This document shows positions 1 to 64,000 of a DNA stretch of 64,000 nt, piece after piece. A program made the position numbers and the translations under genes. Below the pieces are notes generated by a model. The model did not search any database, had not been told where the DNA came from, and was given only the letters and a program-made list of their open reading frames with translations. Source of the DNA: Planctomycetota bacterium (GTDB lineage Bacteria > Planctomycetota > JACOTG01); assembly GCA_016178505.1 (NCBI GenBank), contig JACOTG010000201.1:2413-66412 (forward strand), read 5' to 3'. Every line of letters starts with the position of its first letter. Within the stretch, counting starts at the first letter, position 1.

Positions 1-117
1 TTGCCGCAGCCGGACGGGCCGAGCAAGGTCAGGAGTTCTCCCGACTTCGCCTCCAGCGAGAGTCGTTCGATTCCGCCGCCGCTCTCGAAGCGGTGCGTGA
101 TCTCCTCGAAGCGGACG

Positions 118-1281
118 CTAGACATCGTGAAAAACCCGCTGCCTCCGACGAGACGTCGCCCTCGCGATCGCGAGGCCCGGGAGCAACACGACGATGCTTC
201 CCCAAAGCAGCGCTCGAATCCACGTCGGACGGTCGTCCGTTCGGCCGACGCTCCCCTCGGCAGCACCCGTGAATCCGCGCACCTCGGATTCCCAGAACTT
301 CATCCAGCCGGGCTCGAGCTTCGACAGCGTGATCCAATCGATGTCCTGCGGCTCGTAGTGAAGTGCGGCTTGCCAGGCCGGCAGCCGGTCGATCGGGATG
401 TCGCGGCGTGCGGGGATTCGAAAGTGCGCGTTCGCGAGACGCACGCTGGCGTCGATCGAGGTCGCGTACTCGTAGAACTGGCGCGCAAGGTCGGGCGAGG
501 GTCCACCCTTCACGACGGCGAGGCTGTCGGTGATCACGGGAACGTCGCGCTCCGGCACGACGGTCTCGAAGTGGTAGCCGTACCGCTCCCGCTGGAACAC
601 GATGTCCGTGAGATTCCAGACGGTGACCGTCGCTTCACCGCGCTCCATCATCTGATTGAGCAGCGTCGAGTCGGCAGCGTACCCCTTCGTGTTTCGCGCC
701 AGCTCGCGGAGCCAAACGGCCGCGCGCTCCGGTCGTGCCACGGGCCCATCGAGGCGCGCGACCGTCGCGGAAAAAAAGCTGCGCATCGTCCCCGACTCGA
801 TCGGATAGCGAATGACGATTTGGCCGCGGAACCGCGGATCGAGGAGTTCATCGAAAGTGCGGGGTGCATCTTCCGGACGAAGTCGCTCGGAGTTGTAGGC
901 GATGCAGATCGGAAGCGAAAACTGGCCGAACCAGAGATCGTGCGGGTCACGGGCGGCCTTCGGCACGGCATCGGCCCAGCTCGGTCGATAGGAATCGAGG
1001 AGTTTCTCCTCGGCGGCGCGGATGAAAAGGGTCGACGGCCCGCCCCACCAAAGGTCGGCCTGCGGGTTCCCGCGTTCCGCACGAATTCGGTCGAGGCAGG
1101 CCTGCGCACCGAGATCGAGCCAGCGAACGTCGACTCCCGGGTGGGCTTCCTCGAACCCACGTTCGAATTCCTCGAGGATGTCCTTGCCGTGCGGCGAGTA
1201 GATCGTGAGAGTGCGCGCGGGCGCCTCGCGTAGGAGGCTCGCGAAGAGGAATAGACTCGCCAGTGCCGGGAGATCGAGCAT
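118..1281 (-). CDS. ABC transporter periplasmic substrate-binding protein (SBP family 1, Fe3+/thiamine/polyamine type) with an unusual C-terminal TM helix and Arg-rich tail
   Basis: ORF 118..1518(-) trimmed to Met of MLDLPALASLFLFASLL (signal peptide). TLTIYSPHG...DLWWGGP pattern typical of FbpA/TbpA-like SBPs. The longer ORF N-terminus overlaps the neighbouring gene. C-terminus PTWIRALLWGSIVVLLPGLAIARATSRRRQR. Confidence 0.6.
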   Translation of the reverse strand: MLDLPALASLFLFASLLREAPARTLTIYSPHGKDILEEFERGFEEAHPGVDVRWLDLGAQACLDRIRAERGNPQADLWWGGPSTLFIRAAEEKLLDSYRPSWADAVPKAARDPHDLWFGQFSLPICIAYNSERLRPEDAPRTFDELLDPRFRGQIVIRYPIESGTMRSFFSATVARLDGPVARPERAAVWLRELARNTKGYAADSTLLNQMMERGEATVTVWNLTDIVFQRERYGYHFETVVPERDVPVITDSLAVVKGGPSPDLARQFYEYATSIDASVRLANAHFRIPARRDIPIDRLPAWQAALHYEPQDIDWITLSKLEPGWMKFWESEVRGFTGAAEGSVGRTDDRPTWIRALLWGSIVVLLPGLAIARATSRRRQRVFHDV

Positions 1282-1477
1282 CGCGGCCACTCTACCAGTC
1301 ACTTTGTCCCCGGCAAGCGCGCGCCGTCTCACGCTTCGTCGCCGCGGAAGGCTCTGATATGATCTCAAGCCCTTTTCGTCACGGGTCCGATAGCGAACCG
1401 TCGGCGGAAAGTGCGGCGGCCGTTGCGGGCGCGGAGGAGAGGACGGGGGACGCGCAGGAAACGAAAGGACCGTTTTT

Positions 1478-2788
1478 TTGAAGATCGGGATCCTCGGGGC
1501 CGGCGTGACCGGACTCATGACCGGTAATCTTCTCCGGGAGCGCGGCTACTCGGTTCAGCTCTTCGAGTCCGAGTCGAAGCCCGGCGGCCTTTGTCGTAGT
1601 TCCGTCGTCGACGGATTCGTCTTCGACTGGGCGGGCGGCCACATCCTCTACACGAAGGATCGCGAAGTCCACGATCACGTCACGCGCATCATCGGCGCCG
1701 ACCAAATCGTCGAGTCCGAACGGCAGACGAAGATCTTCTATCGCGGAAACTTCGTGAAGTACCCGTTCGAAAACGGACTCGCGGATCTGCCCAAGTCGGA
1801 CAACTTCGATTGTCTCGCCGGCTACATCGAGGCGGCGTTCGCACGACGCAACGGCGCCTCAGCGAAACCGTCGAACTTCAAGGACTGGGTGCTTTGGCGA
1901 TTCGGTCCAGGGATCGCGAAGCACTTCATGTTCCCGTACAACGAGAAGATCTGGAAGGCCGATCTCGCGTCGCTGAGCATCGATTGGGTCGACGGCCGTG
2001 TGCCCGATGCACCGATCGAGGACGTCATTCGATCTTCGATCGGGATTCCCACCGAGGGCTACACGCACCAGGCCCGATTCCGGTATCCCCGTCGCGGCGG
2101 GTTCGGAACGCTCACCGACAGACTCGCCGAGACGCTGGGCGAGGACGTTCGACTTTCAACGCCGGTCCTTCAAGTGCGCCGGCTTGGGAGCGAGTGGGAA
2201 GTCAACGGCGAGCGGTTCGACCGCGTGATCAATACGATTCCGCTACAAGAGCTATATCGTCGTCTCGAGGGCGCCGACCCGACGGCAAGAGCGGCGGCGG
2301 AAGGCCTTCAATTCCGCGGGCTGGTGTCCATTCTCATCGGAGTCGACGGACCGGAGCCAACTCGCCACTCCTGGATTTATCTGCCACACCCCGAGAACGG
2401 ACCAGCGAATCGGATCACTCATCTCGCCAACTACAGCCCAGAGAATGCGCCTCCGGGAAAGCACAGCCTTCTTGCCGAGGTCACGTACGAGGGCGACCTC
2501 CGCGTCGATCAACGTTTCGTCGACGACGTCGTCGACGGACTCCACAGAAGCGGCCTGGTCGACAAGAAGAAGGTCGTGACGACCGCATTTCACAAGAGTC
2601 ATTACGCTTACGTCCTGTTCACGCACGGCTTCCAGCGCAACCTCGACACGGCGACTCACTGGCTCGACTCGATCGGTCTCCACACGGCGGGGAGGTTCGG
2701 GCGGTACGAGTACTTGAACTCCGATCAATGCATGCGCCGGGCGATCGACCTCGTCGACAAGCACTTCCCACCCGTGAAATCGAACTGA
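1478..2788 (+). CDS. FAD-dependent oxidoreductase (amine oxidase / protoporphyrinogen oxidase / UDP-galactopyranose-mutase-like fold)
   Basis: N-terminal Rossmann motif IGILGAGVTGL...ESESKPGG. FPYNEKIW and GRFGRYEYLN motifs typical of this flavoenzyme family. TTG start as given by the ORF track. Confidence 0.6.
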   Translation: MKIGILGAGVTGLMTGNLLRERGYSVQLFESESKPGGLCRSSVVDGFVFDWAGGHILYTKDREVHDHVTRIIGADQIVESERQTKIFYRGNFVKYPFENGLADLPKSDNFDCLAGYIEAAFARRNGASAKPSNFKDWVLWRFGPGIAKHFMFPYNEKIWKADLASLSIDWVDGRVPDAPIEDVIRSSIGIPTEGYTHQARFRYPRRGGFGTLTDRLAETLGEDVRLSTPVLQVRRLGSEWEVNGERFDRVINTIPLQELYRRLEGADPTARAAAEGLQFRGLVSILIGVDGPEPTRHSWIYLPHPENGPANRITHLANYSPENAPPGKHSLLAEVTYEGDLRVDQRFVDDVVDGLHRSGLVDKKKVVTTAFHKSHYAYVLFTHGFQRNLDTATHWLDSIGLHTAGRFGRYEYLNSDQCMRRAIDLVDKHFPPVKSN

Positions 2789-3000
2789 CCTCCCGAGGAC
2801 TCCCGCGGACCGTCGCCTACGGTTACCCAACGAGCCGTGCGTCACGAGTCCGTGACTGCCCACGACGCGGTACACCTGCGATTCCCGCAGTTTCGACGCG
2901 GCACGCGCGGTGCGTCCCGCCCTTGCCGTCCCAGCGCCGGACGCAGGGGCGCGCGATCGACGTGATCGGAGGCGAACCGAGATCAGGGAGGTGACGAGCC

Positions 3001-4776
3001 ATGAACGCGATTCGATTGGCCACAATGATGTCGCTGTCCGTTCTCGGCGGGTTCTCGTCGGCACGCGCGCAGTGCCCTCCGATGCCGTCGAGGCCCGTGC
3101 CGCCGCCGTACGTCAAGCCGCTTCCCGCGAAGCCCAATGCCGGAGTGACGCCGAAGACCGAGGCCGGAGCCGCGCCCGCGCCGACGCCGGAGCCGACTTC
3201 GTGGTGGGGGCTTTGGGCGCGTGTCGGGGCACCATACGTCTTCGATCGGATCGCAGCCACGGAGCCAACGACGTCCGCCGCCGATTTCCTCCTTGGGCGA
3301 TCGGGCGGCCGATCGGCTCCTACGCGAGTGGCTCTCGTCCCCCGCGCAGCCGCCGACGCGTCAATCTCGGCGCTTCTCGACGCGCTCACGGATCCGAGCG
3401 CGGAGGTTCGCGCCGCGGCGGCAATCGCCGTTGGCCGCGCCGGTGATCCATTCGTGCGAGCTCGCCTCGAACGATCGCTCTCCGATTCGAACGACCGCGT
3501 ATGTGCATCGGCAACTCTGGGACTTGGCATGATGGGCGTGAACGACGAAGCCGACGCGCTCCGCCATCTCCTCGCTGACGACGTAGCTGGACGGCGACTC
3601 GCCAGACGGGAATCGGTTCCGACTGCCGCGAGGGCTTCCGCGGCGAGGGCTCTCGGGTTCCTCCGCGATGCGTCGAGCAGCGGTGCGTTGATCGCCGTCC
3701 TCACTGGCCGCGGGAGCGGCGCCCAGGACGACGTTGCACTCGCCGCGCTAGAAGCGCTGGGGTCGATCGATTCGGACGCGTCGACGTCCGCGCTCGTCGG
3801 CATCGCGTCGAGTGGCGGTCAAAGCGACGTGAGGCGTGCGTCTGCACTGGAATCGCTCGGGCGACGTGGAGCCCGCGCCGGTCTGCCATTGGCGATGCGT
3901 GCCTTGCGGGACGGAGGACGCGAGAGCGCGAGGTCTGCCGCTTTGGCGCTCGGTCGGCTTGTCTCGTCGGCCGATTCACGCGTGGTTGCCGAAATCGGGG
4001 TGCTCGCGGAGCGCCACGACCGTGACCCGATCACTCGCGGCATCGCTTGTTTGGCCCTCGGTGCGCTCGGAGGTCGCGACGCGCAGGAGATTCTCGGCCG
4101 AGTGATCCAACGCGACCGTTCCGACGCCGCGCAATTTTCAGCGATTGCGCTCGGGTTCCTCGCTCGAACCACGACGCCAACCGTGACGGCGATGGGCGAG
4201 ACGGCGACGTCGATCCTCCTCGCTTCGATGGCATCGGCAGACCAGCGCGGCGCTGATTTCCGCGCTGCCGTCGCACTGGCCCTTGGTCTCGCGCGGGCCC
4301 ACGATGCGGAAGAGGAACTCCATGTCATGCTGAACTCGCCGGGAGACAAGCTCGTCCGGGTTCGAGGCTCCGCGGCGATCGCGCTCGGCCTCCTCGGTTC
4401 TCACGTCGCTGTCCCCGACATTGCGGCGCTCACCAGGCGATGCGGGATCGAGCAACTGCCCCAGTGCGGCGTGGGGCTCGCACTCCTTTCGAGGCGTCAA
4501 TCTGCGGCCGAGATCGAAGCGCGGCTTTTTTCTGCTGAGACCGACGTCGAGCGCGTCGCGGCCGTCGCAACGCTGGGTTCGATCCGTTCACTGGACTCGG
4601 TCCCGGTTCTCGTTGCCGCCGCACGCGATCGATCCTCGTCCGAATCGCTTCGATCCGCCGCGATCTCGGCGCTAGGCCGCATCGTGGACGCGAGGACCAT
4701 CCCAATCGTGGTCTCGTCGAATTCCGTCGATTCGACCATGGAGCGCGCGGTATCCGATCTGCTTTCTCGACTCTGA
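3001..4776 (+). CDS. secreted HEAT/PBS-lyase-type repeat protein
   Basis: Signal peptide MNAIRLATMMSLSVLGGFSSARAQ. Repeated DP..VRAAAA.ALG..G motifs (HEAT-like). RBS gggagg 7 nt upstream of the ATG. Confidence 0.6.
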   Translation: MNAIRLATMMSLSVLGGFSSARAQCPPMPSRPVPPPYVKPLPAKPNAGVTPKTEAGAAPAPTPEPTSWWGLWARVGAPYVFDRIAATEPTTSAADFLLGRSGGRSAPTRVALVPRAAADASISALLDALTDPSAEVRAAAAIAVGRAGDPFVRARLERSLSDSNDRVCASATLGLGMMGVNDEADALRHLLADDVAGRRLARRESVPTAARASAARALGFLRDASSSGALIAVLTGRGSGAQDDVALAALEALGSIDSDASTSALVGIASSGGQSDVRRASALESLGRRGARAGLPLAMRALRDGGRESARSAALALGRLVSSADSRVVAEIGVLAERHDRDPITRGIACLALGALGGRDAQEILGRVIQRDRSDAAQFSAIALGFLARTTTPTVTAMGETATSILLASMASADQRGADFRAAVALALGLARAHDAEEELHVMLNSPGDKLVRVRGSAAIALGLLGSHVAVPDIAALTRRCGIEQLPQCGVGLALLSRRQSAAEIEARLFSAETDVERVAAVATLGSIRSLDSVPVLVAAARDRSSSESLRSAAISALGRIVDARTIPIVVSSNSVDSTMERAVSDLLSRL

Positions 4777-4781
4777 TTTCA

Positions 4782-4827
4782 CATTGCAGCCCGCCCTCCG
4801 GCACGCGCGGGCTGCAATGTCGTTTTT
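4782..4827 (+). terminator. rho-independent terminator after the HEAT-repeat gene
   Basis: Perfect 13-bp inverted repeat cattgcagcccgc / gcgggctgcaatg with a 12-nt loop, followed by tcgttttt. Confidence 0.6.
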
Positions 4828-4854
4828 GACTTGAGCCACGCCGCCGCCTATACT
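4826..4854 (+). promoter_or_regulatory. sigma-70-like promoter (TTGACT-N17-TATACT) upstream of the kinase-activator fusion gene
   Basis: ttgact at 4826-4831, 17-nt spacer, tatact at 4849-4854, about 70 nt upstream of the ATG at 4926. Confidence 0.45.
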
Positions 4855-4925
4855 CGCGCGCGCGAAGTCGGAGGTAGCCTTTCCTCCCTCCCTAAGTCGA
4901 GCCGAGTGCCGCCACCGAAACACCC

Positions 4926-7900
4926 ATGATCGTCAACGGCCGGTATCGCGTCGCACGCGAGTTGGGGCACGGCTCGTATGCCAAGGTGTATCTGGCATCG
5001 GACAAAGAGCGACCCGGCGCGCACGTAGCTCTCAAGATCCTCGATCTCCCGGCGGACACCGCGGCGCCACGAACCGCCGACACGCGGGACGACGACGCGC
5101 GAACGGCATCACGCGACATCAAGAAGGAATTCCGTCTCCTCACACGCCTCCGCCATCCGAATCTGGAGGAGGTGTACGACTTCGGCGTGGACCGCGACAC
5201 CGGCCATCTCTTCTTCACTGCGGAATTCATCGAAGGGTCGGATTTCGTCACTGCAATCAGGACTGCCACGCCCGACGAGTTCGTGCGATTCGTCGTTCAG
5301 ATCCTCGAAGCTCTCGAGTTCATCCACGGTCGGGACGTCGTTCATGGCGATCTCAAGCCGGAAAACGTGCTTGTCTGTGCCGCGACGGACGACGGCTCCG
5401 TCGCACGGCAAGTCAAGCTCCTCGACTTCGGACTTGCGGGCGCGCGACGACGGCTTGCTTCGGGAGACGGCGGAGCACGTGGCACGCTCGGCTACGCGGC
5501 CCCGGAGGCTGTCATGGGCCGCGAGGTCGATGCACGCTCCGATCTCTACGCGCTCGGGATCCTCCTGTTTCAATCCATCACCGGCGCGTTACCGGCGACG
5601 AAGGCCGCACTCGGTTCGCGCGAGCATTGGAGCGAGATCGAGATGATCGTGCGCGAGAAGTCGACCCAGTTTCCCGAGCCGTTCGCGACGATGCTTCCGA
5701 GGCTCGTCGCCGAAGATCCCAACGCGCGTTGGACCTCTGCGCGCGAAGTTCTCGATCTCCTTCGTCGGGCGCAAGTCGGTTCCGTTCGTGATCCGGCGTC
5801 GTCTCGCATCCCTGCCGAAGTGCCGTTCGTCGGGCGTCGCGAGGAGCTCGCGATCCTCCGACGACTTCACGACGACGTTGCCGAACGGAAGCACGGCCCG
5901 CGAGTCGCGGTCGTCGTCGGCGAGCCGGGCTGCGGCAAGGGGCGACTTCTAGATGAGCTGAAGTACCACGGACAACTGCGCGAAGGGGACGTCGTGTCCG
6001 TGAACGCAGCTGGAGCCGGCGACTCGGCACTGGCCCTGATTCGCCAGATCGTGCGAAGGCTCTCCGAGTCACTCGACCCGTCGGATCTCGCAGCGCACGC
6101 CTCCCTTTTCGCGTCGCTCGGGCTTCGCGACGGGGAGGGTCGGGTCCTGACGCGACCGGTGTTGGGAGCGATGTTCGTTCGCTTTCTGTTGGCGCTCGCG
6201 GATCAACGGCCGCGCACGATCGTAGTGAAGAACGTCGGCGTCGCCGACGCAGCGAGTCGGGACTTGTTGGCTCACGCCGCGTGGCGGCTGTCAGTCGAAG
6301 GTGAGGCCGGTCGAGCGCCGTTGCTCCTCGTCTTCTCTCTCGATCCGGCGATCGCTACACCGGGATTCGAGGCGGACCTTCGCGCCGAGGGAAAAGCGGT
6401 AGAGATCCGCCTTTCGGGTTTCGACGTCACCGAAAGCCGTGCGTTTCTCCAGTCGTTTCTCGGGGGCGGCTCGGCAACGTCGGACCGAGCGGCGTTCGAG
6501 CGATTCGCCGACGAACTTCATGGCGAGTCGAAGGGAAACCCATTGTTCCTTCGTGACCTTCTGCGCTTCGTTGCGGACTCGGGGCGGCTCGCGTGGGACG
6601 CCGGGAACTGGCGGATCCAGCGGACGAAGGGTCGCGGACCGGCGCTTCCGCGTGCGGTATCGGCACTGCTCGAGGCGCGATATCGATCGCTCGACGCGCC
6701 GATGGCATCGGTGTTGGAGGCGTTGTCGGTGGCGAGGCGGCCCATTCATGCTTCGTTGATCGCGACATCGGTAGGCATTCTAGAGCCAGAGGCTCGAGCT
6801 CTCGTCGAGAAGCTTGTCGCGCTCGGAGTCGCTTCACGGGATCCCAAATCGGATCTGTTCTCGACAGGACACCCGCTCATGCAGGCGGTCGTCGAGCGCT
6901 CGCTGGCGGAAGAAAAACGCCAGGCGCTCCATGCTCGCCTCGGCGAAGCCATGTTGGCGACTTTGGGCGATCCGAATGGGCCGGGCGCAGGCGACGTTGC
7001 TCGGCATCTTCTCGCCAGCGCGACTCCGCGTCTGGGGATCAAAATCGCACTTCTCGCGGCGGACGAGGCATTGGAGCGTGGCGATCCGGGCGCGGCAGCC
7101 GACCTCTTTGCGCGCGTCGCCGAAATCGTTGAGTCGCCGGACGCGCGCCCGCCGAGAGGTAAGGGCGTCAATGGGACGCCGCCCGTCAGCGAGATTCACG
7201 TGCGCCACGGCACGGCGGCGTTGCGAGCTGGGCGATTCGAGGAAGCGGAATCTGCCGTTCGTGCCGCGATGCAGGGTGAACGCGACCCCGCGAGGCAAGC
7301 TGCGCTCACTCGCTCGCTCGGCGAAGCACGTCAGCGACGGGGAGATTTCGACGGTGCGCTCGCCGCGTACGAAGAAGCGCTTGCCATGGCGCGCAAGTCG
7401 GACGATCCAGCGACTGAGGCACTCGCACAGAACGCCGTCGGCTATTTGCACTCGCTTTGCGGACGGTACGAGCAGGCGCTTCGTGCGGCTCAGTCCGGGC
7501 TCGATCGACTTCGATCGGCGAGGACGCGCGAGCGCGCACTCTTGCTGAACTTGAAAGCCGTGTGTGAGCTTCGGCTCGGGCGCCACGAGGCGGCCATAGA
7601 ATCGGCGCGGGCAAGCCTATCGCTTTTCGAGGAGCTGTCGGACGAGTCGGGTCAGGCGTCGGCGCTCAACAACCTCGGCATCATCTACGACCGTCGTGGC
7701 GAGACGCCGCTCTCGCTGGAGGCGTATCGAAACGCCGCGCGCCTCTATGAGAAGGCCGGAAACGTCTCCGATCACGCGACGACGTTCAACAACATGGGAA
7801 CGGTTCTCCTTCTTCAGGGTGCGCTCGGTCCAGCTCGGGAACTCTTCGAGAAGAGCCTTGCGATGCGCGAAGAATTGGGAGATCGCTACGGCGTCGCCAC

Positions 7901-10292
7901 GTCCATCGCGAACCTCGGTACGGTGGCACGCGACGCCGGGCGCTTCGCGGACGCCCTCGATCGATACGAGCGAAGTCTCGCGCTGTTCGAACGCGTCGGA
8001 AGTCCGCGCGAGGAAACCATCGTTCGAAACCACCGAGCCGACCTCTTTCTGCAGCTTGGTGACGCCGACGCCGCGCGCTCCGAAATCGCCCGGGCTTCGT
8101 CGATTGCCAAGGCACACAAGCTTGCCACGGAAACCGCGCGATCGACCCTGTTCAGCGCGCGACTCGTGTTGCTGGAGCATGCCGCGACCGGAGATCCGGC
8201 GTGTCTCGCGAAGGCGCGCGAGGCGTTGAGCGCGGCCGATTCGATGTTGCGCGAGATCGGCGACGCACGGCTGCGATGCGAGGTTCTCCTCGATGTCGCT
8301 GACGTCGACTTCGAGCGCGGCGACGCGTCGTCCGCCAGAGAGTCGGCAAACGAAGCAAAACGCATCGCGGACTCGTTGCGCCACGTCGATCTATCCGCGC
8401 GAGCCGCCATGGCGTGCGCGCACGCGAGCGACGACTCCGATGCCCGGCTGAGGCTTCTCGTGTTTGCCGGAGAGCGTGCCGTCGAATCGAGCCGTCCGAT
8501 CGTTTGTGCGCGGGCGTCGTCGGCCCTTGCCGCAGAGTACGGCCGACGCGGAGACGCGAAGTCGGGGGGGGAGTGGCTCGTGCGCGCGGAAAAGGCGATG
8601 GCACAACTCCGCCTTGGCGTACCCGCTGCGCGGCGCGCCGCGTTCGATCGATCGCCCGTCGTCGCCGCCATCGATTTCGCCATGCGTGCGGCGCGGGAAG
8701 TCCCAGCGCCGGCGACCACGACCGCCGCTGGCGCAGACATGGAGCGCGCGGGCCGTGCGTCGATGATTGCGCTTCTGGAGATCAACAAGCGTCTGAACAC
8801 CGAAGGCGACTTCGATCGGCTCCTCGAGTTCATCATAGACTCCGCGATCCGGCTGACGAACGCCGAGCGAGGGTTTCTGGTGTTGACCGGAGACGACGGC
8901 TTGTCGTTCCGCGTGGCTCGCAATTTCAACATGCGCGACATCGATCGCCCCGAATTCGCCGTGAGCCGCTCGATCCTGAATGAGGTGATCGGAAGCGGTC
9001 GGCCGATGATCACCTCGGACGCGCAAGCGGACGCACGGCTTCGCGCATTCACCAGCGTCAGCGACTTGAAGCTGTCTTCGATCCTGTGCACGCCATTCAA
9101 GGCGAAGGATCGCGTGCTCGGGGCCATCTATGTCGACAACCGATTCGAACGAGGACTCTTCGGAGAGGTCGACCTCGAGCTGCTGAAGGCGTTCGCGGAC
9201 CAAGCCGCGATCGCGATCCAAAACTTGCGCCGTACGGCCGAGATCGAGGCGCTGAATCAACGACTCGCCGAGCGCGTGCAGATCCAAGCAACTGAAATCG
9301 AGGGGGCGCGAAAGGAGCGCGAACGGGAAAGCGAGGGGTTCCGACGGCGTTTTGCAGAGATCATCGGCCAAAGCCGGAAGATGCAAGACGTCTATCGACT
9401 CATCGACAAGCTCGCGCCGAGCGACATTCCCGTGTTGATTCTCGGCGAGAGCGGCACGGGAAAGGAACTCGTCGCGAAGGCGATCCACGCGGCGAGCGTG
9501 CGCAAGGACAAGATCTTCTTGTCCGAGAACTGCTCGTCGATTCCAACGACGCTGCTCGAAAGCGAGCTGTTCGGGTATGCAAGGGGCGCTTTCACGGGCG
9601 CCGTCGGCGACAAGAAAGGACTGTTCGAGCTCGCCCACGGCGGAACGATCTTCCTCGACGAAATCGGAGACATGCCGCCGGAGATGCAGATGAAGCTCCT
9701 GCGCGTGTTGCAAGAGCGTGAGTTTCGTCCGCTCGGCGCCAAGGACGTTCGGCACGTCGACGTCCGATTGGTCTCAGCGACCAATCGGGATCTCCCTCGC
9801 GCGGTCGGCGAAGGCTCGTTTCGCAGCGATCTCTACTATCGAATCAATGGAGCAACGATCGTGCTTCCGCCGCTTCGAGAGCGGGCCGAAGACATTCCCC
9901 TGCTGCTAGACCACTTTCTAGCGAAGTTCAGTCGCGAATCGGGCGTGCACCACGAGTTGTCTCCCGATGCGAGAAAGGTGCTTCTCTCGTGGCGTTGGCC
10001 GGGCAACGTTCGCGAACTGGAGAACGAGGTTCGGCGCGCGGTCGCGCTCGGCGATCGCGTCATTGACGTCAATCTGCTGTCGCCCGATATCCGCGAAGCG
10101 CGTGTAGCACTCGTGGATCCGGCGACGTGTGCCAGCCCGCCGATCAAATCGCTCGAGGAGATGGAAAAGCAAGCGATTGCGGTGGCACTCCAGCAATGCT
10201 CCGGCAACAAGCCGGAGGCGGCGCGTCGCCTCGGCATTTCGCTCGCCTCGATCTACGTGAAGATCAAGCGGTACGGGATTCAAACCAAATAG
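4926..10292 (+). CDS. multidomain signalling protein: Ser/Thr protein kinase, STAND (MalT/PknK-like) P-loop NTPase, TPR repeats, GAF, sigma-54 interaction (AAA+) domain and Fis-type HTH (1788 aa)
   Basis: Kinase motifs GHGSYAKVY, HGDLKPENVLV, DFGLA, GTLGYAAPE. P-loop GEPGCGKGRLL (nt ~5921) and GNPLFLRDLL. TPR-like repeats in aa ~750-1100. GAF (LGAIYVDNRF). Sigma-54 AAA+ motifs LILGESGTGKE (nt ~9431), ESELFGY, GAFTGA, ELENEVRRA. C-terminal HTH AARRLGISLASIYVKIKRYGI. Confidence 0.8.
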   Translation: MIVNGRYRVARELGHGSYAKVYLASDKERPGAHVALKILDLPADTAAPRTADTRDDDARTASRDIKKEFRLLTRLRHPNLEEVYDFGVDRDTGHLFFTAEFIEGSDFVTAIRTATPDEFVRFVVQILEALEFIHGRDVVHGDLKPENVLVCAATDDGSVARQVKLLDFGLAGARRRLASGDGGARGTLGYAAPEAVMGREVDARSDLYALGILLFQSITGALPATKAALGSREHWSEIEMIVREKSTQFPEPFATMLPRLVAEDPNARWTSAREVLDLLRRAQVGSVRDPASSRIPAEVPFVGRREELAILRRLHDDVAERKHGPRVAVVVGEPGCGKGRLLDELKYHGQLREGDVVSVNAAGAGDSALALIRQIVRRLSESLDPSDLAAHASLFASLGLRDGEGRVLTRPVLGAMFVRFLLALADQRPRTIVVKNVGVADAASRDLLAHAAWRLSVEGEAGRAPLLLVFSLDPAIATPGFEADLRAEGKAVEIRLSGFDVTESRAFLQSFLGGGSATSDRAAFERFADELHGESKGNPLFLRDLLRFVADSGRLAWDAGNWRIQRTKGRGPALPRAVSALLEARYRSLDAPMASVLEALSVARRPIHASLIATSVGILEPEARALVEKLVALGVASRDPKSDLFSTGHPLMQAVVERSLAEEKRQALHARLGEAMLATLGDPNGPGAGDVARHLLASATPRLGIKIALLAADEALERGDPGAAADLFARVAEIVESPDARPPRGKGVNGTPPVSEIHVRHGTAALRAGRFEEAESAVRAAMQGERDPARQAALTRSLGEARQRRGDFDGALAAYEEALAMARKSDDPATEALAQNAVGYLHSLCGRYEQALRAAQSGLDRLRSARTRERALLLNLKAVCELRLGRHEAAIESARASLSLFEELSDESGQASALNNLGIIYDRRGETPLSLEAYRNAARLYEKAGNVSDHATTFNNMGTVLLLQGALGPARELFEKSLAMREELGDRYGVATSIANLGTVARDAGRFADALDRYERSLALFERVGSPREETIVRNHRADLFLQLGDADAARSEIARASSIAKAHKLATETARSTLFSARLVLLEHAATGDPACLAKAREALSAADSMLREIGDARLRCEVLLDVADVDFERGDASSARESANEAKRIADSLRHVDLSARAAMACAHASDDSDARLRLLVFAGERAVESSRPIVCARASSALAAEYGRRGDAKSGGEWLVRAEKAMAQLRLGVPAARRAAFDRSPVVAAIDFAMRAAREVPAPATTTAAGADMERAGRASMIALLEINKRLNTEGDFDRLLEFIIDSAIRLTNAERGFLVLTGDDGLSFRVARNFNMRDIDRPEFAVSRSILNEVIGSGRPMITSDAQADARLRAFTSVSDLKLSSILCTPFKAKDRVLGAIYVDNRFERGLFGEVDLELLKAFADQAAIAIQNLRRTAEIEALNQRLAERVQIQATEIEGARKERERESEGFRRRFAEIIGQSRKMQDVYRLIDKLAPSDIPVLILGESGTGKELVAKAIHAASVRKDKIFLSENCSSIPTTLLESELFGYARGAFTGAVGDKKGLFELAHGGTIFLDEIGDMPPEMQMKLLRVLQEREFRPLGAKDVRHVDVRLVSATNRDLPRAVGEGSFRSDLYYRINGATIVLPPLRERAEDIPLLLDHFLAKFSRESGVHHELSPDARKVLLSWRWPGNVRELENEVRRAVALGDRVIDVNLLSPDIREARVALVDPATCASPPIKSLEEMEKQAIAVALQQCSGNKPEAARRLGISLASIYVKIKRYGIQTK

Positions 10293-10322
10293 CCTGGGCT
10301 CTACACGGCGGCATCATTTTTG

Positions 10323-10351
10323 TTGCGATGCGCTTTCGTGACGGCTAGATT
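10323..10351 (+). promoter_or_regulatory. possible sigma-70 promoter (TTGCGA-N17-TAGATT) upstream of the Kelch/dockerin gene
   Basis: Hexamers read by eye in the AT-richer intergenic region 10293-10401. Confidence 0.3.
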
Positions 10352-10401
10352 GAATTGCACAACACTAGTGAGTCGGGGCTGTTCGAGGGTCGTTTGAGGG
10401 G

Positions 10402-12444
10402 ATGCCAGACATGGATCGAAGAACATTCTGCTTCAGCATCATCACTGTTAGCATGACAGCGTGGGCGAGTCTGTGCCGGGCTGATCAACCCTTGACAGGA
10501 GATCTGAACTTCGATCGCGTCATCGATGTGTCCGATTTCAGTCTGCTATATGGTTACATCCAGGGAAACAATGGGTTAAGTACGGATCAGCTCGCTGTCG
10601 CCGACATCAATCACGACGGTGTCGTGGATCTGATGGATGTCCGACGCGGGATGACTCGGTATGGCCGCCGTGTTCACTTCGAAGTTCCGCCGTTCGACCC
10701 GTTCGATCCAGCACGTCCAGTTCTCGACAAAGTCATGCCCGGATTCGGGCCAACCCGAACCCTGGTGACCCTGATCGGGTCCGGATTCGACCCGGTCGCA
10801 GCGAACAACGTGGTCCGGTTGGCGGGCGACGTCATGACCGTATTGTCCGCGTCGGCCACAGCGCTCACATTTCGAGTGCCATCGACTGCGCGGACCGGGA
10901 GCATCACGGTCGAGATCGGTGGGCTCGAAAGCTGCGGGGTCCCGTTCCTCGTGGGCGACGCGCCACCGACGACGAACCCCAACTCGGCGACGATCGGAAG
11001 CGAGGACGTCGGCCTCGTCCTTCCCAGCATTGCGGTTGCGCCGGGCTCTCGAATCGAGATTCCGGTGGAGTTCGATTCCGGCAATCATGATTTGGTCGGC
11101 GTCGATTTTCGCATCACGTTCGATCCGACCGTCCTCCATGCCGTCGAGATGGAGCCACTGCCAACGGTTCGGTTCGGCCAGCACTTCTATCGTTGCATCG
11201 ACAACACGACGGGCGTGATCGCGGGAGCGTTCGGATTCGGCCGGACGCCCGGTCGTGCCGTCCAGGTCGCAAATCTGGTGTTCGACGTCGTCGGGACGCC
11301 GGGTCGAATCGGGACCGTCGGCGGTCGCTTGAATGCCATGGCAGACATGGCGCAGCCAACGACTCTTGCCAGCGGTCCGAGATTCCTTTCGTCGAGTCAG
11401 AGCTTCGTTCTGGTTTCGGACGGGACTTTTTCGGAATCGTTGCGCCTTCTCAGCGAGGCAAGGGTTCACGCGACAGCCAACGCCTTGCCGGATGGACGCG
11501 TCCTCATCGCGGGAGGGGACTCGACGAATGGACAGATCCTCTCGAGCGCGACGATATTCGATCCATCGACGGGCGTCGTCACTCCTCATCCCACGGGAAT
11601 GGCCACCTCACGAACCGGTCATTCGGCGACGACGCTCAGCGACGGGCGGATCGTGATCGCGGGTGGCCGCAGCGTCAACGGACCGTTGTCGTCGATCGAG
11701 ATTTTCGAGCCGAGTTCGAACTCGTTCAGAACGGTTTCGCGACAGCTCTCGTCGGCCCGTTCGGATCATGCGGCGGTCCTCATGGCCGACGGGCGAATCG
11801 CTTGGATTGGCGGGCGGGGCGCGTCTGGCGTTCTTGCGAGCGTCGAGGTGTTCGACCCTGCGCTCGAAACGGTTACACGTCTTTCGCTGCCGATGAACGT
11901 TGCTCGATCCGGCCCGTCGGTCGCGCTCCTCTCGACGGGCAACCTCATCGTCACGGGGGGCGTCGGAACGGACGGGCAAGGGGTCCGTTTGGAGTTGACC
12001 GAGATCTACGATCCGATCGGTCTCTCGACGACTTACATCAACGAGAGTTCGGGTCATCGAGTCGGTGCTTTGCATCGGGCGACGCGCCTTCCGTCGGGGA
12101 CGGTAGTGCTCAGCGGAGAAGGTGAAGCCTCACGGTTCGACGTTTCGGATGGCGAATACGAATCGCTGGCAGTGCTCCGCGACTCACGCACCGGACACGT
12201 TGCGGTGCCGCTTCCCGATGGCGCTCTGTTCGTGAGCGCGGGATACGGAGTTGGAGTCCCGGTGCTCCGTACGAGTGAAATCCTCGGCCGAACCTCGGCT
12301 ACGGTCACGTCGCAAGGACCGTTGCTGTTCACCGCGCGAGCGGAGGCGACGGGAGTCGCGTTTCCGGATGGTCGCGTGGTCGTCGTCGGAGGCCTCGATT
12401 GGAACGGGAATCCGATCGCTTCGGTCGAGGTCATGCGACCCTAG
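10402..12444 (+). CDS. secreted protein with N-terminal dockerin-type Ca-binding repeats, an IPT/TIG domain and a Kelch-type beta-propeller
   Basis: Signal peptide. Dockerin-like DLNFDRVIDVSDFSLL...ADINHDGVVDLMDV. IPT-like PVLDKVMPGFGPTRTLVTLIGSGF. Six or more Kelch-like blades (DGRVLIAGG, DGRIVIAGG, DGRIAWIGG, GNLIVTGG, DGRVVVVGG). Confidence 0.7.
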   Translation: MPDMDRRTFCFSIITVSMTAWASLCRADQPLTGDLNFDRVIDVSDFSLLYGYIQGNNGLSTDQLAVADINHDGVVDLMDVRRGMTRYGRRVHFEVPPFDPFDPARPVLDKVMPGFGPTRTLVTLIGSGFDPVAANNVVRLAGDVMTVLSASATALTFRVPSTARTGSITVEIGGLESCGVPFLVGDAPPTTNPNSATIGSEDVGLVLPSIAVAPGSRIEIPVEFDSGNHDLVGVDFRITFDPTVLHAVEMEPLPTVRFGQHFYRCIDNTTGVIAGAFGFGRTPGRAVQVANLVFDVVGTPGRIGTVGGRLNAMADMAQPTTLASGPRFLSSSQSFVLVSDGTFSESLRLLSEARVHATANALPDGRVLIAGGDSTNGQILSSATIFDPSTGVVTPHPTGMATSRTGHSATTLSDGRIVIAGGRSVNGPLSSIEIFEPSSNSFRTVSRQLSSARSDHAAVLMADGRIAWIGGRGASGVLASVEVFDPALETVTRLSLPMNVARSGPSVALLSTGNLIVTGGVGTDGQGVRLELTEIYDPIGLSTTYINESSGHRVGALHRATRLPSGTVVLSGEGEASRFDVSDGEYESLAVLRDSRTGHVAVPLPDGALFVSAGYGVGVPVLRTSEILGRTSATVTSQGPLLFTARAEATGVAFPDGRVVVVGGLDWNGNPIASVEVMRP

Positions 12445-12654
12445 CGCGTTCCCGGCGAATCTGATATCGATCGTCGAGCGCGATGCCGGCGTTCGACGGT
12501 CCTCGGGTCCAATCCAACGGCTAAGCACCGACCTTTGCGCCCATCCGCCGCGGAAGCATTCACTCGGCGAAGGTCGGGCTCCGTTCGACGACGTGTGTCC
12601 ACTGCCGACGGTTCATCTCGATTCAATCCGCGGATTTGCCCCATTGGGGTTCGT

Positions 12655-12682
12655 TTGATTCCGTCGGGGCAGCGGGTATAGT
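12655..12682 (+). promoter_or_regulatory. sigma-70-like promoter TTGATT-N16-TATAGT upstream of the prepilin-type gene
   Basis: ttgatt 12655-12660, tatagt 12677-12682. RBS ggagg 8 nt before the ATG at 12730. Confidence 0.4.
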
Positions 12683-12729
12683 CTGTCGCATTTATTATCG
12701 TCACGCAGGGCAACGTGGAGGCGACTGCC

Positions 12730-13413
12730 ATGAGAATCCGCCGAGGAAACCCGGGTTTCACCATGGTCGAGCTGCTCGTCGTGATTGCGGTGATCGCGAC
12801 GATTTCGTCGATCATCTTGCCGAGTCTGCTCGGCGCACGGATGAGCGCCGCTGAGAGCGCGGCGATGGCGACCCTTCGCACCATCTGTTCAGCGGAGACG
12901 AGCTTCCACGAACGCCAGAGCGCCGACCGCGACGCTGATGGCGAGGGCGAGTACGGATTCCTCGCGGAAATGGCGGGCACCGTGATTCCGCCCCGGGCCG
13001 TGCAAGTCGTCAACCCGCCGATGCTCCCGAACTCCTTCCGCGTGATGAGCTCCGGGTACGTGAGCCGAACGGGCTATCTGTTCCGAGTGGTCCTCCCGGG
13101 CCTCGGCGGCGTTCCCGCCACCGAGGCGGCGACGGGAGGCGAGGACGCGGCGGCGCCGGTCGATTCGAACTTGGCCGAGGCGATCTGGGTCGCCTACTGC
13201 TGGCCGTCCGTCCGCGGCACGACGGGATTCCGAGCGTTCATGGTGAACCAGAGCGGTGCGATCATGCAGACCGACAACGTCGTCCAGGGCTACACCGGGT
13301 ACACGACGCCGATCACACCCGACGCCGCGTTTACGTCGCCGAACAACATCGCGTCGCCGGTCGCATTCAACGCTGCGGGCAACGACGGAGGAATCTGGAA
13401 GCCGGTGCGCTAG
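12730..13413 (+). CDS. prepilin-type N-terminal cleavage/methylation domain protein (type II secretion pseudopilin / type IV pilin-like)
   Basis: MRIRRGNPGFTMVELLVVIAVIATISSIILPSL is the classic prepilin peptidase motif (G|FT.E) followed by a hydrophobic helix. Start moved to the ATG with RBS (ORF track starts at GTG 12715). Confidence 0.65.
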   Translation: MRIRRGNPGFTMVELLVVIAVIATISSIILPSLLGARMSAAESAAMATLRTICSAETSFHERQSADRDADGEGEYGFLAEMAGTVIPPRAVQVVNPPMLPNSFRVMSSGYVSRTGYLFRVVLPGLGGVPATEAATGGEDAAAPVDSNLAEAIWVAYCWPSVRGTTGFRAFMVNQSGAIMQTDNVVQGYTGYTTPITPDAAFTSPNNIASPVAFNAAGNDGGIWKPVR

Positions 13414-13442
13414 ACTTTTCATCGCAGATTGCGAAACGCATA

Positions 13443-13473
13443 ATGCCGAGGTGAACCGCACCTCGGCATTTTT
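13443..13473 (+). terminator. rho-independent terminator after the prepilin-type gene
   Basis: atgccgaggtg / cacctcggcat 11-bp stem with aaccg loop, followed by tttt. Confidence 0.6.
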
Positions 13474-13474
13474 C

Positions 13475-14488
13475 GTGGCCGGAGTCGACGACCTCGTCGA
13501 TGTCATCGTGCGCGCAACGGTGCGCCACGAGTTCACGACCTACCTCATCGGCAGTCGGCTCCCGTCCTCGCTGGAGCCCGGAGCGGCGCGTGAGACCAAG
13601 CGGTTGCTCCACGCGGACATCTCGAGTGCGCTCGATCGGAAGTGGTTCGGACGACGAGTCGATTTCGACGATCCCGAAATTCGAATCCTCGTCGACGTCA
13701 CCCACCGAGAGGCGACGGTTTGGTCAGCGCCGGCGTGGCTGGTTGGTCGCTATCGGAAGTTCGACCGAGAGCTCCCGCAGAGTCGCTGGCCTTGCCGCCG
13801 TTGCCGCGGCTCCGGATGCGAGCGTTGCCTCGGCACCGGCAAGACCTACGTCGAGAGCGTCGAGGAAGCGATCGGCGGTACGGCGCTCCTGGCGTGCGAA
13901 GGTGTGGCGACTCGATTCCACGCCGTCGGCCGCGAGGACGTCGACGCTCGGATGCTGGGGACCGGCCGGCCGTTCGTCCTCGAGATCGTGGAGCCGCTGC
14001 GTCGAGCTGCGGATCTCGACCCCATCCAGCGAGTCGTGACCGAAACGTGGGCGGGGCGAGTCGGCGTCAGCGGACTTCGTTGGGGAAGCGCTCACGACGC
14101 CGAAGCCGTCAAGGCTCGGGAATGCGAGAAGAGCTATCGGGTCGTGATTGCCGCGCCGCGTCCGCTGTGTTCCGAGGATGCGGCTCGCATCGCGGATTTG
14201 ACGTCGGCCGAGCTGAAGCAGGAGACTCCGAATCGGGTTCTTCATCGACGGGGCGACGTGCGTCGACGACGACGAGTCTTTCGAGCGGAAGCACGTTCGA
14301 TCCGCGGAGGTCTCATCGAGGCGCGCTTCCGGGTCCAATCGGGAACCTACGTCAAGGAGCTGGTCTCGGGGGACTCGGGCCGAACGACCCCGAGTGTCTC
14401 GGCGCTTCTCGGCACGGCGTGCCGGGTTCTCTTACTCGACGTCGTCGCCGTTCACGATGACATCACCGCGCTCCCCCACGACTCATGA
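13475..14488 (+). CDS. tRNA pseudouridine synthase Pus10 family (archaeal/eukaryotic-type psi54/psi55 synthase) homologue; start uncertain
   Basis: Zn ribbon CRRCRGSGCERCLGTG. Signature AVGREDVDARMLGTGRPFVLEI (catalytic Asp region of Pus10) and YVKELVSGDSGRTTPSVSALLG. The ORF track N-terminus (from 13256) overlaps the pilin gene and terminator. The first in-frame GTG after the terminator is 13475; 13508 and 13520 are alternatives. Confidence 0.55.
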   Translation: MAGVDDLVDVIVRATVRHEFTTYLIGSRLPSSLEPGAARETKRLLHADISSALDRKWFGRRVDFDDPEIRILVDVTHREATVWSAPAWLVGRYRKFDRELPQSRWPCRRCRGSGCERCLGTGKTYVESVEEAIGGTALLACEGVATRFHAVGREDVDARMLGTGRPFVLEIVEPLRRAADLDPIQRVVTETWAGRVGVSGLRWGSAHDAEAVKARECEKSYRVVIAAPRPLCSEDAARIADLTSAELKQETPNRVLHRRGDVRRRRRVFRAEARSIRGGLIEARFRVQSGTYVKELVSGDSGRTTPSVSALLGTACRVLLLDVVAVHDDITALPHDS

Positions 14489-15033
14489 GCTGGTTTGGCT
14501 TTTTCCTCAACCTCGCTCTCGTCGCAGGGCTTGCGTTCGGCGTCTACTCTTGGTGGAAGTGGCGCCAAGCGGTCCGCGCGCGGCGATTTCGCCTCGATCC
14601 CGTGTCGTCGCCTCCCGGCCCGTGGGTTCGTGCGACGCGATGGTTGTTCGAGTCACTCATCGTGCTCGAAGTCCTGTTGGCGATCGCACACCTTGGCGGC
14701 GGCGTGAGCTCGTTCGCCGACGTCGTTTCCGGCGGAGCGACGAATCGCTTGCTCGTGGCGGTCGACCTCGTTTTCTTCGTTTTTCTGCTGCGATCGGACG
14801 TCGTGTCGAGCGCGGCTCTCTTGTGCGACGACGCGATCCGGATGGGGTGGGGCATTGCTGCGCGTTACGGCGAGGTGGAATCGGTCGAGTGGCTCGGCGC
14901 GGACCTTCTCGTCGTGCGGACGCATTCGGCACGCCTCGCTTTCTCGGTGCGCGAACGCGAGCGCGAGTCGGTTGCCCGATTCATCGGTGAGAAAACCGGA
15001 AAGGTCGTGGCCGTTCGGTCAGATCGCTCCTGA
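14485..15033 (+). CDS. hypothetical membrane protein (4 predicted TM helices), start overlaps the Pus10 stop (ATGA)
   Basis: ORF with hydrophobic segments LNLALVAGLAFGVYSWW, LIVLEVLLAIAHLGG, LLVAVDLVFFVFLL. ATGA overlap suggests co-translation with the upstream gene. Confidence 0.4.
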   Translation: MSWFGFFLNLALVAGLAFGVYSWWKWRQAVRARRFRLDPVSSPPGPWVRATRWLFESLIVLEVLLAIAHLGGGVSSFADVVSGGATNRLLVAVDLVFFVFLLRSDVVSSAALLCDDAIRMGWGIAARYGEVESVEWLGADLLVVRTHSARLAFSVRERERESVARFIGEKTGKVVAVRSDRS

Positions 15034-15541
15034 ACCGGGCGTTCTCGGGCGGGCGAACAGGACGAACACCGCCCATAACACGACCGGGAAGAACAGAATG
15101 CCCATCGTGCTGAAAAACGTGTGAAGGAAACGATAGATCGCCGCCGTTCCGGGAGCGATTGGGGCGAGTCCGAGCGCCGCGTAGTTGAATTGAAGCTCGA
15201 AAAAAACGGCGAGCACTTGAGTGAGCAGTAGCAGGGGAAACGCCAGCGCCGCGCGTACCGATGCGGAGAGAAGTGGTAGGTCGGTAGCCCCGAGAAAGAG
15301 CGCCAAGAACGTCGTCACGTCGAAATGTCCGGCCGTTCCCTTGAACGGAATCACCGACTCGCCGCCGCCCGCGGCGCGAAGGACGATCTGGATCCTGTCG
15401 CCGCGGACTCCGATGCTCTCGAGAAGTCCCTGTGGGTCGATCGGGGGGAGAACGAGGTTCGATGCGCTAGCGAGGAGCCAGTCCAGCAACGGCGAGGCCA
15501 ACCACCACACTCCAAACGCGACGGCGTACGCGAACGCGAAC
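15019..15541 (-). CDS. hypothetical polytopic membrane protein downstream of the exosortase-like gene (start undefined, possibly GTG/TTG or a frameshifted continuation)
   Basis: Hydrophobic, codon-plausible reading FAFAYAVAFGVWWLASPLL...ILFFPVVLWAVFVLFA. No ATG until near the C-terminus. The N-terminal Arg-rich part of the 275-aa ORF overlaps gene 15542..16090 in another frame and is rejected. Confidence 0.3.
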
Positions 15542-16090
15542 CTAGCGAGCCTCCGCCGCCAGGTCGCCGGTCGGGGGACGGAACGTCGTTCGGGCCCAGA
15601 GGGCCCAGACTCCGAAGACGAATGCGATGAAGAACGTTTGCCAGACATACACGTGTATGAACTCGAACGCGGAACTCTCGCGACTCGCCAGGTAGAATAG
15701 CGTGACGACCCGCACCAAGTTGAGCAGGAATATCGCCGGCAAGCCCACCAGGAGACCCAAGCCGCGAGAACGCCACGATGCCGGAAACGCGACGATGGCA
15801 GCAACGAACAGGATCCACTCGTACGTGACGTCGCATCCGTGCGCAATGGTGATCGCCGAGCCGCTCGAGGGAACCAGCGTCAATCCGTTTCGAACGACGG
15901 CTTCGCCGAGGACCTCGAGCACACAGGCCGCACTGGCAGCGGTCGCGCTCATGAACGGCTCGACGACCGCATCCTCGAGCGCGGGAACGAAGAGGAGCGC
16001 GAAGAGCACGATGACGATTCCGCCGAAGCGCAAGCAGAAGCGAAGTGGCGCGGAGCGCGTCCCAATCCGCCCGGATTCGGTCGAAGGCAT
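15542..16090 (-). CDS. putative minimal exosortase/archaeosortase-family membrane protein
   Basis: 5 TM helices. ITIAHGCDVTYEWILF (Cys in a TM helix, cf. the exosortase ACSG motif) followed about 45 aa later by FLLNLVRVVTLF (N-x-x-R motif, conserved Arg). Resemblance judged by eye only. Confidence 0.35.
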   Translation of the reverse strand: MPSTESGRIGTRSAPLRFCLRFGGIVIVLFALLFVPALEDAVVEPFMSATAASAACVLEVLGEAVVRNGLTLVPSSGSAITIAHGCDVTYEWILFVAAIVAFPASWRSRGLGLLVGLPAIFLLNLVRVVTLFYLASRESSAFEFIHVYVWQTFFIAFVFGVWALWARTTFRPPTGDLAAEAR

Positions 16091-16146
16091 GGGCGCAAGC
16101 TAGCGGTGCCGGATTCCAGCGTCAAGGCAAGCCGCGGCGAGATCGC

Positions 16147-17718
16147 GTGACGCGTCGCGTCCGGATCGTCGTCGTCCTTGCGTGCGTCGTGGTCTCTGGT
16201 GGAGTCCTGCGGCACTTCGATCAACACCCGATCGATCTCACGCGCTTTGCGCCCGCCGACGCGAGCGTCGCCCCACACGAGCCACCGCGCGGCATTGCGG
16301 GTGGAGCGCTCCTCGTCGTTTCACCTGAGGTCGTGGCACGCGCGTCGGGCGCGGACGCGAGCTTCGCGTGGCTCGACATCCTGGAGAACGAGTACGGCGC
16401 CACACGTTGGATTCGTGCGGACGAATTGTCCCGCGACGCCGGCGCCGTGACCCTGGCCGTCGTGTCGCGAAGTGCAGCGTCGGACATCGACGCCCGCGCG
16501 CTCGATCGGCTCGCGACACGCGCACTCGTGATCGTCATCGACGTCGACGGATCGGACGCAGCGCGCCCAGCGCATGCCGGGTCCGCGCCGATCATCGCCG
16601 TCGACGACCTGGCAAACCGCGTCGCGCGTCGCCGCCAGGGTCTCCTCGGATCGCGACAGACGATCGACAAGAGACTGGGGCGCTACCCGCAGGTGCGAGA
16701 ACCCGAGGACCTCCTCGAATCGCCAGATTCGCTCGACCGAGAGTTTCCCGACGCCGACCGACTCGTCGCCGACCTCGCCGCTCGAATCGACACGCTCGTG
16801 GCGATTCCGCGCCTAGCGATGCACCCGGCAGGATTCGCGGGAACGTTTCTGATGACGCACGACGAGGACGAACAAGGCGGCGCTTCGACTCTTTCTCTCC
16901 TGCGACGAGAAGCCGAGTGGGGCGGCCGTTCGACGGTGTTCCTCGTTCCGTCGGGCCGACTCTGGGAGTCCTGGTCCGATGCCGAGATCGCCGAGGCCAG
17001 ACGGCTCGGCGCGGATCTCGAGCTCCATTGGAATCGCTTCGCGATGCCCGCGGGCGTGTGGAAGGTCGAGCCGTACAAGACCGTGTACCGCCTCTCGACG
17101 CAGCGCGAGACGTTGCGCCGGCGCGGGCTCGAAGCCACGATGAACCGCACGCACTACCTCCACCTCGGATCGGATCTCTCGGAGTTCTTTCGCACGCTCG
17201 ACGCGGCCGGCATCGAAGTGGACGCGACCTTCGGTCCGAATCGCGCCGGGCGTGGCCACCTGTTCGGAACGGCGCGGCCATTCCATCCGATCGATCGGAC
17301 CGGCCTGCCGTCGCCCGTGATGGAGGTTCCGTTCCAGACGCAGGAAGATTGGGGCGGCGTCGACGAAGCGTTCTTGGCTCGGCTCTTTCGTCAGAGCGCC
17401 GACGTGGATCACTAGACTCTCGCGGCGATCATTCACCCCCACCTCATCGTGCGCGACGATGCCGGCGCCCGCCTTCACCGGCGTCTCTTCGAGCTCGCGC
17501 GCGAGACGCAGCATTGGGTCGCAAACCTCGGGGACTATCTTGCGTTTCGCCGCGCGCGACTCGCGACCGTCATCCGGTTCACCCGTGCGCCGGACGGTCG
17601 CGTTGTCGCTCTCGACGTCGACGTTCCGGATGGCGTGCCACCGATGGCTCTTCGGGTTCCGAAACGCGCGCCTCTGACGCTGCTCGCCGGCCCGCACCAC
17701 GTAACGCTCGAGGACTGA
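16147..17718 (+). pseudogene. membrane-anchored polysaccharide-deacetylase-like / hypothetical protein interrupted by a single in-frame TAG at 17413-17415 (pseudogene, split gene or sequencing error)
   Basis: ORFs 16045..17415 and 17449..17718 are in the same frame with no other stop between them. Sequence continuity across the stop (...SADVDH*TLAAIIHPHLIVRDDAGARLHRRLFELARE...). N-terminal TM anchor VRIVVVLACVVVSGGVL. Likely start GTG ~16147. Confidence 0.4.
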
Positions 17719-17770
17719 TCTCGCCGCGAGTCGATCGAGTGCGAAACGAGTGGGCGAGAGCCGAACGGCT

Positions 17771-19135
17771 TCAGGAAGCGCGACGGAAGAGGAACGCCGT
17801 GTAGAGGGCGATCATTGCTGCCAGCGCCGCGATCCCGAGGGGGCCGATCGCGGAAACCTCCATCGGCGGCGGCGGGGGTGCGGCGAACCGCTGAGCGAAG
17901 ATCCCGTCGGATTCACCGTCGGCGCCGCTTCGATCCTCGAATGCGATGACGGCCTCGCCGGAGTCCGCGACCGCCACCGATGGCGCTGCCTGGTCCAGGT
18001 TCACCGTCGAGTTGACGCGAAACGCGGGACCCATCGCCGCTCCGCTGGCGGCGAAACACCGCGCAAAGATTCCCGAGCCGCTTCCGTCGCGACCGCTCGT
18101 CTCGATCCACGCAACCGTGACGCGGCCCTCGTCGTCGATTCCGACGGGAGACGGAAATTGGTTGCCCGAGACGACGTCGTTCGCGCGCACCTGGCCCGTG
18201 GTCGGTTGACCGAAGCGATCGAACGCGCGGAAGTAGACGCCGGCGCCGTCGCCGTCGAGGCCCGACCAGTCCGTCCATGCAACGACGAACCGGCCGTCTC
18301 GCGTCATCGCGACGTAGGGGTCCTTTTGATCGCCGGCGACGACGACAGGCGCGGCGACATCGCCCGTCCGAGGCGTGCCACCCGCGCCGAACAATCGAAA
18401 GAAGACGCCATGCCCCGAGCCGTCGGCCGCACCACGATCCATCCACGCGATGACGCAGCGCCCGTCCGCGGCCATCGCGATCGCCGGCCCCACCTGGTTG
18501 CTCTGGGTTCGAACGTTGACGAGAACTTGCGGGCCGCGCGGCGTGCCATCGGCCAAGAAGAAACGCGCCCAGACGTCCGGCGTCCCCCCATTCGTGGAGT
18601 CGACCCACGCGATGGCAAAGTTACCGGCGGAATCCATTGCCGCCTGCGGCTGGAACTGGGAGCCGGCGACGATCGACGGCACCACGAACTCGGGACCCGC
18701 GCGTACGCCGTCGCTCGTGTACCGTTGTGCGATCACGCCGAGCGCGTCGCCATCTCGGCCGTTGTAATCGGTCCATGCGACGACGAAGTCACCGGAGTCG
18801 TCGATTGCGACTGTGGGTTCGTTCTGTGTCCCGGCCGTGGTCGCATTGGCCACGTGCTCGCCCGTGATCGGGGCTCCGTCCGCGCCGTATGCGCGCACGG
18901 AAACATTGAGTCCGGTCCCGTTCGACCACGTGACGACGAATTGCCCGATTCGGTTCATCGCGACCTCGGGCTGATTCTGCGCCCCTCGAGTCGTCTCGTT
19001 GACGCGAAATTCGCCGCCCTCAGTGCCTCCCCCCGCCGCGTATGCGACGCGTGACGCCAACGCCAACGCGAGCACGAGCCATTCGATGGACCAGCCACGG
19101 CCCGCACGGTGAGACGGCTCAGGAGCGTGATTCAA
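17771..19135 (-). CDS. secreted seven-repeat (beta-propeller-like) protein with C-terminal PEP-CTERM-like sorting signal
   Basis: Signal peptide. Seven ~48-aa repeats centred on FVVAWTD / G.DGDG.GV. C-terminus PPPPPMEVSAIGPLGIAALAAMIALYTAFLFRRAS (Pro-rich / PME motif, TM helix, basic end). Confidence 0.5.
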   Translation of the reverse strand: MNHAPEPSHRAGRGWSIEWLVLALALASRVAYAAGGGTEGGEFRVNETTRGAQNQPEVAMNRIGQFVVTWSNGTGLNVSVRAYGADGAPITGEHVANATTAGTQNEPTVAIDDSGDFVVAWTDYNGRDGDALGVIAQRYTSDGVRAGPEFVVPSIVAGSQFQPQAAMDSAGNFAIAWVDSTNGGTPDVWARFFLADGTPRGPQVLVNVRTQSNQVGPAIAMAADGRCVIAWMDRGAADGSGHGVFFRLFGAGGTPRTGDVAAPVVVAGDQKDPYVAMTRDGRFVVAWTDWSGLDGDGAGVYFRAFDRFGQPTTGQVRANDVVSGNQFPSPVGIDDEGRVTVAWIETSGRDGSGSGIFARCFAASGAAMGPAFRVNSTVNLDQAAPSVAVADSGEAVIAFEDRSGADGESDGIFAQRFAAPPPPPMEVSAIGPLGIAALAAMIALYTAFLFRRAS

Positions 19136-19403
19136 CGGTCTTCTGGACCCCCTTGGAGGATGCTTGAACGGTCGACAGTCTGTCCGCGCCGTGCGCCACG
19201 GTCAAGCCCGCCTTGCCGGTCCGACGTCGCTCCGTGCCGATGCGAAACGTCGGGTCCGGCTCGGATTGCGCGGCTGTCACGAAGCCCTTACAATCCGAGT
19301 CCGAGAATCGATGAGCGACCGTCCGCGTCGGTCGGGCCGTTGCTCGCTGCGGGGAGTTCTTGGAGACGCCGGCTCGAATCATCGTCGTTTGCGCGTGGAA
19401 ACC

Positions 19404-20306
19404 ATGGAGTCCGTCGAGGAACTTCGCGAGATCTGTCAAAGGCCCGTCGAGACGTTGAACGACCTTCCGGGGCGACTCTACGGGAACCGAATCTCGATCT
19501 ACGTCACGCGCTCGTTCTTGCAACTCGGAATCTCGGCGAACGCGGCAAGCGCTCTCATGGCGATCTTCGGGCTCGCCGGTGCCGGCCTCTTGGTGTTCGG
19601 CCGCGTCGTGGCCATCGCCGGGTTCGCCCTGTTGGAAATCTCATACATCCTCGACTGCGTCGACGGCGAGATCGCGCGCTACCAGCGCCGCACGTCACTG
19701 CTGGCGGCTGCGTACGACTACGTCACGCACCTCCTCATCAAGAGTGCGGCCTACATCTGCCTCGGCATCGGTTTGTTCGGCGAGCTGCACGAACCGTGGG
19801 TCTTGATCGCGGCGTTCGTCGCTCTTCTCGCAACGCTCCTCCAAAAGTTCCTTTGGGATCTCGCATCGATCCTTTTCTGCCGGAAGCTCCTGCTTCTTCC
19901 CGATCGCGAGGAAGCGATGCGATTCATCGAGGAGCTGATGCCCGAGGGCGTGCCGGAGGCGCCGCGCATCGTGCGCCGCGCGGGACTGCGCCGCGTGCTC
20001 GGTGCCGCCCGGTCGCTTTTCCTCAACTTCGACGTTGCGGTGATCTTGCTCCTGTTCGCGTCGGTTGCCGACGCCTTTGGCGCGCGCTGGACTGTCGGCC
20101 ACATCGTTCTCAACGCGAAGGCGACGCTCCTCTTGGCGCTCGCGATCGCGCTGCCCGTTCACTTCGTGGATTCGCTGATCACCTATGTTCGAAAGGGTCA
20201 CCTCCATCGCGACCTCCGACGCCTTACGGTGAGATCTCGGGAGATCGCCTCGCGCGAAGTTCGGCCCGCACGCGGTCGAGAAGCGAGCGCCGCTCCAATC
20301 GCGTGA
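19404..20306 (+). CDS. CDP-alcohol phosphatidyltransferase family protein
   Basis: Motif YILDCVDGEIARYQRRTSLLAAAYDYVTHLL (D-G-x2-A-R...G-x3-D-x3-D). Multiple TM helices. Start set at ATG of METMESVEEL; the upstream part of the ORF is Arg-rich and rejected. Confidence 0.6.
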   Translation: MESVEELREICQRPVETLNDLPGRLYGNRISIYVTRSFLQLGISANAASALMAIFGLAGAGLLVFGRVVAIAGFALLEISYILDCVDGEIARYQRRTSLLAAAYDYVTHLLIKSAAYICLGIGLFGELHEPWVLIAAFVALLATLLQKFLWDLASILFCRKLLLLPDREEAMRFIEELMPEGVPEAPRIVRRAGLRRVLGAARSLFLNFDVAVILLLFASVADAFGARWTVGHIVLNAKATLLLALAIALPVHFVDSLITYVRKGHLHRDLRRLTVRSREIASREVRPARGREASAAPIA

Positions 20307-21765
20307 ACGTCAGGAAGAACGCTGGCAGCCAAAAAAGCAGTAGCGACCCTCCGAAAACGGCGGCCAAACTTCCCCAATCGTCGATCGGCCCGATCCCGCG
20401 CACGGCCGCGAATCCGAGGACGAAGGCCGGCACCGCCGGCGTCATCGCCGGAACGATTGCCTCGCGAACATAGCTCGCCACCGACGTGCCGAGCGCGCGA
20501 CACGCGATGATGGGCAGGACGATGCCATTGGAGATGGCAAGGGGGATCGCCGTCCCGATCGCGACACCGAACAGTCCCATCGATCTCACGAGGGCAATCG
20601 AAAGGGCGAGGTTGGCGACGGCCTCGCCGACGTAGAGGAACGCGACGGCGCGGACGTGCCCGATCCCTTTGAGCACGGCGACGCCGGGCTGCTGCGCGAT
20701 CGCGAGAAACAGAGCGGACGTGAGCACGGCGAGTACCGGATAGGCGTCATCCGCGTAGGCCGCGCCGACCCATCGCCTCAGAAAGTCGTGACCCGCCGCG
20801 ACGAAGAAAAAGATGGCGGGAAGCGCGAGCACGATGACGCCCTTCGTCGCGATGAGATGGAGCCGACGAAGCGATTCTCGCTCCCGCCGAGCCTCGTAGC
20901 TCGCGGCGAGCGGCGTGAGGATCATGACGGCGGCCCACAAGAGGTCGTAGAGCGGGTCGACGAACTTGCGTCCAAAGTCGTAGGGCGTGACCTTCTCCGT
21001 GGAGAGAAACCGTCCGACGACGATGAGGTCCGTCGGTCCGATGACTTGGATCGAGGCGGCGATCAAGAAGGCGTAGACGTTGTACGACGCGATCTCTCGA
21101 AAGGCGGATGGTTCTGCCAGACGCATGCCGACGTCGACGCCCGGGAGGAGCCGTCGTGCGAGAACGGAGAGCCCGAGTCCGCGAAGCGTGCTTTCGATCA
21201 GGGACACGAGTGCGATCGTTCGCACGCCGAAACCCGCTCGTACGAGGAGAACGAGGAATACCGTCTTCACGCCGAGGAGCGCCATCGTCCACGCGTTGAT
21301 CGCGCCGTATCGCTGCAGTCCGACGAGCGATGCGTTCCAGACGGCAAACGCGAAAGTGATCGCGAGATCGATTCCCGCGAGCAGGAAGCAAACGCGCGCC
21401 TTGTCGACGACGTCGTGCGGGACGTGGAAGAGGTTCGGCACGAGCACGGTCCCAACGAGCGTCAGGAGGACGATCACGGCCGACGCGATCGCGAAGAAGA
21501 CTCGGCTCGTCGCTATCGTCCGCGATAGGCCGCCCGTGTTCGCCAATGCCGCATCGCGCGCGGTGAAGCGCACGACACCCGAGTTCATGCCGAGATCGAG
21601 GAGCTTGAAATAAGCGACGGTGCTCAGCAGCTCCGACCACAAACCGTAGTCGAACGGCCCCAGATGGCGGACGAGGAACGGCGAGAGGAAGAACGAGATG
21701 AGGGCGACGGCGAGGAATTTGGACCAGTTGGAGAAAACGCCGGAGAGAAGCCGAGGCTCGGCCAT
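20224..21765 (-). CDS. polysaccharide biosynthesis protein / oligosaccharide flippase (Wzx, MOP superfamily)
   Basis: 513 aa with about 12-14 TM helices. N-terminus FSNWSKFLAVALISFFLSPFLVRHLGPFDYGLW typical of Wzx-like flippases. 3' end overlaps the convergent gene by 83 nt. Confidence 0.7.
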   Translation of the reverse strand: MAEPRLLSGVFSNWSKFLAVALISFFLSPFLVRHLGPFDYGLWSELLSTVAYFKLLDLGMNSGVVRFTARDAALANTGGLSRTIATSRVFFAIASAVIVLLTLVGTVLVPNLFHVPHDVVDKARVCFLLAGIDLAITFAFAVWNASLVGLQRYGAINAWTMALLGVKTVFLVLLVRAGFGVRTIALVSLIESTLRGLGLSVLARRLLPGVDVGMRLAEPSAFREIASYNVYAFLIAASIQVIGPTDLIVVGRFLSTEKVTPYDFGRKFVDPLYDLLWAAVMILTPLAASYEARRERESLRRLHLIATKGVIVLALPAIFFFVAAGHDFLRRWVGAAYADDAYPVLAVLTSALFLAIAQQPGVAVLKGIGHVRAVAFLYVGEAVANLALSIALVRSMGLFGVAIGTAIPLAISNGIVLPIIACRALGTSVASYVREAIVPAMTPAVPAFVLGFAAVRGIGPIDDWGSLAAVFGGSLLLFWLPAFFLTFTRLERRSLLDRVRAELRARRSPEISP

Positions 21766-21801
21766 TCGCGGGGCGAAGGTATCAGACGGCGGGGCGGCGC
21801 G

Positions 21802-22503
21802 CTACGCGATCAACGCCGGAAGCTCCGTGAGGCGTCGGATGCGCAGGCCGTCGAACGGCACCGTGCCCGTGCGATCGAGGAACACGCCGGTCATCCCTTG
21901 AGACTGCGCGGCCCGCGCGTCCTTCTCGGGATGATCGCCGACGTGCATGGCGTCCTTGGCCGCGACGCCGATTCGTTCGAGTCCACGGCGGAAGAACTCG
22001 GGCGCGGGCTTTTCCATCTGTTCGCTGGCGGAGTCGAGCGTCACGGTGAACGCGTCGCCGAATCCGATGCCTCTGAGGATCTGCGGCAAGTCGACGCCCC
22101 AGTTCGACAGCACGCCGAGTCGAAGGCCGCGCTTTCGAAGCGTCGCCACGGCCTCGATCGCATCCGGGAACGCGACGAAGGTCTTGGGGTCGGCGAACGT
22201 CGCGAAGATCTTGGCAACGCACGGCTCGAGCTCGCCCCAGAACCCGACCTCGTCGAGAACGCGCTCGACGTAGCGACGGAACCACGCCGGTGAGAATCGG
22301 TAGCCGCCCTGCCAGACCAGCGGAAACGTTTTGTCCGCCGTTTCCATGACTTTCTTCATCAAGACGACGTCGACGGGATCGCCGAATTCGGAGGCGACGT
22401 GGGCATAGATCTCGTGGCGCGGTTGGCGAAGATCGAAGAGCGTTCCTCGGCCATCGAAGAAAACGGCCTTCACGCTGACGGGCACTTTCGTGGGCGTGGT
22501 CAT
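21802..22503 (-). CDS. HAD-superfamily hydrolase (haloacid dehalogenase-like phosphatase)
   Basis: VKAVFFDGRGTLFD (motif I DxD-type), LGVLSNW, VGDHPEKDARAAQSQGMTGVFL (motif IV). Start set to Met of MTTPTKVPV; the longer ORF N-terminus is Ser/Arg-rich junk. Confidence 0.65.
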   Translation of the reverse strand: MTTPTKVPVSVKAVFFDGRGTLFDLRQPRHEIYAHVASEFGDPVDVVLMKKVMETADKTFPLVWQGGYRFSPAWFRRYVERVLDEVGFWGELEPCVAKIFATFADPKTFVAFPDAIEAVATLRKRGLRLGVLSNWGVDLPQILRGIGFGDAFTVTLDSASEQMEKPAPEFFRRGLERIGVAAKDAMHVGDHPEKDARAAQSQGMTGVFLDRTGTVPFDGLRIRRLTELPALIA

Positions 22504-22549
22504 GGCGGAACTTCCTACCACGGGGTCGCAACGATGGCTACAGCCCCTC

Positions 22550-24988
22550 TCACTTGCCGGTAATGTAGCCCAATGCCCGCAAGCGCCGTCGCAATTCGTC
22601 GTCGAGGAAGCCTCGATTCCTCGGTTGATTCTCGGCGGTCCGATGGAGCCACTCGTCGAGGCGCTGGGACATTTGGCGCTCGACGTCGGGCTCGCTGCCC
22701 GAGACGTCCGTATGCTCGCCCGGGTCCGAGTCGAGGTGGAAGAACCGGAAGAGCGGCTCCAAGAGATCGATCCGCCAGAGCTTGCGGGCGCCCTGCCGGA
22801 TCGCGCTGATGCGGACGCGCTTCTTGAAAGACTCAGCATCTCGAAGCTCGCCGATGCCTTGCTCGGTGGTCGTGAACACCGGGCGGTCGGCGGCGCCGTT
22901 GGCGAGCACGTTGCAGCCCGCGATCGGGACGTCGAGAAGTGCGGCGAGCGTGGGCAGCACGTCTTCGCTTCCTACGGGCGTGTCGCTCTCGCCCGCCGCA
23001 ACCCTGCCAGGCCACCAGAAGACCAACGGCACGTGGACGGTTTCCTCGCTGACGTCGAACTCGTGCCCGAGGAATCCGTGTTCGCAAAATGCCTCACCGT
23101 GGTCGGACGTGAAGACGATCACGGTTCGATCGAGGATGCCGCGCGCGCGCAAGTCGTCGCGGAGCCGGCCGAAGCACTCGTCGAAGTACCCGATCTCCCC
23201 GTCGTAGCGGTCACGAATGAGGTCGATTTCTTCGGGCGTGAGCGCCAGACGTTGTCCTTGTTGGAGCGCTGCGTTGAACGCGTTCACCCGGGAGTTCACC
23301 GTGGCACCGAGACGGGTGGCGACCTCGGGCGACGCGAAGCGGTTGAGCCACGAGCCGGGCGCTCCGTAGGGCTGGTGCGGGTCGAAGTAGTGGAGATAGG
23401 CGAAGAACCGCGACTGAGAGTTTTGGTCGAGCCAATTCTCGAAGGCGCGGTTCACCTCTTCGGCACGAAGGCCGACGAGCTCCTGGAATTCATCGAATCC
23501 GCGGGCATAGCCGCCGTCGCGCGTGATCCACGGGTTCGTCACGAACGCCGCCGTGGAAAAGCCACGAGCTTGGAATCGCTCGGCTCCGTGTTGCACGTCT
23601 TCGGTGATTCGCGCGCGGTCGTAGGCGATTGCGCCGTGCTCGAGCGGCGGGAGAGCGGTGAGGATCGTTGTCGTCGACGGCACCGTCCACGACGACGCGG
23701 CAGTACACCGCCGGAAGAGAAGGCCCTGCGACGCCAGGCGATCGACGTTCGGGCTCGTATGTCGCGTGGACCCGTAGCAGCCGAGATGGTCGGCACGCAG
23801 CGTGTCGACGAGCACGAAGATCACGTTTGGCTTGCCCGAGTCGGCCACGTCCCTAGCGACCGTCCGCTCGCGAATCAGCGCGGCTCGCGTCCAGAAGAGC
23901 GGTGCGTATCCGTTGCGCCCATCGGCCCAGCTCGTCTGGAGAACGACCGGCGCCGGTTCGTTCGATAGTCCTGCGACGCGGAACCGCTTCGAATGCAAGC
24001 GCTGCAACGCGGCTTCCGTCATCGAGACTCGCTCTCGCAATTGCTCGCGGCCCGCGACGGACACGATGAACTCGACGTCGCCCTCAGCCGGGATGACGTC
24101 GTCTGGATGCAGGGCACGCGCGATTTTGGCGAGGGCACCGAATTCCACTTCCAGTGCCGCGCCTGCCGGCAGCGTCACCATCGCCGAGAGTCGCGAATCG
24201 GGCGGCATCTCGAGAAGCGGCTTGCCGTCGCCCTTGCCGACGACGACCGTGTTCGCCTTCAAGTCGTCGTATCCGTCCGTGCGGACGACCGCGCCGGTTG
24301 CCCACTCGGCGCGGAAGTCGCGCACGAGGTCGATCTGTGGAGTGTCGAGGACGATGAGAGCGTCGTCGCCCTCGAGCAGAGTTCCGTTCGAGAGGAAGAG
24401 CGGGTTTGCGAAACCGGCGAGCACGCTCGTGTCGTCGGGATGTCCAAGCCCGGCGGCGCGCATCTCGAGGTCGACCGTCCGGCCGCGAAAGCGCGAAAGG
24501 TCGAGGTCGGGGAGGTCGCGCCATGCGCGGTCCTCGCCGCGCTCGCCGGGGCGAAGTTCGACCACGAGCACCTCTTCGCCGCCCGCGAGAATCGAGAGGC
24601 GCGTCGCCGACGTTGGCTTTCCCCAGGACGCCGGATCGACGGCGGCACCGGCGAGAAGTCGCGCGCCCTCGCCGAGCACGAACGATGGGAACGTGACGCG
24701 CATGCCTTGCTGCAGTCGAATGACCTTTCGTGCTTCCTGGTTCACGAAGAACACAGGCACGCTGCGCAGGTCGGGGACGTCGGGCTCCATGCGGACGCGC
24801 GGGTTGGTGGAGTAGTCGCCTACGAGGTCGCGGGACGTGTTCGATCGGAAATGGGTGTCGCCGTGTTTGCCGTGGCAGCTCCCGGACACCATCGCGCCTG
24901 CAACGCAACACGCGGCGAGAACGACCACCGTCAACACATGGGTCGATCGGCGCGATGCCGGGGTTTTCGGGCCGGGACGGTGTGACAA
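22550..24988 (-). CDS. sulfatase-like hydrolase/transferase (alkaline-phosphatase superfamily) with ~350-aa N-terminal extra domain
   Basis: NVIFVLVDTLRADHLGCYG...NVDRLASQGLLFRRCTAASSWTVPSTTTILTAL matches the sulfatase-family N-terminal core. The canonical C/S-x-P-x-R is replaced by S-W-T-V-P-S. Signal peptide present. Confidence 0.6.
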   Translation of the reverse strand: MSHRPGPKTPASRRSTHVLTVVVLAACCVAGAMVSGSCHGKHGDTHFRSNTSRDLVGDYSTNPRVRMEPDVPDLRSVPVFFVNQEARKVIRLQQGMRVTFPSFVLGEGARLLAGAAVDPASWGKPTSATRLSILAGGEEVLVVELRPGERGEDRAWRDLPDLDLSRFRGRTVDLEMRAAGLGHPDDTSVLAGFANPLFLSNGTLLEGDDALIVLDTPQIDLVRDFRAEWATGAVVRTDGYDDLKANTVVVGKGDGKPLLEMPPDSRLSAMVTLPAGAALEVEFGALAKIARALHPDDVIPAEGDVEFIVSVAGREQLRERVSMTEAALQRLHSKRFRVAGLSNEPAPVVLQTSWADGRNGYAPLFWTRAALIRERTVARDVADSGKPNVIFVLVDTLRADHLGCYGSTRHTSPNVDRLASQGLLFRRCTAASSWTVPSTTTILTALPPLEHGAIAYDRARITEDVQHGAERFQARGFSTAAFVTNPWITRDGGYARGFDEFQELVGLRAEEVNRAFENWLDQNSQSRFFAYLHYFDPHQPYGAPGSWLNRFASPEVATRLGATVNSRVNAFNAALQQGQRLALTPEEIDLIRDRYDGEIGYFDECFGRLRDDLRARGILDRTVIVFTSDHGEAFCEHGFLGHEFDVSEETVHVPLVFWWPGRVAAGESDTPVGSEDVLPTLAALLDVPIAGCNVLANGAADRPVFTTTEQGIGELRDAESFKKRVRISAIRQGARKLWRIDLLEPLFRFFHLDSDPGEHTDVSGSEPDVERQMSQRLDEWLHRTAENQPRNRGFLDDELRRRLRALGYITGK

Positions 24989-25081
24989 GGAGCCTCCAAG
25001 GGTTTGCGCCGCGCCGACATCTTATTCCGAAAGGAGCCGGGCATCATCTGCCGATGGTATCGGACGCGAAAGGAGTCGAGC

Positions 25082-27088
25082 TTGCCCCGAGATCTCCCCA
25101 TCGGAAACGGAACCGTGCTCGTGAACTTCGACACGGTCCACCACGTCGTTCGCGACATCTATTTCCCGAGCGTCGGCCTGGAAAACCACACGATCGGCCA
25201 CCGCCAGGCGTTTGGCGTGTGGGTCGACGGACAGTTCGCTTGGATTTGGGACGGTTGGACGATCACGCGTCGATACGAAACGGACACGCTGGTCACGAAC
25301 GTCGTCGCGCGACACGATGTGCTCGGCATCGAACTGCGGATTCGCGATGCCGTCGACTTCCACCTTTGGGCGTATTTGCGCGAGATCGACGTCACGGATT
25401 TCCACGGTCAGGACCGCGAGGTGCGTCTCTTCTTCCATCTCGACCTGCACATCTCGGGCAGCGAGGTCGGCGACACGGCGCACTACGATCCGGTCACGCA
25501 GTCCGTCGTGCACTACAAGGGCGCGCGCTATTTCCTGCACGGCGCGGCCGTCGAGGGCCGTCCGGGCATTCACCAGTGGGCGTGCGGCGCCAAGGAGATC
25601 AACGGTGCCGAAGGAACGTGGCGGGACGCCGAGGACGGGCGGCTCGAGGGCAATCCGATCGCTCAGGGCGCCGTCGACTCGACGGTTGGCGTCACGGTGC
25701 GCGTGCCCGCGTTCGGCACGTCGCAGGCCCATTACTGGCTCGTCTTCCACAATGAGTATCGGGGCATCGCCAAGCTCGACCAGCTCGTGAAGGAGAAGGG
25801 CCCGAGTGCGCTGATCCATCGCACAGCCGCTTATTGGCGCGTCTGGTTGAATCGCGAGGACTGGAAGCTCGCCGGCCTGCCCGAGCGCGGCGTGCGCCTC
25901 TTCAAGCATAGTCTGCTGGTCCTGCGAACCCAGATCGACAACGGCGGCGCGATCATCGCGGCCAACGATCACGACATCACACAGTTCGCACGCGACACCT
26001 ACTCGTACTGCTGGCCGCGCGACGGGGCGCTCGTCGCTCACGCGCTGTCGATGGCGGGATTTGGCGAGGTTTCGCGCCGGTTCTTCGAGTTCTGCAAGAA
26101 GGTCATTCGCGAGGACGGCTGCTTCCTGCACAAGTACAACCCCGACGGTACACTCGCCTCGTCGTGGCATCCCTGGTATCGAAGCGGCCAGCCGGAGCTC
26201 CCGATCCAGGAAGACGAGACAGCGCTCGTCGTATGGGCACTTTGGAAGCACTTCGAGCGTTATCGCGACACCGAGTTTCTCACGCCGCTCTATCGCCATC
26301 TCGTTCTGAACGCCGGCGACTTCCTCGTTCGTCACCGCGACTCGGCGACCAAGCTTCCGTTGCCATCGCACGACCTGTGGGAGGAGCGATACGGCGTCCA
26401 CCTCTTCACGATCGCGGCGGTGGTCGGCGGACTCCGCGCGGCGGCGAACTTCGCGCGGACCTTCGACGACGTGACGAACGCTCGGCGCTATGCCGCCGCG
26501 GCCGATGAGGTCATCGAGGGACTCGGCCATTTCTTCTGGCACGAGGAGGAGCGTCGCTTCGCACGGATGGGAACCCGCAACGAGCGCGGCTACACCCTCG
26601 ACATGTGCACGGATGCCTCGGCGTACGGACTCTTCGCGTTCGGCGCGCTCCCCGCGAACGACCCGCGAGTCGTCGCGATGATGGAGGCCGTGCGCGAGCG
26701 GCTCACCGTGCGCACGCCGGTCGGTGGCGTTGCCCGCTACGAAAACGACCACTATCACCGCGTAGCGGACGACTCGTCAAAGGTTCCCGGCAACCCGTGG
26801 TTCATCTGCACGCTCTGGCTCGCACAGTTCGAGATCGCGCGCGCGACGAGCATCGACGAGCTGCAGCGTGAAACGCTGCCGATCCTCGAATGGGTGTGCG
26901 ACCACTGCCTTCCGACCGGCATCCTTGCCGAGCAGGTCCACCCGTTCGACAACCGACCGATCTCGGTCTCGCCGCTCACCTGGAGTCACGCGACCTACGT
27001 GACGACCGTCCTCCAGTACGCGGAGAAGCACCGCCGCCTCTCGACCCCGCACCGCCGCGCCAACGACACGCGCATCCCGATCGCGTAA
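25082..27088 (+). CDS. glycoside hydrolase family 15 (glucoamylase/glucodextranase-like)
   Basis: RDLPIGNGTVLVNFD N-terminus and (alpha/alpha)6 barrel-region motifs (WPRDGA, HLFT.AAVVGGL) characteristic of GH15. TTG start chosen at 25082. Confidence 0.65.
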   Translation: MPRDLPIGNGTVLVNFDTVHHVVRDIYFPSVGLENHTIGHRQAFGVWVDGQFAWIWDGWTITRRYETDTLVTNVVARHDVLGIELRIRDAVDFHLWAYLREIDVTDFHGQDREVRLFFHLDLHISGSEVGDTAHYDPVTQSVVHYKGARYFLHGAAVEGRPGIHQWACGAKEINGAEGTWRDAEDGRLEGNPIAQGAVDSTVGVTVRVPAFGTSQAHYWLVFHNEYRGIAKLDQLVKEKGPSALIHRTAAYWRVWLNREDWKLAGLPERGVRLFKHSLLVLRTQIDNGGAIIAANDHDITQFARDTYSYCWPRDGALVAHALSMAGFGEVSRRFFEFCKKVIREDGCFLHKYNPDGTLASSWHPWYRSGQPELPIQEDETALVVWALWKHFERYRDTEFLTPLYRHLVLNAGDFLVRHRDSATKLPLPSHDLWEERYGVHLFTIAAVVGGLRAAANFARTFDDVTNARRYAAAADEVIEGLGHFFWHEEERRFARMGTRNERGYTLDMCTDASAYGLFAFGALPANDPRVVAMMEAVRERLTVRTPVGGVARYENDHYHRVADDSSKVPGNPWFICTLWLAQFEIARATSIDELQRETLPILEWVCDHCLPTGILAEQVHPFDNRPISVSPLTWSHATYVTTVLQYAEKHRRLSTPHRRANDTRIPIA

Positions 27089-27094
27089 GGGTTC

Positions 27095-28537
27095 TCAAGG
27101 ATGCCGAAGGTCCGAGCCGGCGATCTTGCGGCGCAACCGCGCGAGGTATGCTCGCGCGATTCGCTGGCGGAGGGGAGCGTCGGGAAAGGTGATCGTCGGA
27201 TCAGAGAATCCAGCCCAGCCAAAGCGCACGTCGGCGGCCTCCGTGCGAAATGCAAGCGAGATCGTGCGACCGGCGAAGGGCCCGAGGTCGACCTCGACGG
27301 GATGCCAGCGACGATCGGCGGCAATGTTCTTCGGATCGACGAACTGGGAGCGAAGATCCGTGCGCTTGCCCCCCGCGAACGCGGCGATCGTGAACGTGAC
27401 GCCGGCGCCTTTGTCGGGGCTCCAGACGTCTGGGTTGAGCGCGAACGCGGTGCGCAGCGTCGCCGCGCGCGGCACGCGCACGCGAAACCGCACCTCGCTC
27501 ACCGGATGCACCAGCAGCGTCGGTCGTGGGTCGCCGCCGACCGTGAACACCGTTTCATAAACGCTCGTGCGATCTCCTGCGACCACCTGCGCTCGCGCGA
27601 GTCGACGCAAGAGCCGAAACGTTCCGCCCGTTTCGTACGGATCGTATGCGGCGAGCGCCGCGCCAATCACCCCTGCGCCGGCGATGAGCGGCGCCTTCAC
27701 GCCCCACCCGAATCGCTTTCCTTCGTCGATCGGACTTTCGGCGACGACGCGCTCGTTCTCGCGCCACTCGTAGCGGAACGACGCCACCATGTCGGCGACG
27801 GTGTGGAAGTACACGAGCCCGAACCAATCCCGCGCGCACCACTGGTCGAGGTAGAGACGCCGAAACGTATGGCGGATCGTCGGCCGGTGCGAGTGATAGA
27901 CGAGCGAGCGCGGCTCGAAGACGACGCGATGTCCCGCTAGAATCGCCTTCCGGCTCCAGTCGACGTCCTCGGCCCACAAGTTCTCTGCAATCGGAATCCG
28001 CTCCCACACGGATCGGCGCCGCGCGGACGACACGTCGTCGAAATTGCAAAGCATCCGGCGCTGCTTCGGCGTGAGCTCGGCGAACGCTTCCGGCGAAGCG
28101 ATCTCGGAGACCCGCGGCTCTGCCGCCGACGTCATCCACGCGAGCAGCTGGCGGCGCTCGACGGGGTCCGCCGCTTCTCTCGGGAGCTGGCGGCTGTAGG
28201 CGCCGGCCACGCGCGGGTCGCGATCGAAGTTCTCGACGAGCATCGAGAGCCACGCCGAATCGGCCGGCATCGCGTCCGCGACGAGACAGACCAAGATCTC
28301 GCCCGTGGCCGCCTGGCATCCGAGGTTTCGCGTGGCGCCGTGGTTGAACTGAGTGGGCCGGATCTCGATGAGGCGAGCCGGCGTGCGGCGCACGATCTCC
28401 TGCGAGCCGTCGGTGGATCCGGAATCGATGACGATCACCTCGAACGGGGCGGGGAAGTCCTGCGAAAAGACGGCGTCGAGGAGTCGCGGCAAGTTTGCCG
28501 CCTCGTTCTTCGCCGGGATGACGATCGAGACTTTCAG
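27095..28537 (-). CDS. glycosyltransferase family 2 with C-terminal TM and extra domain (start codon uncertain, overlaps the upstream stop)
   Basis: KVSIVIPAKNEAANLPRLLDAVFSQDF...EVIVIDSGSTDGS (GT2 motifs). No in-frame ATG near the domain start. The upstream ORF portion overlaps the epimerase gene in another frame. Confidence 0.5.
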   Translation of the reverse strand: MKVSIVIPAKNEAANLPRLLDAVFSQDFPAPFEVIVIDSGSTDGSQEIVRRTPARLIEIRPTQFNHGATRNLGCQAATGEILVCLVADAMPADSAWLSMLVENFDRDPRVAGAYSRQLPREAADPVERRQLLAWMTSAAEPRVSEIASPEAFAELTPKQRRMLCNFDDVSSARRRSVWERIPIAENLWAEDVDWSRKAILAGHRVVFEPRSLVYHSHRPTIRHTFRRLYLDQWCARDWFGLVYFHTVADMVASFRYEWRENERVVAESPIDEGKRFGWGVKAPLIAGAGVIGAALAAYDPYETGGTFRLLRRLARAQVVAGDRTSVYETVFTVGGDPRPTLLVHPVSEVRFRVRVPRAATLRTAFALNPDVWSPDKGAGVTFTIAAFAGGKRTDLRSQFVDPKNIAADRRWHPVEVDLGPFAGRTISLAFRTEAADVRFGWAGFSDPTITFPDAPLRQRIARAYLARLRRKIAGSDLRHP

Positions 28538-29661
28538 TGCGTGAGGCCTCGGGCGTCCAGTTCCTTCTTCGCCGAGTCGAACCGGTCGGCTGCGGTCTGC
28601 GTCCGCACCCAGCCGAGGAGATCGTCGACGCCTTTCTCGAACGCGACTTTTGGCCGGAATCCGAGGAGCTGGGTCGCTCGTGAGATGTCGGCGGCGCAGT
28701 GGCGGATGTCGCCCTCTCGGAACTTGTGCTCGACCGACGGCGTCAGCCCGCGCCCCGGCTGCAGCTTCGAGATGAGCAAGTTCGACAGCTCGAGCACCGA
28801 GAAACGGCGACCCGTGCCGATGTTCACCGGTTCGTAATCGGCGCCGCTCGTCTCGAGCGCGAGCACGTTCGCCTGCGCGATGTCCGAGACGTGCACGAAG
28901 TCCCTCGTCTGCAAACCGTCCTCGAACACGACGGGTCGTTGCCCGTTCAGCAAGCGTCCCGAAAAGATCGCCGCGACGCCGGTGTACGGGTTCGAGAGCG
29001 CTTGGCGCGGGCCGTAGACGTTGAAGTACCGCAGCGCGATGGTGGGGATGCGGTACGACCATCCCACCGACAGGCACAGCTCCTCCTGATCACGCTTCGT
29101 CACGGCGTAGACCGACGTCGGTACGAGCGGCTTCTGCTCGTCGGTCCCCACGGGCTCGAGCGTGCCGTGGCCGTTCGGGCACTCCACTTCCCAACGACGC
29201 GCTTCGAGCTGTGCGCGCGGCCGCAGCTTCGGCGCGAGATCGCCGCACGTCTTGCATCGGTAGCGGCCCTCGCCGTAAATCGACATCGACGACGCGACGA
29301 CGAGCTTCTTGATCCGGTCGCGACGCTTCACGATCGCTTCGAGCAGACGCGCGGTGCCCACGCAGTTCGCTTCGGTGTAGGCATCGATTTGGTACATCGA
29401 CTGCCCGACACCAACCTTCGCCGCGAGGTGCAGCACCCAGTCGATTCCGTCGAGCGCGCGCTCGACGGCGGTGCGATCGAGCACGTCACCGCGCTGGAAC
29501 TCGACCTTCTTCGAGAGGTAGTCGGGCGGCCCCGAGAGGGAGCCGTGGACTTGAGGATCCAGGCTGTCGAGCACGCGGATCACGTGCCCGCGAGGCAAGA
29601 GCGCGTCGATCGTGTGCGAGCCGATGAACCCGGCGCCGCCCGTGACGAGAACGTGTGCCAT
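28534..29661 (-). CDS. NAD-dependent epimerase/dehydratase (SDR; UDP-glucuronate decarboxylase / dTDP-glucose dehydratase-like) with a ~35-aa Zn-ribbon insertion
   Basis: VLVTGGAGFIGSH. Catalytic YAVTK. Insertion YRCKTCGDLAPKLRPRAQLEARRWEVECPNGHG (C-x2-C...C-x3-H) between the Ser and Tyr-x3-Lys regions. Confidence 0.75.
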   Translation of the reverse strand: MAHVLVTGGAGFIGSHTIDALLPRGHVIRVLDSLDPQVHGSLSGPPDYLSKKVEFQRGDVLDRTAVERALDGIDWVLHLAAKVGVGQSMYQIDAYTEANCVGTARLLEAIVKRRDRIKKLVVASSMSIYGEGRYRCKTCGDLAPKLRPRAQLEARRWEVECPNGHGTLEPVGTDEQKPLVPTSVYAVTKRDQEELCLSVGWSYRIPTIALRYFNVYGPRQALSNPYTGVAAIFSGRLLNGQRPVVFEDGLQTRDFVHVSDIAQANVLALETSGADYEPVNIGTGRRFSVLELSNLLISKLQPGRGLTPSVEHKFREGDIRHCAADISRATQLLGFRPKVAFEKGVDDLLGWVRTQTAADRFDSAKKELDARGLTH

Positions 29662-29664
29662 CCG

Positions 29665-31209
29665 CTACGCTCCCACGGCCAGGTCATGGCCGATGGGGCT
29701 CGGGCTCGGCTGGAACGGCGCCCCCGGCAACTTGATCTCGATTCCGCTCCAACGCTCGATTCCGATCGCTTGCTTCAAGTTCGGCATCTCGGCCTCCACC
29801 CGGTTGGTCGTGAGGCTGTCGAGGAACGCGTCGCGGCGACCGGCCGCGAGGTGGTCGAATTGGTAGTTGAGGAAGAATCGCACGTACTGGCGGACCGCGT
29901 TCTCATAGGTCATCCGATAGAGCCAATCCGTCTCGACTTCGCTCACGTTCGCGCCGATCCCCGTGCGCGACGCCTCGACCCACTCTTCGAGCGACGCCGG
30001 CGGGACGAAGTCGCCGCGCCGCACGCTGAGATCGAAGAGCGGCGTTCCCGGCACGGGCTGGTAGACCTGGATGCAGTTGAGCGTGGAGGGAATGAACCGC
30101 ATGAGGTCCATCGTCTGCTCCATTTCTTCGCGCGTTTCCGTCGGGAAGCCGAACACGTACGAGGCGATCGAGTAGATCCCGGCCTTCGACAACGAGCGCG
30201 TCACTGCAGCGACCACCTTGCGATCGATTTCCTTGTCGAGCATTTCGAGGATTCGGTTCGACCCGGACTCGACCCCGAAGAAGAGCATCTCGCAGCCGGC
30301 GCGCGCCAGGAGTTGGATCAACTCGTCGTCGAGCATCGACTGGCGACCGGACGCGTACCACTTCGCATCGAGGCCGCGGCCGATGAAGTAATCGCAGTAC
30401 TCGCGCGTCACGCGCCGATTGAAGATCGTCAACATGTCGATGAAGTCGAATGCCGTCACGTCGTGCCGCGACAGGCTGCGGATGAACTCGATCTCGCGGA
30501 CGATCCGCTCGGGGTGCGTGTAGCGGTACTTGCCGAGGTAGTCGCGCACGTTGTCATTGGCCTGGAAGCAGAACGTGCAGCGGTAGATGCAGGACCGCGA
30601 CGTGTTCATCTTGATGCGCCAGCGGTCCGAGAGACGCAAGTCCTCGCCGATGCGCGTCGCGTAACGGTCGATGTCGGGTAGGAGGTCCCACGCCGGAAGG
30701 GGCAGCTCGTTGAGGTCGACGCCGTCACCGTGCGGCGGGAAGACCTCGATGCGCCCGCCGTCCTTTCGCTTGATCGCGACGTTGTGGAGCCGCACGCCGT
30801 CGCGCCGGCCTTGAAAGTGTCGCAAGAGGTCTCGCGTCGCGTGCTCGCCTTCTCCGATGACGACGGCGTCGATCGCCGGATGCTCGAGCGTTTGTTCCGG
30901 CAAGATCGTGGGATGGGGACCGCCCCATATCACCGTCGCACCCAGCTCCTTCGCGACCTTCGAGATGAGGAGCGCGCGCCCGAGCTGCGGTCCGGTGAGC
31001 GCGCTGACGCCAACGACGTCGGGGGTGTGGCGCTGGAGCGCGGCCTCGACCGTGGCCCGATCGAGCGGACGCCGGTCGTAGTCCTCGATCGCGACCTCAT
31101 GCCCGTCTTCACGAAGCACGGCCGCGAGGGCGATCGCCCATAGGGGCGGGTAGGTGGTGTCGTATCCGCAGACGTCGTCCTTGCCGGGATTGAGGAACAG
31201 CACCCGCAT
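29665..31209 (-). CDS. B12-binding-domain radical SAM enzyme (class B radical SAM, probable C-methyltransferase)
   Basis: N-terminal cobalamin-binding-like domain (MRVLFLNPGKDD...). Radical SAM cluster motif CIYRCTFC (CxxxCxxC). Confidence 0.75.
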   Translation of the reverse strand: MRVLFLNPGKDDVCGYDTTYPPLWAIALAAVLREDGHEVAIEDYDRRPLDRATVEAALQRHTPDVVGVSALTGPQLGRALLISKVAKELGATVIWGGPHPTILPEQTLEHPAIDAVVIGEGEHATRDLLRHFQGRRDGVRLHNVAIKRKDGGRIEVFPPHGDGVDLNELPLPAWDLLPDIDRYATRIGEDLRLSDRWRIKMNTSRSCIYRCTFCFQANDNVRDYLGKYRYTHPERIVREIEFIRSLSRHDVTAFDFIDMLTIFNRRVTREYCDYFIGRGLDAKWYASGRQSMLDDELIQLLARAGCEMLFFGVESGSNRILEMLDKEIDRKVVAAVTRSLSKAGIYSIASYVFGFPTETREEMEQTMDLMRFIPSTLNCIQVYQPVPGTPLFDLSVRRGDFVPPASLEEWVEASRTGIGANVSEVETDWLYRMTYENAVRQYVRFFLNYQFDHLAAGRRDAFLDSLTTNRVEAEMPNLKQAIGIERWSGIEIKLPGAPFQPSPSPIGHDLAVGA

Positions 31210-31261
31210 GTGGTCGAGCTCCGGGACGTGAAGCCGAGGTTACCGCCGCCGATCGGCCGTT

Positions 31262-31368
31262 CGTGACGCCGGGATCACCGCCGACCGTGGCGCGGGCGTG
31301 ATGCCGGGATCACTACCGACGATGGGGCGGGCGTGATGCCGGGATCACTACCGACAATGGGGCGGGAT
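31262..31368. repeat. three tandem ~35-37-bp direct repeats, each containing a GTGAT-N6-ATCAC inverted repeat, in the divergent promoter region between the radical SAM gene and wzm
   Basis: Units cgtgacgccgggatcaccgccgaccgtggcgcgggcg / tgatgccgggatcactaccgacgatggggcgggcg / tgatgccgggatcactaccgacaatggggcgggat. Copies 2 and 3 are 33/35 identical. Confidence 0.7.
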
Positions 31369-31491
31369 TATAGCGCAGCAGGGTGCAGATTCAATCGTGG
31401 CGCACTGGACGGTCCCGCGGCACGCCATTACACTCAGTCGCTCTTTTTGTTCTGTGCCTCGTCGAACTGCGGCCCCGCATCTGGAAACGCC

Positions 31492-32331
31492 ATGTTATCT
31501 GGGCTCGCGCGCATCGCCGGTTTCCCGGCAGAGCTGTACCGCTATCGCGGCCTGATCTCGACGCTCGTGCGGCGCGAGATCAAGGGGCGGTATCTCCAGT
31601 CGGCATTCGGGGGGATCTGGGCCGTCGTCAACCCACTGTTCATGCTGGTCGTGTACACGTTCGTCTTCTCGGGGATTTTCCACGTCGAGGCACCGGCGAC
31701 GGCGGCGCTGAAGACGGAGGGGCAGAAGACCGTCGCGGCCGCTCTCTACATCTTCTGCGGGATGATCCCCTGGATGGCGTTCGCCGAAGGCCTCCATCGC
31801 TCGACGATGATCGTGATGGAGAACGCCAACCTCATCAAGAAGGTTGCGTTCCCGTCCGAGATCCTGCCGGTGTACGTCGTTCTCTATACGGTCGTGAACG
31901 AGCTGATCGGGCTCGGCCTGCTCGTCATCGCGACCGCCATCCTGCTCCATACCGTGTCGCCGTTCCTGTTCATGTATCCGGTCCTGCTGGCGATGCGGAT
32001 CCTGTTCTCGTTCGGCATCTCTTACTTCTTCGCCGGCTTCAACGTCTTCGTGCGCGACTTCGGGCACGTGGTCGGCCTCGTGGTCACGATGTGGATGTTC
32101 CTGACGCCGATCTTCTACTTCCGCGAGAAGATCGGGGAGGAGTGGGTGCGCACCGTTCTCGGGTTCAACCCGATGTATCACCTCATCAACTCGTATCGAG
32201 ACGTGTTCTTGAACGGGCGAATGCCGGCACTCGACAGCCTCGGCATCTTCCTCGCGTTCGCCCTCGTGTTCTTCACCGTGGGGTATCTCTTCTTCATGTC
32301 TTCCAAGCACAAGTTCGCGGACGAGATTTAG
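31492..32331 (+). CDS. wzm: ABC-2 type polysaccharide/O-antigen export permease (Wzm/KpsM-like)
   Basis: 6 TM ABC-2 permease, LYRYRGLISTLVRREIKGRY N-terminus typical of Wzm/TagG. Start moved from the ORF-track 31333 (inside the repeats) to ATG 31492. Confidence 0.7.
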   Translation: MLSGLARIAGFPAELYRYRGLISTLVRREIKGRYLQSAFGGIWAVVNPLFMLVVYTFVFSGIFHVEAPATAALKTEGQKTVAAALYIFCGMIPWMAFAEGLHRSTMIVMENANLIKKVAFPSEILPVYVVLYTVVNELIGLGLLVIATAILLHTVSPFLFMYPVLLAMRILFSFGISYFFAGFNVFVRDFGHVVGLVVTMWMFLTPIFYFREKIGEEWVRTVLGFNPMYHLINSYRDVFLNGRMPALDSLGIFLAFALVFFTVGYLFFMSSKHKFADEI

Positions 32332-32334
32332 CGC

Positions 32335-33585
32335 GTGAGCGACGACTTCGCCGTCAAGACCTGGGACCTCAGCAAGAAGTACAAGCTCTACAAGAAGTCC
32401 TACCACCGCGTCCTGGAAGCGCTCTCCGGTCAACGCAAGCGGTACCACGAGGAGCTGTGGGCGCTGCGCGACGTGAACATCGAAGTGGCGAAGGGGTCGG
32501 TGCTCGGCATCGTGGGATCGAACGGCGCCGGCAAGTCCACGTTGCTGAAGCTCCTCACCGGGACGTCGTACCCGACCACCGGCCGGATGCAGGTGAACGG
32601 CAAGATATCCGCGCTCCTCGAGCTCGGCGCCGGCTTCCATCCCGACTTCACGGGTCACGACAACATCTACATGAACGCGTCGATCCTCGGTTTCACGCAC
32701 GACGAGATCGACGAGAAGTACGAAGACATCGTCCGGTTCTCCGAGCTCGGCGACTTCATTCAACAGCCGGTCCGCATCTACTCGTCGGGCATGGTGATGC
32801 GCCTCGGCTTCTCGGTCGCGATCTCGATGGACCCGGACGTGATGATCATCGACGAGATCCTCGCGGTCGGGGACCAGCACTTCCAGAAGAAGTGCATCGA
32901 CCGGATTCATTCGTTCAAAGAGCGCGGGAAGACGATCCTCTTCTGCTCGCACACCCTCTATCACGTGCGCCAGATCTGCGACCGCGCGATCTGGATCAAG
33001 CAGGGTCGCGTCGAGATGGACGGCAATCCGATCGACGTCACGAACGAGTACGGCAACTTCGAGAGGCGGCTCTTCAAGGAGGCGATGACGCACGAGGCGA
33101 AGCACTACGCTTACGTCTCGGGCACGGAAAAGAAGGAGCTGCCGTTCATCGAGTCGGTGGAGCTGTCGCCGGCGGGAAAGAACGCGCCGATCCGGACTCT
33201 GCGCACGGGACAGGACTTCGACGTGACCGTGCGCTACACCATCCCGGACCGAAAGATGAAGGTGAACGTCGGCGTCGCGATCAACCGCGCAGACGGCATC
33301 TTCTGTTTCGGCTCGTCGATCGACCACGACAAGATCGATTTCGAATCGCAGGGAGGCATCGCCGTCTATCGAGTCCAGAATCTGCGGCTTCTCGCCGGCG
33401 AATACAACGTTTCTGTCTACCTCGCGGACGACAAGTCCCTCGTCGTCTACGATCAGAAACCCGAAGAGCTCGAGTTCAAGGTCGAGTACTCGGGCTACCA
33501 CATCGGTCTCTTCCTCCCGGATAGCCAGTGGGTCTTCCCCAAGAACTCTCAGAACGGCCGCAGCGAAACGAAGAAAGGCGAGTGA
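32335..33585 (+). CDS. wzt: ABC transporter ATP-binding protein (Wzt/TagH-like) with a C-terminal ~160-aa substrate-recognition extension
   Basis: Walker A GSNGAGKSTLLKLL, signature YSSGMVMRLGF, Walker B MIIDEILAVGD, H-loop. Extra C-terminal beta-rich domain as in O-antigen Wzt. Confidence 0.8.
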   Translation: MSDDFAVKTWDLSKKYKLYKKSYHRVLEALSGQRKRYHEELWALRDVNIEVAKGSVLGIVGSNGAGKSTLLKLLTGTSYPTTGRMQVNGKISALLELGAGFHPDFTGHDNIYMNASILGFTHDEIDEKYEDIVRFSELGDFIQQPVRIYSSGMVMRLGFSVAISMDPDVMIIDEILAVGDQHFQKKCIDRIHSFKERGKTILFCSHTLYHVRQICDRAIWIKQGRVEMDGNPIDVTNEYGNFERRLFKEAMTHEAKHYAYVSGTEKKELPFIESVELSPAGKNAPIRTLRTGQDFDVTVRYTIPDRKMKVNVGVAINRADGIFCFGSSIDHDKIDFESQGGIAVYRVQNLRLLAGEYNVSVYLADDKSLVVYDQKPEELEFKVEYSGYHIGLFLPDSQWVFPKNSQNGRSETKKGE

Positions 33586-33595
33586 GCGCGCGACG

Positions 33596-35416
33596 ATGAG
33601 CCACCCTTCCAGCGAGGGCGAGAACTTCCTCGGGCCGGTCTACCCGACGGCGAACGCGGCGCGCATGGTCGAGCGGTTCGGCATCCGAGAAACCGACCGC
33701 GTGCTCGACGTCGGGGGCGGCTTCTATCCATTCAAGCGTGCCGACGTGATCACCGACCTTTCGTTCAGCGACACGACGAACCGCAACGGCGCGCAGATGC
33801 TCTTCACCGAGGGCAAGCGCTACGTCGAGTGCCCGGCCGAGACGCTGCCGTTTCGCGACAAGGAGTTCGACTTCGTCTTCTGCTCGCACGTACTCGAGCA
33901 CACGGTCGACCCGGCCGCCGCGTGCGGGGAGATCCAGCGCGTCGGCAAGCGCGGGTACATCGAAGTGCCGCACAAGTTCTCCGAGTACCTGACGGGGAAT
34001 CCGACGCACCGGTGGCTGGTGACGCCGAAGGACGGCGGCCTTCGCTTCGAGGCGAAGAACTTCATCGAATCACCGTTCCAGAACGTGCTTCACAGTCACA
34101 TCGTGAACGACCCCGAGTTCCAGGGAGTGGCGGCGGGCTCGTTCCGCAACCTGCTCAACATCCAGCTCGCGTGGACGGGCTCGTTCCCGGTGGAGGTCGT
34201 GCGAACCGTGGAGCGCGGCGAGCGCTTCGACTACGACGACCCGCGTCAAGCCGGGCTCGCGCATCTCCTGTTCGCGTTCAACAACCTCAAGTGGGACGCC
34301 AACTGCGAATATGCGCTGTGCGATGCCATCGAGGCGACGCGCTTCCTTCCCGACGATGCGGACGCCTGGCACGTGCTCGGGATCTACTACTTGCGGCTCC
34401 TGATGCTGCGCGAGGGGCGAGACTGCCTCGTGCGCGCGCGAGAGCTGCGGTCCGGCGACGCGACGATCGAGCACAACCTCGCACTCGCGGAGCGTTTTCT
34501 CGCGGAGCATCGATGCGATCTCCGCCAGGTCGCGTTGCCGAAGATCCGCCGCGCGATCGACGGCGCGAAGCCGCGAGCATCTCTGGCATCTGCTGCATCG
34601 CCTCTCGTCAGCATCTTGTACCGCGCGCCGGCGACCGCGGACGCGATCCGCGAAGGGTTCTCCAGCATCGCGGCGCAGCGATATCCGAACCGCGAGACGA
34701 TCATCGTGAGCGAGGCCCCCGACGACGCCCGGCGCGCGCTCGCCGGTTTGTCCACCGAGATGTCCGTGCGATACGTGGCGACGCCGCGCGGGTCGTCGCC
34801 CGGCGTCGCGTTCAACTCGGCGCTTCGCGACGCGAAAGGGGAGATCGTCGCATACCTCGACCCGGACCAGCTCTATCAGGTCTACCACTTGCCGCGCCTC
34901 GTCGGCTTCCTGAACGCGTCGGGCGAGTCGGTTGCGTACTCGGATGCGCTCCGCGTTGGCTTCTCCGAGTCCGCAGGATCGCCGCGTCGCTACGCTTGGG
35001 ACTCCCAGGTCGTCCTCTCGACCGAGTTCGATCCGCGCGACCTCGAGGGGCGGCCGAGCGCTGCCGTGCCGATCGGCGCGATCGTCCACCGGAGGTCGTG
35101 CGCGGACGCCGTCGGCGGGCTCGACCCCGTGATGCGCGACCTGCTCGGGCGTGATCTCCTTACGCGCCTGTCGCGAGGCTTCCGGATCCACCACGTTCGC
35201 GAAATCACCCTCGAGTGGCGAGTGCCGTCGGCCGGCGCGGCGACCAGCGCCGACCCCGGCGCGGTTCCGGCGGAAGGCCAGCGATTGCTCGACCGATACT
35301 CGCACTTCGAGCCGCTCGAGCTCATGCGCAAGGTCGTCGAGCTCTACAACATGAACGAGTACTTGCGGCACGAGCTGGAGCGAACGAAATCGGGCTCGTC
35401 GGCGAAGACGCCGTGA
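33596..35416 (+). CDS. bifunctional SAM-dependent methyltransferase / glycosyltransferase family 2 protein (chain-terminator-like)
   Basis: Class I MTase motifs VLDVGGGFYPF and FDFVFCSHVLEH in aa 1-200. TPR-like linker. C-terminal GT2 region SILYRAPATADAIREGF...YLDPDQ. Confidence 0.6.
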   Translation: MSHPSSEGENFLGPVYPTANAARMVERFGIRETDRVLDVGGGFYPFKRADVITDLSFSDTTNRNGAQMLFTEGKRYVECPAETLPFRDKEFDFVFCSHVLEHTVDPAAACGEIQRVGKRGYIEVPHKFSEYLTGNPTHRWLVTPKDGGLRFEAKNFIESPFQNVLHSHIVNDPEFQGVAAGSFRNLLNIQLAWTGSFPVEVVRTVERGERFDYDDPRQAGLAHLLFAFNNLKWDANCEYALCDAIEATRFLPDDADAWHVLGIYYLRLLMLREGRDCLVRARELRSGDATIEHNLALAERFLAEHRCDLRQVALPKIRRAIDGAKPRASLASAASPLVSILYRAPATADAIREGFSSIAAQRYPNRETIIVSEAPDDARRALAGLSTEMSVRYVATPRGSSPGVAFNSALRDAKGEIVAYLDPDQLYQVYHLPRLVGFLNASGESVAYSDALRVGFSESAGSPRRYAWDSQVVLSTEFDPRDLEGRPSAAVPIGAIVHRRSCADAVGGLDPVMRDLLGRDLLTRLSRGFRIHHVREITLEWRVPSAGAATSADPGAVPAEGQRLLDRYSHFEPLELMRKVVELYNMNEYLRHELERTKSGSSAKTP

Positions 35417-35432
35417 CCCTGGGCGCGACATA

Positions 35433-36530
35433 GTGGCCGACCTCGCCGTCGTCGTCGTCAACTACAACTCCGCGGACTTCTTGCGGGGATGCGTGGAGTC
35501 TCTTGGTCAAGCGGGCGGCGGATCTCTCGAGATCGTGATCGTAGACAACGGCTCGGAGCCGGACGACCGCGCCGCCGCGCACGCGCTCGCGGGACCTCAC
35601 GTGCACGTCATCGACGCGCCGGACAACCCGGGGTACGGCGGCGGGCTCAACCGCGGGATTGCGCTCACGACGGCGCCGTTTCTCGCGCTGATGAATCCCG
35701 ATGTTCGCGTCTGCCCGGGCGCGTTCGACGAGCTGCGTCGTTGGGTCGAGGCCGACGCGCTGATCGGCGCGGCGGGTCCGCGCACGTTCATGGACGAGGG
35801 TCTTCTGATCCAGCACCCGATGAATCGTCTCCTCACGCCGGGGCGATTCCGAGCGGCCGCGCGGGCGCTCGACGATCCTTCGACCGCTCGTCGATTCGTC
35901 GGAGGCTACACGCGCTATGCACTGCGGTACTGGGCGTCGGTCTTTCCGAGGCCGATCGAAATGCTCTCCGGCGCGTGCCTCTTCACCCGGCGCGACGTCA
36001 TCGAGAAGGTCGGCGTCTTCGACGAATCGTTTCCGCTCTACTTCGAGGACGCGGATTGGTGCGCTCGAGTCCGCGAGTTCGGTTACCGCCTCGAGTACGT
36101 TCCGGCGGCGCGCATCCTCCATTTCCACAACATCAGCGGCTCGCGATCACCCGAGGTCGCGGCGAAGCGCTACGCGGTCGCGGAAGCGCGATTCGCTACA
36201 AAGCACTTCGGCCGCCTCGGGCAGTGGCGATACCGTCGTGAGTCGGCACGTCGAGCCGAGCGACTCGCCGCCGGCCCACCCTTGTCGCCCTGGCCGCTGA
36301 TCGACCTCGGGGCCCTCGGCGAGCCGCCGGCGTTTCCAGCACGCGGGCCCGCGCTCGCGGAGGTCGCGGGAACGCCTCTCTTCGACTACCCGGTTGCGAG
36401 CTTCGTCGGCGCCGAACCGTTCAGCATCCCCGACGACGTGTGGGCACGAATGGGAAGCGGGCCGTGGTTCGTGCGCGTGGTGCTCCTTGACGCGACGACG
36501 GTGGTCCGCGCGTGGACGTTTAGAAAATGA
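35433..36530 (+). CDS. glycosyltransferase family 2
   Basis: LAVVVVNYNSADFLRGCVESL...VIVDNGS...DNPGYGGGLNRG (GT2 A-type motifs). GTG start. Confidence 0.65.
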   Translation: MADLAVVVVNYNSADFLRGCVESLGQAGGGSLEIVIVDNGSEPDDRAAAHALAGPHVHVIDAPDNPGYGGGLNRGIALTTAPFLALMNPDVRVCPGAFDELRRWVEADALIGAAGPRTFMDEGLLIQHPMNRLLTPGRFRAAARALDDPSTARRFVGGYTRYALRYWASVFPRPIEMLSGACLFTRRDVIEKVGVFDESFPLYFEDADWCARVREFGYRLEYVPAARILHFHNISGSRSPEVAAKRYAVAEARFATKHFGRLGQWRYRRESARRAERLAAGPPLSPWPLIDLGALGEPPAFPARGPALAEVAGTPLFDYPVASFVGAEPFSIPDDVWARMGSGPWFVRVVLLDATTVVRAWTFRK

Positions 36531-37393
36531 GCAGCATGCAGCGGAAGATCGCGGATCCGACGACGCTCGGCGAGTGCGTGCGGACGATGTTTCCGGAATC
36601 GTCGGGTCGGACGCGCAAGCAGTTCCTGGAAGCCGGGCGAGTGCGGGTGAACGGCGTCACGCAAAAGATCGCCCGCACGCCCCTCGCGGCCGGTGACGTC
36701 GTCGAGGTAGGCGATGGTGAGGTGTCGACGAAACTGCCGCGCGGCGTCGAGATCATCCACGAAGACGACGACCTCCTGGTGATCGTGAAGGGGCCGAACC
36801 TCCTCACCGTCGCCAGCGATCGCGTGCGCGACCGCACCGTTTATGCGTTCCTGACGGACTACGTCCAGAAGCGCGCGCCCGAGGCACGGGTCTTCATCGT
36901 TCATCGCCTCGACCGCCTCGCCTCTGGGCTGCTCGTGTTCGCGAAGACTCCGGAGATGAAGATCGCGCTCCAAGCGCAGTTCGAGGCGCACACGGCCGAG
37001 CGCGTCTACGTGGCCGTCGTCGAAGGCCGCCCCGAACGGCGAGAAGGGGTGATCGACAAGCGGCTGGCTGAAGATCCGACGTCGGGGAAAATGCGCGCAG
37101 CGCGCGCGACCGACGTCGAAGCGCGCGACGCCATCACCCGCTGGCGCGTGCTGCGCGAAGGCACACGTACGACCACCCTCGAAGTGCGCCTCGAGACGGG
37201 ACGCAAGAATCAGATCCGTGTCCACCTCGCGTCGGTCGGCCACCCGATCGTCGGCGACGAAACGTACGGCAGCCGCGTCGATCCCATTGGGCGCCTCGCG
37301 CTCCACGCACGGACGCTGGCGTTCGATCATCCGCGAACCGGCGCGAGACTCCGCTTCGAGTCTCCGCCGCCGAGCGCGTTCCAGAAGATCTGA
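36527..37393 (+). CDS. RluA-family 23S rRNA/tRNA pseudouridine synthase (RluC/RluD-like, S4 domain N-terminal)
   Basis: Catalytic motif HRLDRLASGLLVFAKT. S4-like RVRVNG. ATGA overlap with the upstream GT2 stop. Confidence 0.8.
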   Translation: MSSMQRKIADPTTLGECVRTMFPESSGRTRKQFLEAGRVRVNGVTQKIARTPLAAGDVVEVGDGEVSTKLPRGVEIIHEDDDLLVIVKGPNLLTVASDRVRDRTVYAFLTDYVQKRAPEARVFIVHRLDRLASGLLVFAKTPEMKIALQAQFEAHTAERVYVAVVEGRPERREGVIDKRLAEDPTSGKMRAARATDVEARDAITRWRVLREGTRTTTLEVRLETGRKNQIRVHLASVGHPIVGDETYGSRVDPIGRLALHARTLAFDHPRTGARLRFESPPPSAFQKI

Positions 37394-37505
37394 AGCCGCA
37401 CTCGAGGGTGCGAGCGGTTAGAATCCGGCGTGCCTCGGCGCCGGGAGAATCGGTTCTCCTGGCACGGCCGACACGGGAAACGCAGTCACCAACGAGGTGC
37501 TCGTC

Positions 37506-38543
37506 ATGAGAAAGTCGCTTCCGATCTTCCTCGCGTGCAGCGCACTCGCACTGACCAGCGGTCGCGCGCTCGCGACCTTTTCCATCGTGGCCGTCGACAA
37601 GAACACCGGCGAGGTCGGCTGCGCCGGGGCATCGTGCATCAGCTCGGTTTACATCATAGGCGACCCGATCCAGGGGCTCGGCGCCATCAACACGCAGGCG
37701 CAGTACGATCGGGCCAACCAGAACGTAGCGCACTCACGAATGCTCGCCGGCGACACGCCGCAGCAGATCGTCGACTACATGCATGCGTACGATAGCAGCC
37801 CCGAGATCCGCCAGTACGGAATCGTCGATCTGTCGTTCGGGGGACGCTCTGCGGCGTTCACCGGCAATCAGGATCTCTACTGGGCCGGCCATCGCACGGG
37901 GCCCGGATACTCGATCCAGGGAAACATCCTCCTCGGTCCGCAAGTCGTCAGCGACATGGAACGAGCGTTCCTCGCGAGCGAGGGGCTGCCGCTCGCCGAT
38001 CGCCTGATGCAGATGCTCGAGGCCGCTGCATACCGCGGCGCCGACCGTCGCTGCACGAACACGTCGTCGCTTTCCGCGTTCATCAAGATCGCGCGCATCG
38101 GCGACGGCGACTCGCCTTACCTCTACATCGCGGCCGGCAGCAACCGCGGCGAAGAGCCGATCGTTGCGCTTCGTCGACGCTACAACGAGTGGAAGACGTC
38201 GGTTAGCACGCACGTCGACCCGTACCTGACCGAAGTTTCCGTTCGCCCGCCGGTGCGCCTGGCCGACGGCCGCGACTTCGGTTACCTCATCGTCGTGCCG
38301 CGAAACGTCGCGCGCGTGAAGCTCGGCACCGGGATGACGATCGCCGTGACGAACACCGGCGGCGGGACGATCGGCGCATTCCAAGAGATCCGCCCAGGCG
38401 TCTACGCCGCGCCGATCACGTCGCCGCGAACGACCGGCCTCGACGTCTTCACGGTGACGGTGGACGACGGCAGCGGTGCCGGCCCGATCGAGATGGCCAA
38501 CGCCTCCGTGTGCCGCTACATCCCGGCTCCCGCGGGCCGCTGA
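37506..38543 (+). CDS. DUF1028-family secreted protein (Ntn-hydrolase-like fold, N-terminal Thr after signal peptide)
   Basis: Signal peptide then TFSIVAVDKNTGEVGCAGAS, the hallmark N-terminus of DUF1028. RBS gagg 8 nt before the ATG at 37506. Confidence 0.6.
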   Translation: MRKSLPIFLACSALALTSGRALATFSIVAVDKNTGEVGCAGASCISSVYIIGDPIQGLGAINTQAQYDRANQNVAHSRMLAGDTPQQIVDYMHAYDSSPEIRQYGIVDLSFGGRSAAFTGNQDLYWAGHRTGPGYSIQGNILLGPQVVSDMERAFLASEGLPLADRLMQMLEAAAYRGADRRCTNTSSLSAFIKIARIGDGDSPYLYIAAGSNRGEEPIVALRRRYNEWKTSVSTHVDPYLTEVSVRPPVRLADGRDFGYLIVVPRNVARVKLGTGMTIAVTNTGGGTIGAFQEIRPGVYAAPITSPRTTGLDVFTVTVDDGSGAGPIEMANASVCRYIPAPAGR

Positions 38544-38683
38544 CCGCGAAACTCCATCTCAGAGGACGATTCGAGGCCACCCGAGTCAAAGTGGAATTCC
38601 GCCCTCGTGCGGAGCCAGCGACGTGGCGATTCAGATTCTGACGAAGCCAAGCCCTCCGTGGGGGGGATTACGGCGACATCCTC

Positions 38684-39259
38684 GTGCACGGAATGAAGGG
38701 CGATTCCATCGGGCCGAACGACGATCGGATTCCACTGGAGCGAACGGGACCGTTCGTGCCACCGATCACGTTTCCATTTTTCTATCCGAACGCCGGATTC
38801 GTCGTGACCGACGCATTGCGAAAAGAAATCGAACGCGCCGGGCTTGCTGGATTCGAGTTTCGTCCCGTCCTCAAGGTCCGAATCGTTCGGGTCGACTGGC
38901 AGCTATGGGATTCGACCTCGGATGAACCGGAGGAGTGGCCGGAGAGCGGCGAGCCCGAAGACTACCTCGCGGAACGACCCCATTCTCCTGAGCTCGCGGA
39001 ACGAATGGGCGAGCTGTGGATGGTCAACATCTTGGCCAAGGCCAAGGTCAATCGAGTGCCCAAGGTTCACCGCAAAGGAGCATCGCTCACCGAACGGCTC
39101 GAGGACGTCGACATCTACCTGCGCTCCGACACGATCCCCGACGCAGACCTGTTCAGCGCGGAAACCGTGCTGCACATCTATGCGTCCGAGCTCGCGCAAG
39201 ACTTCTTCCGCCGAACGGTGCCGGACTTCGTGAGCTTCCGACGCACACTCTCGTGTTGA
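38684..39259 (+). CDS. hypothetical protein (orphan, lower-GC segment)
   Basis: 191-aa ORF with no motif I recognise. Local GC content visibly lower (~58%) than flanks. Confidence 0.35.
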   Translation: MHGMKGDSIGPNDDRIPLERTGPFVPPITFPFFYPNAGFVVTDALRKEIERAGLAGFEFRPVLKVRIVRVDWQLWDSTSDEPEEWPESGEPEDYLAERPHSPELAERMGELWMVNILAKAKVNRVPKVHRKGASLTERLEDVDIYLRSDTIPDADLFSAETVLHIYASELAQDFFRRTVPDFVSFRRTLSC

Positions 39260-39582
39260 TCGGCGTTACGTGACGGCGCAAGCGTCACTTCAATCAACGG
39301 AACTCGATTCGACGGATGGGCGATGCTCCCTTTGGAACTTCTTTGGAAATGCTGAGCGTTGGTGCGAAACGCCGCGACGCGTTTCTCGCGCGGGTTGATT
39401 CGAACCGCGCGACGGTTTCCGCTGCGGTGATCCTCGCGCGCGCCACGCGAGCGTTCGTGTGACCACTCGCGAGAAATGCGTTACATCGACTCGCCACGCG
39501 GCGTCGCATTCCCAATGAGGATTGTCGACCGCGCTGCGACTCAGAGCGTTGTGGGCGGCCGAAGTGCGCGTGACGCGCAAAG

Positions 39583-39620
39583 GAAAAGGAGCCCGGCAAT
39601 CGTGACCGCCGGGCTCCTTC
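39583..39620. terminator. bidirectional hairpin / rho-independent terminator downstream of groEL
   Basis: ggagcccggc-N9-gccgggctcc hairpin. On the minus strand it is followed by ttttccttt. Confidence 0.5.
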
Positions 39621-39645
39621 GTTTGGTCTGAGACTTCGCGGACTA

Positions 39646-41274
39646 TTACATGCCCATGCCGCCGCCGTGCGGCATCGCGGGCATCTTTTCCTTCTCTTCC
39701 GGGATCTCGCTGATGAGAGCCTCGGTGGTGAGGAGGAGCGACGCGATTGACGCGGCGTTCTGGAGCGCCGAGCGCGTGACCTTCGTCGGATCGATGATGC
39801 CTTCCTTGACGAGGTCGAGGTATTGTCCGGTTCGCGCGTCGAAGCCCTCGTTGGCGTTCTTGGCCTCCTTGACGCGCTGGACGACGATCGCGCCGTCCAC
39901 GCCCGCATTGACCGCGATCTGGCGCAGGGGCGCCTCGACCGCGCGGCGAACGATGTCGACGCCGACCTTCTCGTCGCCGGTGAGCTTCAGCTTGTCGAGC
40001 GCCTTGCTCGCGCGAATGAGCGCGACGCCGCCGCCCGGCAGGATGCCTTCCTCGACGGCCGCGCGGGTCGCATGGAGCGCGTCTTCGACGCGCGCCTTCT
40101 TCTCCTTCATTTCGGTCTCGGTCGCTGCGCCGACGTTGATCTGCGCGACTCCGCCCGAGAGCTTCGCCAGGCGCTCCTGGAACTTCTCGCGATCGTAGTC
40201 GGACGTCGTGGCGTCGATCTCGCGCTTGATCTGGGCGATGCGGCCCTGGATGGCCGCGGTCTCGCCGGCGCCCTCGACGATCGTGGTGTTCTCTTTGTCG
40301 ACGACGATCTTCTTCGCTTGGCCGAGGTCCTCGATCTTCACGTTGGCGAGCTCGATCCCGAGATCCTCGAAGATCGCCTTGCCGCCCGTGCGGACGGCGA
40401 TGTCCTCGAGCATGGCCTTGCGGCGATCGCCGAACCCGGGAGCCTTCACGGCGCAGCACTCGAACGTGCCGCGCAGGCGGTTCACGACGAGCGTCGCGAG
40501 CGCTTCGCCTTCGACGTCTTCGGCGATGATGACGAGCGGCTTGCCCGCGCGGTGGATCTTCTCGAGCAGCGGCACGAGGTCCTTCACCGACGAGATCTTC
40601 TTCTCGTGGATGAGGACGTACGGCTTGTCGAGAACGGCCTCCATCGAGTCGTTCTTGTTCACGAAGTAGGGCGAGATGTAGCCCTTGTCGAACTGCATGC
40701 CCTCGACCCACTCGACGTTGGTCTCGAGCCCCTTTCCTTCTTCGACGGTGATGACGCCGTCCTTGCCGACCTTTTCCATGGCGTCGGCGATCTGCTTGCC
40801 GATCTCCTCGTCGTTGTTCGAGGCGATGGCGCCGACCTGCGCGATCTCCTTCTTGCCCTTCACTTCCTTGCTCATCGACTTCAGCTCGTCGATGATCGCC
40901 CCGACCGCCGCCTCGATGCCGCGCTTCAGCGAGATCGGATTCGCGCCTGCGGTGACGTTGCGCAATCCTTCCTCGAAGATGGCCTCTGCAAGAACGGTGG
41001 CCGTCGTCGTGCCGTCGCCGGCGATTTCCGACGTCTTGCTGGCGACTTCCTTCACCATCTGCGCGCCCATGTTCTCGTAGGCGTCCTGCAGCTCGATCTC
41101 CTTCGCGACGGTGACGCCGTCCTTGGTGACGGTCGGCGACCCGAAGCTCTTCTCGAGGATGACGTTTCGGCCGCGCGGGCCGAGCGTCACCTTCACGGCG
41201 CGGCTGAGCTTGCGCACGCCGCTGCGAATGGCTTCACGCGCTTCCTGGTCGAAGGCGATTTTCTTGGCGCTCAT
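39646..41274 (-). CDS. groL: chaperonin GroEL (60-kDa)
   Basis: [20 protein letters not shown]...GGGMGM C-terminus. Full-length unmistakable GroEL. Confidence 0.95.
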
Positions 41275-41347
41275 GGTTTCTCTATCTCCTGGTTTCTCGT
41301 TGATTTCTCATGTGGCGGACTCGGCGCCGAGCCGGCGTCGAAGTGCG

Positions 41348-41653
41348 CTACTGGACGATGGCGAGGATGTCCTCTTCGGCCATGATCAAATAGCCTTCGC
41401 CGCCATGGCGAACTTCGGTGCCCGCGTACGAGTTGAAGATGACGCGGTCGTTCACCTTCACTTGGAACTCGACGCGCCGGCCGTTGTCGAGGACTCGACC
41501 TTCGCCGACGGCGACGACCTTGCCCTCGCGCGGCTTTTCCTTCGCCGTGTCGGGCAGGACGATTCCGCCCTTCGTGCGTTCCTCGGCCTCGAGGCGCTTG
41601 ATGAGGACCTTGTCGTTCAACGGTCGGATCTTCTCCGTCGCCATCTCGATCAC
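41348..41653 (-). CDS. groS: co-chaperonin GroES (10-kDa)
   Basis: [26 protein letters not shown]...[13 protein letters not shown]. Alternative start at ATG 41644 (MATEKIRPL). Confidence 0.9.
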
Positions 41654-42084
41654 TCCCTTCTATCTGGGTTCCTGTAGTAGCGTTCCAGTAGCATCTGGAC
41701 GCTGATTTTCACGACTTCCGCTTCGAACGGCTTCAAGATGATGGTGAACGCGCCCGCATCGAGCGCTTCGAGCTGCAGCTCCTTCGACTTGTCCGCGGTG
41801 AGGAAAATTGTCGGTGGCAGCGGATTGCGCACCTGATCGATCAGGCGCAGCGTCGCGAGCCCTGTGAGGTCGCGCATGTACATGTCGAGGATCAAGAGGT
41901 GCAGCGCCTCGATTCTTGCGATCTCGATGGCTTGCTTCCCGCAGTCCGCCTGCAGGACACGATGGCCTTCGCGATCGAGCAATCCTGTGACGGTTCGCCG
42001 GCACGCCGCGTCGTCGTCGGCGACGAGAATCGTGAACCGTTCGTGTGCCTCGTCTCGGCCCGGTAGCGTCGTTCGTATGGACAT
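41650..42084 (-). CDS. single-domain response regulator (CheY-like receiver), stop overlaps the groES start
   Basis: [20 protein letters not shown]...[13 protein letters not shown]...[29 protein letters not shown] (phospho-acceptor Asp in LILD, Thr/Lys motifs). The N-terminal extension of the ORF is rejected. Confidence 0.7.
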
Positions 42085-42381
42085 GACTTCGCCGATCCTA
42101 TCCGAGTGCGTGCGTCTTCGTATGGGGCCAGTATCAAACGCAGTGCCGATTCGACGCGGTCGTGGCGAGCATTCATAAACCCCAAAGAACAAAATGCTAA
42201 GAAGGTCGTGCCCAAGTTTCGTTCCAGGGCGTCGATGGGCCGCGTGCCAATCTGGCAGCCAACTCACGGTACCTCAGAAGGATTCTGTCAGAGTGTCAGT
42301 CGCCGATTCGCCGGCGGCTTGAAAGGACCGTGCGCGACGGTTAACGTCTGCGCGCACGTTCGGAGGGATGGAGTCAGAAGG

Positions 42382-43350
42382 GTGTCGATCATCGATCTTC
42401 GAAGACGCTGCCGCCGATGCATCGCGGTGTCCGTCGCGTTCGCGATGGTTGCCGCAGCTCCGTTGATTCTCGCGTCCGGCTGCGGCCGCGTCTCGCCGCG
42501 CGCGGCTGACGACGACGAGCCCACGGACGATCGGCCGGAGCTGGTTCGACGGTACGACATCCTCCGGAATCGGAATCCGATCGAATCGGAGCCCGTGCGG
42601 GAGACGCTTTCCGACGGATGGCGCCGCGCTCGATTCACGTTTCGTGGACAGAACCGGCGGGTGCTCACCGCGGAACTCGTGACGCCGCCGGCGACCGCGG
42701 GCGACGGCCCGGGCGCGATGGCGGTCGCCGTGTATCTCCTGCGAGCCGTCGAGACTCCGGACGTCGCACTCGAAGTCGCGCGCGGACTGCAACCCTTGCG
42801 CGTGGCGGTGCTGTCCTTTTCGCCCGAGAGCAGCGCGGGCTCGGCCTCTGCAAACGAGAAGCGAGAGACGCTCGAGAGAGATCGCCTCGCCGCACTCGAT
42901 GCACGGTTCGCGCTCGATGCGCTCGCCGCGTTTCCCGAGATCGATCGCGGTCGGATCGTCGTGATCGGCGCGAGTCAGGGCGCCGCACCCGCGTGCATCG
43001 TCGGGGGAGTCGACCCGCACGTGAACGGCGTCGTTTCCATCGTCGGAGGCGGCGACATCGCCGCCACGATGCGCGAGCGCTTCGCGGCGGATCCGGGCGA
43101 GCGCGCGGCCGAGATCAAGTCGGCGCTCAAGCGCATCGACCCGCGCGCCTACTTGCCATTTCTCGGGCCTCGTCCGATCCTGTTCGTTCAAGCGGAGCGC
43201 GACACGACTCCGCGTCCGCACGTGGAGTCGCTGATCGCGGCAGCGACGTCGAACAAGCACGTGGTCTGGCTCGACGAGGAGCATCGTTTTCCGTTCGACC
43301 GCGCAGCCCCTGCCGTGCGAGAGTGGCTGCGCACTCAACTGGGTTGGTGA
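42382..43350 (+). CDS. alpha/beta-hydrolase lipoprotein (dienelactone hydrolase / peptidase S9-like)
   Basis: Lipobox LILASGC. Nucleophile elbow VVIGASQGA. His near the C-terminus (DEEHRFPF). GTG start. Confidence 0.5.
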   Translation: MSIIDLRRRCRRCIAVSVAFAMVAAAPLILASGCGRVSPRAADDDEPTDDRPELVRRYDILRNRNPIESEPVRETLSDGWRRARFTFRGQNRRVLTAELVTPPATAGDGPGAMAVAVYLLRAVETPDVALEVARGLQPLRVAVLSFSPESSAGSASANEKRETLERDRLAALDARFALDALAAFPEIDRGRIVVIGASQGAAPACIVGGVDPHVNGVVSIVGGGDIAATMRERFAADPGERAAEIKSALKRIDPRAYLPFLGPRPILFVQAERDTTPRPHVESLIAAATSNKHVVWLDEEHRFPFDRAAPAVREWLRTQLGW

Positions 43351-43373
43351 CGTCGGCTGGAATGTCTGAGAAC

Positions 43374-43389
43374 GAGCGATCGCTCGCGA
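43374..43389. promoter_or_regulatory. perfect 12-bp palindrome GAGCGATCGCTC (plus TCGCGA) about 45 nt upstream of the FHA-activator gene, possible operator
   Basis: Read directly. Lies between the stop of the hydrolase gene and the RBS gagggagg of the next gene. Confidence 0.25.
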
Positions 43390-43428
43390 GAGCGACGGAC
43401 TCGGAATCCTGCGTGTGAGGGAGGTGGA

Positions 43429-45381
43429 ATGGCGCGTCTGATCCAACTTTCGGGGCCGTCGATCACGCCGGCGACCACCCGCAAGGCGGAGGTCACGTTC
43501 GGTCGCGATCGCACCAACGACTATCAACTCGGCGATCCGTCGACGTCGCGGACGCACGCCAAGATCGCGTTCGAGGGGGGGCGTTACACGCTCGTCGATC
43601 TCGGGAGCCGCAACGGGACCTATCACAACGGGGCGAAAGTGACGAAGGCCACGCCGTTGTCGAACGGCGACCTCGTGAAATTCGGCTACCCCGAATTCCG
43701 GTTCGAGTGCGCGACGCGCGAGCACGTGCCGGTGATCGAGCTCACGCGCGACAGCGCGACGGTGACCTCGATGCCGCAGGCGCCGCGGCCCGTGGCGTCC
43801 ACGCAAGAACGTTCGATCGGACCGGACGCCGCCGAGCTGACTGCGTTGCGCCGCGATCACGAGAAGCTGATGCTGCTTTACGAGATCGGCAAGGACGTGC
43901 ACACGGCGCTCGACGATCCAACCGCGCTCCTCAAGAAATCGCTCGAGATCGTGTTCAAGGTGCTCGACGCCGAACGGGCGTTCGTCGCCACGGTGGACCG
44001 CGACTCGGGCGCGCTCGTCTACGAGGAAGTGCGCGACCGCGACGGGAAAGACCTGGACGTCGAGAAGGAGATCCCGGTCAGCAAGACGATCACCCACGAC
44101 GTCGTGAAGAACAAGCGCGCGATCCTCACGCGCGATGCCGTGGCGGAGGAACAGTACCGGGGCATTCAGTCGATCGCGGACATGAAGCTGCTCTCGGCAA
44201 TGTGCGTTCCGCTGATGTATCGAGACCAGGCGCTCGGGATCCTCTATGCCGACAATCACGCGCAGCGAAATTGCTTTTCGCCTGCGGATCTCGAGTTCTT
44301 CGCATCGCTCGGACATCTCGTCGGCATCGCGCTCGGAAACGCGACGCTCTTCCGGCGCGAGCGCGAGGAGAAGGCCGCACTGATCGAGATCCTCGGCCAG
44401 GAAGTCGGCATGGTCGGGCGAAAGAGCGCGAGCATGCAGGCAGTCTTCGAGCAGATCGATCGCGTTGCGCCGAGCGAGGCAAACGTGATCATCACGGGCG
44501 AGTCGGGCGCGGGCAAAGAGCTCGTTGCACGCGCCATTCACAATCAATCGCATCGCAAGGCGAAGGCATTCGTCCCGGTCAACTGTGCGGCGATTCCGGA
44601 CACGCTCCTGGAGAGCGAGCTCTTCGGCTACGCGCCGAACTCGGGCATCTCGGGTGCGTCGCCGAAGGGCAAGCCGGGCAAGTTCGAGCTCGCGCACGGC
44701 GGGACGATCTTCCTCGACGAAATCGGCGACATGCCTCCGGCGACACAGGCGAAGATCTTGCGCGTCGTGCAGGATCGCCGCGTCGAGCGCCTGTCCGCGA
44801 CCGAACCGACCCAGGTCGACGTGCGCATCCTCTCGGCGACGAACCGAGACCTTTCGGAGGAGATCAAGGCCGGGCGCTTTCGGGAGGATCTCTTCTACCG
44901 GCTCAAGGTCGTGCAGGTCCACGTGCCGCCCTTGCGCGAACGCCGCGAGGACATTCCGGAGTTGGTCGAGTACTTCGTCCGCCGTGCGTGCGCGCGCAAC
45001 AACCGCTTCATCCGCGAGGTCCAGCAGAAGGCGATGGACCTCCTCCAGGGATATCCGTGGCCGGGCAACGTGCGAGAACTCGAGAACGCGATCGAAGCCG
45101 CGGTGGTCATGAGCGGCGGCCCGGTCGTCACGACCGACGTCCTGAGCGAACGGGTGCGGCAAGGACGCAAAGGAATCCCGTCACACTTGCCGACCTGGGA
45201 CGAAGAGGAGCGCCAGTATCTCCTTCGCGTGTTGCGTCACTGCAAGGGAGTGAAGTCGCACGCGGCCGACGTCACGGGGTTGGCCCGAAAGACGATCCAC
45301 GAGAAGATCAAGCAGCACAATCTGAAGCCGTCCGACTGGGGAGGCGCCGGGGACGACGAGCCCGAGGCCGGCTCGGATTGA
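43429..45381 (+). CDS. sigma-54-dependent transcriptional activator with N-terminal FHA domain and central GAF domain (FHA-GAF-AAA+-HTH)
   Basis: FHA: TFGRDRTNDYQLGDPSTSRTHAKIAFEGGRYTLVDLGSRNGTYHNG. GAF. Sigma-54 AAA+: IITGESGAGKELVARAIH, ESELFGY, ELENAIEAAV. C-terminal Fis-type HTH. Confidence 0.8.
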   Translation: MARLIQLSGPSITPATTRKAEVTFGRDRTNDYQLGDPSTSRTHAKIAFEGGRYTLVDLGSRNGTYHNGAKVTKATPLSNGDLVKFGYPEFRFECATREHVPVIELTRDSATVTSMPQAPRPVASTQERSIGPDAAELTALRRDHEKLMLLYEIGKDVHTALDDPTALLKKSLEIVFKVLDAERAFVATVDRDSGALVYEEVRDRDGKDLDVEKEIPVSKTITHDVVKNKRAILTRDAVAEEQYRGIQSIADMKLLSAMCVPLMYRDQALGILYADNHAQRNCFSPADLEFFASLGHLVGIALGNATLFRREREEKAALIEILGQEVGMVGRKSASMQAVFEQIDRVAPSEANVIITGESGAGKELVARAIHNQSHRKAKAFVPVNCAAIPDTLLESELFGYAPNSGISGASPKGKPGKFELAHGGTIFLDEIGDMPPATQAKILRVVQDRRVERLSATEPTQVDVRILSATNRDLSEEIKAGRFREDLFYRLKVVQVHVPPLRERREDIPELVEYFVRRACARNNRFIREVQQKAMDLLQGYPWPGNVRELENAIEAAVVMSGGPVVTTDVLSERVRQGRKGIPSHLPTWDEEERQYLLRVLRHCKGVKSHAADVTGLARKTIHEKIKQHNLKPSDWGGAGDDEPEAGSD

Positions 45382-45385
45382 CGTC

Positions 45386-46030
45386 CTATTTCTTCGGTTT
45401 GACCTGCACCCAGTTTTCCTTCTCGTCCTGGTACCAATAGCCGACGGGCGCCTCTTCGACCCACTTCTTCGCGAAGATCGATTGGATGCGCGGCACGTCG
45501 GCGGCCGAAATGTCGTTGGCGACGGCGAGCTCTCGGTAGAGCGCACTGCGATCGGCGTTTTCGGCGTCGACGAGCCGTCGCGCCTCCGTCTTGTCCTTCA
45601 GAGTGACGCCGTCGATCTCGCGAACCCCGAGGTTGCCGTTCTTGAGGATTCCGACGAGGCCCTTCTCGTAGAGCGGCTTCAACTTCTCGAGTCGCTCCTT
45701 CTGCGAGGCCTGGATCTTCTTCACGGCCGGGCTCGAAGCGTTCAAGTTGATCGGCTTGTCTTGGAGAGCAAGCTCCGCCGCATACACCGGGCGATCGAAC
45801 AGCGAGGCGAGGAAGCCCGTCTTCGGCGGCTCCTTTGCATCGGTCGATTCGGGTGACGGCACCGTCGAGTTGGGGTCGGCGGTCTCGACCGAGCTCTGGT
45901 AGTACTCGCGAGCCATCTTCCTCGCCAAGGCTTCCAACTCGGTCGCCGGGAAATTGACGGTCACGTAGAAGCAGCCAGTCACGATCGCCAGGAGGGCGAG
46001 GCACGCCGGTCTAGTCGTCATGCGGTTCAT
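45386..46030 (-). CDS. YdbL-like lipoprotein (DUF1318 family)
   Basis: Lipobox LAIVTGC. C-terminal region ADRSALYRELAVANDISAADVPRIQSIFAKKWVEEAPVGYWYQDEKENWVQV resembles E. coli YdbL (ERKASYQQLAKQNNVSVDDIAKLAGQKLV...GEYVQGINGKWVRK). Confidence 0.6.
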   Translation of the reverse strand: MNRMTTRPACLALLAIVTGCFYVTVNFPATELEALARKMAREYYQSSVETADPNSTVPSPESTDAKEPPKTGFLASLFDRPVYAAELALQDKPINLNASSPAVKKIQASQKERLEKLKPLYEKGLVGILKNGNLGVREIDGVTLKDKTEARRLVDAENADRSALYRELAVANDISAADVPRIQSIFAKKWVEEAPVGYWYQDEKENWVQVKPKK

Positions 46031-46105
46031 GGTTCGTTTGCTCCTGTTGTTCGAGATGCCGCAATCGTGGACGACATTCTAGCACTCGCCTCGAGATCAT
46101 CCGGG

Positions 46106-49100
46106 TCAGTCGGTTTTCTTGGCGTGCGCGCTTCGGATCTCCGCGATGAACTCGTCGAACGAAACGCCGAAGACCGCCGGATTGATCTTGATCGCGAGCC
46201 GAGGAAGCAAGCCAGCGGGGAGCAGTAGATACTCCTGCACTCCTTCCAGTTGTCGGAGCGGCCACGTGAATCGATCGGGCGTTCCGAACAGATCGTTGCC
46301 GTCCGCATCGAATCGACCGTGAAACTGGAAGATCCCGTTTTGGAGTGCGATCGCTGCGCCGATCTTCGAGTAGCGGAATGCGCCGAGGAAGTTCGCAAGA
46401 TGGCCCTGCAGAGTCAGGCGTCCTTCGGTGCTCAGATACGGGATCTGTTGCAGCGCTTTCAGGCCGACGATCTGCTTCGAGCGACCGTCGACGGTTCGAA
46501 ACCGCGCGAGGAATCGCTCGAGCTCGCCGGCGCCGATCCAGACGTACGGGACGTCGGCCTCGACGATTCCACGGACTTCGCCGTAGTCGAAGATCGTGGA
46601 CACGCGCTCGAGATCGACGTCCCACGCGGTCAGCGAGGTCTTGAATCGAGCGAGAGAACTGAACGGATGGTCGCCGGAGACGTCGCCGATCTTCACGTGA
46701 CCGCCGAATGCGCTGACGATCGTGTCGCCGCGCACGCGCAGCTGCGCCACCGAAGCGGATACCGCCAGTTCTGTCGGCGTGAGCATCGTCGCGTCGAACG
46801 GATACTTCGCTGCGAGTTCGGGAATCATTTGCGAGACCCGAAGACCGGAGAATCCGACGTCGGCGACGAGCATCACGCGATTGGCGACGTCGTCGAGCGT
46901 GTCCTCGGCGCGGATGCCGACGCGCTGAAGGGAGATGTCTCCGCCGAATCCCGAAAGGCGGATCGGCTCGAGGGACGTCTCGTTCTGCCATCCGCCTTCG
47001 GCTGGGCGAAACACGAGCCGCAGATGATCGCCGTGCACGGAACCGACGCGAAGCGATGAGACCGCGACCGTCGCGGTGTCGGCGGGCGCGGGCACGCCAA
47101 TCCCGAGCGGGACGTCGGCGTCGAGCATTTCCAAGTCGAGCGATTCGCCGTGCACGGCGACGTCGTGGAGACGGACTCGGCCGTTCATCGTCGTCGGCGC
47201 GTCGTGACGCAGGCGTGCGTCGACGTTCGCCTCGGCGCGGCCCGAGACGCGCAGCGCGGCGATCTTGGGCTCGGAGTCCTGCACGTTCGGCACGACGAGC
47301 GCTCGAAACGCCGCATCGAAATCGGGAACCGATGCGTGCAGTGCGATCGCCGCGTCGGGGGCCGTTCGTAGCCCCGTCGCCGATCCGGAGACGTCGGCGT
47401 CGACGAGCCCACCGAACGAAACGCGCGACGAGCGAAGCTCGAGTCGATCGGCGTCGAGGTCGTAGCTGCCGCCGGAGTCGAGCGACAGGGCGGTGATCGT
47501 GGCGTCGATGCTGTACTTCTTCGCAACGCCGAAGAAGCCGGTCGCGTTCCCGCGAACCGCGAGGTCGAGCCGCCGGCGGTCGGAGAGCGTCCCGTCGATC
47601 GAGAGAGTAGCCGCGACGCCGTCGGCTTCGACGTCGGCGAGTGCGAAGCCGATGCCGCCGAGGGTGACGTCGCCCGCGAGCCGGTGAGCGTTCGCTTCGT
47701 CCGATCGGTCATAGGCCAGCCGACAACCGAGCGTCCCGCGCATGGACGGAACGACGTGCGCGAGGGAGACGTCGCTGGCCGTAAGCGTTCCCGTGCGGAC
47801 GGCGCGATCGACGATGCGAAGACGAGTTTCGAGGCGGCCGAGCGTCGGCGACGTGATCGTGACGCCGGCCTCGACGTCTCCCGCTGCCGAGGCACTGCGC
47901 GCGGTTGCGTCCACGGTCGCGTCGGCGGTGCCGCCGCCCAGTGCGGCCGCGAGCTCGACGCCGTGTACGTCGCCTTTCGCGGTCGCACGCCAGCCTCCGT
48001 CGACCGCGCGCGCGAGGTTGGCGACCAGCGATGCACGGCCGTTCACGAGCCGTGCGGGGGCTTCCGGCGAATTCATGCCCGTGAGATCGACGTGCATTTC
48101 CGCGGCGACGTCGCCGTCGCGAGACGTTTCGAATCGATCGACCCGAATCGTCGCGTGCCCGGCGACGGGCGAGCCCCAGGGCGCGAGGTCGGTCTCGATC
48201 GTCGTGGGACGCGTGAGAATCGCTCGGGCATCGGCGACGTTCAGTGAGACGGAGGCGTCGCGCAGCTCCACGAGGCGGATCTGGGCGCGTTCGATCCCGG
48301 CGCTGACGACCTCGTTAACCACGGACACGTCGGCCACGACGTCGACGGGTGTTCGACCGATCGGCTCCGGAAACGTCGCAGAATCGATGTGAATGCGAAC
48401 GTGACCCGCGACTCCAGAGCCTTCGAGGGTCGCATCCGCCTCGATCTCCGACGCGCCGCCGACGGTGCCCGAGGGCACGCCGAGTGCATCGAGGAGCTCG
48501 AGCGGTGGGTTCGCCGCACGCGCGACGAGATGGAGTCGTCGCTGCGCGTCGACCGCGATGTCGAGTCGACACGGGCCGATCGATCCGCTCAGGGTGGCGC
48601 TCGTGAGTCCCGACCCGCCGAGCGTCGCCTCCCCGCGAACGTCCGAAAGCCGAATGGTTCGTCCTCGCCTCACGAAATTCACGACGCCGCTCTCGACCTC
48701 GACCCGATCGACGCGTGCGCCAGCGTTGCCCGTCCTACCCTTGCCGAGGCGAGAGAAAACGTCCGCGAGGTCATGCGTGCGGTCGAGATCGACGGCGACT
48801 TCGAGTCCCCGTACGACGATGCTCTCCACGTGGGGCGAGCCGGACGCGAGGGTGCGGGTATCGAATCGAGCGTCCACGAGTTCCGCACGCGCGGCAATGG
48901 CGTCGCCTGAATTGCCGAGCTCGACGTTTCCGATCGATGCGCGGCCCGGCGAGACGCCGAGGCCGCGAAGCTCGCCGGCGACGCGAAGTCCGGTGGCGTC
49001 CGAGGCCCGTCGAAGCAGGGACGGCCAAGCGAACGTGCGCACGAGCTGCGGGAGGAAGGCCCACGCTGCGGTCAAGAGCGCGACGATTGCCGCCGCAGCG

Positions 49101-49138
49101 ACGATGGTCCGGCGAGGCCAGCGTCTCGTTTTGGGCAT
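46106..49138 (-). CDS. large AsmA/YdbH-family inner-membrane-anchored protein (1010 aa)
   Basis: N-terminal TM anchor RRTIVAAAAIVALLTAAWAF, long repetitive beta-rich body. Synteny with the ydbL-like gene immediately downstream, as in the E. coli ydbH-ynbE-ydbL operon. Confidence 0.55.
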   Translation of the reverse strand: MPKTRRWPRRTIVAAAAIVALLTAAWAFLPQLVRTFAWPSLLRRASDATGLRVAGELRGLGVSPGRASIGNVELGNSGDAIAARAELVDARFDTRTLASGSPHVESIVVRGLEVAVDLDRTHDLADVFSRLGKGRTGNAGARVDRVEVESGVVNFVRRGRTIRLSDVRGEATLGGSGLTSATLSGSIGPCRLDIAVDAQRRLHLVARAANPPLELLDALGVPSGTVGGASEIEADATLEGSGVAGHVRIHIDSATFPEPIGRTPVDVVADVSVVNEVVSAGIERAQIRLVELRDASVSLNVADARAILTRPTTIETDLAPWGSPVAGHATIRVDRFETSRDGDVAAEMHVDLTGMNSPEAPARLVNGRASLVANLARAVDGGWRATAKGDVHGVELAAALGGGTADATVDATARSASAAGDVEAGVTITSPTLGRLETRLRIVDRAVRTGTLTASDVSLAHVVPSMRGTLGCRLAYDRSDEANAHRLAGDVTLGGIGFALADVEADGVAATLSIDGTLSDRRRLDLAVRGNATGFFGVAKKYSIDATITALSLDSGGSYDLDADRLELRSSRVSFGGLVDADVSGSATGLRTAPDAAIALHASVPDFDAAFRALVVPNVQDSEPKIAALRVSGRAEANVDARLRHDAPTTMNGRVRLHDVAVHGESLDLEMLDADVPLGIGVPAPADTATVAVSSLRVGSVHGDHLRLVFRPAEGGWQNETSLEPIRLSGFGGDISLQRVGIRAEDTLDDVANRVMLVADVGFSGLRVSQMIPELAAKYPFDATMLTPTELAVSASVAQLRVRGDTIVSAFGGHVKIGDVSGDHPFSSLARFKTSLTAWDVDLERVSTIFDYGEVRGIVEADVPYVWIGAGELERFLARFRTVDGRSKQIVGLKALQQIPYLSTEGRLTLQGHLANFLGAFRYSKIGAAIALQNGIFQFHGRFDADGNDLFGTPDRFTWPLRQLEGVQEYLLLPAGLLPRLAIKINPAVFGVSFDEFIAEIRSAHAKKTD

Positions 49139-49142
49139 TCGC

Positions 49143-50252
49143 TCAACTCGCCGGCGCGACCAGCGCGGCGCAACACGCCGTCATCGCCGCGTCGACGGTC
49201 ACGAAGTCGAGGCAAACCGCGCGTGGACACGCGCGCCTCCGGCACGGGCTGCAGGGAACGTTCGCGCTGACCGCCGAACTGCCCGGCAGTCGCGGGCCGT
49301 AGACGTCGGGATCCTTCGGGCCAAAGAGAATGACGACCCGGGTCCCGGCCGCTTCTGCGAGGTGCAGCGGTCCGGTGTCGCCGCCGACCACGAGGTCGGC
49401 CTCACCGAGGATCGCAGCCAACTCGACGAGCGCCTCGGCTCTCGGCGCCAGCCACGACTCTTCGCGCATGTGACGCCGGACGGACTCGGCGAGGGCGCGC
49501 TCGCCGGGGCCGTACGTGACGACGATCGTCGCGTCGTGCTCGCGCCGGAGCCGATCGCCGAGCTCCGCGAGCCGCTCGACTCCCCAGCGCTTGAAAGCCC
49601 CGTACGCCGACGTGCTCGGATGGATCACGATGCGCGGGCCGGCGCCGGGGAGCGCTCCCCAAAAGGCGCGGGCGGCGCCGATCGCCGCATCGGGGACGTC
49701 GAGGTGCAAGTCGAGCGTCGCGGGCGGCGCGACCCCGAGCGGCGCCAGCAGCGAGAGGTCCTTGTCCATCCGGTGGCGAATGCCGGGCGGGACGATCACC
49801 CGATCCGTTTGAAAGCGACTGTTTCCCTCGCGACCGCTGCGGGAAGCGAATCCGATTCGCCGGGGCGCGGCCGCCGCGACGACCGCGAGCGCGCTCTTGG
49901 CATTCGATTGAAAGTCGAGCGTGACGTCGAATCGGCGGCGCCGGAGCGAACGGTAGAAGCGAAACATCTCGACGAGCGTCGGCACGAATCGAATCGGCGA
50001 GCGAAGTCCGGCGACGAATCGACGCCGCGGAAAAACGATTCGGTCATCCACTTCCAGAACGCGATCCACGATTGCCGCGGCGCGATCTTCGGTGAGCCAG
50101 GTCAAGTGGGCATCGGGGTAGGCTCGACGGAGCGCGCGGACCGCCGGCAACGCGAACAGCACGTCGCCGATCGCGCTGAGCCGGATCACGAGGATTCGCG
50201 GACCCGACCGAGCGGCCGGATTGCCGGTGGAGCGAGCATCGAGCGAGATCAC
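49143..50252 (-). CDS. glycosyltransferase family 9 (ADP-heptose:LPS heptosyltransferase-like)
   Basis: RILVIRLSAIGDVLFALPAVRALRRAYPDAHLTWL N-terminus and C-terminal GGDTGPLHLAEAAGTRVVILFGP, both diagnostic for GT9. Start set at GTG (residue 40 of the ORF). Confidence 0.65.
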   Translation of the reverse strand: MISLDARSTGNPAARSGPRILVIRLSAIGDVLFALPAVRALRRAYPDAHLTWLTEDRAAAIVDRVLEVDDRIVFPRRRFVAGLRSPIRFVPTLVEMFRFYRSLRRRRFDVTLDFQSNAKSALAVVAAAAPRRIGFASRSGREGNSRFQTDRVIVPPGIRHRMDKDLSLLAPLGVAPPATLDLHLDVPDAAIGAARAFWGALPGAGPRIVIHPSTSAYGAFKRWGVERLAELGDRLRREHDATIVVTYGPGERALAESVRRHMREESWLAPRAEALVELAAILGEADLVVGGDTGPLHLAEAAGTRVVILFGPKDPDVYGPRLPGSSAVSANVPCSPCRRRACPRAVCLDFVTVDAAMTACCAALVAPAS

Positions 50253-50419
50253 GAGGACGGGATTATATGAAAGAAGCCGCGCCGGGATGTTCGAGTGCCG
50301 ATTCTGCGGTCGAAGGTCGCCGATCCGGGGCAGCGGCGTCTTGCTGCGCTCCGGACGTCGGTGCGACAATCGCGCGCCGCACGGCTGGAGGATTTCGAAT
50401 CTATTCGGAGCGGGTGTTC

Positions 50420-51031
50420 ATGACGAACCCCACTCGAGGCGACGTGACGCGGCTCCTCGACTCGGCCGAGCGCGGCGACGAAACCGCGGCGACGTTGCTT
50501 CTTCCGATCGTCTACGACGAGCTTCGGCGGCTTGCTCGCAGTCGCCTCGCGCGTGAGCCGGCGGGGCAGACGCTTCAAGCAACGGCGCTCGTCCACGAGG
50601 CCTACGTGCGGCTCGTCGGCGAGGAGGGGGCACGATTCGATGGCCGGGCGCACTTCTTTGCCGCTGCGGCCCGTGCGATGCGTCGAATTCTCGTCGAGCG
50701 GGCACGTCACCACGGACGGCGGAAGCGCGGCGGCGGGCGCGATCGGCTGTCTCTTTCGGACGTGGCGCTTTCGTCGGGCGACGACGCATCGTCCGTCGAC
50801 GTCCTCGACCTCAACGAGGCGCTCGAGCGGCTCGCCCGCTACGACGAGCGAAAGTGCGACGTCGTGTCGCTGCGTTTCTTCGCCGGCCTCGATATCGACG
50901 AGATCGCGCGAGCGCTCGGCGTCTCACGGGCGACGATCAAGGCCGACTGGAGCTATGCGCGAGCATGGCTGCACCGCGAGCTGACGAAGGGCGACACGCG
51001 CTTCGACGCCGGGGCAAACGATGAGTGCTGA
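50420..51031 (+). CDS. ECF-type RNA polymerase sigma factor of the Ser/Thr-kinase-associated family (TIGR02999-like)
   Basis: DVTRLLDSAERGDETAATLLLPIVYDELRRLA N-terminus typical of this ECF group. Region 2/4 helices. Overlaps the downstream kinase gene by 11 nt. Confidence 0.75.
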   Translation: MTNPTRGDVTRLLDSAERGDETAATLLLPIVYDELRRLARSRLAREPAGQTLQATALVHEAYVRLVGEEGARFDGRAHFFAAAARAMRRILVERARHHGRRKRGGGRDRLSLSDVALSSGDDASSVDVLDLNEALERLARYDERKCDVVSLRFFAGLDIDEIARALGVSRATIKADWSYARAWLHRELTKGDTRFDAGANDEC

Positions 51032-53690
51032 GGGTGCGCGACGAGCCGAGGATCTCTTCCTCGCGGCGTTGGATGTGTCTGCGGCCGAGCGCCCCGGGTT
51101 TCTCCGCGAGCGATGCGGCGACGACGACGAGCTTCGCGTGGAAGTCGAGTCGCTTCTCGCCCATCACGTCGAGTCGACGGGATTCCTCGAGACGCCGATC
51201 GCCGAAGCGATCTCACCGCCGGTTCCCGAGCGCATCGGCGACTACGCGATTCGCGGCATGGTCGGCGAGGGGGGCATGGGCGTCGTCTATCTCGCCGAGC
51301 AGGAGAACCCACGCCGGACGGTCGCGCTGAAGATGATTCGTCCGGGTCTTGCCTCCCGAGAAACGCTTCGTCGATTCGAGCGAGAGGCCCGGCTCATCGG
51401 CCGACTCCAGCATCCCGGGATCGCGCAGATCTTCGAGGCGGGAACTGCGGATGCCGGTCTCGGCCCGCAGCCGTTCTTCGCAATGGAGCTGATCCGTGGA
51501 CGCACGCTCATCGAGCACGCCGAATCGGAGAGGCTCGGCATCCGAGAGCGACTTTCGCTCTTCGTCAGAGTGTGCGTCGCCGTGGAGCACGCGCACCGAG
51601 CGGGCGTGATCCACCGCGACCTGAAGCCGAGCAACGTCCTCGTCGATGCGACCGGTCAACCGAAGGTGATCGACTTCGGGGTGGCGCGCGCGACGGACTC
51701 GGGCGTCGAAGGGACGACGCTGCGAACGGACGTCGGCCGGCTCATGGGCACGTTGCCGTACATGAGCCCCGAGCAGTGCGCGGCGAGCCCGGAGTCGATC
51801 GATGCGCGTTCGGACGTCTATGCGCTAGGCGTGATCGGCTACGAGCTGCTCACGGGCAAGCTGCCGCTCGACGTCGGCGAACGGCCTCTCCTGGAGGCCG
51901 CTCGAATCGTTCGGGAGGACGATGCGACGCCGCTGTCGTCCTACGGCGCGATCTTCCGCGGCGACCTCGAGACGATCTTCGCGAAAGCGCTCGAGAAGGA
52001 TCGCGCCCGGCGATACGCGAGCGCCGGTGAGCTGGCTCGGGACGTCGATCGTTTTCTGAGGGACGAGCCGATCTTCGCGCGCCCCGCGAGCACCTTCTAC
52101 CACCTCGACAAGTTCGCGCGCCGAAACCGGGCTCTCGTCGCCGGCGTCGCCGCTGCTTTCGTCACGCTCGCGTCCGGAATCGTCGGAACGACGTGGCAAT
52201 GGCGTGCCTCGGTGAAAGAACGCCGGCGCGCCGAATCCGCCGAGACGCTGGCCACGAGACGTCTCGAGGAGGTGACGAAGGCAAAGGACCTGGCACAGGC
52301 ACGCGCCGACGAGTCGACGACGATGTTCGACTTCCTGCGTGACATGCTCGTGGCCGTCGATCCGAAGGCACTCGGGCGCGACGTCAAGGTCGTCGACGTC
52401 CTCGACGCCGCCTCGAAGAAGGTCGACTCGGCGGTCGCCGGGCATCCCGTGATCCAGGCAAAGCTCGATCAAGCGATCGGCGTGACGTACGACGGGTTGG
52501 GCCGGTTCGACGAGGCCGAGGCTCGCCTGCGAGCGGCGCTCGCGCTTCGACGCGGTCTCGGAACCGACGACGATCGCGACCTTCTCGCCGTGAAAAACGA
52601 TCTCGGCCAGGTGCTCACGGACAAGGGCGAACCCGGAAAAGGAGAGGAGGTGCTGCGTCCCATTCTCGCAAGACTGCTCGCTCGATACGGCGAGTCGGAC
52701 GCCCTCACGCTCGCCGCGATGAACAATCTCACGCTCGCGCTGTTTCTCCAAAAGAAGCTCGACGAGGCGGAGTCGCTGGGCCGGCGTGCGCTGGAGCTCC
52801 GTCGCCGCCATCTCGGCGACCGCGACGCGGAAACGCTCGTCTCGATGGAGACCCTTGCAGAGATCTTGCAGGCGAGCGGCAGGTTTCGCGACGCCGAGAC
52901 GCTGTTCAAGGCGGCGCTCGCAGGGCAGTACGAGGTGTCGGGCGCCGACGACCCCTACACGATCGCCGCGACGAACAACCTGTCGGCGCTTTACGAGGAC
53001 ATGGATCTTCCCGATCGCACCGAGCCCCTCATTCGCCGAGCGCTCGATGCCGCACGACGAGTGTTCGGCCCCCAGCACGTGAACACGTGCCGATCGATGC
53101 ACGGGCTCGCATTGCACCTCTACCAAAAGGGAAGCTACGCCGAAGCCGCGGATCTCGAGCGTCGTGCTCTGCCCGGTTTTCGCCTCGCTCTCGGCGACGA
53201 TCACGAGGACACCCGCTTCGCCATGCGACTCCTCGCCAGAGCGCTGCGGGCGCTGAACCAACTCGACGAGTGCGAGGAACGCTATCGCGAGGTGCTTGCG
53301 GCGTATCGTCGTGCTGAAGGGGATGACTCGCGGACGACCATCGCCGTGAAGTTCCAGCTCGCCGTCTGCCTGATGTCGGAGGGCAAATTTGCGGAGGCCA
53401 ATGGGCTCTTCTCGGAGACGTTGGAGTCAGGCCGGCACGTGCTGCCGCCCGCATCGGACGACCTCGCGCTGTACGAGCAATTCTATGGACGATGCCTGCG
53501 GTTCGAAGAGCGATTCGACGAAGCCGAGCCCCATCTGCTCGAAGGGTACCGCCGGCTGAACGAGGCGTACGGAGCGCGCCATGACCGCGTCGTCGACGCG
53601 ATCGGCGACCTTGTCAACCTGTACGAGAAGTGGGGCAAACCCGAAAAGGCAGCGGAGTATCGAGTGCTCGTGCCCGCCGAGCCGAAGTGA
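51021..53690 (+). CDS. Ser/Thr protein kinase with single TM helix and extracytoplasmic TPR domain
   Basis: GEGGMGVVYLA, HRDLKPSNVLV, DFGVA, GTLPYMSPEQ. TM LVAGVAAAFVTLASGIVG. More than 10 TPR-like repeats C-terminal. Confidence 0.8.
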   Translation: MSAEGARRAEDLFLAALDVSAAERPGFLRERCGDDDELRVEVESLLAHHVESTGFLETPIAEAISPPVPERIGDYAIRGMVGEGGMGVVYLAEQENPRRTVALKMIRPGLASRETLRRFEREARLIGRLQHPGIAQIFEAGTADAGLGPQPFFAMELIRGRTLIEHAESERLGIRERLSLFVRVCVAVEHAHRAGVIHRDLKPSNVLVDATGQPKVIDFGVARATDSGVEGTTLRTDVGRLMGTLPYMSPEQCAASPESIDARSDVYALGVIGYELLTGKLPLDVGERPLLEAARIVREDDATPLSSYGAIFRGDLETIFAKALEKDRARRYASAGELARDVDRFLRDEPIFARPASTFYHLDKFARRNRALVAGVAAAFVTLASGIVGTTWQWRASVKERRRAESAETLATRRLEEVTKAKDLAQARADESTTMFDFLRDMLVAVDPKALGRDVKVVDVLDAASKKVDSAVAGHPVIQAKLDQAIGVTYDGLGRFDEAEARLRAALALRRGLGTDDDRDLLAVKNDLGQVLTDKGEPGKGEEVLRPILARLLARYGESDALTLAAMNNLTLALFLQKKLDEAESLGRRALELRRRHLGDRDAETLVSMETLAEILQASGRFRDAETLFKAALAGQYEVSGADDPYTIAATNNLSALYEDMDLPDRTEPLIRRALDAARRVFGPQHVNTCRSMHGLALHLYQKGSYAEAADLERRALPGFRLALGDDHEDTRFAMRLLARALRALNQLDECEERYREVLAAYRRAEGDDSRTTIAVKFQLAVCLMSEGKFAEANGLFSETLESGRHVLPPASDDLALYEQFYGRCLRFEERFDEAEPHLLEGYRRLNEAYGARHDRVVDAIGDLVNLYEKWGKPEKAAEYRVLVPAEPK

Positions 53691-53698
53691 TGAAGGGG

Positions 53699-54499
53699 CT
53701 ACCGCCCGGAAGCGTTCGGCGCTTGCGGCTCTTCTGAGGACCACATCGCCGGCTTCCATTTTTGCGGATCGAGGGCCACGCGGTCCAGCGCATCGAGGAT
53801 TTGCTGCGGCTTCGCCAGCGCGAGGATCCTCGACCAACGTCCGATCGCGCCGTTGCCGAGGAGGATCACGCCGGCGTGCTGCGTCTTGTCGGCATCGACG
53901 ACCGGATCCGGATCGAACAGGCCGAGCCGGTGACGGAGTCCTTCGATGTCGCTGCGGTTTCCGGTGAGGAAGGACCAGCCCGGCCGCGCCCCGTACCGCT
54001 CGGCGTATTGCTTCAGCACTGTCGGAGTGTCTTTTTCGGGGTCGAGCGAAATCGACAAGATAAAAACGTCACGCCCGACGCGATCGCCGAGTGCGTCCTG
54101 CACTTTCGCGAGTTTGGCGGACGTCCCGGGACACGAGCCCTGACACATCGTGAACATGAAGTTGATCATGACGACCTTTCCCTTCACGAGGTCGTCGTAG
54201 AAGCGGACGGGCTTGTCGTCCTGCGTCAGGAGGGGAATGTTCGGGAGCTTTCCCGATTGGATCTCGTCGACGCTCGGCGACCGCGGCGTCTCCTCGTCGT
54301 CGAGGTCGTTCGACTCGATGTCGCCATCGAGTGCCACCTCGGTCCCACTCGTCGTCGAGTCGACTTGGGCAAGCGAATCGGGACGACCTTTCCGAGCGCT
54401 CGACCCCGAACACGCAGCGAGGCAGACCACGCACGACGCGAGCACTGCGCGTATGCCCGCTCGCGCCGTAGCCCACTCTTTCATCGATTCGATCTTCAT
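53699..54499 (-). CDS. SCO1/SenC-family copper chaperone lipoprotein (thioredoxin fold)
   Basis: Lipobox LAAC. CxxxC motif MCQGSCP with downstream conserved His region, typical of SCO1. Confidence 0.65.
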   Translation of the reverse strand: MKIESMKEWATARAGIRAVLASCVVCLAACSGSSARKGRPDSLAQVDSTTSGTEVALDGDIESNDLDDEETPRSPSVDEIQSGKLPNIPLLTQDDKPVRFYDDLVKGKVVMINFMFTMCQGSCPGTSAKLAKVQDALGDRVGRDVFILSISLDPEKDTPTVLKQYAERYGARPGWSFLTGNRSDIEGLRHRLGLFDPDPVVDADKTQHAGVILLGNGAIGRWSRILALAKPQQILDALDRVALDPQKWKPAMWSSEEPQAPNASGR

Positions 54500-54536
54500 C
54501 TACCTTCTCCGATCCCGGCCCGAGCTCGAATCTCGA

Positions 54537-56126
54537 TCACAGAATCGTGTCGAACCGGCCCATCATCGCCACGTCCTCGTGCTCGATGTTGTGGCAGTGG
54601 AACACGTACTGGCCGGCGAACTGACGGAACTCGATGTAGATCCGAACTTCCTCGCTCGGGTTGAGGACGACCGTGTCCTTTCGCCCCTGTTCCCAAGCCG
54701 GGGGGATGCGTCCGTTTCGAGTCAGGATCCGGTGCGACTCGAGGTGGATGTGGATCGGGTGGAACCACCCTCCACCTCCGTTCTTGAGCGTCCAGATCTC
54801 CGGAACGCCGAGGCGCGGCCTCGCCAGCACGCGGTTCGGATCGAAGAACTCTCCGTTGACGACCCAACCTCCGTGGCTTCGCGCGAACTCGAAACGCCGC
54901 TGGACGGTGACGGCGCCGGGGTTGATCGGAGGGAGCTCACGCAGGTTGTTCGGCACCTGGCTCGGATCGGCCGCGGGTCCGTCGACGATGAACTTAAGGA
55001 CTTGCGTCCCGTGGGACACGACTCGATCCGGACCCCGGCCGCTCGTTTGCTGCAATCGGTTCTCGAGGAAGATCGCGGTGCCCGTCGGAATGCCGTTGAA
55101 GTCGAGGACGACGTCGATGCGCTCGGCCGGCGCGATCCGGATGCTCGTGCGCGTGATCGGGTGCGGCAGCAGGTTGTCGTCCGCGCCGATTTGCACGAAG
55201 GATCGACCGTTGCTCAAGAAGAACTCGAAGAAGCGCGCGTTCGAGCCGTTGAGGAATCGGAAGCGGTACTTGCGCTGCTTGACGCTGAAGAACGGCTGAA
55301 TGGCGCCGTTGACGCAGAACTTGTCGCCGAGGAAACCGTTGTGGCTGAAGGAGTCGTAGACGAGCTCCCCGTTGCCCGCGAACAGCTTGTCTTGGACGAC
55401 CATCGGCACGTCGAAGTCTCCGCTCGGGAGACGGAGCGCATTTGGATTCGGGTCGTTTTCGTTGCCCGAATCCACGTCGTCGAACATGAGGTGGAAGCCG
55501 GCGAGCCCTCGGTAGACGTTCTGCGCCGTGAAGTCCACGAGGTGGTCGTGGTACCAGAGCGTCGATTCGCCTTCCCTCGGATCGTTGTCGGGGTTGGAGT
55601 TCGGCCAGCAGTAGTCGTATGACTCGCCCGGGCGGAAGAACAGCGTGGGAATTCCGTCGGACAGGTCCTCCTGGAATCCACCGTGTCGATGGACCGTGGT
55701 GTTCGGAACGCCGAATGAACGCGGCGCCGTCGGCAGATCGTTCACGAATCGAGCGACCGCCGGAACGTTCACGCGGCCGATGAAGGTCGGTCCCGGGGTG
55801 AGCGGCGCGTTCGGAGCGTTCACGTCTTGATATCCCCACACGGTGGCGGGGGGTAGATCCGGATGGAAGCTATGCAGTCCTTCCTTCTCGTGGATCTCGT
55901 AGAAGACGGTGCCGCCCGGCGTCGCACACCGGGTCGAGAATGCAGCGACCGGCTGAACGGTTGCCGGCAGTGGGAGCGATCGCAGAAAGGGTGTAGTCGC
56001 CGGGCTGCCGCCGTTGCCTCCGCCGGGAAGTCGGAGCAAGTTTCGGCCGAGCGCCTGTTCGAGCGGCAACATCGCCGATCCACCCGCGAGCAGACCCATC
56101 TTCAGCAGATCCCGTCTCGTCAGCAT
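54537..56126 (-). CDS. multicopper oxidase (Tat-secreted; CueO/bilirubin-oxidase-like)
   Basis: Tat signal MLTRRDLLKMGLLAGGSAMLP. Copper-binding motifs HDH, HPIHIHL, HCHNIEHED. Start set to the Met of the Tat signal. Confidence 0.75.
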   Translation of the reverse strand: MLTRRDLLKMGLLAGGSAMLPLEQALGRNLLRLPGGGNGGSPATTPFLRSLPLPATVQPVAAFSTRCATPGGTVFYEIHEKEGLHSFHPDLPPATVWGYQDVNAPNAPLTPGPTFIGRVNVPAVARFVNDLPTAPRSFGVPNTTVHRHGGFQEDLSDGIPTLFFRPGESYDYCWPNSNPDNDPREGESTLWYHDHLVDFTAQNVYRGLAGFHLMFDDVDSGNENDPNPNALRLPSGDFDVPMVVQDKLFAGNGELVYDSFSHNGFLGDKFCVNGAIQPFFSVKQRKYRFRFLNGSNARFFEFFLSNGRSFVQIGADDNLLPHPITRTSIRIAPAERIDVVLDFNGIPTGTAIFLENRLQQTSGRGPDRVVSHGTQVLKFIVDGPAADPSQVPNNLRELPPINPGAVTVQRRFEFARSHGGWVVNGEFFDPNRVLARPRLGVPEIWTLKNGGGGWFHPIHIHLESHRILTRNGRIPPAWEQGRKDTVVLNPSEEVRIYIEFRQFAGQYVFHCHNIEHEDVAMMGRFDTIL

Positions 56127-56436
56127 GATCCACTCTCCTGTTTCTCGCATGCGAATCCGCGATCGTGTCGAGTTCCGCCTGACTCGATCGCTGTTCGCAT
56201 CGATGCCAGTACCATCCCCGTCACTGCGGACGACGCCAGTCGTCGAATTCAGAGCAGAGAAAAGGCGACTGCCGAGGGATGTGGCCGAAGTTCCACTCGA
56301 GTGCCCCTCTGTGCTCCCCAAGAACGTCACGCCTGTCATCGCACCCCGTATGTCGCGTGACAGTGCTGTGCATGATGTCGCAGCGATGGCATCGGCGCAA
56401 TAGTCAGCCTCGATTTTCCCTCGTCAACGGCCGACA

Positions 56437-57420
56437 TTGACGCTCGAGCAACGAGGTCTTAAGATCGCCGCGACCTTGTTTGCAAATGCAGGAGACGCGT
56501 TCGTGACCCTCGCCAACTCGGCCGTTGTCCCCGGCCGTTTCCGAATCGTGGAGGGCGATCGGGGGCGGAAACTCCTCATCGTTCGCGACGGGTATGAGGA
56601 CGCGCTCGGGCCGCTGCTCGACCTTCCCTACGAGAATTTGCTGGCGCTGCCGTCGTCAGGACCGATCCGGCGATTCCGCGGGCGTGGTGCGCCGATCTCG
56701 TTCGCGATTCCAGGCCATCCAGGCGAGCGCGCGTTCGTTCGAACTTACCGCCGCGGCGGCTTGCTCCGGCACGTCCTCCCCAATTGTTTCCATGGAAGTG
56801 CGCGACCGATGCGCGAGCTCGGCGCGGTCGAGCGAGCGTGCGAGGGTGGGGTCGCGACGGCCCGGGCGCTGGCCCTGCTCGGCGAGCGCCGATGGTTCGG
56901 GTTCTTCTCGTGGCGGATCGCGCTCGTCGAGATCCCCGGGTCAATCGACCTCGAACGGTTCTTCCGAGCGCGCAGAACGGCCCCCGGAGCGCGTCGCGTC
57001 CGATCGGTGATTCGCGAGGCGTCGCGAACGGTTGCGGCGCTGCATGCCGCCGGCCTCGACCACGCGGATCTGCACTTGAAGAACTTGTTGGTCGACGAGA
57101 GCGGCGAGGGCCCAGTCTTCGTCGTCGACCTCGACAAGGCGACACACCACGATCCGCTTCCGCTCCGCCGTGTGGAGGCGAACCTGTTGCGGCTCGATCG
57201 CTCCGTCGAAAAGCAAAGGCGTCGAGGAGTGATTCTGTCGCGCTGTGATCGCTTGCGCTTCCTGCGCGATTACGGGAAGGCCGGCTTGCCTCCGCGCGCG
57301 GCCCTTCGACGATTGCTCCGTCGTCGGGCGCGCACGCTCTGGTGGCATCGGCTCGGGTGGTCGCTCTCGGAACTCGTCCGCGGCGGCGCATCGCACGCCG
57401 GGGTGGATGTCGATGCGTGA
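56437..57420 (+). CDS. lipopolysaccharide kinase family protein (Kdo/WaaP-like)
   Basis: Catalytic loop LDHADLHLKNLLVD and FVVDLDKA typical of the Kdo / LPS core kinase family. TTG start as in the ORF track. Confidence 0.55.
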   Translation: MTLEQRGLKIAATLFANAGDAFVTLANSAVVPGRFRIVEGDRGRKLLIVRDGYEDALGPLLDLPYENLLALPSSGPIRRFRGRGAPISFAIPGHPGERAFVRTYRRGGLLRHVLPNCFHGSARPMRELGAVERACEGGVATARALALLGERRWFGFFSWRIALVEIPGSIDLERFFRARRTAPGARRVRSVIREASRTVAALHAAGLDHADLHLKNLLVDESGEGPVFVVDLDKATHHDPLPLRRVEANLLRLDRSVEKQRRRGVILSRCDRLRFLRDYGKAGLPPRAALRRLLRRRARTLWWHRLGWSLSELVRGGASHAGVDVDA

Positions 57421-57467
57421 GTCGCTCGTCGCTTCGAGCGGGGCCGGAAGTTCGGCGGGACTCGTGC

Positions 57468-58244
57468 ATGGCTGATCGCCCACGCATCACCGCATGCATC
57501 ATCACCCTGAACGAAGAGGCCAACATCCAGGAGTGCCTCGAGAGCATCAAGTGGGTCGACGAAATCGTGGTCATCGACTCCGAGAGCACGGACCGCACGG
57601 TCGAGATCTGCGACAGATACGGCGCGCGGGTGGAACGTCGGCCGTTCCCCGGTCACATCGAGCAGAAGAACCATGCCGTGCGTTCCGCCACGAGCCCGTG
57701 GGTACTGTGCATCGATGCCGACGAGCGGCTATCGCCCGCTCTGTCGACGGAGATCCAACGCGAGCTGGAGACGAACGGTGATACGCTCGACGGATACTAC
57801 ATGCCCCGCCACACGTTCTATCTCGGTCGATGGATCGACCACGGTGGATGGTATCCGGACTATAAGCTGCGCCTCTTCAAAAAGGAGAAAGGTGCGTGGG
57901 GCGGGACCAATCCGCACGACCGGGTCGTGCTCGAAGGCGAGACGAGAGTGCTGAGAAGCGATCTCTTGCACTTCACGTACCGTGACATCTCGCACCACGT
58001 GCGCACGATCAACTCGTTCACGACGATCATGGCCGAAGAGCGACACCGGCAAGGTCGGCGCTTTGGTCTGCCGGTTCTGGTGCTGAAACCGTTCTTCAAG
58101 TTCTTCAAGATGTACGTTTGGCAGAAAGGCTTCTTGGACGGGCTCCCCGGTTTCGTGATCGCAGTCAGCGGAGCGTACTACGTGTTCCTCGCGGACGCGA
58201 AGTTGTGGGAGATCCAACGGCTCGGCGAGCGAGCGAAATCGTGA
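57468..58244 (+). CDS. glycosyltransferase family 2 (LPS core WaaE/KdtX-like)
   Basis: ITACIITLNEEANIQECLESIKWVDEIVVIDSESTDRT...CIDADERL. Highly characteristic of WaaE-like LPS core glucosyltransferases. Confidence 0.7.
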   Translation: MADRPRITACIITLNEEANIQECLESIKWVDEIVVIDSESTDRTVEICDRYGARVERRPFPGHIEQKNHAVRSATSPWVLCIDADERLSPALSTEIQRELETNGDTLDGYYMPRHTFYLGRWIDHGGWYPDYKLRLFKKEKGAWGGTNPHDRVVLEGETRVLRSDLLHFTYRDISHHVRTINSFTTIMAEERHRQGRRFGLPVLVLKPFFKFFKMYVWQKGFLDGLPGFVIAVSGAYYVFLADAKLWEIQRLGERAKS

Positions 58245-59950
58245 GCGAGGCGACGGCGATGGTCGACGTTCCGATCGACATCGAAGGGACGCGATGCCGC
58301 GCCGTCGACGTGATTCGCGATGGTCTCGCGTGGCGCGTCGACGCCGATTGGCGCGACGTCGTCGTCCGCGATGTCATCGACCGGCTGCCGGCAATTCGCG
58401 AGGGCGCCGCGCTGGGCACCGTCGTCAAGCAGAACCTCATGCGCACCGTTTATCGCATCGCGGTGGAGGGTGCGCCCGGTCGTTGCGTCTATCTCAAAGT
58501 TCATCGCGTTCCGACTTTGATCGAGAAGCTGAAGTCGCTCGTCCGTGCGAGCCGCGCGGAAACCGAATGGCGGATGATGACGATCTTCCGCGAGTCGGGG
58601 CTTCCGACCGCACGCCCGCTTGCGGTTGCCGAGCGCCGCGCAGGAGCCGTGCTTCGCGACGCGTACTTCGTGACGGAGGGGATCGCCGACGCGACCGATC
58701 TGGTGCCGTACTTGAATCGCGCATTCCCCGTGCGATTGCGCGGTGGCGTGCGCGGGGCAAAGCGCGCTTTGCTCGCCCGGCTGGCTCGTCTCGTTCGTTC
58801 GATGCACGAGCGCGGGATCTACTACAGCGATCTCCACAGCGGGAACATCCTCGTCACCGGCGATCCGCCGGACGAGGCCCGCATCCACTTCATCGATCTC
58901 CACACGGGCCATCGTGTCTCGAAGCTCGGCGTCAGGAGGCGCCTTCGGAATCTGGCGCGGTTGAGCCACTCGCTGCTCGAGGCGACGACTCGGACCGACC
59001 GACTGCGATTCTTCCTCGATTACGCGGCCGGCGATGCGGTCCTCGGACCGGCGCTGCGTTCGGCATTTCGGCGATTGGAGGCCCGTGTGGCGCGGCTCGA
59101 GCGGCGCCGGCTGCGAAGCCGTGCGCTGCGCTGCGTCATGGAGAGCAGTCGATTCACGCGGCTGCGCAGTGACGGACTTCGCGGGTTCGCCCAGCGACGT
59201 TTTTCTGCTGGGGTTTGGCGCGAGGTGATCACCGGACATGCTCGGGCGCTTCGAGGAGACGTTGGCAGGAAGTTCAAGGACGGCCGCAGCACTCGCGTGA
59301 CGGGATTCGAAACGTCCGCGGGCGAATGTGTGTGCGTCAAGGAATACCGATGCCCGTCGCCGCTGGATCGACTGAAGCGCGCGCTCGGGTATCGAAAGGC
59401 ATTGCGTTCATGGCGCGCGGGAAACGCGCTTCTCGTCCGCGGAATCGAGGTCGCCGAGCCGCTCGCGTTCCTGCGGGCGGCGGGTCCCGGCGGCGCGGAT
59501 TTGCTCGTCATGCGCGACGTGTCTGATCTCTCGCGACTCGATCATTTCGTTTTCGAGCGCATGGCGGGGACGAGGAATCGAGAGCGGCGCCGGCTGGAAC
59601 GCGAGATGGCGACCTTCGTCGCCGACCTGCATCGTCGCGGCGCTTACCACAATGATCTGAAGGCGTGCAACGTGCTCGTCGCCGGAACCGACGCAGCGCG
59701 GAGGTTCCTGCTGATCGATTTCGACGGCGCGCGCACCGTGCGCGGAGGGGTGAGCGTGCGCCGGCGCATCAAGAACCTCGCGCAGCTGTCGGCGAGCATT
59801 CCGACGTTCGTGTCGCTATCGGAGCGGTTTCGGTTCCTTCGCGACTACTCGCAGGGCCGAATGTCGCGAGCCGAGCGGCGGCGGTACTACGTGGGTGTGA
59901 TTCGCGCGTGCCGGCGCAAGACGACCGTCGGAGAGAGGCCGATCGAGTGA
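58243..59950 (+). CDS. tandem two-domain lipopolysaccharide-kinase-like protein (two Kdo/WaaP-type kinase domains)
   Basis: First domain YYSDLHSGNILV...FIDLHTG. Second domain AYHNDLKACNVLVAG...LIDFDGAR. GTGA overlap with the upstream GT2 stop. Confidence 0.55.
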
Positions 59951-59999
59951 TCGAGGTCTTGCGAAAGATCGACGTGGCGAAGCGGTGGATCGAGGTCAC

Positions 60000-61208
60000 A
60001 TGAGAATTCTGCATCTCTTCTCGAACTGGAAGTGGACCGGGCCTGCGGAGCCTGCCCTGAATCTCGCCGCAGAGCTTCGCCGCGCCGGGCACGACGTGCT
60101 CTTCGCGTGCGGACGACCGGTGAAGGGATGTGAGAACTTCGTCGCACGCGAGGCGCGCGCGCGGGGAATCGAGCCGATTCTCCAGTTTCGACTGAACAAG
60201 CATCGACGTCCGCTCGACAACCTCCACGATCAGCGCCGATTGCCGAAATTCATCGAACGAGAACAGATCGACATCGTTCATGCCCATCTCGACAACGATC
60301 ACCTGCTCGCGGCGCGCGCCGTGAGATCGCTTTCGCGTGCGGTTCCGGTGGTGCGCACGTACTACGGCGGCGAGCCGCCGTCGCGTCGATCGATCACGCG
60401 AAAGCTCCTCGAGGGCTCGAGCGACGCCATCATCGTGATCTCGGACCGCGTCCGCGACGCGCTCGTGGCCGAGCTCGGAGTGCCCGTCGGGACTCTCTTC
60501 CGGCTCGAGGGGACGGTCGATCTCGCGCGATTCGACCCGGCACGACGAGTGAAGTCGATCCGCGAGCGGCTCGACGTCGCGGGAGATGCGCCCTGTTTCG
60601 GCATCGTCGCTCGCATGCAGCGACACCGTCGGTTCGACCTCTTGCTCGACACGATCAGCCGAGTCGTGGCGCGCGAGCCTCGTGCGCGATTCGTGTTCGT
60701 CGGTCGCGGAACGCGGATGGAAGAAGTCCTCCGAAAGCCGGCCCGAGAGCGGTCAATCGAAGCGTTTCTGAGATTCCCCGGATACCTGGAGGGGGACGAG
60801 TTCGTGGCGGCCCTCGCGTCGATGGATGCGCTCCTGTTCACGGTGCCCGGTTCGGACGGATCGTGCCGTGCCGTCCGGGAAGCGATGGCGATGGGGCTTC
60901 CCATCGTTGCGTCGAAGCGCGGCATCCTCCCGGAGCTCGTGAAGGACGACGAGACCGGGTTTTCGCTCGACGAGGAGCCGGGGGCGTGGGCATCGGCGGT
61001 GCTGCGCCTCGCGTCGGATCGCGCGCTTCGATCCCGGATTTCGCAGGGCGCTCGGCGACATGCGGCCCGGTTCGCGATCGCCGACCATGCTCGCGAGGTC
61101 GCACGAATCTATCGGTTCCTGTCGCGTCGCGTCGCGTCGAGGGCGCGACTGGGTTCGACGGAGTCGGGCGTCGCCGCCGTCAATTGGAAGCGGAGGAGTC
61201 GCGTCTGA
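60000..61208 (+). CDS. glycosyltransferase family 4 (GT-B, group 1)
   Basis: MRILHLFSNWKWTGP N-terminus and C-terminal E-x7-E-like region (AVREAMAMGLPIVASKRGILPELV). Confidence 0.7.
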   Translation: MRILHLFSNWKWTGPAEPALNLAAELRRAGHDVLFACGRPVKGCENFVAREARARGIEPILQFRLNKHRRPLDNLHDQRRLPKFIEREQIDIVHAHLDNDHLLAARAVRSLSRAVPVVRTYYGGEPPSRRSITRKLLEGSSDAIIVISDRVRDALVAELGVPVGTLFRLEGTVDLARFDPARRVKSIRERLDVAGDAPCFGIVARMQRHRRFDLLLDTISRVVAREPRARFVFVGRGTRMEEVLRKPARERSIEAFLRFPGYLEGDEFVAALASMDALLFTVPGSDGSCRAVREAMAMGLPIVASKRGILPELVKDDETGFSLDEEPGAWASAVLRLASDRALRSRISQGARRHAARFAIADHAREVARIYRFLSRRVASRARLGSTESGVAAVNWKRRSRV

Positions 61209-61267
61209 CGCGAGGTTTCGACGGCCCGGAGGTTGCGGTGGGGACGCGAGTCGGTTTGTCGTCGCAT

Positions 61268-61296
61268 TGACTTCGACAAGGACCCGCCATAGGATG
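61268..61296 (+). promoter_or_regulatory. sigma-70-like promoter TTGACT-N17-TAGGAT upstream of the GluRS-like gene
   Basis: ttgacttcgacaaggacccgccataggat read by eye. Confidence 0.35.
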
Positions 61297-61382
61297 CGGG
61301 CCTCACGGCATTCGGAGCAGGCGGTGCTCCGAGGCCCACGAAAGCGACTCGCTCAGACGTTCTCTTGGGGATTCCGAGGCCG

Positions 61383-62846
61383 ATGAACACCAGCGGCTCC
61401 GATGGCGTGCGGGTCGGCATCGCACCCGTCGTCACGCCGCCGATCGCCGTCTCGGGACTTCGCGCTGCGCTGTTCGCGTGGCTTTACGTTCGCGCGCACG
61501 GCGGCACGCTCGTGCTTCGCGTGGCGGACGCGCAAGGCCCGAGGATTCGCGACGAGCTGACCTCGCTCTTGCTGGAGAACCTGCGCTGGATCGGAATCGA
61601 TTGGCAGGAAGGGCCCGATGTCGGCGGGCCGCATGCCCCGTATCTGACGTCTCGCCGCGTCGATCACTATCGGGACGGCGCGCAACGGCTCCTCGACGAC
61701 GGGATCGCGTTTCGCTGCTTCTGCACTCCAGAGGAGATCGAGGCCCGAGCGCAGAAGGAGAAGCGCGGTCGGAGCTCGCAGAAGCCGACGGGGCATCGGT
61801 GCGCTTCGATTTCAGCGGCTGAAGCCGAGCGCCGCGCTCGCGCGGGAGCGCGAACGTTCGTCCGACTTCGCGGCGACGCGTGCGGGCGTGTGGCCTCGGA
61901 CGACGTCGTGCGCGGGCGAATCTTCGTCGAGCCGCCAGCGGAGGCGTTTCTGGTCGATCCCGACGGCGCGCCGTTCGACGGATTCGCGTCCGCGATCGAC
62001 GAGGTCACGATGCGGATCGACGTGTCCTTTCGCGACGACGAATCCATGCCCGAAACGGCGGTTCAGATTCGGGTGGCACGCGCGCTGGGTCTGTCCGTGC
62101 CGCGAATCGCGCACGTGGGGGAGATCGTGGGACCCGATGGAGCGAGATTCGGCAAACGACACGGTGCGGCGACGGCTCAGTCGTTCCGGCGACTTGGCTA
62201 CCACCCGAGGGCGCTCGCGAATTTCCTCGTGGCGTTGTCGTGGTCGCATCCCGACGGACTCGAGCGATTCGATCCGGCGACTCTCGATCGAGATTTCGCG
62301 CGGTCGCCGATTCGCCGCGAGCCCGCCGTCTTCGATTTCAAGGCGCTGAATCGCATCTCAGCGCAGACGATTCGCGAGGAAAGTCCTGACTTCTTGCTCG
62401 ATCGCGTCTACCCCTACCTCCTCGAAGGAGGATTCATCGACGAAGGAGGCGACCGAGCACGTTTGCGAGAGGTGGTTGCCGTTTGTCGCGAGCACTTGAG
62501 CTGCCTTTCGGAGATCGTGAAGTACGCGGACATCTTCTTTGGCGAGACGTTCATCGAGGTCAAAGAACGCAAACTCCTCAAGCGCGAGTCGTCCCGGCAG
62601 ATCCTCGTCGCCTTCCGGGAGCGCGTCGAAAGGATGAGCGATCTCGATGCGGAAGGATTTCGTCGGACCATCACTGAAGTGCAAGGCGCGACGCGGGCGA
62701 CTCGCGAAACGGTCTTGCTCACGCTGCGAGTCGCGCTCACCGGGCAGACCGCGGGGCCCGACGTGTCGGACGTGGCGCCGGTCCTCGGTCCGCGCGCCTG
62801 TGCCGAAAAAGTCGAGCGGGCCCTTCACCTAGCCCATCAGTCGTAG
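61383..62846 (+). CDS. glutamyl-tRNA synthetase paralogue with degenerate HIGH and KMSKS motifs (full length incl. anticodon-binding domain)
   Basis: Colinear with GluRS (GIAPVVTPPIAVSGLRAALFAWLYVRAHGGTLVLRVADAQ vs E. coli [40 protein letters not shown]). HIGH is replaced by IAVS, KLSKR by RFGKR. C-terminal LRVALTG motif retained. Confidence 0.6.
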   Translation: MNTSGSDGVRVGIAPVVTPPIAVSGLRAALFAWLYVRAHGGTLVLRVADAQGPRIRDELTSLLLENLRWIGIDWQEGPDVGGPHAPYLTSRRVDHYRDGAQRLLDDGIAFRCFCTPEEIEARAQKEKRGRSSQKPTGHRCASISAAEAERRARAGARTFVRLRGDACGRVASDDVVRGRIFVEPPAEAFLVDPDGAPFDGFASAIDEVTMRIDVSFRDDESMPETAVQIRVARALGLSVPRIAHVGEIVGPDGARFGKRHGAATAQSFRRLGYHPRALANFLVALSWSHPDGLERFDPATLDRDFARSPIRREPAVFDFKALNRISAQTIREESPDFLLDRVYPYLLEGGFIDEGGDRARLREVVAVCREHLSCLSEIVKYADIFFGETFIEVKERKLLKRESSRQILVAFRERVERMSDLDAEGFRRTITEVQGATRATRETVLLTLRVALTGQTAGPDVSDVAPVLGPRACAEKVERALHLAHQS

Positions 62847-62915
62847 TAGATATTTCGCTTTTCCCCGGCCGGCGCATCCTGCCGGCAGCAGCCCGAAGGC
62901 GAAGGAGACCACGGC

Positions 62916-64000
62916 GTGGCGATCCAGCTCTACAACACGCTCACCAAGCAGAAAGAGCCGTTCGTCCCGCTCGAGCCCGGCAAAGTCCGCATGTACAACT
63001 GCGGACCGACGGTCTACAACTTCGCGCACGTCGGCAACTTTCGGTCGTTCCTGCTCGCGGATCTGCTTCGTCGATACTTCGACTACCGCGGATTCGACGT
63101 CCGCCAAGTCATGAACATCACCGACGTCGGTCACTTGCTCGCGGACGCCGATGCGGGCGTCGACAAAGTCGAGGAGGAAGCCCGCAAACAGAAAAAGGAC
63201 CCTTACGCGATCGTCGCGTTCTACCTCGATGCGTTCATGCGAGACGTCGAGGCGTTGAATCTGCGGCCGGCTCACCACTATCCGCGTGCGACCGAGCACG
63301 TCCCGGAGATGCTGGCGCTCGTCGAGAAGCTCTTGAAAGGCGGGTACGCATACGTCGCGAAGGGTGCCGTCTACTTCGACGTTTCTCGGTTCCCGGCGTA
63401 CGGTCGGCTGTCAGGCAACTCGCTCGAGGCGCTCAAGGCCGGTGCGCGCATCGAGATCAACCCAGACAAGAAGCAACCTTACGATTTTGCCCTGTGGAAG
63501 CAGGATCCATTGCACCTGATGCAATGGGATTCGCCGTGGGGTCGTGGCTTCCCCGGGTGGCACATCGAGTGCAGCGCGATGGCGATGAAGTATCTCGGCG
63601 AATCGATCGACGTGCACACCGGGGGAGAAGACAACATCTTCCCGCACCACGAATGCGAGATCGCGCAATCGGAAGCCGCCACGGGGCGACCGTTCGTCAA
63701 GTACTGGGTGCACACACGACACCTGCTCGTCGAAGGCGAGAAGATGTCGAAGTCAGTCGGGAACTTCTACACGATCCGCGATCTCGTGAAGATGGGGTAC
63801 AGCGGCAAGGCAATTCGATACCTGCTGCTGTCGACGCATTATCGTCAGAACGCAAACCTCACGTTCGACGGCCTCGAGGCCGCGAAGAAGACGGTCGATC
63901 GGATCAATGCGTTCGCGCAGAACCTCCGCGACGTTTCGGCGGAGAAGCCCAACCCCGAGTTGATGGATACCATCAAGCGTGCTCGCTCCCAATTCGTCGA
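62916..64000 (+). CDS. cysS: cysteinyl-tRNA synthetase (3' partial, runs off window)
   Basis: YNCGPTVYNFAHVGNFRSFLLADLL (HIGH motif), Zn-binding Cys. RBS aaggag 10 nt upstream of the GTG. Confidence 0.85.
   Translation, partial: MAIQLYNTLTKQKEPFVPLEPGKVRMYNCGPTVYNFAHVGNFRSFLLADLLRRYFDYRGFDVRQVMNITDVGHLLADADAGVDKVEEEARKQKKDPYAIVAFYLDAFMRDVEALNLRPAHHYPRATEHVPEMLALVEKLLKGGYAYVAKGAVYFDVSRFPAYGRLSGNSLEALKAGARIEINPDKKQPYDFALWKQDPLHLMQWDSPWGRGFPGWHIECSAMAMKYLGESIDVHTGGEDNIFPHHECEIAQSEAATGRPFVKYWVHTRHLLVEGEKMSKSVGNFYTIRDLVKMGYSGKAIRYLLLSTHYRQNANLTFDGLEAAKKTVDRINAFAQNLRDVSAEKPNPELMDTIKRARSQFV

What the first reader, a model, noticed from the sequence alone, without database searches (positions are those of the whole stretch)
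61383..62846. Full-length GluRS-like protein with ablated HIGH and KMSKS motifs, directly upstream of cysS
The protein aligns along its whole length with glutamyl-tRNA synthetase, including the C-terminal anticodon-binding LRVALTG region. The class-I signature residues are replaced ([10 protein letters not shown] becomes VVTPPIAVSG; KLSKR becomes RFGKR). This should abolish ATP binding and aminoacylation. It is a candidate pseudo-synthetase with a regulatory or tRNA-binding role, or a highly divergent enzyme. It has its own promoter-like TTGACT-N17-TAGGAT.
Basis: partly seen in the sequence, partly recalled or inferred. Interest (0 to 1): 0.65.

Follow-up and report, generated by a model that had tools for sequence, protein, structure and literature searches.

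The report
Catalytically dead GluRS paralog before cysS
A rare group of Planctomycetota keeps a full-length copy of glutamyl-tRNA synthetase that has lost the residues needed to charge tRNA, yet is preserved by selection and appears to be transcribed together with the cysteinyl-tRNA synthetase gene, so it most likely does a non-enzymatic job.

Summary
ORF 61383-62846 (+) encodes a 487-aa protein with the complete bacterial GluRS architecture and fold. HIGH is gone (PSPTGxLHVGG becomes PVVTPPIAVSG). So are most glutamate- and ATP-site residues: T. thermophilus R5, S9, G12, H15, G17, E41, T43, D44 and Y187. KMSKS is only partly degenerate (RFGKR keeps the second Lys and the Arg).

It scores below NCBI's curated gltX cut-off (276 against 290 bits; canonical enzymes score 480-550), and NCBI calls it a hypothetical protein.

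It is not a decaying pseudogene. Intact orthologs at 91, 78, 65 and 39% identity were found; the three seen with flanking DNA have the same gene order and the same promoter-like site. dN/dS is about 0.14-0.22.

The constraint pattern is inverted relative to real GluRS. The catalytic half drifts and the first half of the anticodon-binding domain is the best conserved part.

The family is tiny: three clusters at 50% identity among 1.84 billion representatives. I found no published description.

The most likely role is a non-catalytic tRNA-binding or partner protein expressed with CysRS. I could not test whether the genome also has a canonical gltX.

The parts
61267..61295 (+). Sigma-70-like promoter TTGACT-N17-TAGGAT for the pseudo-gltX/cysS pair
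   Evidence: It is the only promoter-like site in 60900-63100, against 0.1 expected in shuffles. The same TTGAC[T/A/G]-16/17-TA[G/C]GAT lies at the equivalent place upstream of the orthologs in L003, L001 and L086.
61296..61382 (+). Leader of about 87 nt with a hairpin at 61307-61337 (core stem 61311-61319 / 61325-61333, loop GGCGG)
   Evidence: RNAalifold on three orthologous leaders gives 20 pairs, 7 of them with compensatory changes, and the GGCGG loop is invariant. No Rfam family matches. Only three sequences were available, so this is suggestive only.
61383..62846 (+). Pseudo-GluRS gene, 487 aa (NCBI MBI1852422.1 / MBI3847334.1, annotated 'hypothetical protein HYR85_18940')
   Evidence: PF00749 and PF19269 match. 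TIGR00464 scores 276.3 bits, below the 289.95 cut-off. The AF2 model has pLDDT 92.6. Foldseek TM-scores to GluRS structures 2o5r, 1j09 and 4gri are 0.82-0.85.
61425..61457 (+). Degenerate HIGH region, residues 15-25 PVVTPPIAVSG (canonical PSPTGxLHVGG)
   Evidence: Alignments. Mapping to T. thermophilus GluRS gives S9 to V16, G12 to P19, H15 to A22 and G17 to S24. R5 becomes G12 just upstream (61416-61418).
61518..61535 (+). RVADAQ in place of RIEDTD (Tth E41 to A48, T43 to A50, D44 to Q51)
62145..62159 (+). Partly degenerate KMSKS loop, R255-F-G-K-R259 (canonical K-L/I-S-K-R)
   Evidence: The equivalents of K246 and R247 are kept, and S245 becomes G. The distant ortholog P0241 has PYSRR here.
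62328..62597 (+). Family-specific conservation hot spot, residues 316-405 (end of the catalytic half and first half of the anticodon-binding domain). It includes His371 (62493-62495) at the position of Tth Arg358.
   Evidence: The window protein and P0241 are 53-63% identical here, where canonical GluRS pairs are only 19-36% identical. His is present in all four family members and in 0 of 59 canonical enzymes.
62358..62843 (+). Anticodon-binding domain (residues 326-487) with LRVALTG...GP retained
   Evidence: PF19269 match. R449, T453, G454 and P459 are kept.
62847..62915 (+). 69-nt spacer with no terminator-like site, and AAGGAG upstream of the cysS start
   Evidence: No terminator-like or promoter-like site lies in the spacer. 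The spacer is only 10 nt in L086.
62916..64000 (+). cysS (canonical CysRS; runs off the window end)
   Evidence: PF01406 at 353 bits. The full-length protein from L084 scores 491.9 bits against the TIGR00435 cut-off of 340. HVGN and KMSKS can be read directly in the sequence.

Best explanation
The gene encodes a glutamyl-tRNA-synthetase-derived pseudoenzyme.

Shown:
- It keeps the whole five-domain GluRS fold.
- It has lost HIGH, the glutamate-binding Arg5 and Tyr187, and Glu41, Thr43 and Asp44.
- It is kept intact under purifying selection in a small Planctomycetota clade.
- It always lies directly upstream of a canonical cysS, behind a conserved promoter-like site.

Inferred from established GluRS enzymology:
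- It can neither form Glu-AMP nor charge tRNA, so a separate canonical GluRS must exist elsewhere in the genome.

Inferred from the pattern of constraint:
- Its selected function resides in the anticodon-binding domain, especially residues about 316-405, and in the preserved scaffold.
- Most likely it binds a tRNA (tRNA-Glu or tRNA-Gln-like) or another RNA without acylating it, and acts as a non-catalytic tRNA-binding or regulatory factor co-expressed with CysRS.
For: Architecture and fold.

Catalytic losses:
- 26 of 95 columns conserved in canonical GluRS are lost in all three close members, and 55 structural or tRNA-side columns are kept.
- Mapping onto 1J09 numbering, verified: R5 to G, S9 to V, G12 to P, H15 to A, G17 to S, E41 to A, T43 to A, D44 to Q, Y187 to D.
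- PMC2978374 states that the Arg5/Arg205/Asp195 network is strictly conserved and principally responsible for glutamate recognition, and that Tyr187 contacts the substrate.
- PMC3927822 states that HIGH is H-phi-G-X across bacterial GluRS.

Family scores: members score 264-280 bits against TIGR00464, canonical enzymes 480-550.

Selection:
- dN/dS is 0.14 and 0.22.
- dN is about 2.2-2.4 times that of the adjacent CysRS, but lower than that of RbfA.
- ORFs are intact in independent assemblies, and three independent loci (L001, L003, L086) share the window's gene order.
- GroEL on the most distant contig (P0129, 166,382 bp, the same length as the L086 contig) is 78% identical to the window's.

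Inverted constraint:
- Canonical pairs are 52.5% identical in the catalytic part and 28.7% in the anticodon-binding domain.
- The window protein and P0241 are 36.3% and 45.1% identical in the same parts.
- The hot spot is residues 316-405.
- His replaces the base-36 reader Arg358 in all four members.

Operon:
- The promoter-like site is conserved.
- There is no terminator-like site in the spacer.
- The gap to cysS is 10 nt in L086.
Against: - No biochemical data exist. Loss of activity is inferred from motifs.
- The second Lys and the Arg of KMSKS, Arg205 and the Asp42 equivalent are retained, so residual nucleotide or ligand binding cannot be excluded.
- A canonical gltX in the same genome was not demonstrated.
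- tRNA binding is inferred only from retention of the domain. The same conservation pattern would fit a protein-protein interface.
- Only four full-length family sequences exist, so the conservation statistics are thin.
- dS is near saturation (about 1.0-1.3), so dN/dS values are approximate.
- The AF2 confidence leans on canonical homologs in the alignment.
Confidence: 0.55

Rival explanations
1. It is a non-catalytic protein partner or scaffold rather than an RNA binder. The dead GluRS would dock onto another protein and modulate it, as HisZ does for HisG. Candidates are the co-transcribed CysRS, GluTR or GatCAB. The conserved domain-4 patch would then be a protein interface.
For: - Strict, clade-specific pairing with cysS: other Planctomycetota with CysRS about 59% identical have no gltX next to cysS.
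- A 10-nt gap in L086 suggests linked expression.
- CysRS of this clade has a clade-specific C-terminal tail, SGPGGGTV(S/Q)LR.
- The conserved hot spot lies where canonical GluRS are least conserved.
Against: - No interaction data and no complex model could be obtained.
- The canonical tRNA-side residues (R449, T453, G454, P459, the three Zn-site Cys, the DxVRG region) are retained.
- The catalytic half has become more positively charged than canonical ones: +4 to +6 against a mean of -5.8. Both points fit RNA binding at least as well.
Confidence: 0.2
2. It is a neo-functionalised enzyme. The remodelled pocket would catalyse a different ATP- or tRNA-dependent ligation, as GluQRS or MshC do relative to their parent synthetases.
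For: - Within the close subfamily the new residues are conserved: VVTPPIAVSG, VVTPTIAVSG and VVSPPLGVSG, RVADAQ, and RFGKR at 65-78% identity.
- Arg205, the Asp42 equivalent and the Lys/Arg of KMSKS are retained.
Against: - The substituted pocket residues are not conserved between the two subfamilies. Comparing the close members with P0241: R5 is G against R, S9 is V against A, G12 is P against Q, H15 is A or G against S, G17 is S against R, E41 is A against G, D44 is Q against D, Y187 is D or E against A, and KMSKS is RFGKR against PYSRR.
- The catalytic half of the window protein is no closer to P0241 (36%) than to canonical GluRS (35%).
- A shared new chemistry would demand shared catalytic residues.
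- The HIGH His that stabilises the adenylation transition state in class I enzymes is absent in all members.
Confidence: 0.12
3. It is still a working GluRS, either the housekeeping enzyme or an auxiliary one, with an unorthodox active site.
For: - The architecture is full-length.
- It sits in a translation-gene neighbourhood (cysS, and rbfA-infB-nusA opposite).
- No other GluRS is found in the 64-kb window.
- A second gltX was not demonstrated.
Against: - Residues reported as strictly conserved and principal for glutamate recognition are lost: Arg5, plus Tyr187, and the HIGH His.
- Scores are about 270 bits against about 500 for real enzymes.
- It evolves about 2.3 times faster than CysRS.
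- The active-site positions vary between orthologs. This is incompatible with an essential catalytic site.
Confidence: 0.04
4. It is a gene remnant on its way to loss, with no selected function.
For: - Its rate is accelerated relative to its neighbours.
- Catalytic residues are lost.
- NCBI labels it 'hypothetical'.
Against: - Intact 480-488-aa ORFs with no frameshifts or stops are found in independent assemblies. They span 39-91% identity and share gene order.
- dN/dS is 0.14-0.22, similar to bona fide genes next door.
- The promoter-like site is conserved.
- The 316-405 segment is strongly conserved.
Confidence: 0.04

Closest known systems
Canonical bacterial glutamyl-tRNA synthetase (GluRS; TIGR00464; e.g. 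T. thermophilus 1J09, T. maritima 2o5r)
   Same: Same length, same Pfam domains (PF00749 and PF19269) and same fold (TM 0.82-0.85). The WxEGPDxGGxxxPYxxSxR segment, three Zn-site Cys, Arg205, the Lys/Arg of KMSKS and the LRxALTG...GP anticodon-domain motif are retained.
   Different: HIGH is absent. Arg5, Ser9, Glu41, Thr43, Asp44 and Tyr187 are replaced. It scores below the curated cut-off (276 against 290 bits; real enzymes 480-550). The conservation pattern is inverted, with the anticodon-binding domain more conserved than the catalytic core. His replaces Arg358.
GluRS2 paralogs (H. pylori tRNA-Gln-specific GluRS2; T. maritima/Acidobacteria-type GluRS2 described as inactive in PMC3927822)
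   Same: A second full-length GluRS-like gene with diverged or reportedly absent charging activity.
   Different: Those paralogs keep an intact HIGH (H-phi-G-N or H-phi-G-G) according to PMC3927822. This family has none. That survey recorded no Planctomycetes genome with two GluRS copies.
GluQRS / YadB (tRNA-Asp queuosine glutamyl transferase)
   Same: A GluRS-derived paralog with a non-translational role. It is the only GluRS paralog listed in the 2022 review PMC9437257.
   Different: GluQRS is about 300 aa and lacks the anticodon-binding domain. It keeps an active adenylation site. The window protein scores 98-106 bits against GluQRS cut-offs of 250-277, and it has the full anticodon-binding domain.
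aaRS-derived non-catalytic regulators such as HisZ (a HisRS paralog that regulates HisG)
   Same: A synthetase fold retained under selection after loss of aminoacylation, and encoded beside a functionally related gene (concept from PMC9437257, and from my own knowledge).
   Different: HisZ is class II, and its partner and ligand are known. Here no partner or ligand is known, and the parent enzyme is the class I GluRS.

Membership tests
Bacterial glutamate--tRNA ligase (GluRS, EC 6.1.1.17; TIGR00464) | Catalytic domain PF00749 plus the bacterial alpha-helical anticodon-binding domain PF19269, about 470-500 aa | tested here: met
   PF00749 at E 2e-43 and PF19269 at E 2.5e-19, both matched over their full length. 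Fold TM 0.82-0.85 to GluRS structures.
Bacterial glutamate--tRNA ligase (GluRS, EC 6.1.1.17; TIGR00464) | HIGH signature (H-phi-G-X) | tested here: not met
   AVSG (A22, S24) lies at the aligned position. 58 of 59 canonical sequences have His there. The motif definition is from PMC3927822.
Bacterial glutamate--tRNA ligase (GluRS, EC 6.1.1.17; TIGR00464) | KMSKS-type loop (K-L/I-S-K-R) | tested here: inconclusive
   The window has RFGKR. The second Lys and the Arg are kept, and Ser becomes Gly. An Arg at the first position is also seen in 15 of 59 canonical enzymes. The ortholog P0241 has PYSRR, with both Lys lost.
Bacterial glutamate--tRNA ligase (GluRS, EC 6.1.1.17; TIGR00464) | Glutamate-recognition network Arg5/Arg205/Asp195, plus Tyr187 (T. 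thermophilus numbering) | tested here: not met
   Arg5 becomes Gly12 and Tyr187 becomes Asp199. Arg205 is kept as Arg217 and Asp195 becomes Glu207. The role of these residues is from PMC2978374.
Bacterial glutamate--tRNA ligase (GluRS, EC 6.1.1.17; TIGR00464) | Score at or above NCBIfam's curated equivalog cut-off (289.95 bits) | tested here: not met
   276.3 bits for the window protein. P0001, P0002 and P0241 score 264, 268 and 280. Canonical controls score 480-550.
Bacterial glutamate--tRNA ligase (GluRS, EC 6.1.1.17; TIGR00464) | Glutamylation of tRNA-Glu or tRNA-Gln | not testable with these tools
   This requires ATP-PPi exchange and aminoacylation assays.
GluQRS (YadB; TIGR03838) | About 300 aa, catalytic domain only with no anticodon-binding domain, and a score above the cut-off | tested here: not met
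   The protein has the full PF19269 domain. It scores 97.6 bits against the 276.7 cut-off.
GluRS2 (tRNA-Gln-specific or 'inactive' duplicated GluRS) | A second GluRS copy that retains H-phi-G-N or H-phi-G-G | tested here: not met
   The HIGH His is absent. The motif description is from PMC3927822. Whether this is a second copy in its genome could not be tested.
aaRS-derived pseudoenzymes (catalytically deficient synthetase homologs kept by selection) | Loss of conserved catalytic motifs in an otherwise intact enzyme fold | tested here: met
aaRS-derived pseudoenzymes (catalytically deficient synthetase homologs kept by selection) | Evidence of retention by purifying selection | tested here: met
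   dN/dS is 0.14-0.22 (dS near saturation). Intact orthologs share gene order down to 39% identity.
aaRS-derived pseudoenzymes (catalytically deficient synthetase homologs kept by selection) | An active paralog present in the same genome | not testable with these tools
   There is no second GluRS in the 64-kb window. The rest of GCA_016200105.1 could not be searched. Two candidate canonical GluRS (P0069, P0013) belong to other samples.

The most novel reading that the evidence does not exclude
The dead GluRS is a dedicated regulatory subunit of a two-gene module with CysRS. It would use its repurposed anticodon-binding domain (invariant His at the base-36 reader position, conserved 316-405 patch) to bind a specific tRNA or the conserved leader hairpin of its own mRNA. 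In this way it would couple CysRS expression or activity to the state of the tRNA-Glu/Gln pool. That would make it a protein analogue of T-box or ThrRS-operator control, built from a class I synthetase pseudoenzyme.
Probability: 0.1. Interest if true: 0.75.

Novelty: new variant of a known kind. Interest (0 to 1): 0.5.

Why it matters
Synthetase-derived proteins that have stopped charging tRNA (HisZ, GluQRS, PoxA, MshC and others) have repeatedly revealed new biology.

I found no described full-length bacterial GluRS that has lost HIGH and the glutamate site yet is kept by selection. This rests on four literature searches and on the 2022 review of aaRS paralogs.

If it binds tRNA without charging it, it offers a natural case of a class I synthetase turned into an RNA-binding or regulatory factor. 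It also has a clear genomic partner (cysS) to test against.

There is a practical point for annotation. The protein scores just below the gltX cut-off and carries both GluRS Pfam domains. Homology-based pipelines could therefore count it as the organism's GluRS. JGI does name the ortholog P0001 'glutamyl-tRNA synthetase'. That would give a wrong picture of the aaRS complement of these MAGs.

The limits are that the clade is very small and uncultured, and the function is unknown.

Tried and rejected
1. Second canonical gltX.
- tblastn of the window found only the one GluRS-like gene.
- I looked up two canonical GluRS whose source tags resembled those of the family's MAGs (P0069, P0013). Both come from other samples.
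- The tools cannot enumerate a named assembly, so this test remains open.

2. More family members.
- The genome-contig scan returned only canonical GluRS, at 39% identity or less on the best aligned segment.
- The metagenome-contig scan with a family profile also returned only canonical GluRS, at 47% or less (35% or less for near-full-length matches).
- The exhaustive HMMER search added only P0241.

3. An ancestral gltX-cysS operon in the phylum. Three other Planctomycetota cysS loci have no gltX and no shared gene order. The pairing is therefore clade-specific.

4. Origin of the paralog. The best canonical relatives come from unrelated phyla (Gelria, Saganbacteria, Deferribacterales). No donor or sister lineage can be named, which is consistent with a long branch.

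5. RNA elements. Rfam found nothing at gathering thresholds in the window and nothing at E up to 1 in the leader. There are no tRNA genes in the window or in the four related loci.

6. Defence-system membership. There were no PADLOC hits.

7. Literature. Four searches found no full-length HIGH-less GluRS.

8. A shifted HIGH or KMSKS. Rejected; see the observation check.

9. Minus-strand ORFs overlapping the gene. I treated these as high-GC artefacts, because homology and conservation support the plus-strand frame.
Full report
**What is at the coordinates**

The ORF runs from ATG 61383 to the stop at 62844-62846 on the + strand and encodes 487 aa; an in-frame TTG lies at 61365.

- It matches the class I Glu/Gln catalytic domain PF00749 (residues 9-323, E 2e-43) and the bacterial GluRS anticodon-binding domain PF19269 (residues 339-481, E 2.5e-19), both over their whole length.
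- It matches NCBIfam TIGR00464 gltX_bact over profile positions 2-464 of 470. The score is 276.3 bits, below the curated cut-off of 289.95.
- It aligns end to end with 22 solved bacterial GluRS, the best being T. maritima GluRS1 2o5r at E 7e-66.
- An AlphaFold2 model built on 62 sequences is confident (pLDDT 92.6, pTM 0.88). This confidence partly reflects the canonical homologs in the alignment.
- The model superposes on GluRS structures 2o5r, 1j09 and 4gri with TM 0.82-0.85.

**The motifs**

All alignments agree. PSPTGxLHVGG is PVVTPPIAVSG (residues 15-25), RIEDTD is RVADAQ, and KLSKR is RFGKR.

I verified T. thermophilus numbering against chain 1J09_A and mapped functional residues:

| T. 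thermophilus residue | Window protein |
|---|---|
| Arg5 | Gly12 |
| Ser9 | Val16 |
| Gly12 | Pro19 |
| His15 | Ala22 |
| Gly17 | Ser24 |
| Glu41 | Ala48 |
| Thr43 | Ala50 |
| Asp44 | Gln51 |
| Tyr187 | Asp199 |
| Trp209 | Ser221 |
| Arg205 | Arg217 (kept) |
| Lys246 | Lys258 (kept) |
| Arg247 | Arg259 (kept) |

PMC2978374 describes the Arg5/Arg205/Asp195 network as strictly conserved and principally responsible for glutamate recognition, with Tyr187 contacting the substrate. PMC3927822 describes HIGH as H-phi-G-X throughout bacterial GluRS.

Of 95 alignment columns that are at least 85% conserved in 59 canonical GluRS, 26 are lost in all three close family members. The lost positions include the substrate-site residues listed above. 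55 columns are kept, including three Zn-site Cys, the WxEGPDxGG...PY segment and the LRxALTG...GP motif of the anticodon-binding domain.

HIGH and the glutamate site are therefore gone. KMSKS is only partly degenerate. There is no shifted HIGH: 'AVSG' sits at the N-terminus of the first helix in the model.

**Where the window comes from, and the family**

The window's GroEL is 100% identical to proteins of two NCBI 'Planctomycetes bacterium' MAGs. The gene lies on GCA_016200105.1 contig JACQFJ010000083.1 (107,470 bp). NCBI annotates it as 'hypothetical protein HYR85_18940'.

In 5.8 billion proteins only three close relatives appear:

- P0003, 91% identical, partial;
- P0001, 78%;
- P0002, 65%.

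The next hits are canonical GluRS at 34% or less. An exhaustive HMMER search of 1.84 billion cluster representatives adds one intermediate, P0241 (391 bits, 39% identity). After that, scores drop to 308 bits or less for canonical enzymes.

P0241 also lacks HIGH (PAATQHLSVRQ), has RFGDAD, and has PYSRR for KMSKS. All four full-length members score 264-280 bits on TIGR00464, whereas canonical controls score 480-550. Scans of the genome and metagenome contig collections found no further members.

**It is a maintained gene, not a remnant**

Gene order is conserved in the window/L084, L003, L001 and L086. It is:

- LPS-kinase-like and glycosyltransferase genes;
- then pseudo-GluRS and cysS;
- then, on the opposite strand, rbfA-DUF503-infB-nusA;
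- then a histidine kinase and a sigma-54 response regulator.

The window contig and the contig of the most distant ortholog differ by 22% in GroEL (P0129 at 78%, on a 166,382-bp contig, the same length as the L086 contig).

Nei-Gojobori estimates are:

| Comparison | pseudo-GluRS dN/dS | CysRS dN/dS |
|---|---|---|
| window vs L003 | 0.14 | 0.07 |
| window vs L001 | 0.22 | 0.10 |

dS is about 1 and near saturation, so the ratios are approximate. The relative dN is more robust. The pseudo-GluRS evolves 2.1-2.4 times faster than CysRS, but slower than RbfA.

**Inverted constraint**

Canonical GluRS pairs are 52.5% identical in the catalytic part and 28.7% in the anticodon-binding domain. The window protein and P0241 are 36.3% identical in the catalytic part, no more than either is to canonical enzymes (33-35%). 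They are 45.1% identical in the anticodon-binding domain.

A sliding window places the family-specific peak at residues 316-405. Identity there is 53-63%, against 19-36% among canonical enzymes.

The position of Tth Arg358 is His in all four members and in none of 59 canonical sequences. Arg358 is the residue whose mutation converts a discriminating GluRS into a non-discriminating one (PMC2978374).

The active-site substitutions differ between the two subfamilies. This argues against a shared new catalytic chemistry.

**Expression context**

TTGACT-N17-TAGGAT (61267-61295) is the only promoter-like site in 60900-63100. An equivalent TTGAC[T/A/G]-16/17-TA[G/C]GAT lies upstream of all three orthologs examined.

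No terminator-like or promoter-like site lies in the 69-nt spacer before cysS, and the spacer is 10 nt in L086. cysS (GTG 62916) is canonical. Co-transcription is therefore likely, but it is inferred.

Three other Planctomycetota whose CysRS is about 59% identical have no gltX beside cysS and no shared gene order. The pairing is specific to this clade.

**Interpretation**

The best-supported reading is a GluRS-derived pseudoenzyme. The fold, the loss of catalytic residues, selection and the operon-like context are shown. Inability to aminoacylate, and hence the need for a separate canonical GluRS, is inferred from established enzymology.

A function residing in the anticodon-binding domain is inferred from the conservation pattern. 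I take this function to be most likely tRNA or RNA binding without charging.

Four rivals are discussed with their refuting tests:

- a protein-partner role, for instance with CysRS, whose clade-specific C-terminal tail is noted;
- a neo-enzyme;
- a still-active GluRS;
- a decaying gene.

**What I could not do**

I could not search the rest of the source genome for a canonical gltX. The window has no second copy, and two candidates proved to come from other samples. I could not model complexes or inspect the pocket geometry.

**Comparison with what is known, and novelty**

The 2022 review of aaRS duplications lists only GluQRS/YadB as a GluRS paralog with a new function (PMC9437257). GluRS2 paralogs, including those proposed to be inactive, keep HIGH (PMC3927822). 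Four literature searches found no full-length HIGH-less GluRS.

I therefore classify this as a new variant of a known kind, the aaRS-derived pseudoenzymes. Interest is moderate: it is clearly real and undescribed, but it is confined to a very small uncultured clade and its function is unknown.

Noticed in passing
window 61307-61337 (leader of the pseudo-gltX/cysS transcript): A hairpin with an invariant GGCGG loop lies directly after the conserved promoter. 7 of 20 predicted pairs in the consensus leader structure show compensatory changes across three orthologous leaders. No Rfam family matches.
   Followed up: partly
L084 about 12935-12967 (just beyond the window end); also L003 and L001: CysRS of this clade carries a clade-specific C-terminal tail, SGPGGGTV(S/Q)LR. 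It is absent from 7 other Planctomycetota CysRS and shortened in L086. It could be a docking peptide, but this is untested.
   Followed up: no
window 4926-10292 (+): A 1788-aa single ORF fuses a Ser/Thr protein kinase, AAA_16, TPR repeats, GAF, a sigma-54 activator AAA+ domain and a Fis-type HTH. This is an unusually long kinase-to-enhancer-binding-protein fusion.
   Followed up: no
window 46106-49138 (-): A 1010-aa ORF with coding-like GC3 and no Pfam match at E up to 1e-5.
   Followed up: no
window 56437-61208 (+): Two Kdo/WaaP-family LPS-kinase-like genes (one with a duplicated kinase domain), a GT2 and a GT4 glycosyltransferase precede the pseudo-gltX. Most of this cluster recurs upstream of the gene in the other loci. 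A separate promoter-like site lies between the cluster and the pseudo-gltX, so a functional link is doubtful.
   Followed up: partly
window 43429-45381 (+) and L086 4032-5930: An FHA-GAF-sigma54-activator-HTH regulator is found near groEL both in the window and on the distant L086 contig. Gene order in this clade is thus conserved beyond the locus studied.
   Followed up: no
databases (not a window coordinate): JGI names the ortholog P0001 'glutamyl-tRNA synthetase', while NCBI names the window protein 'hypothetical protein'. Automatic aaRS inventories of these MAGs will disagree.
   Followed up: yes
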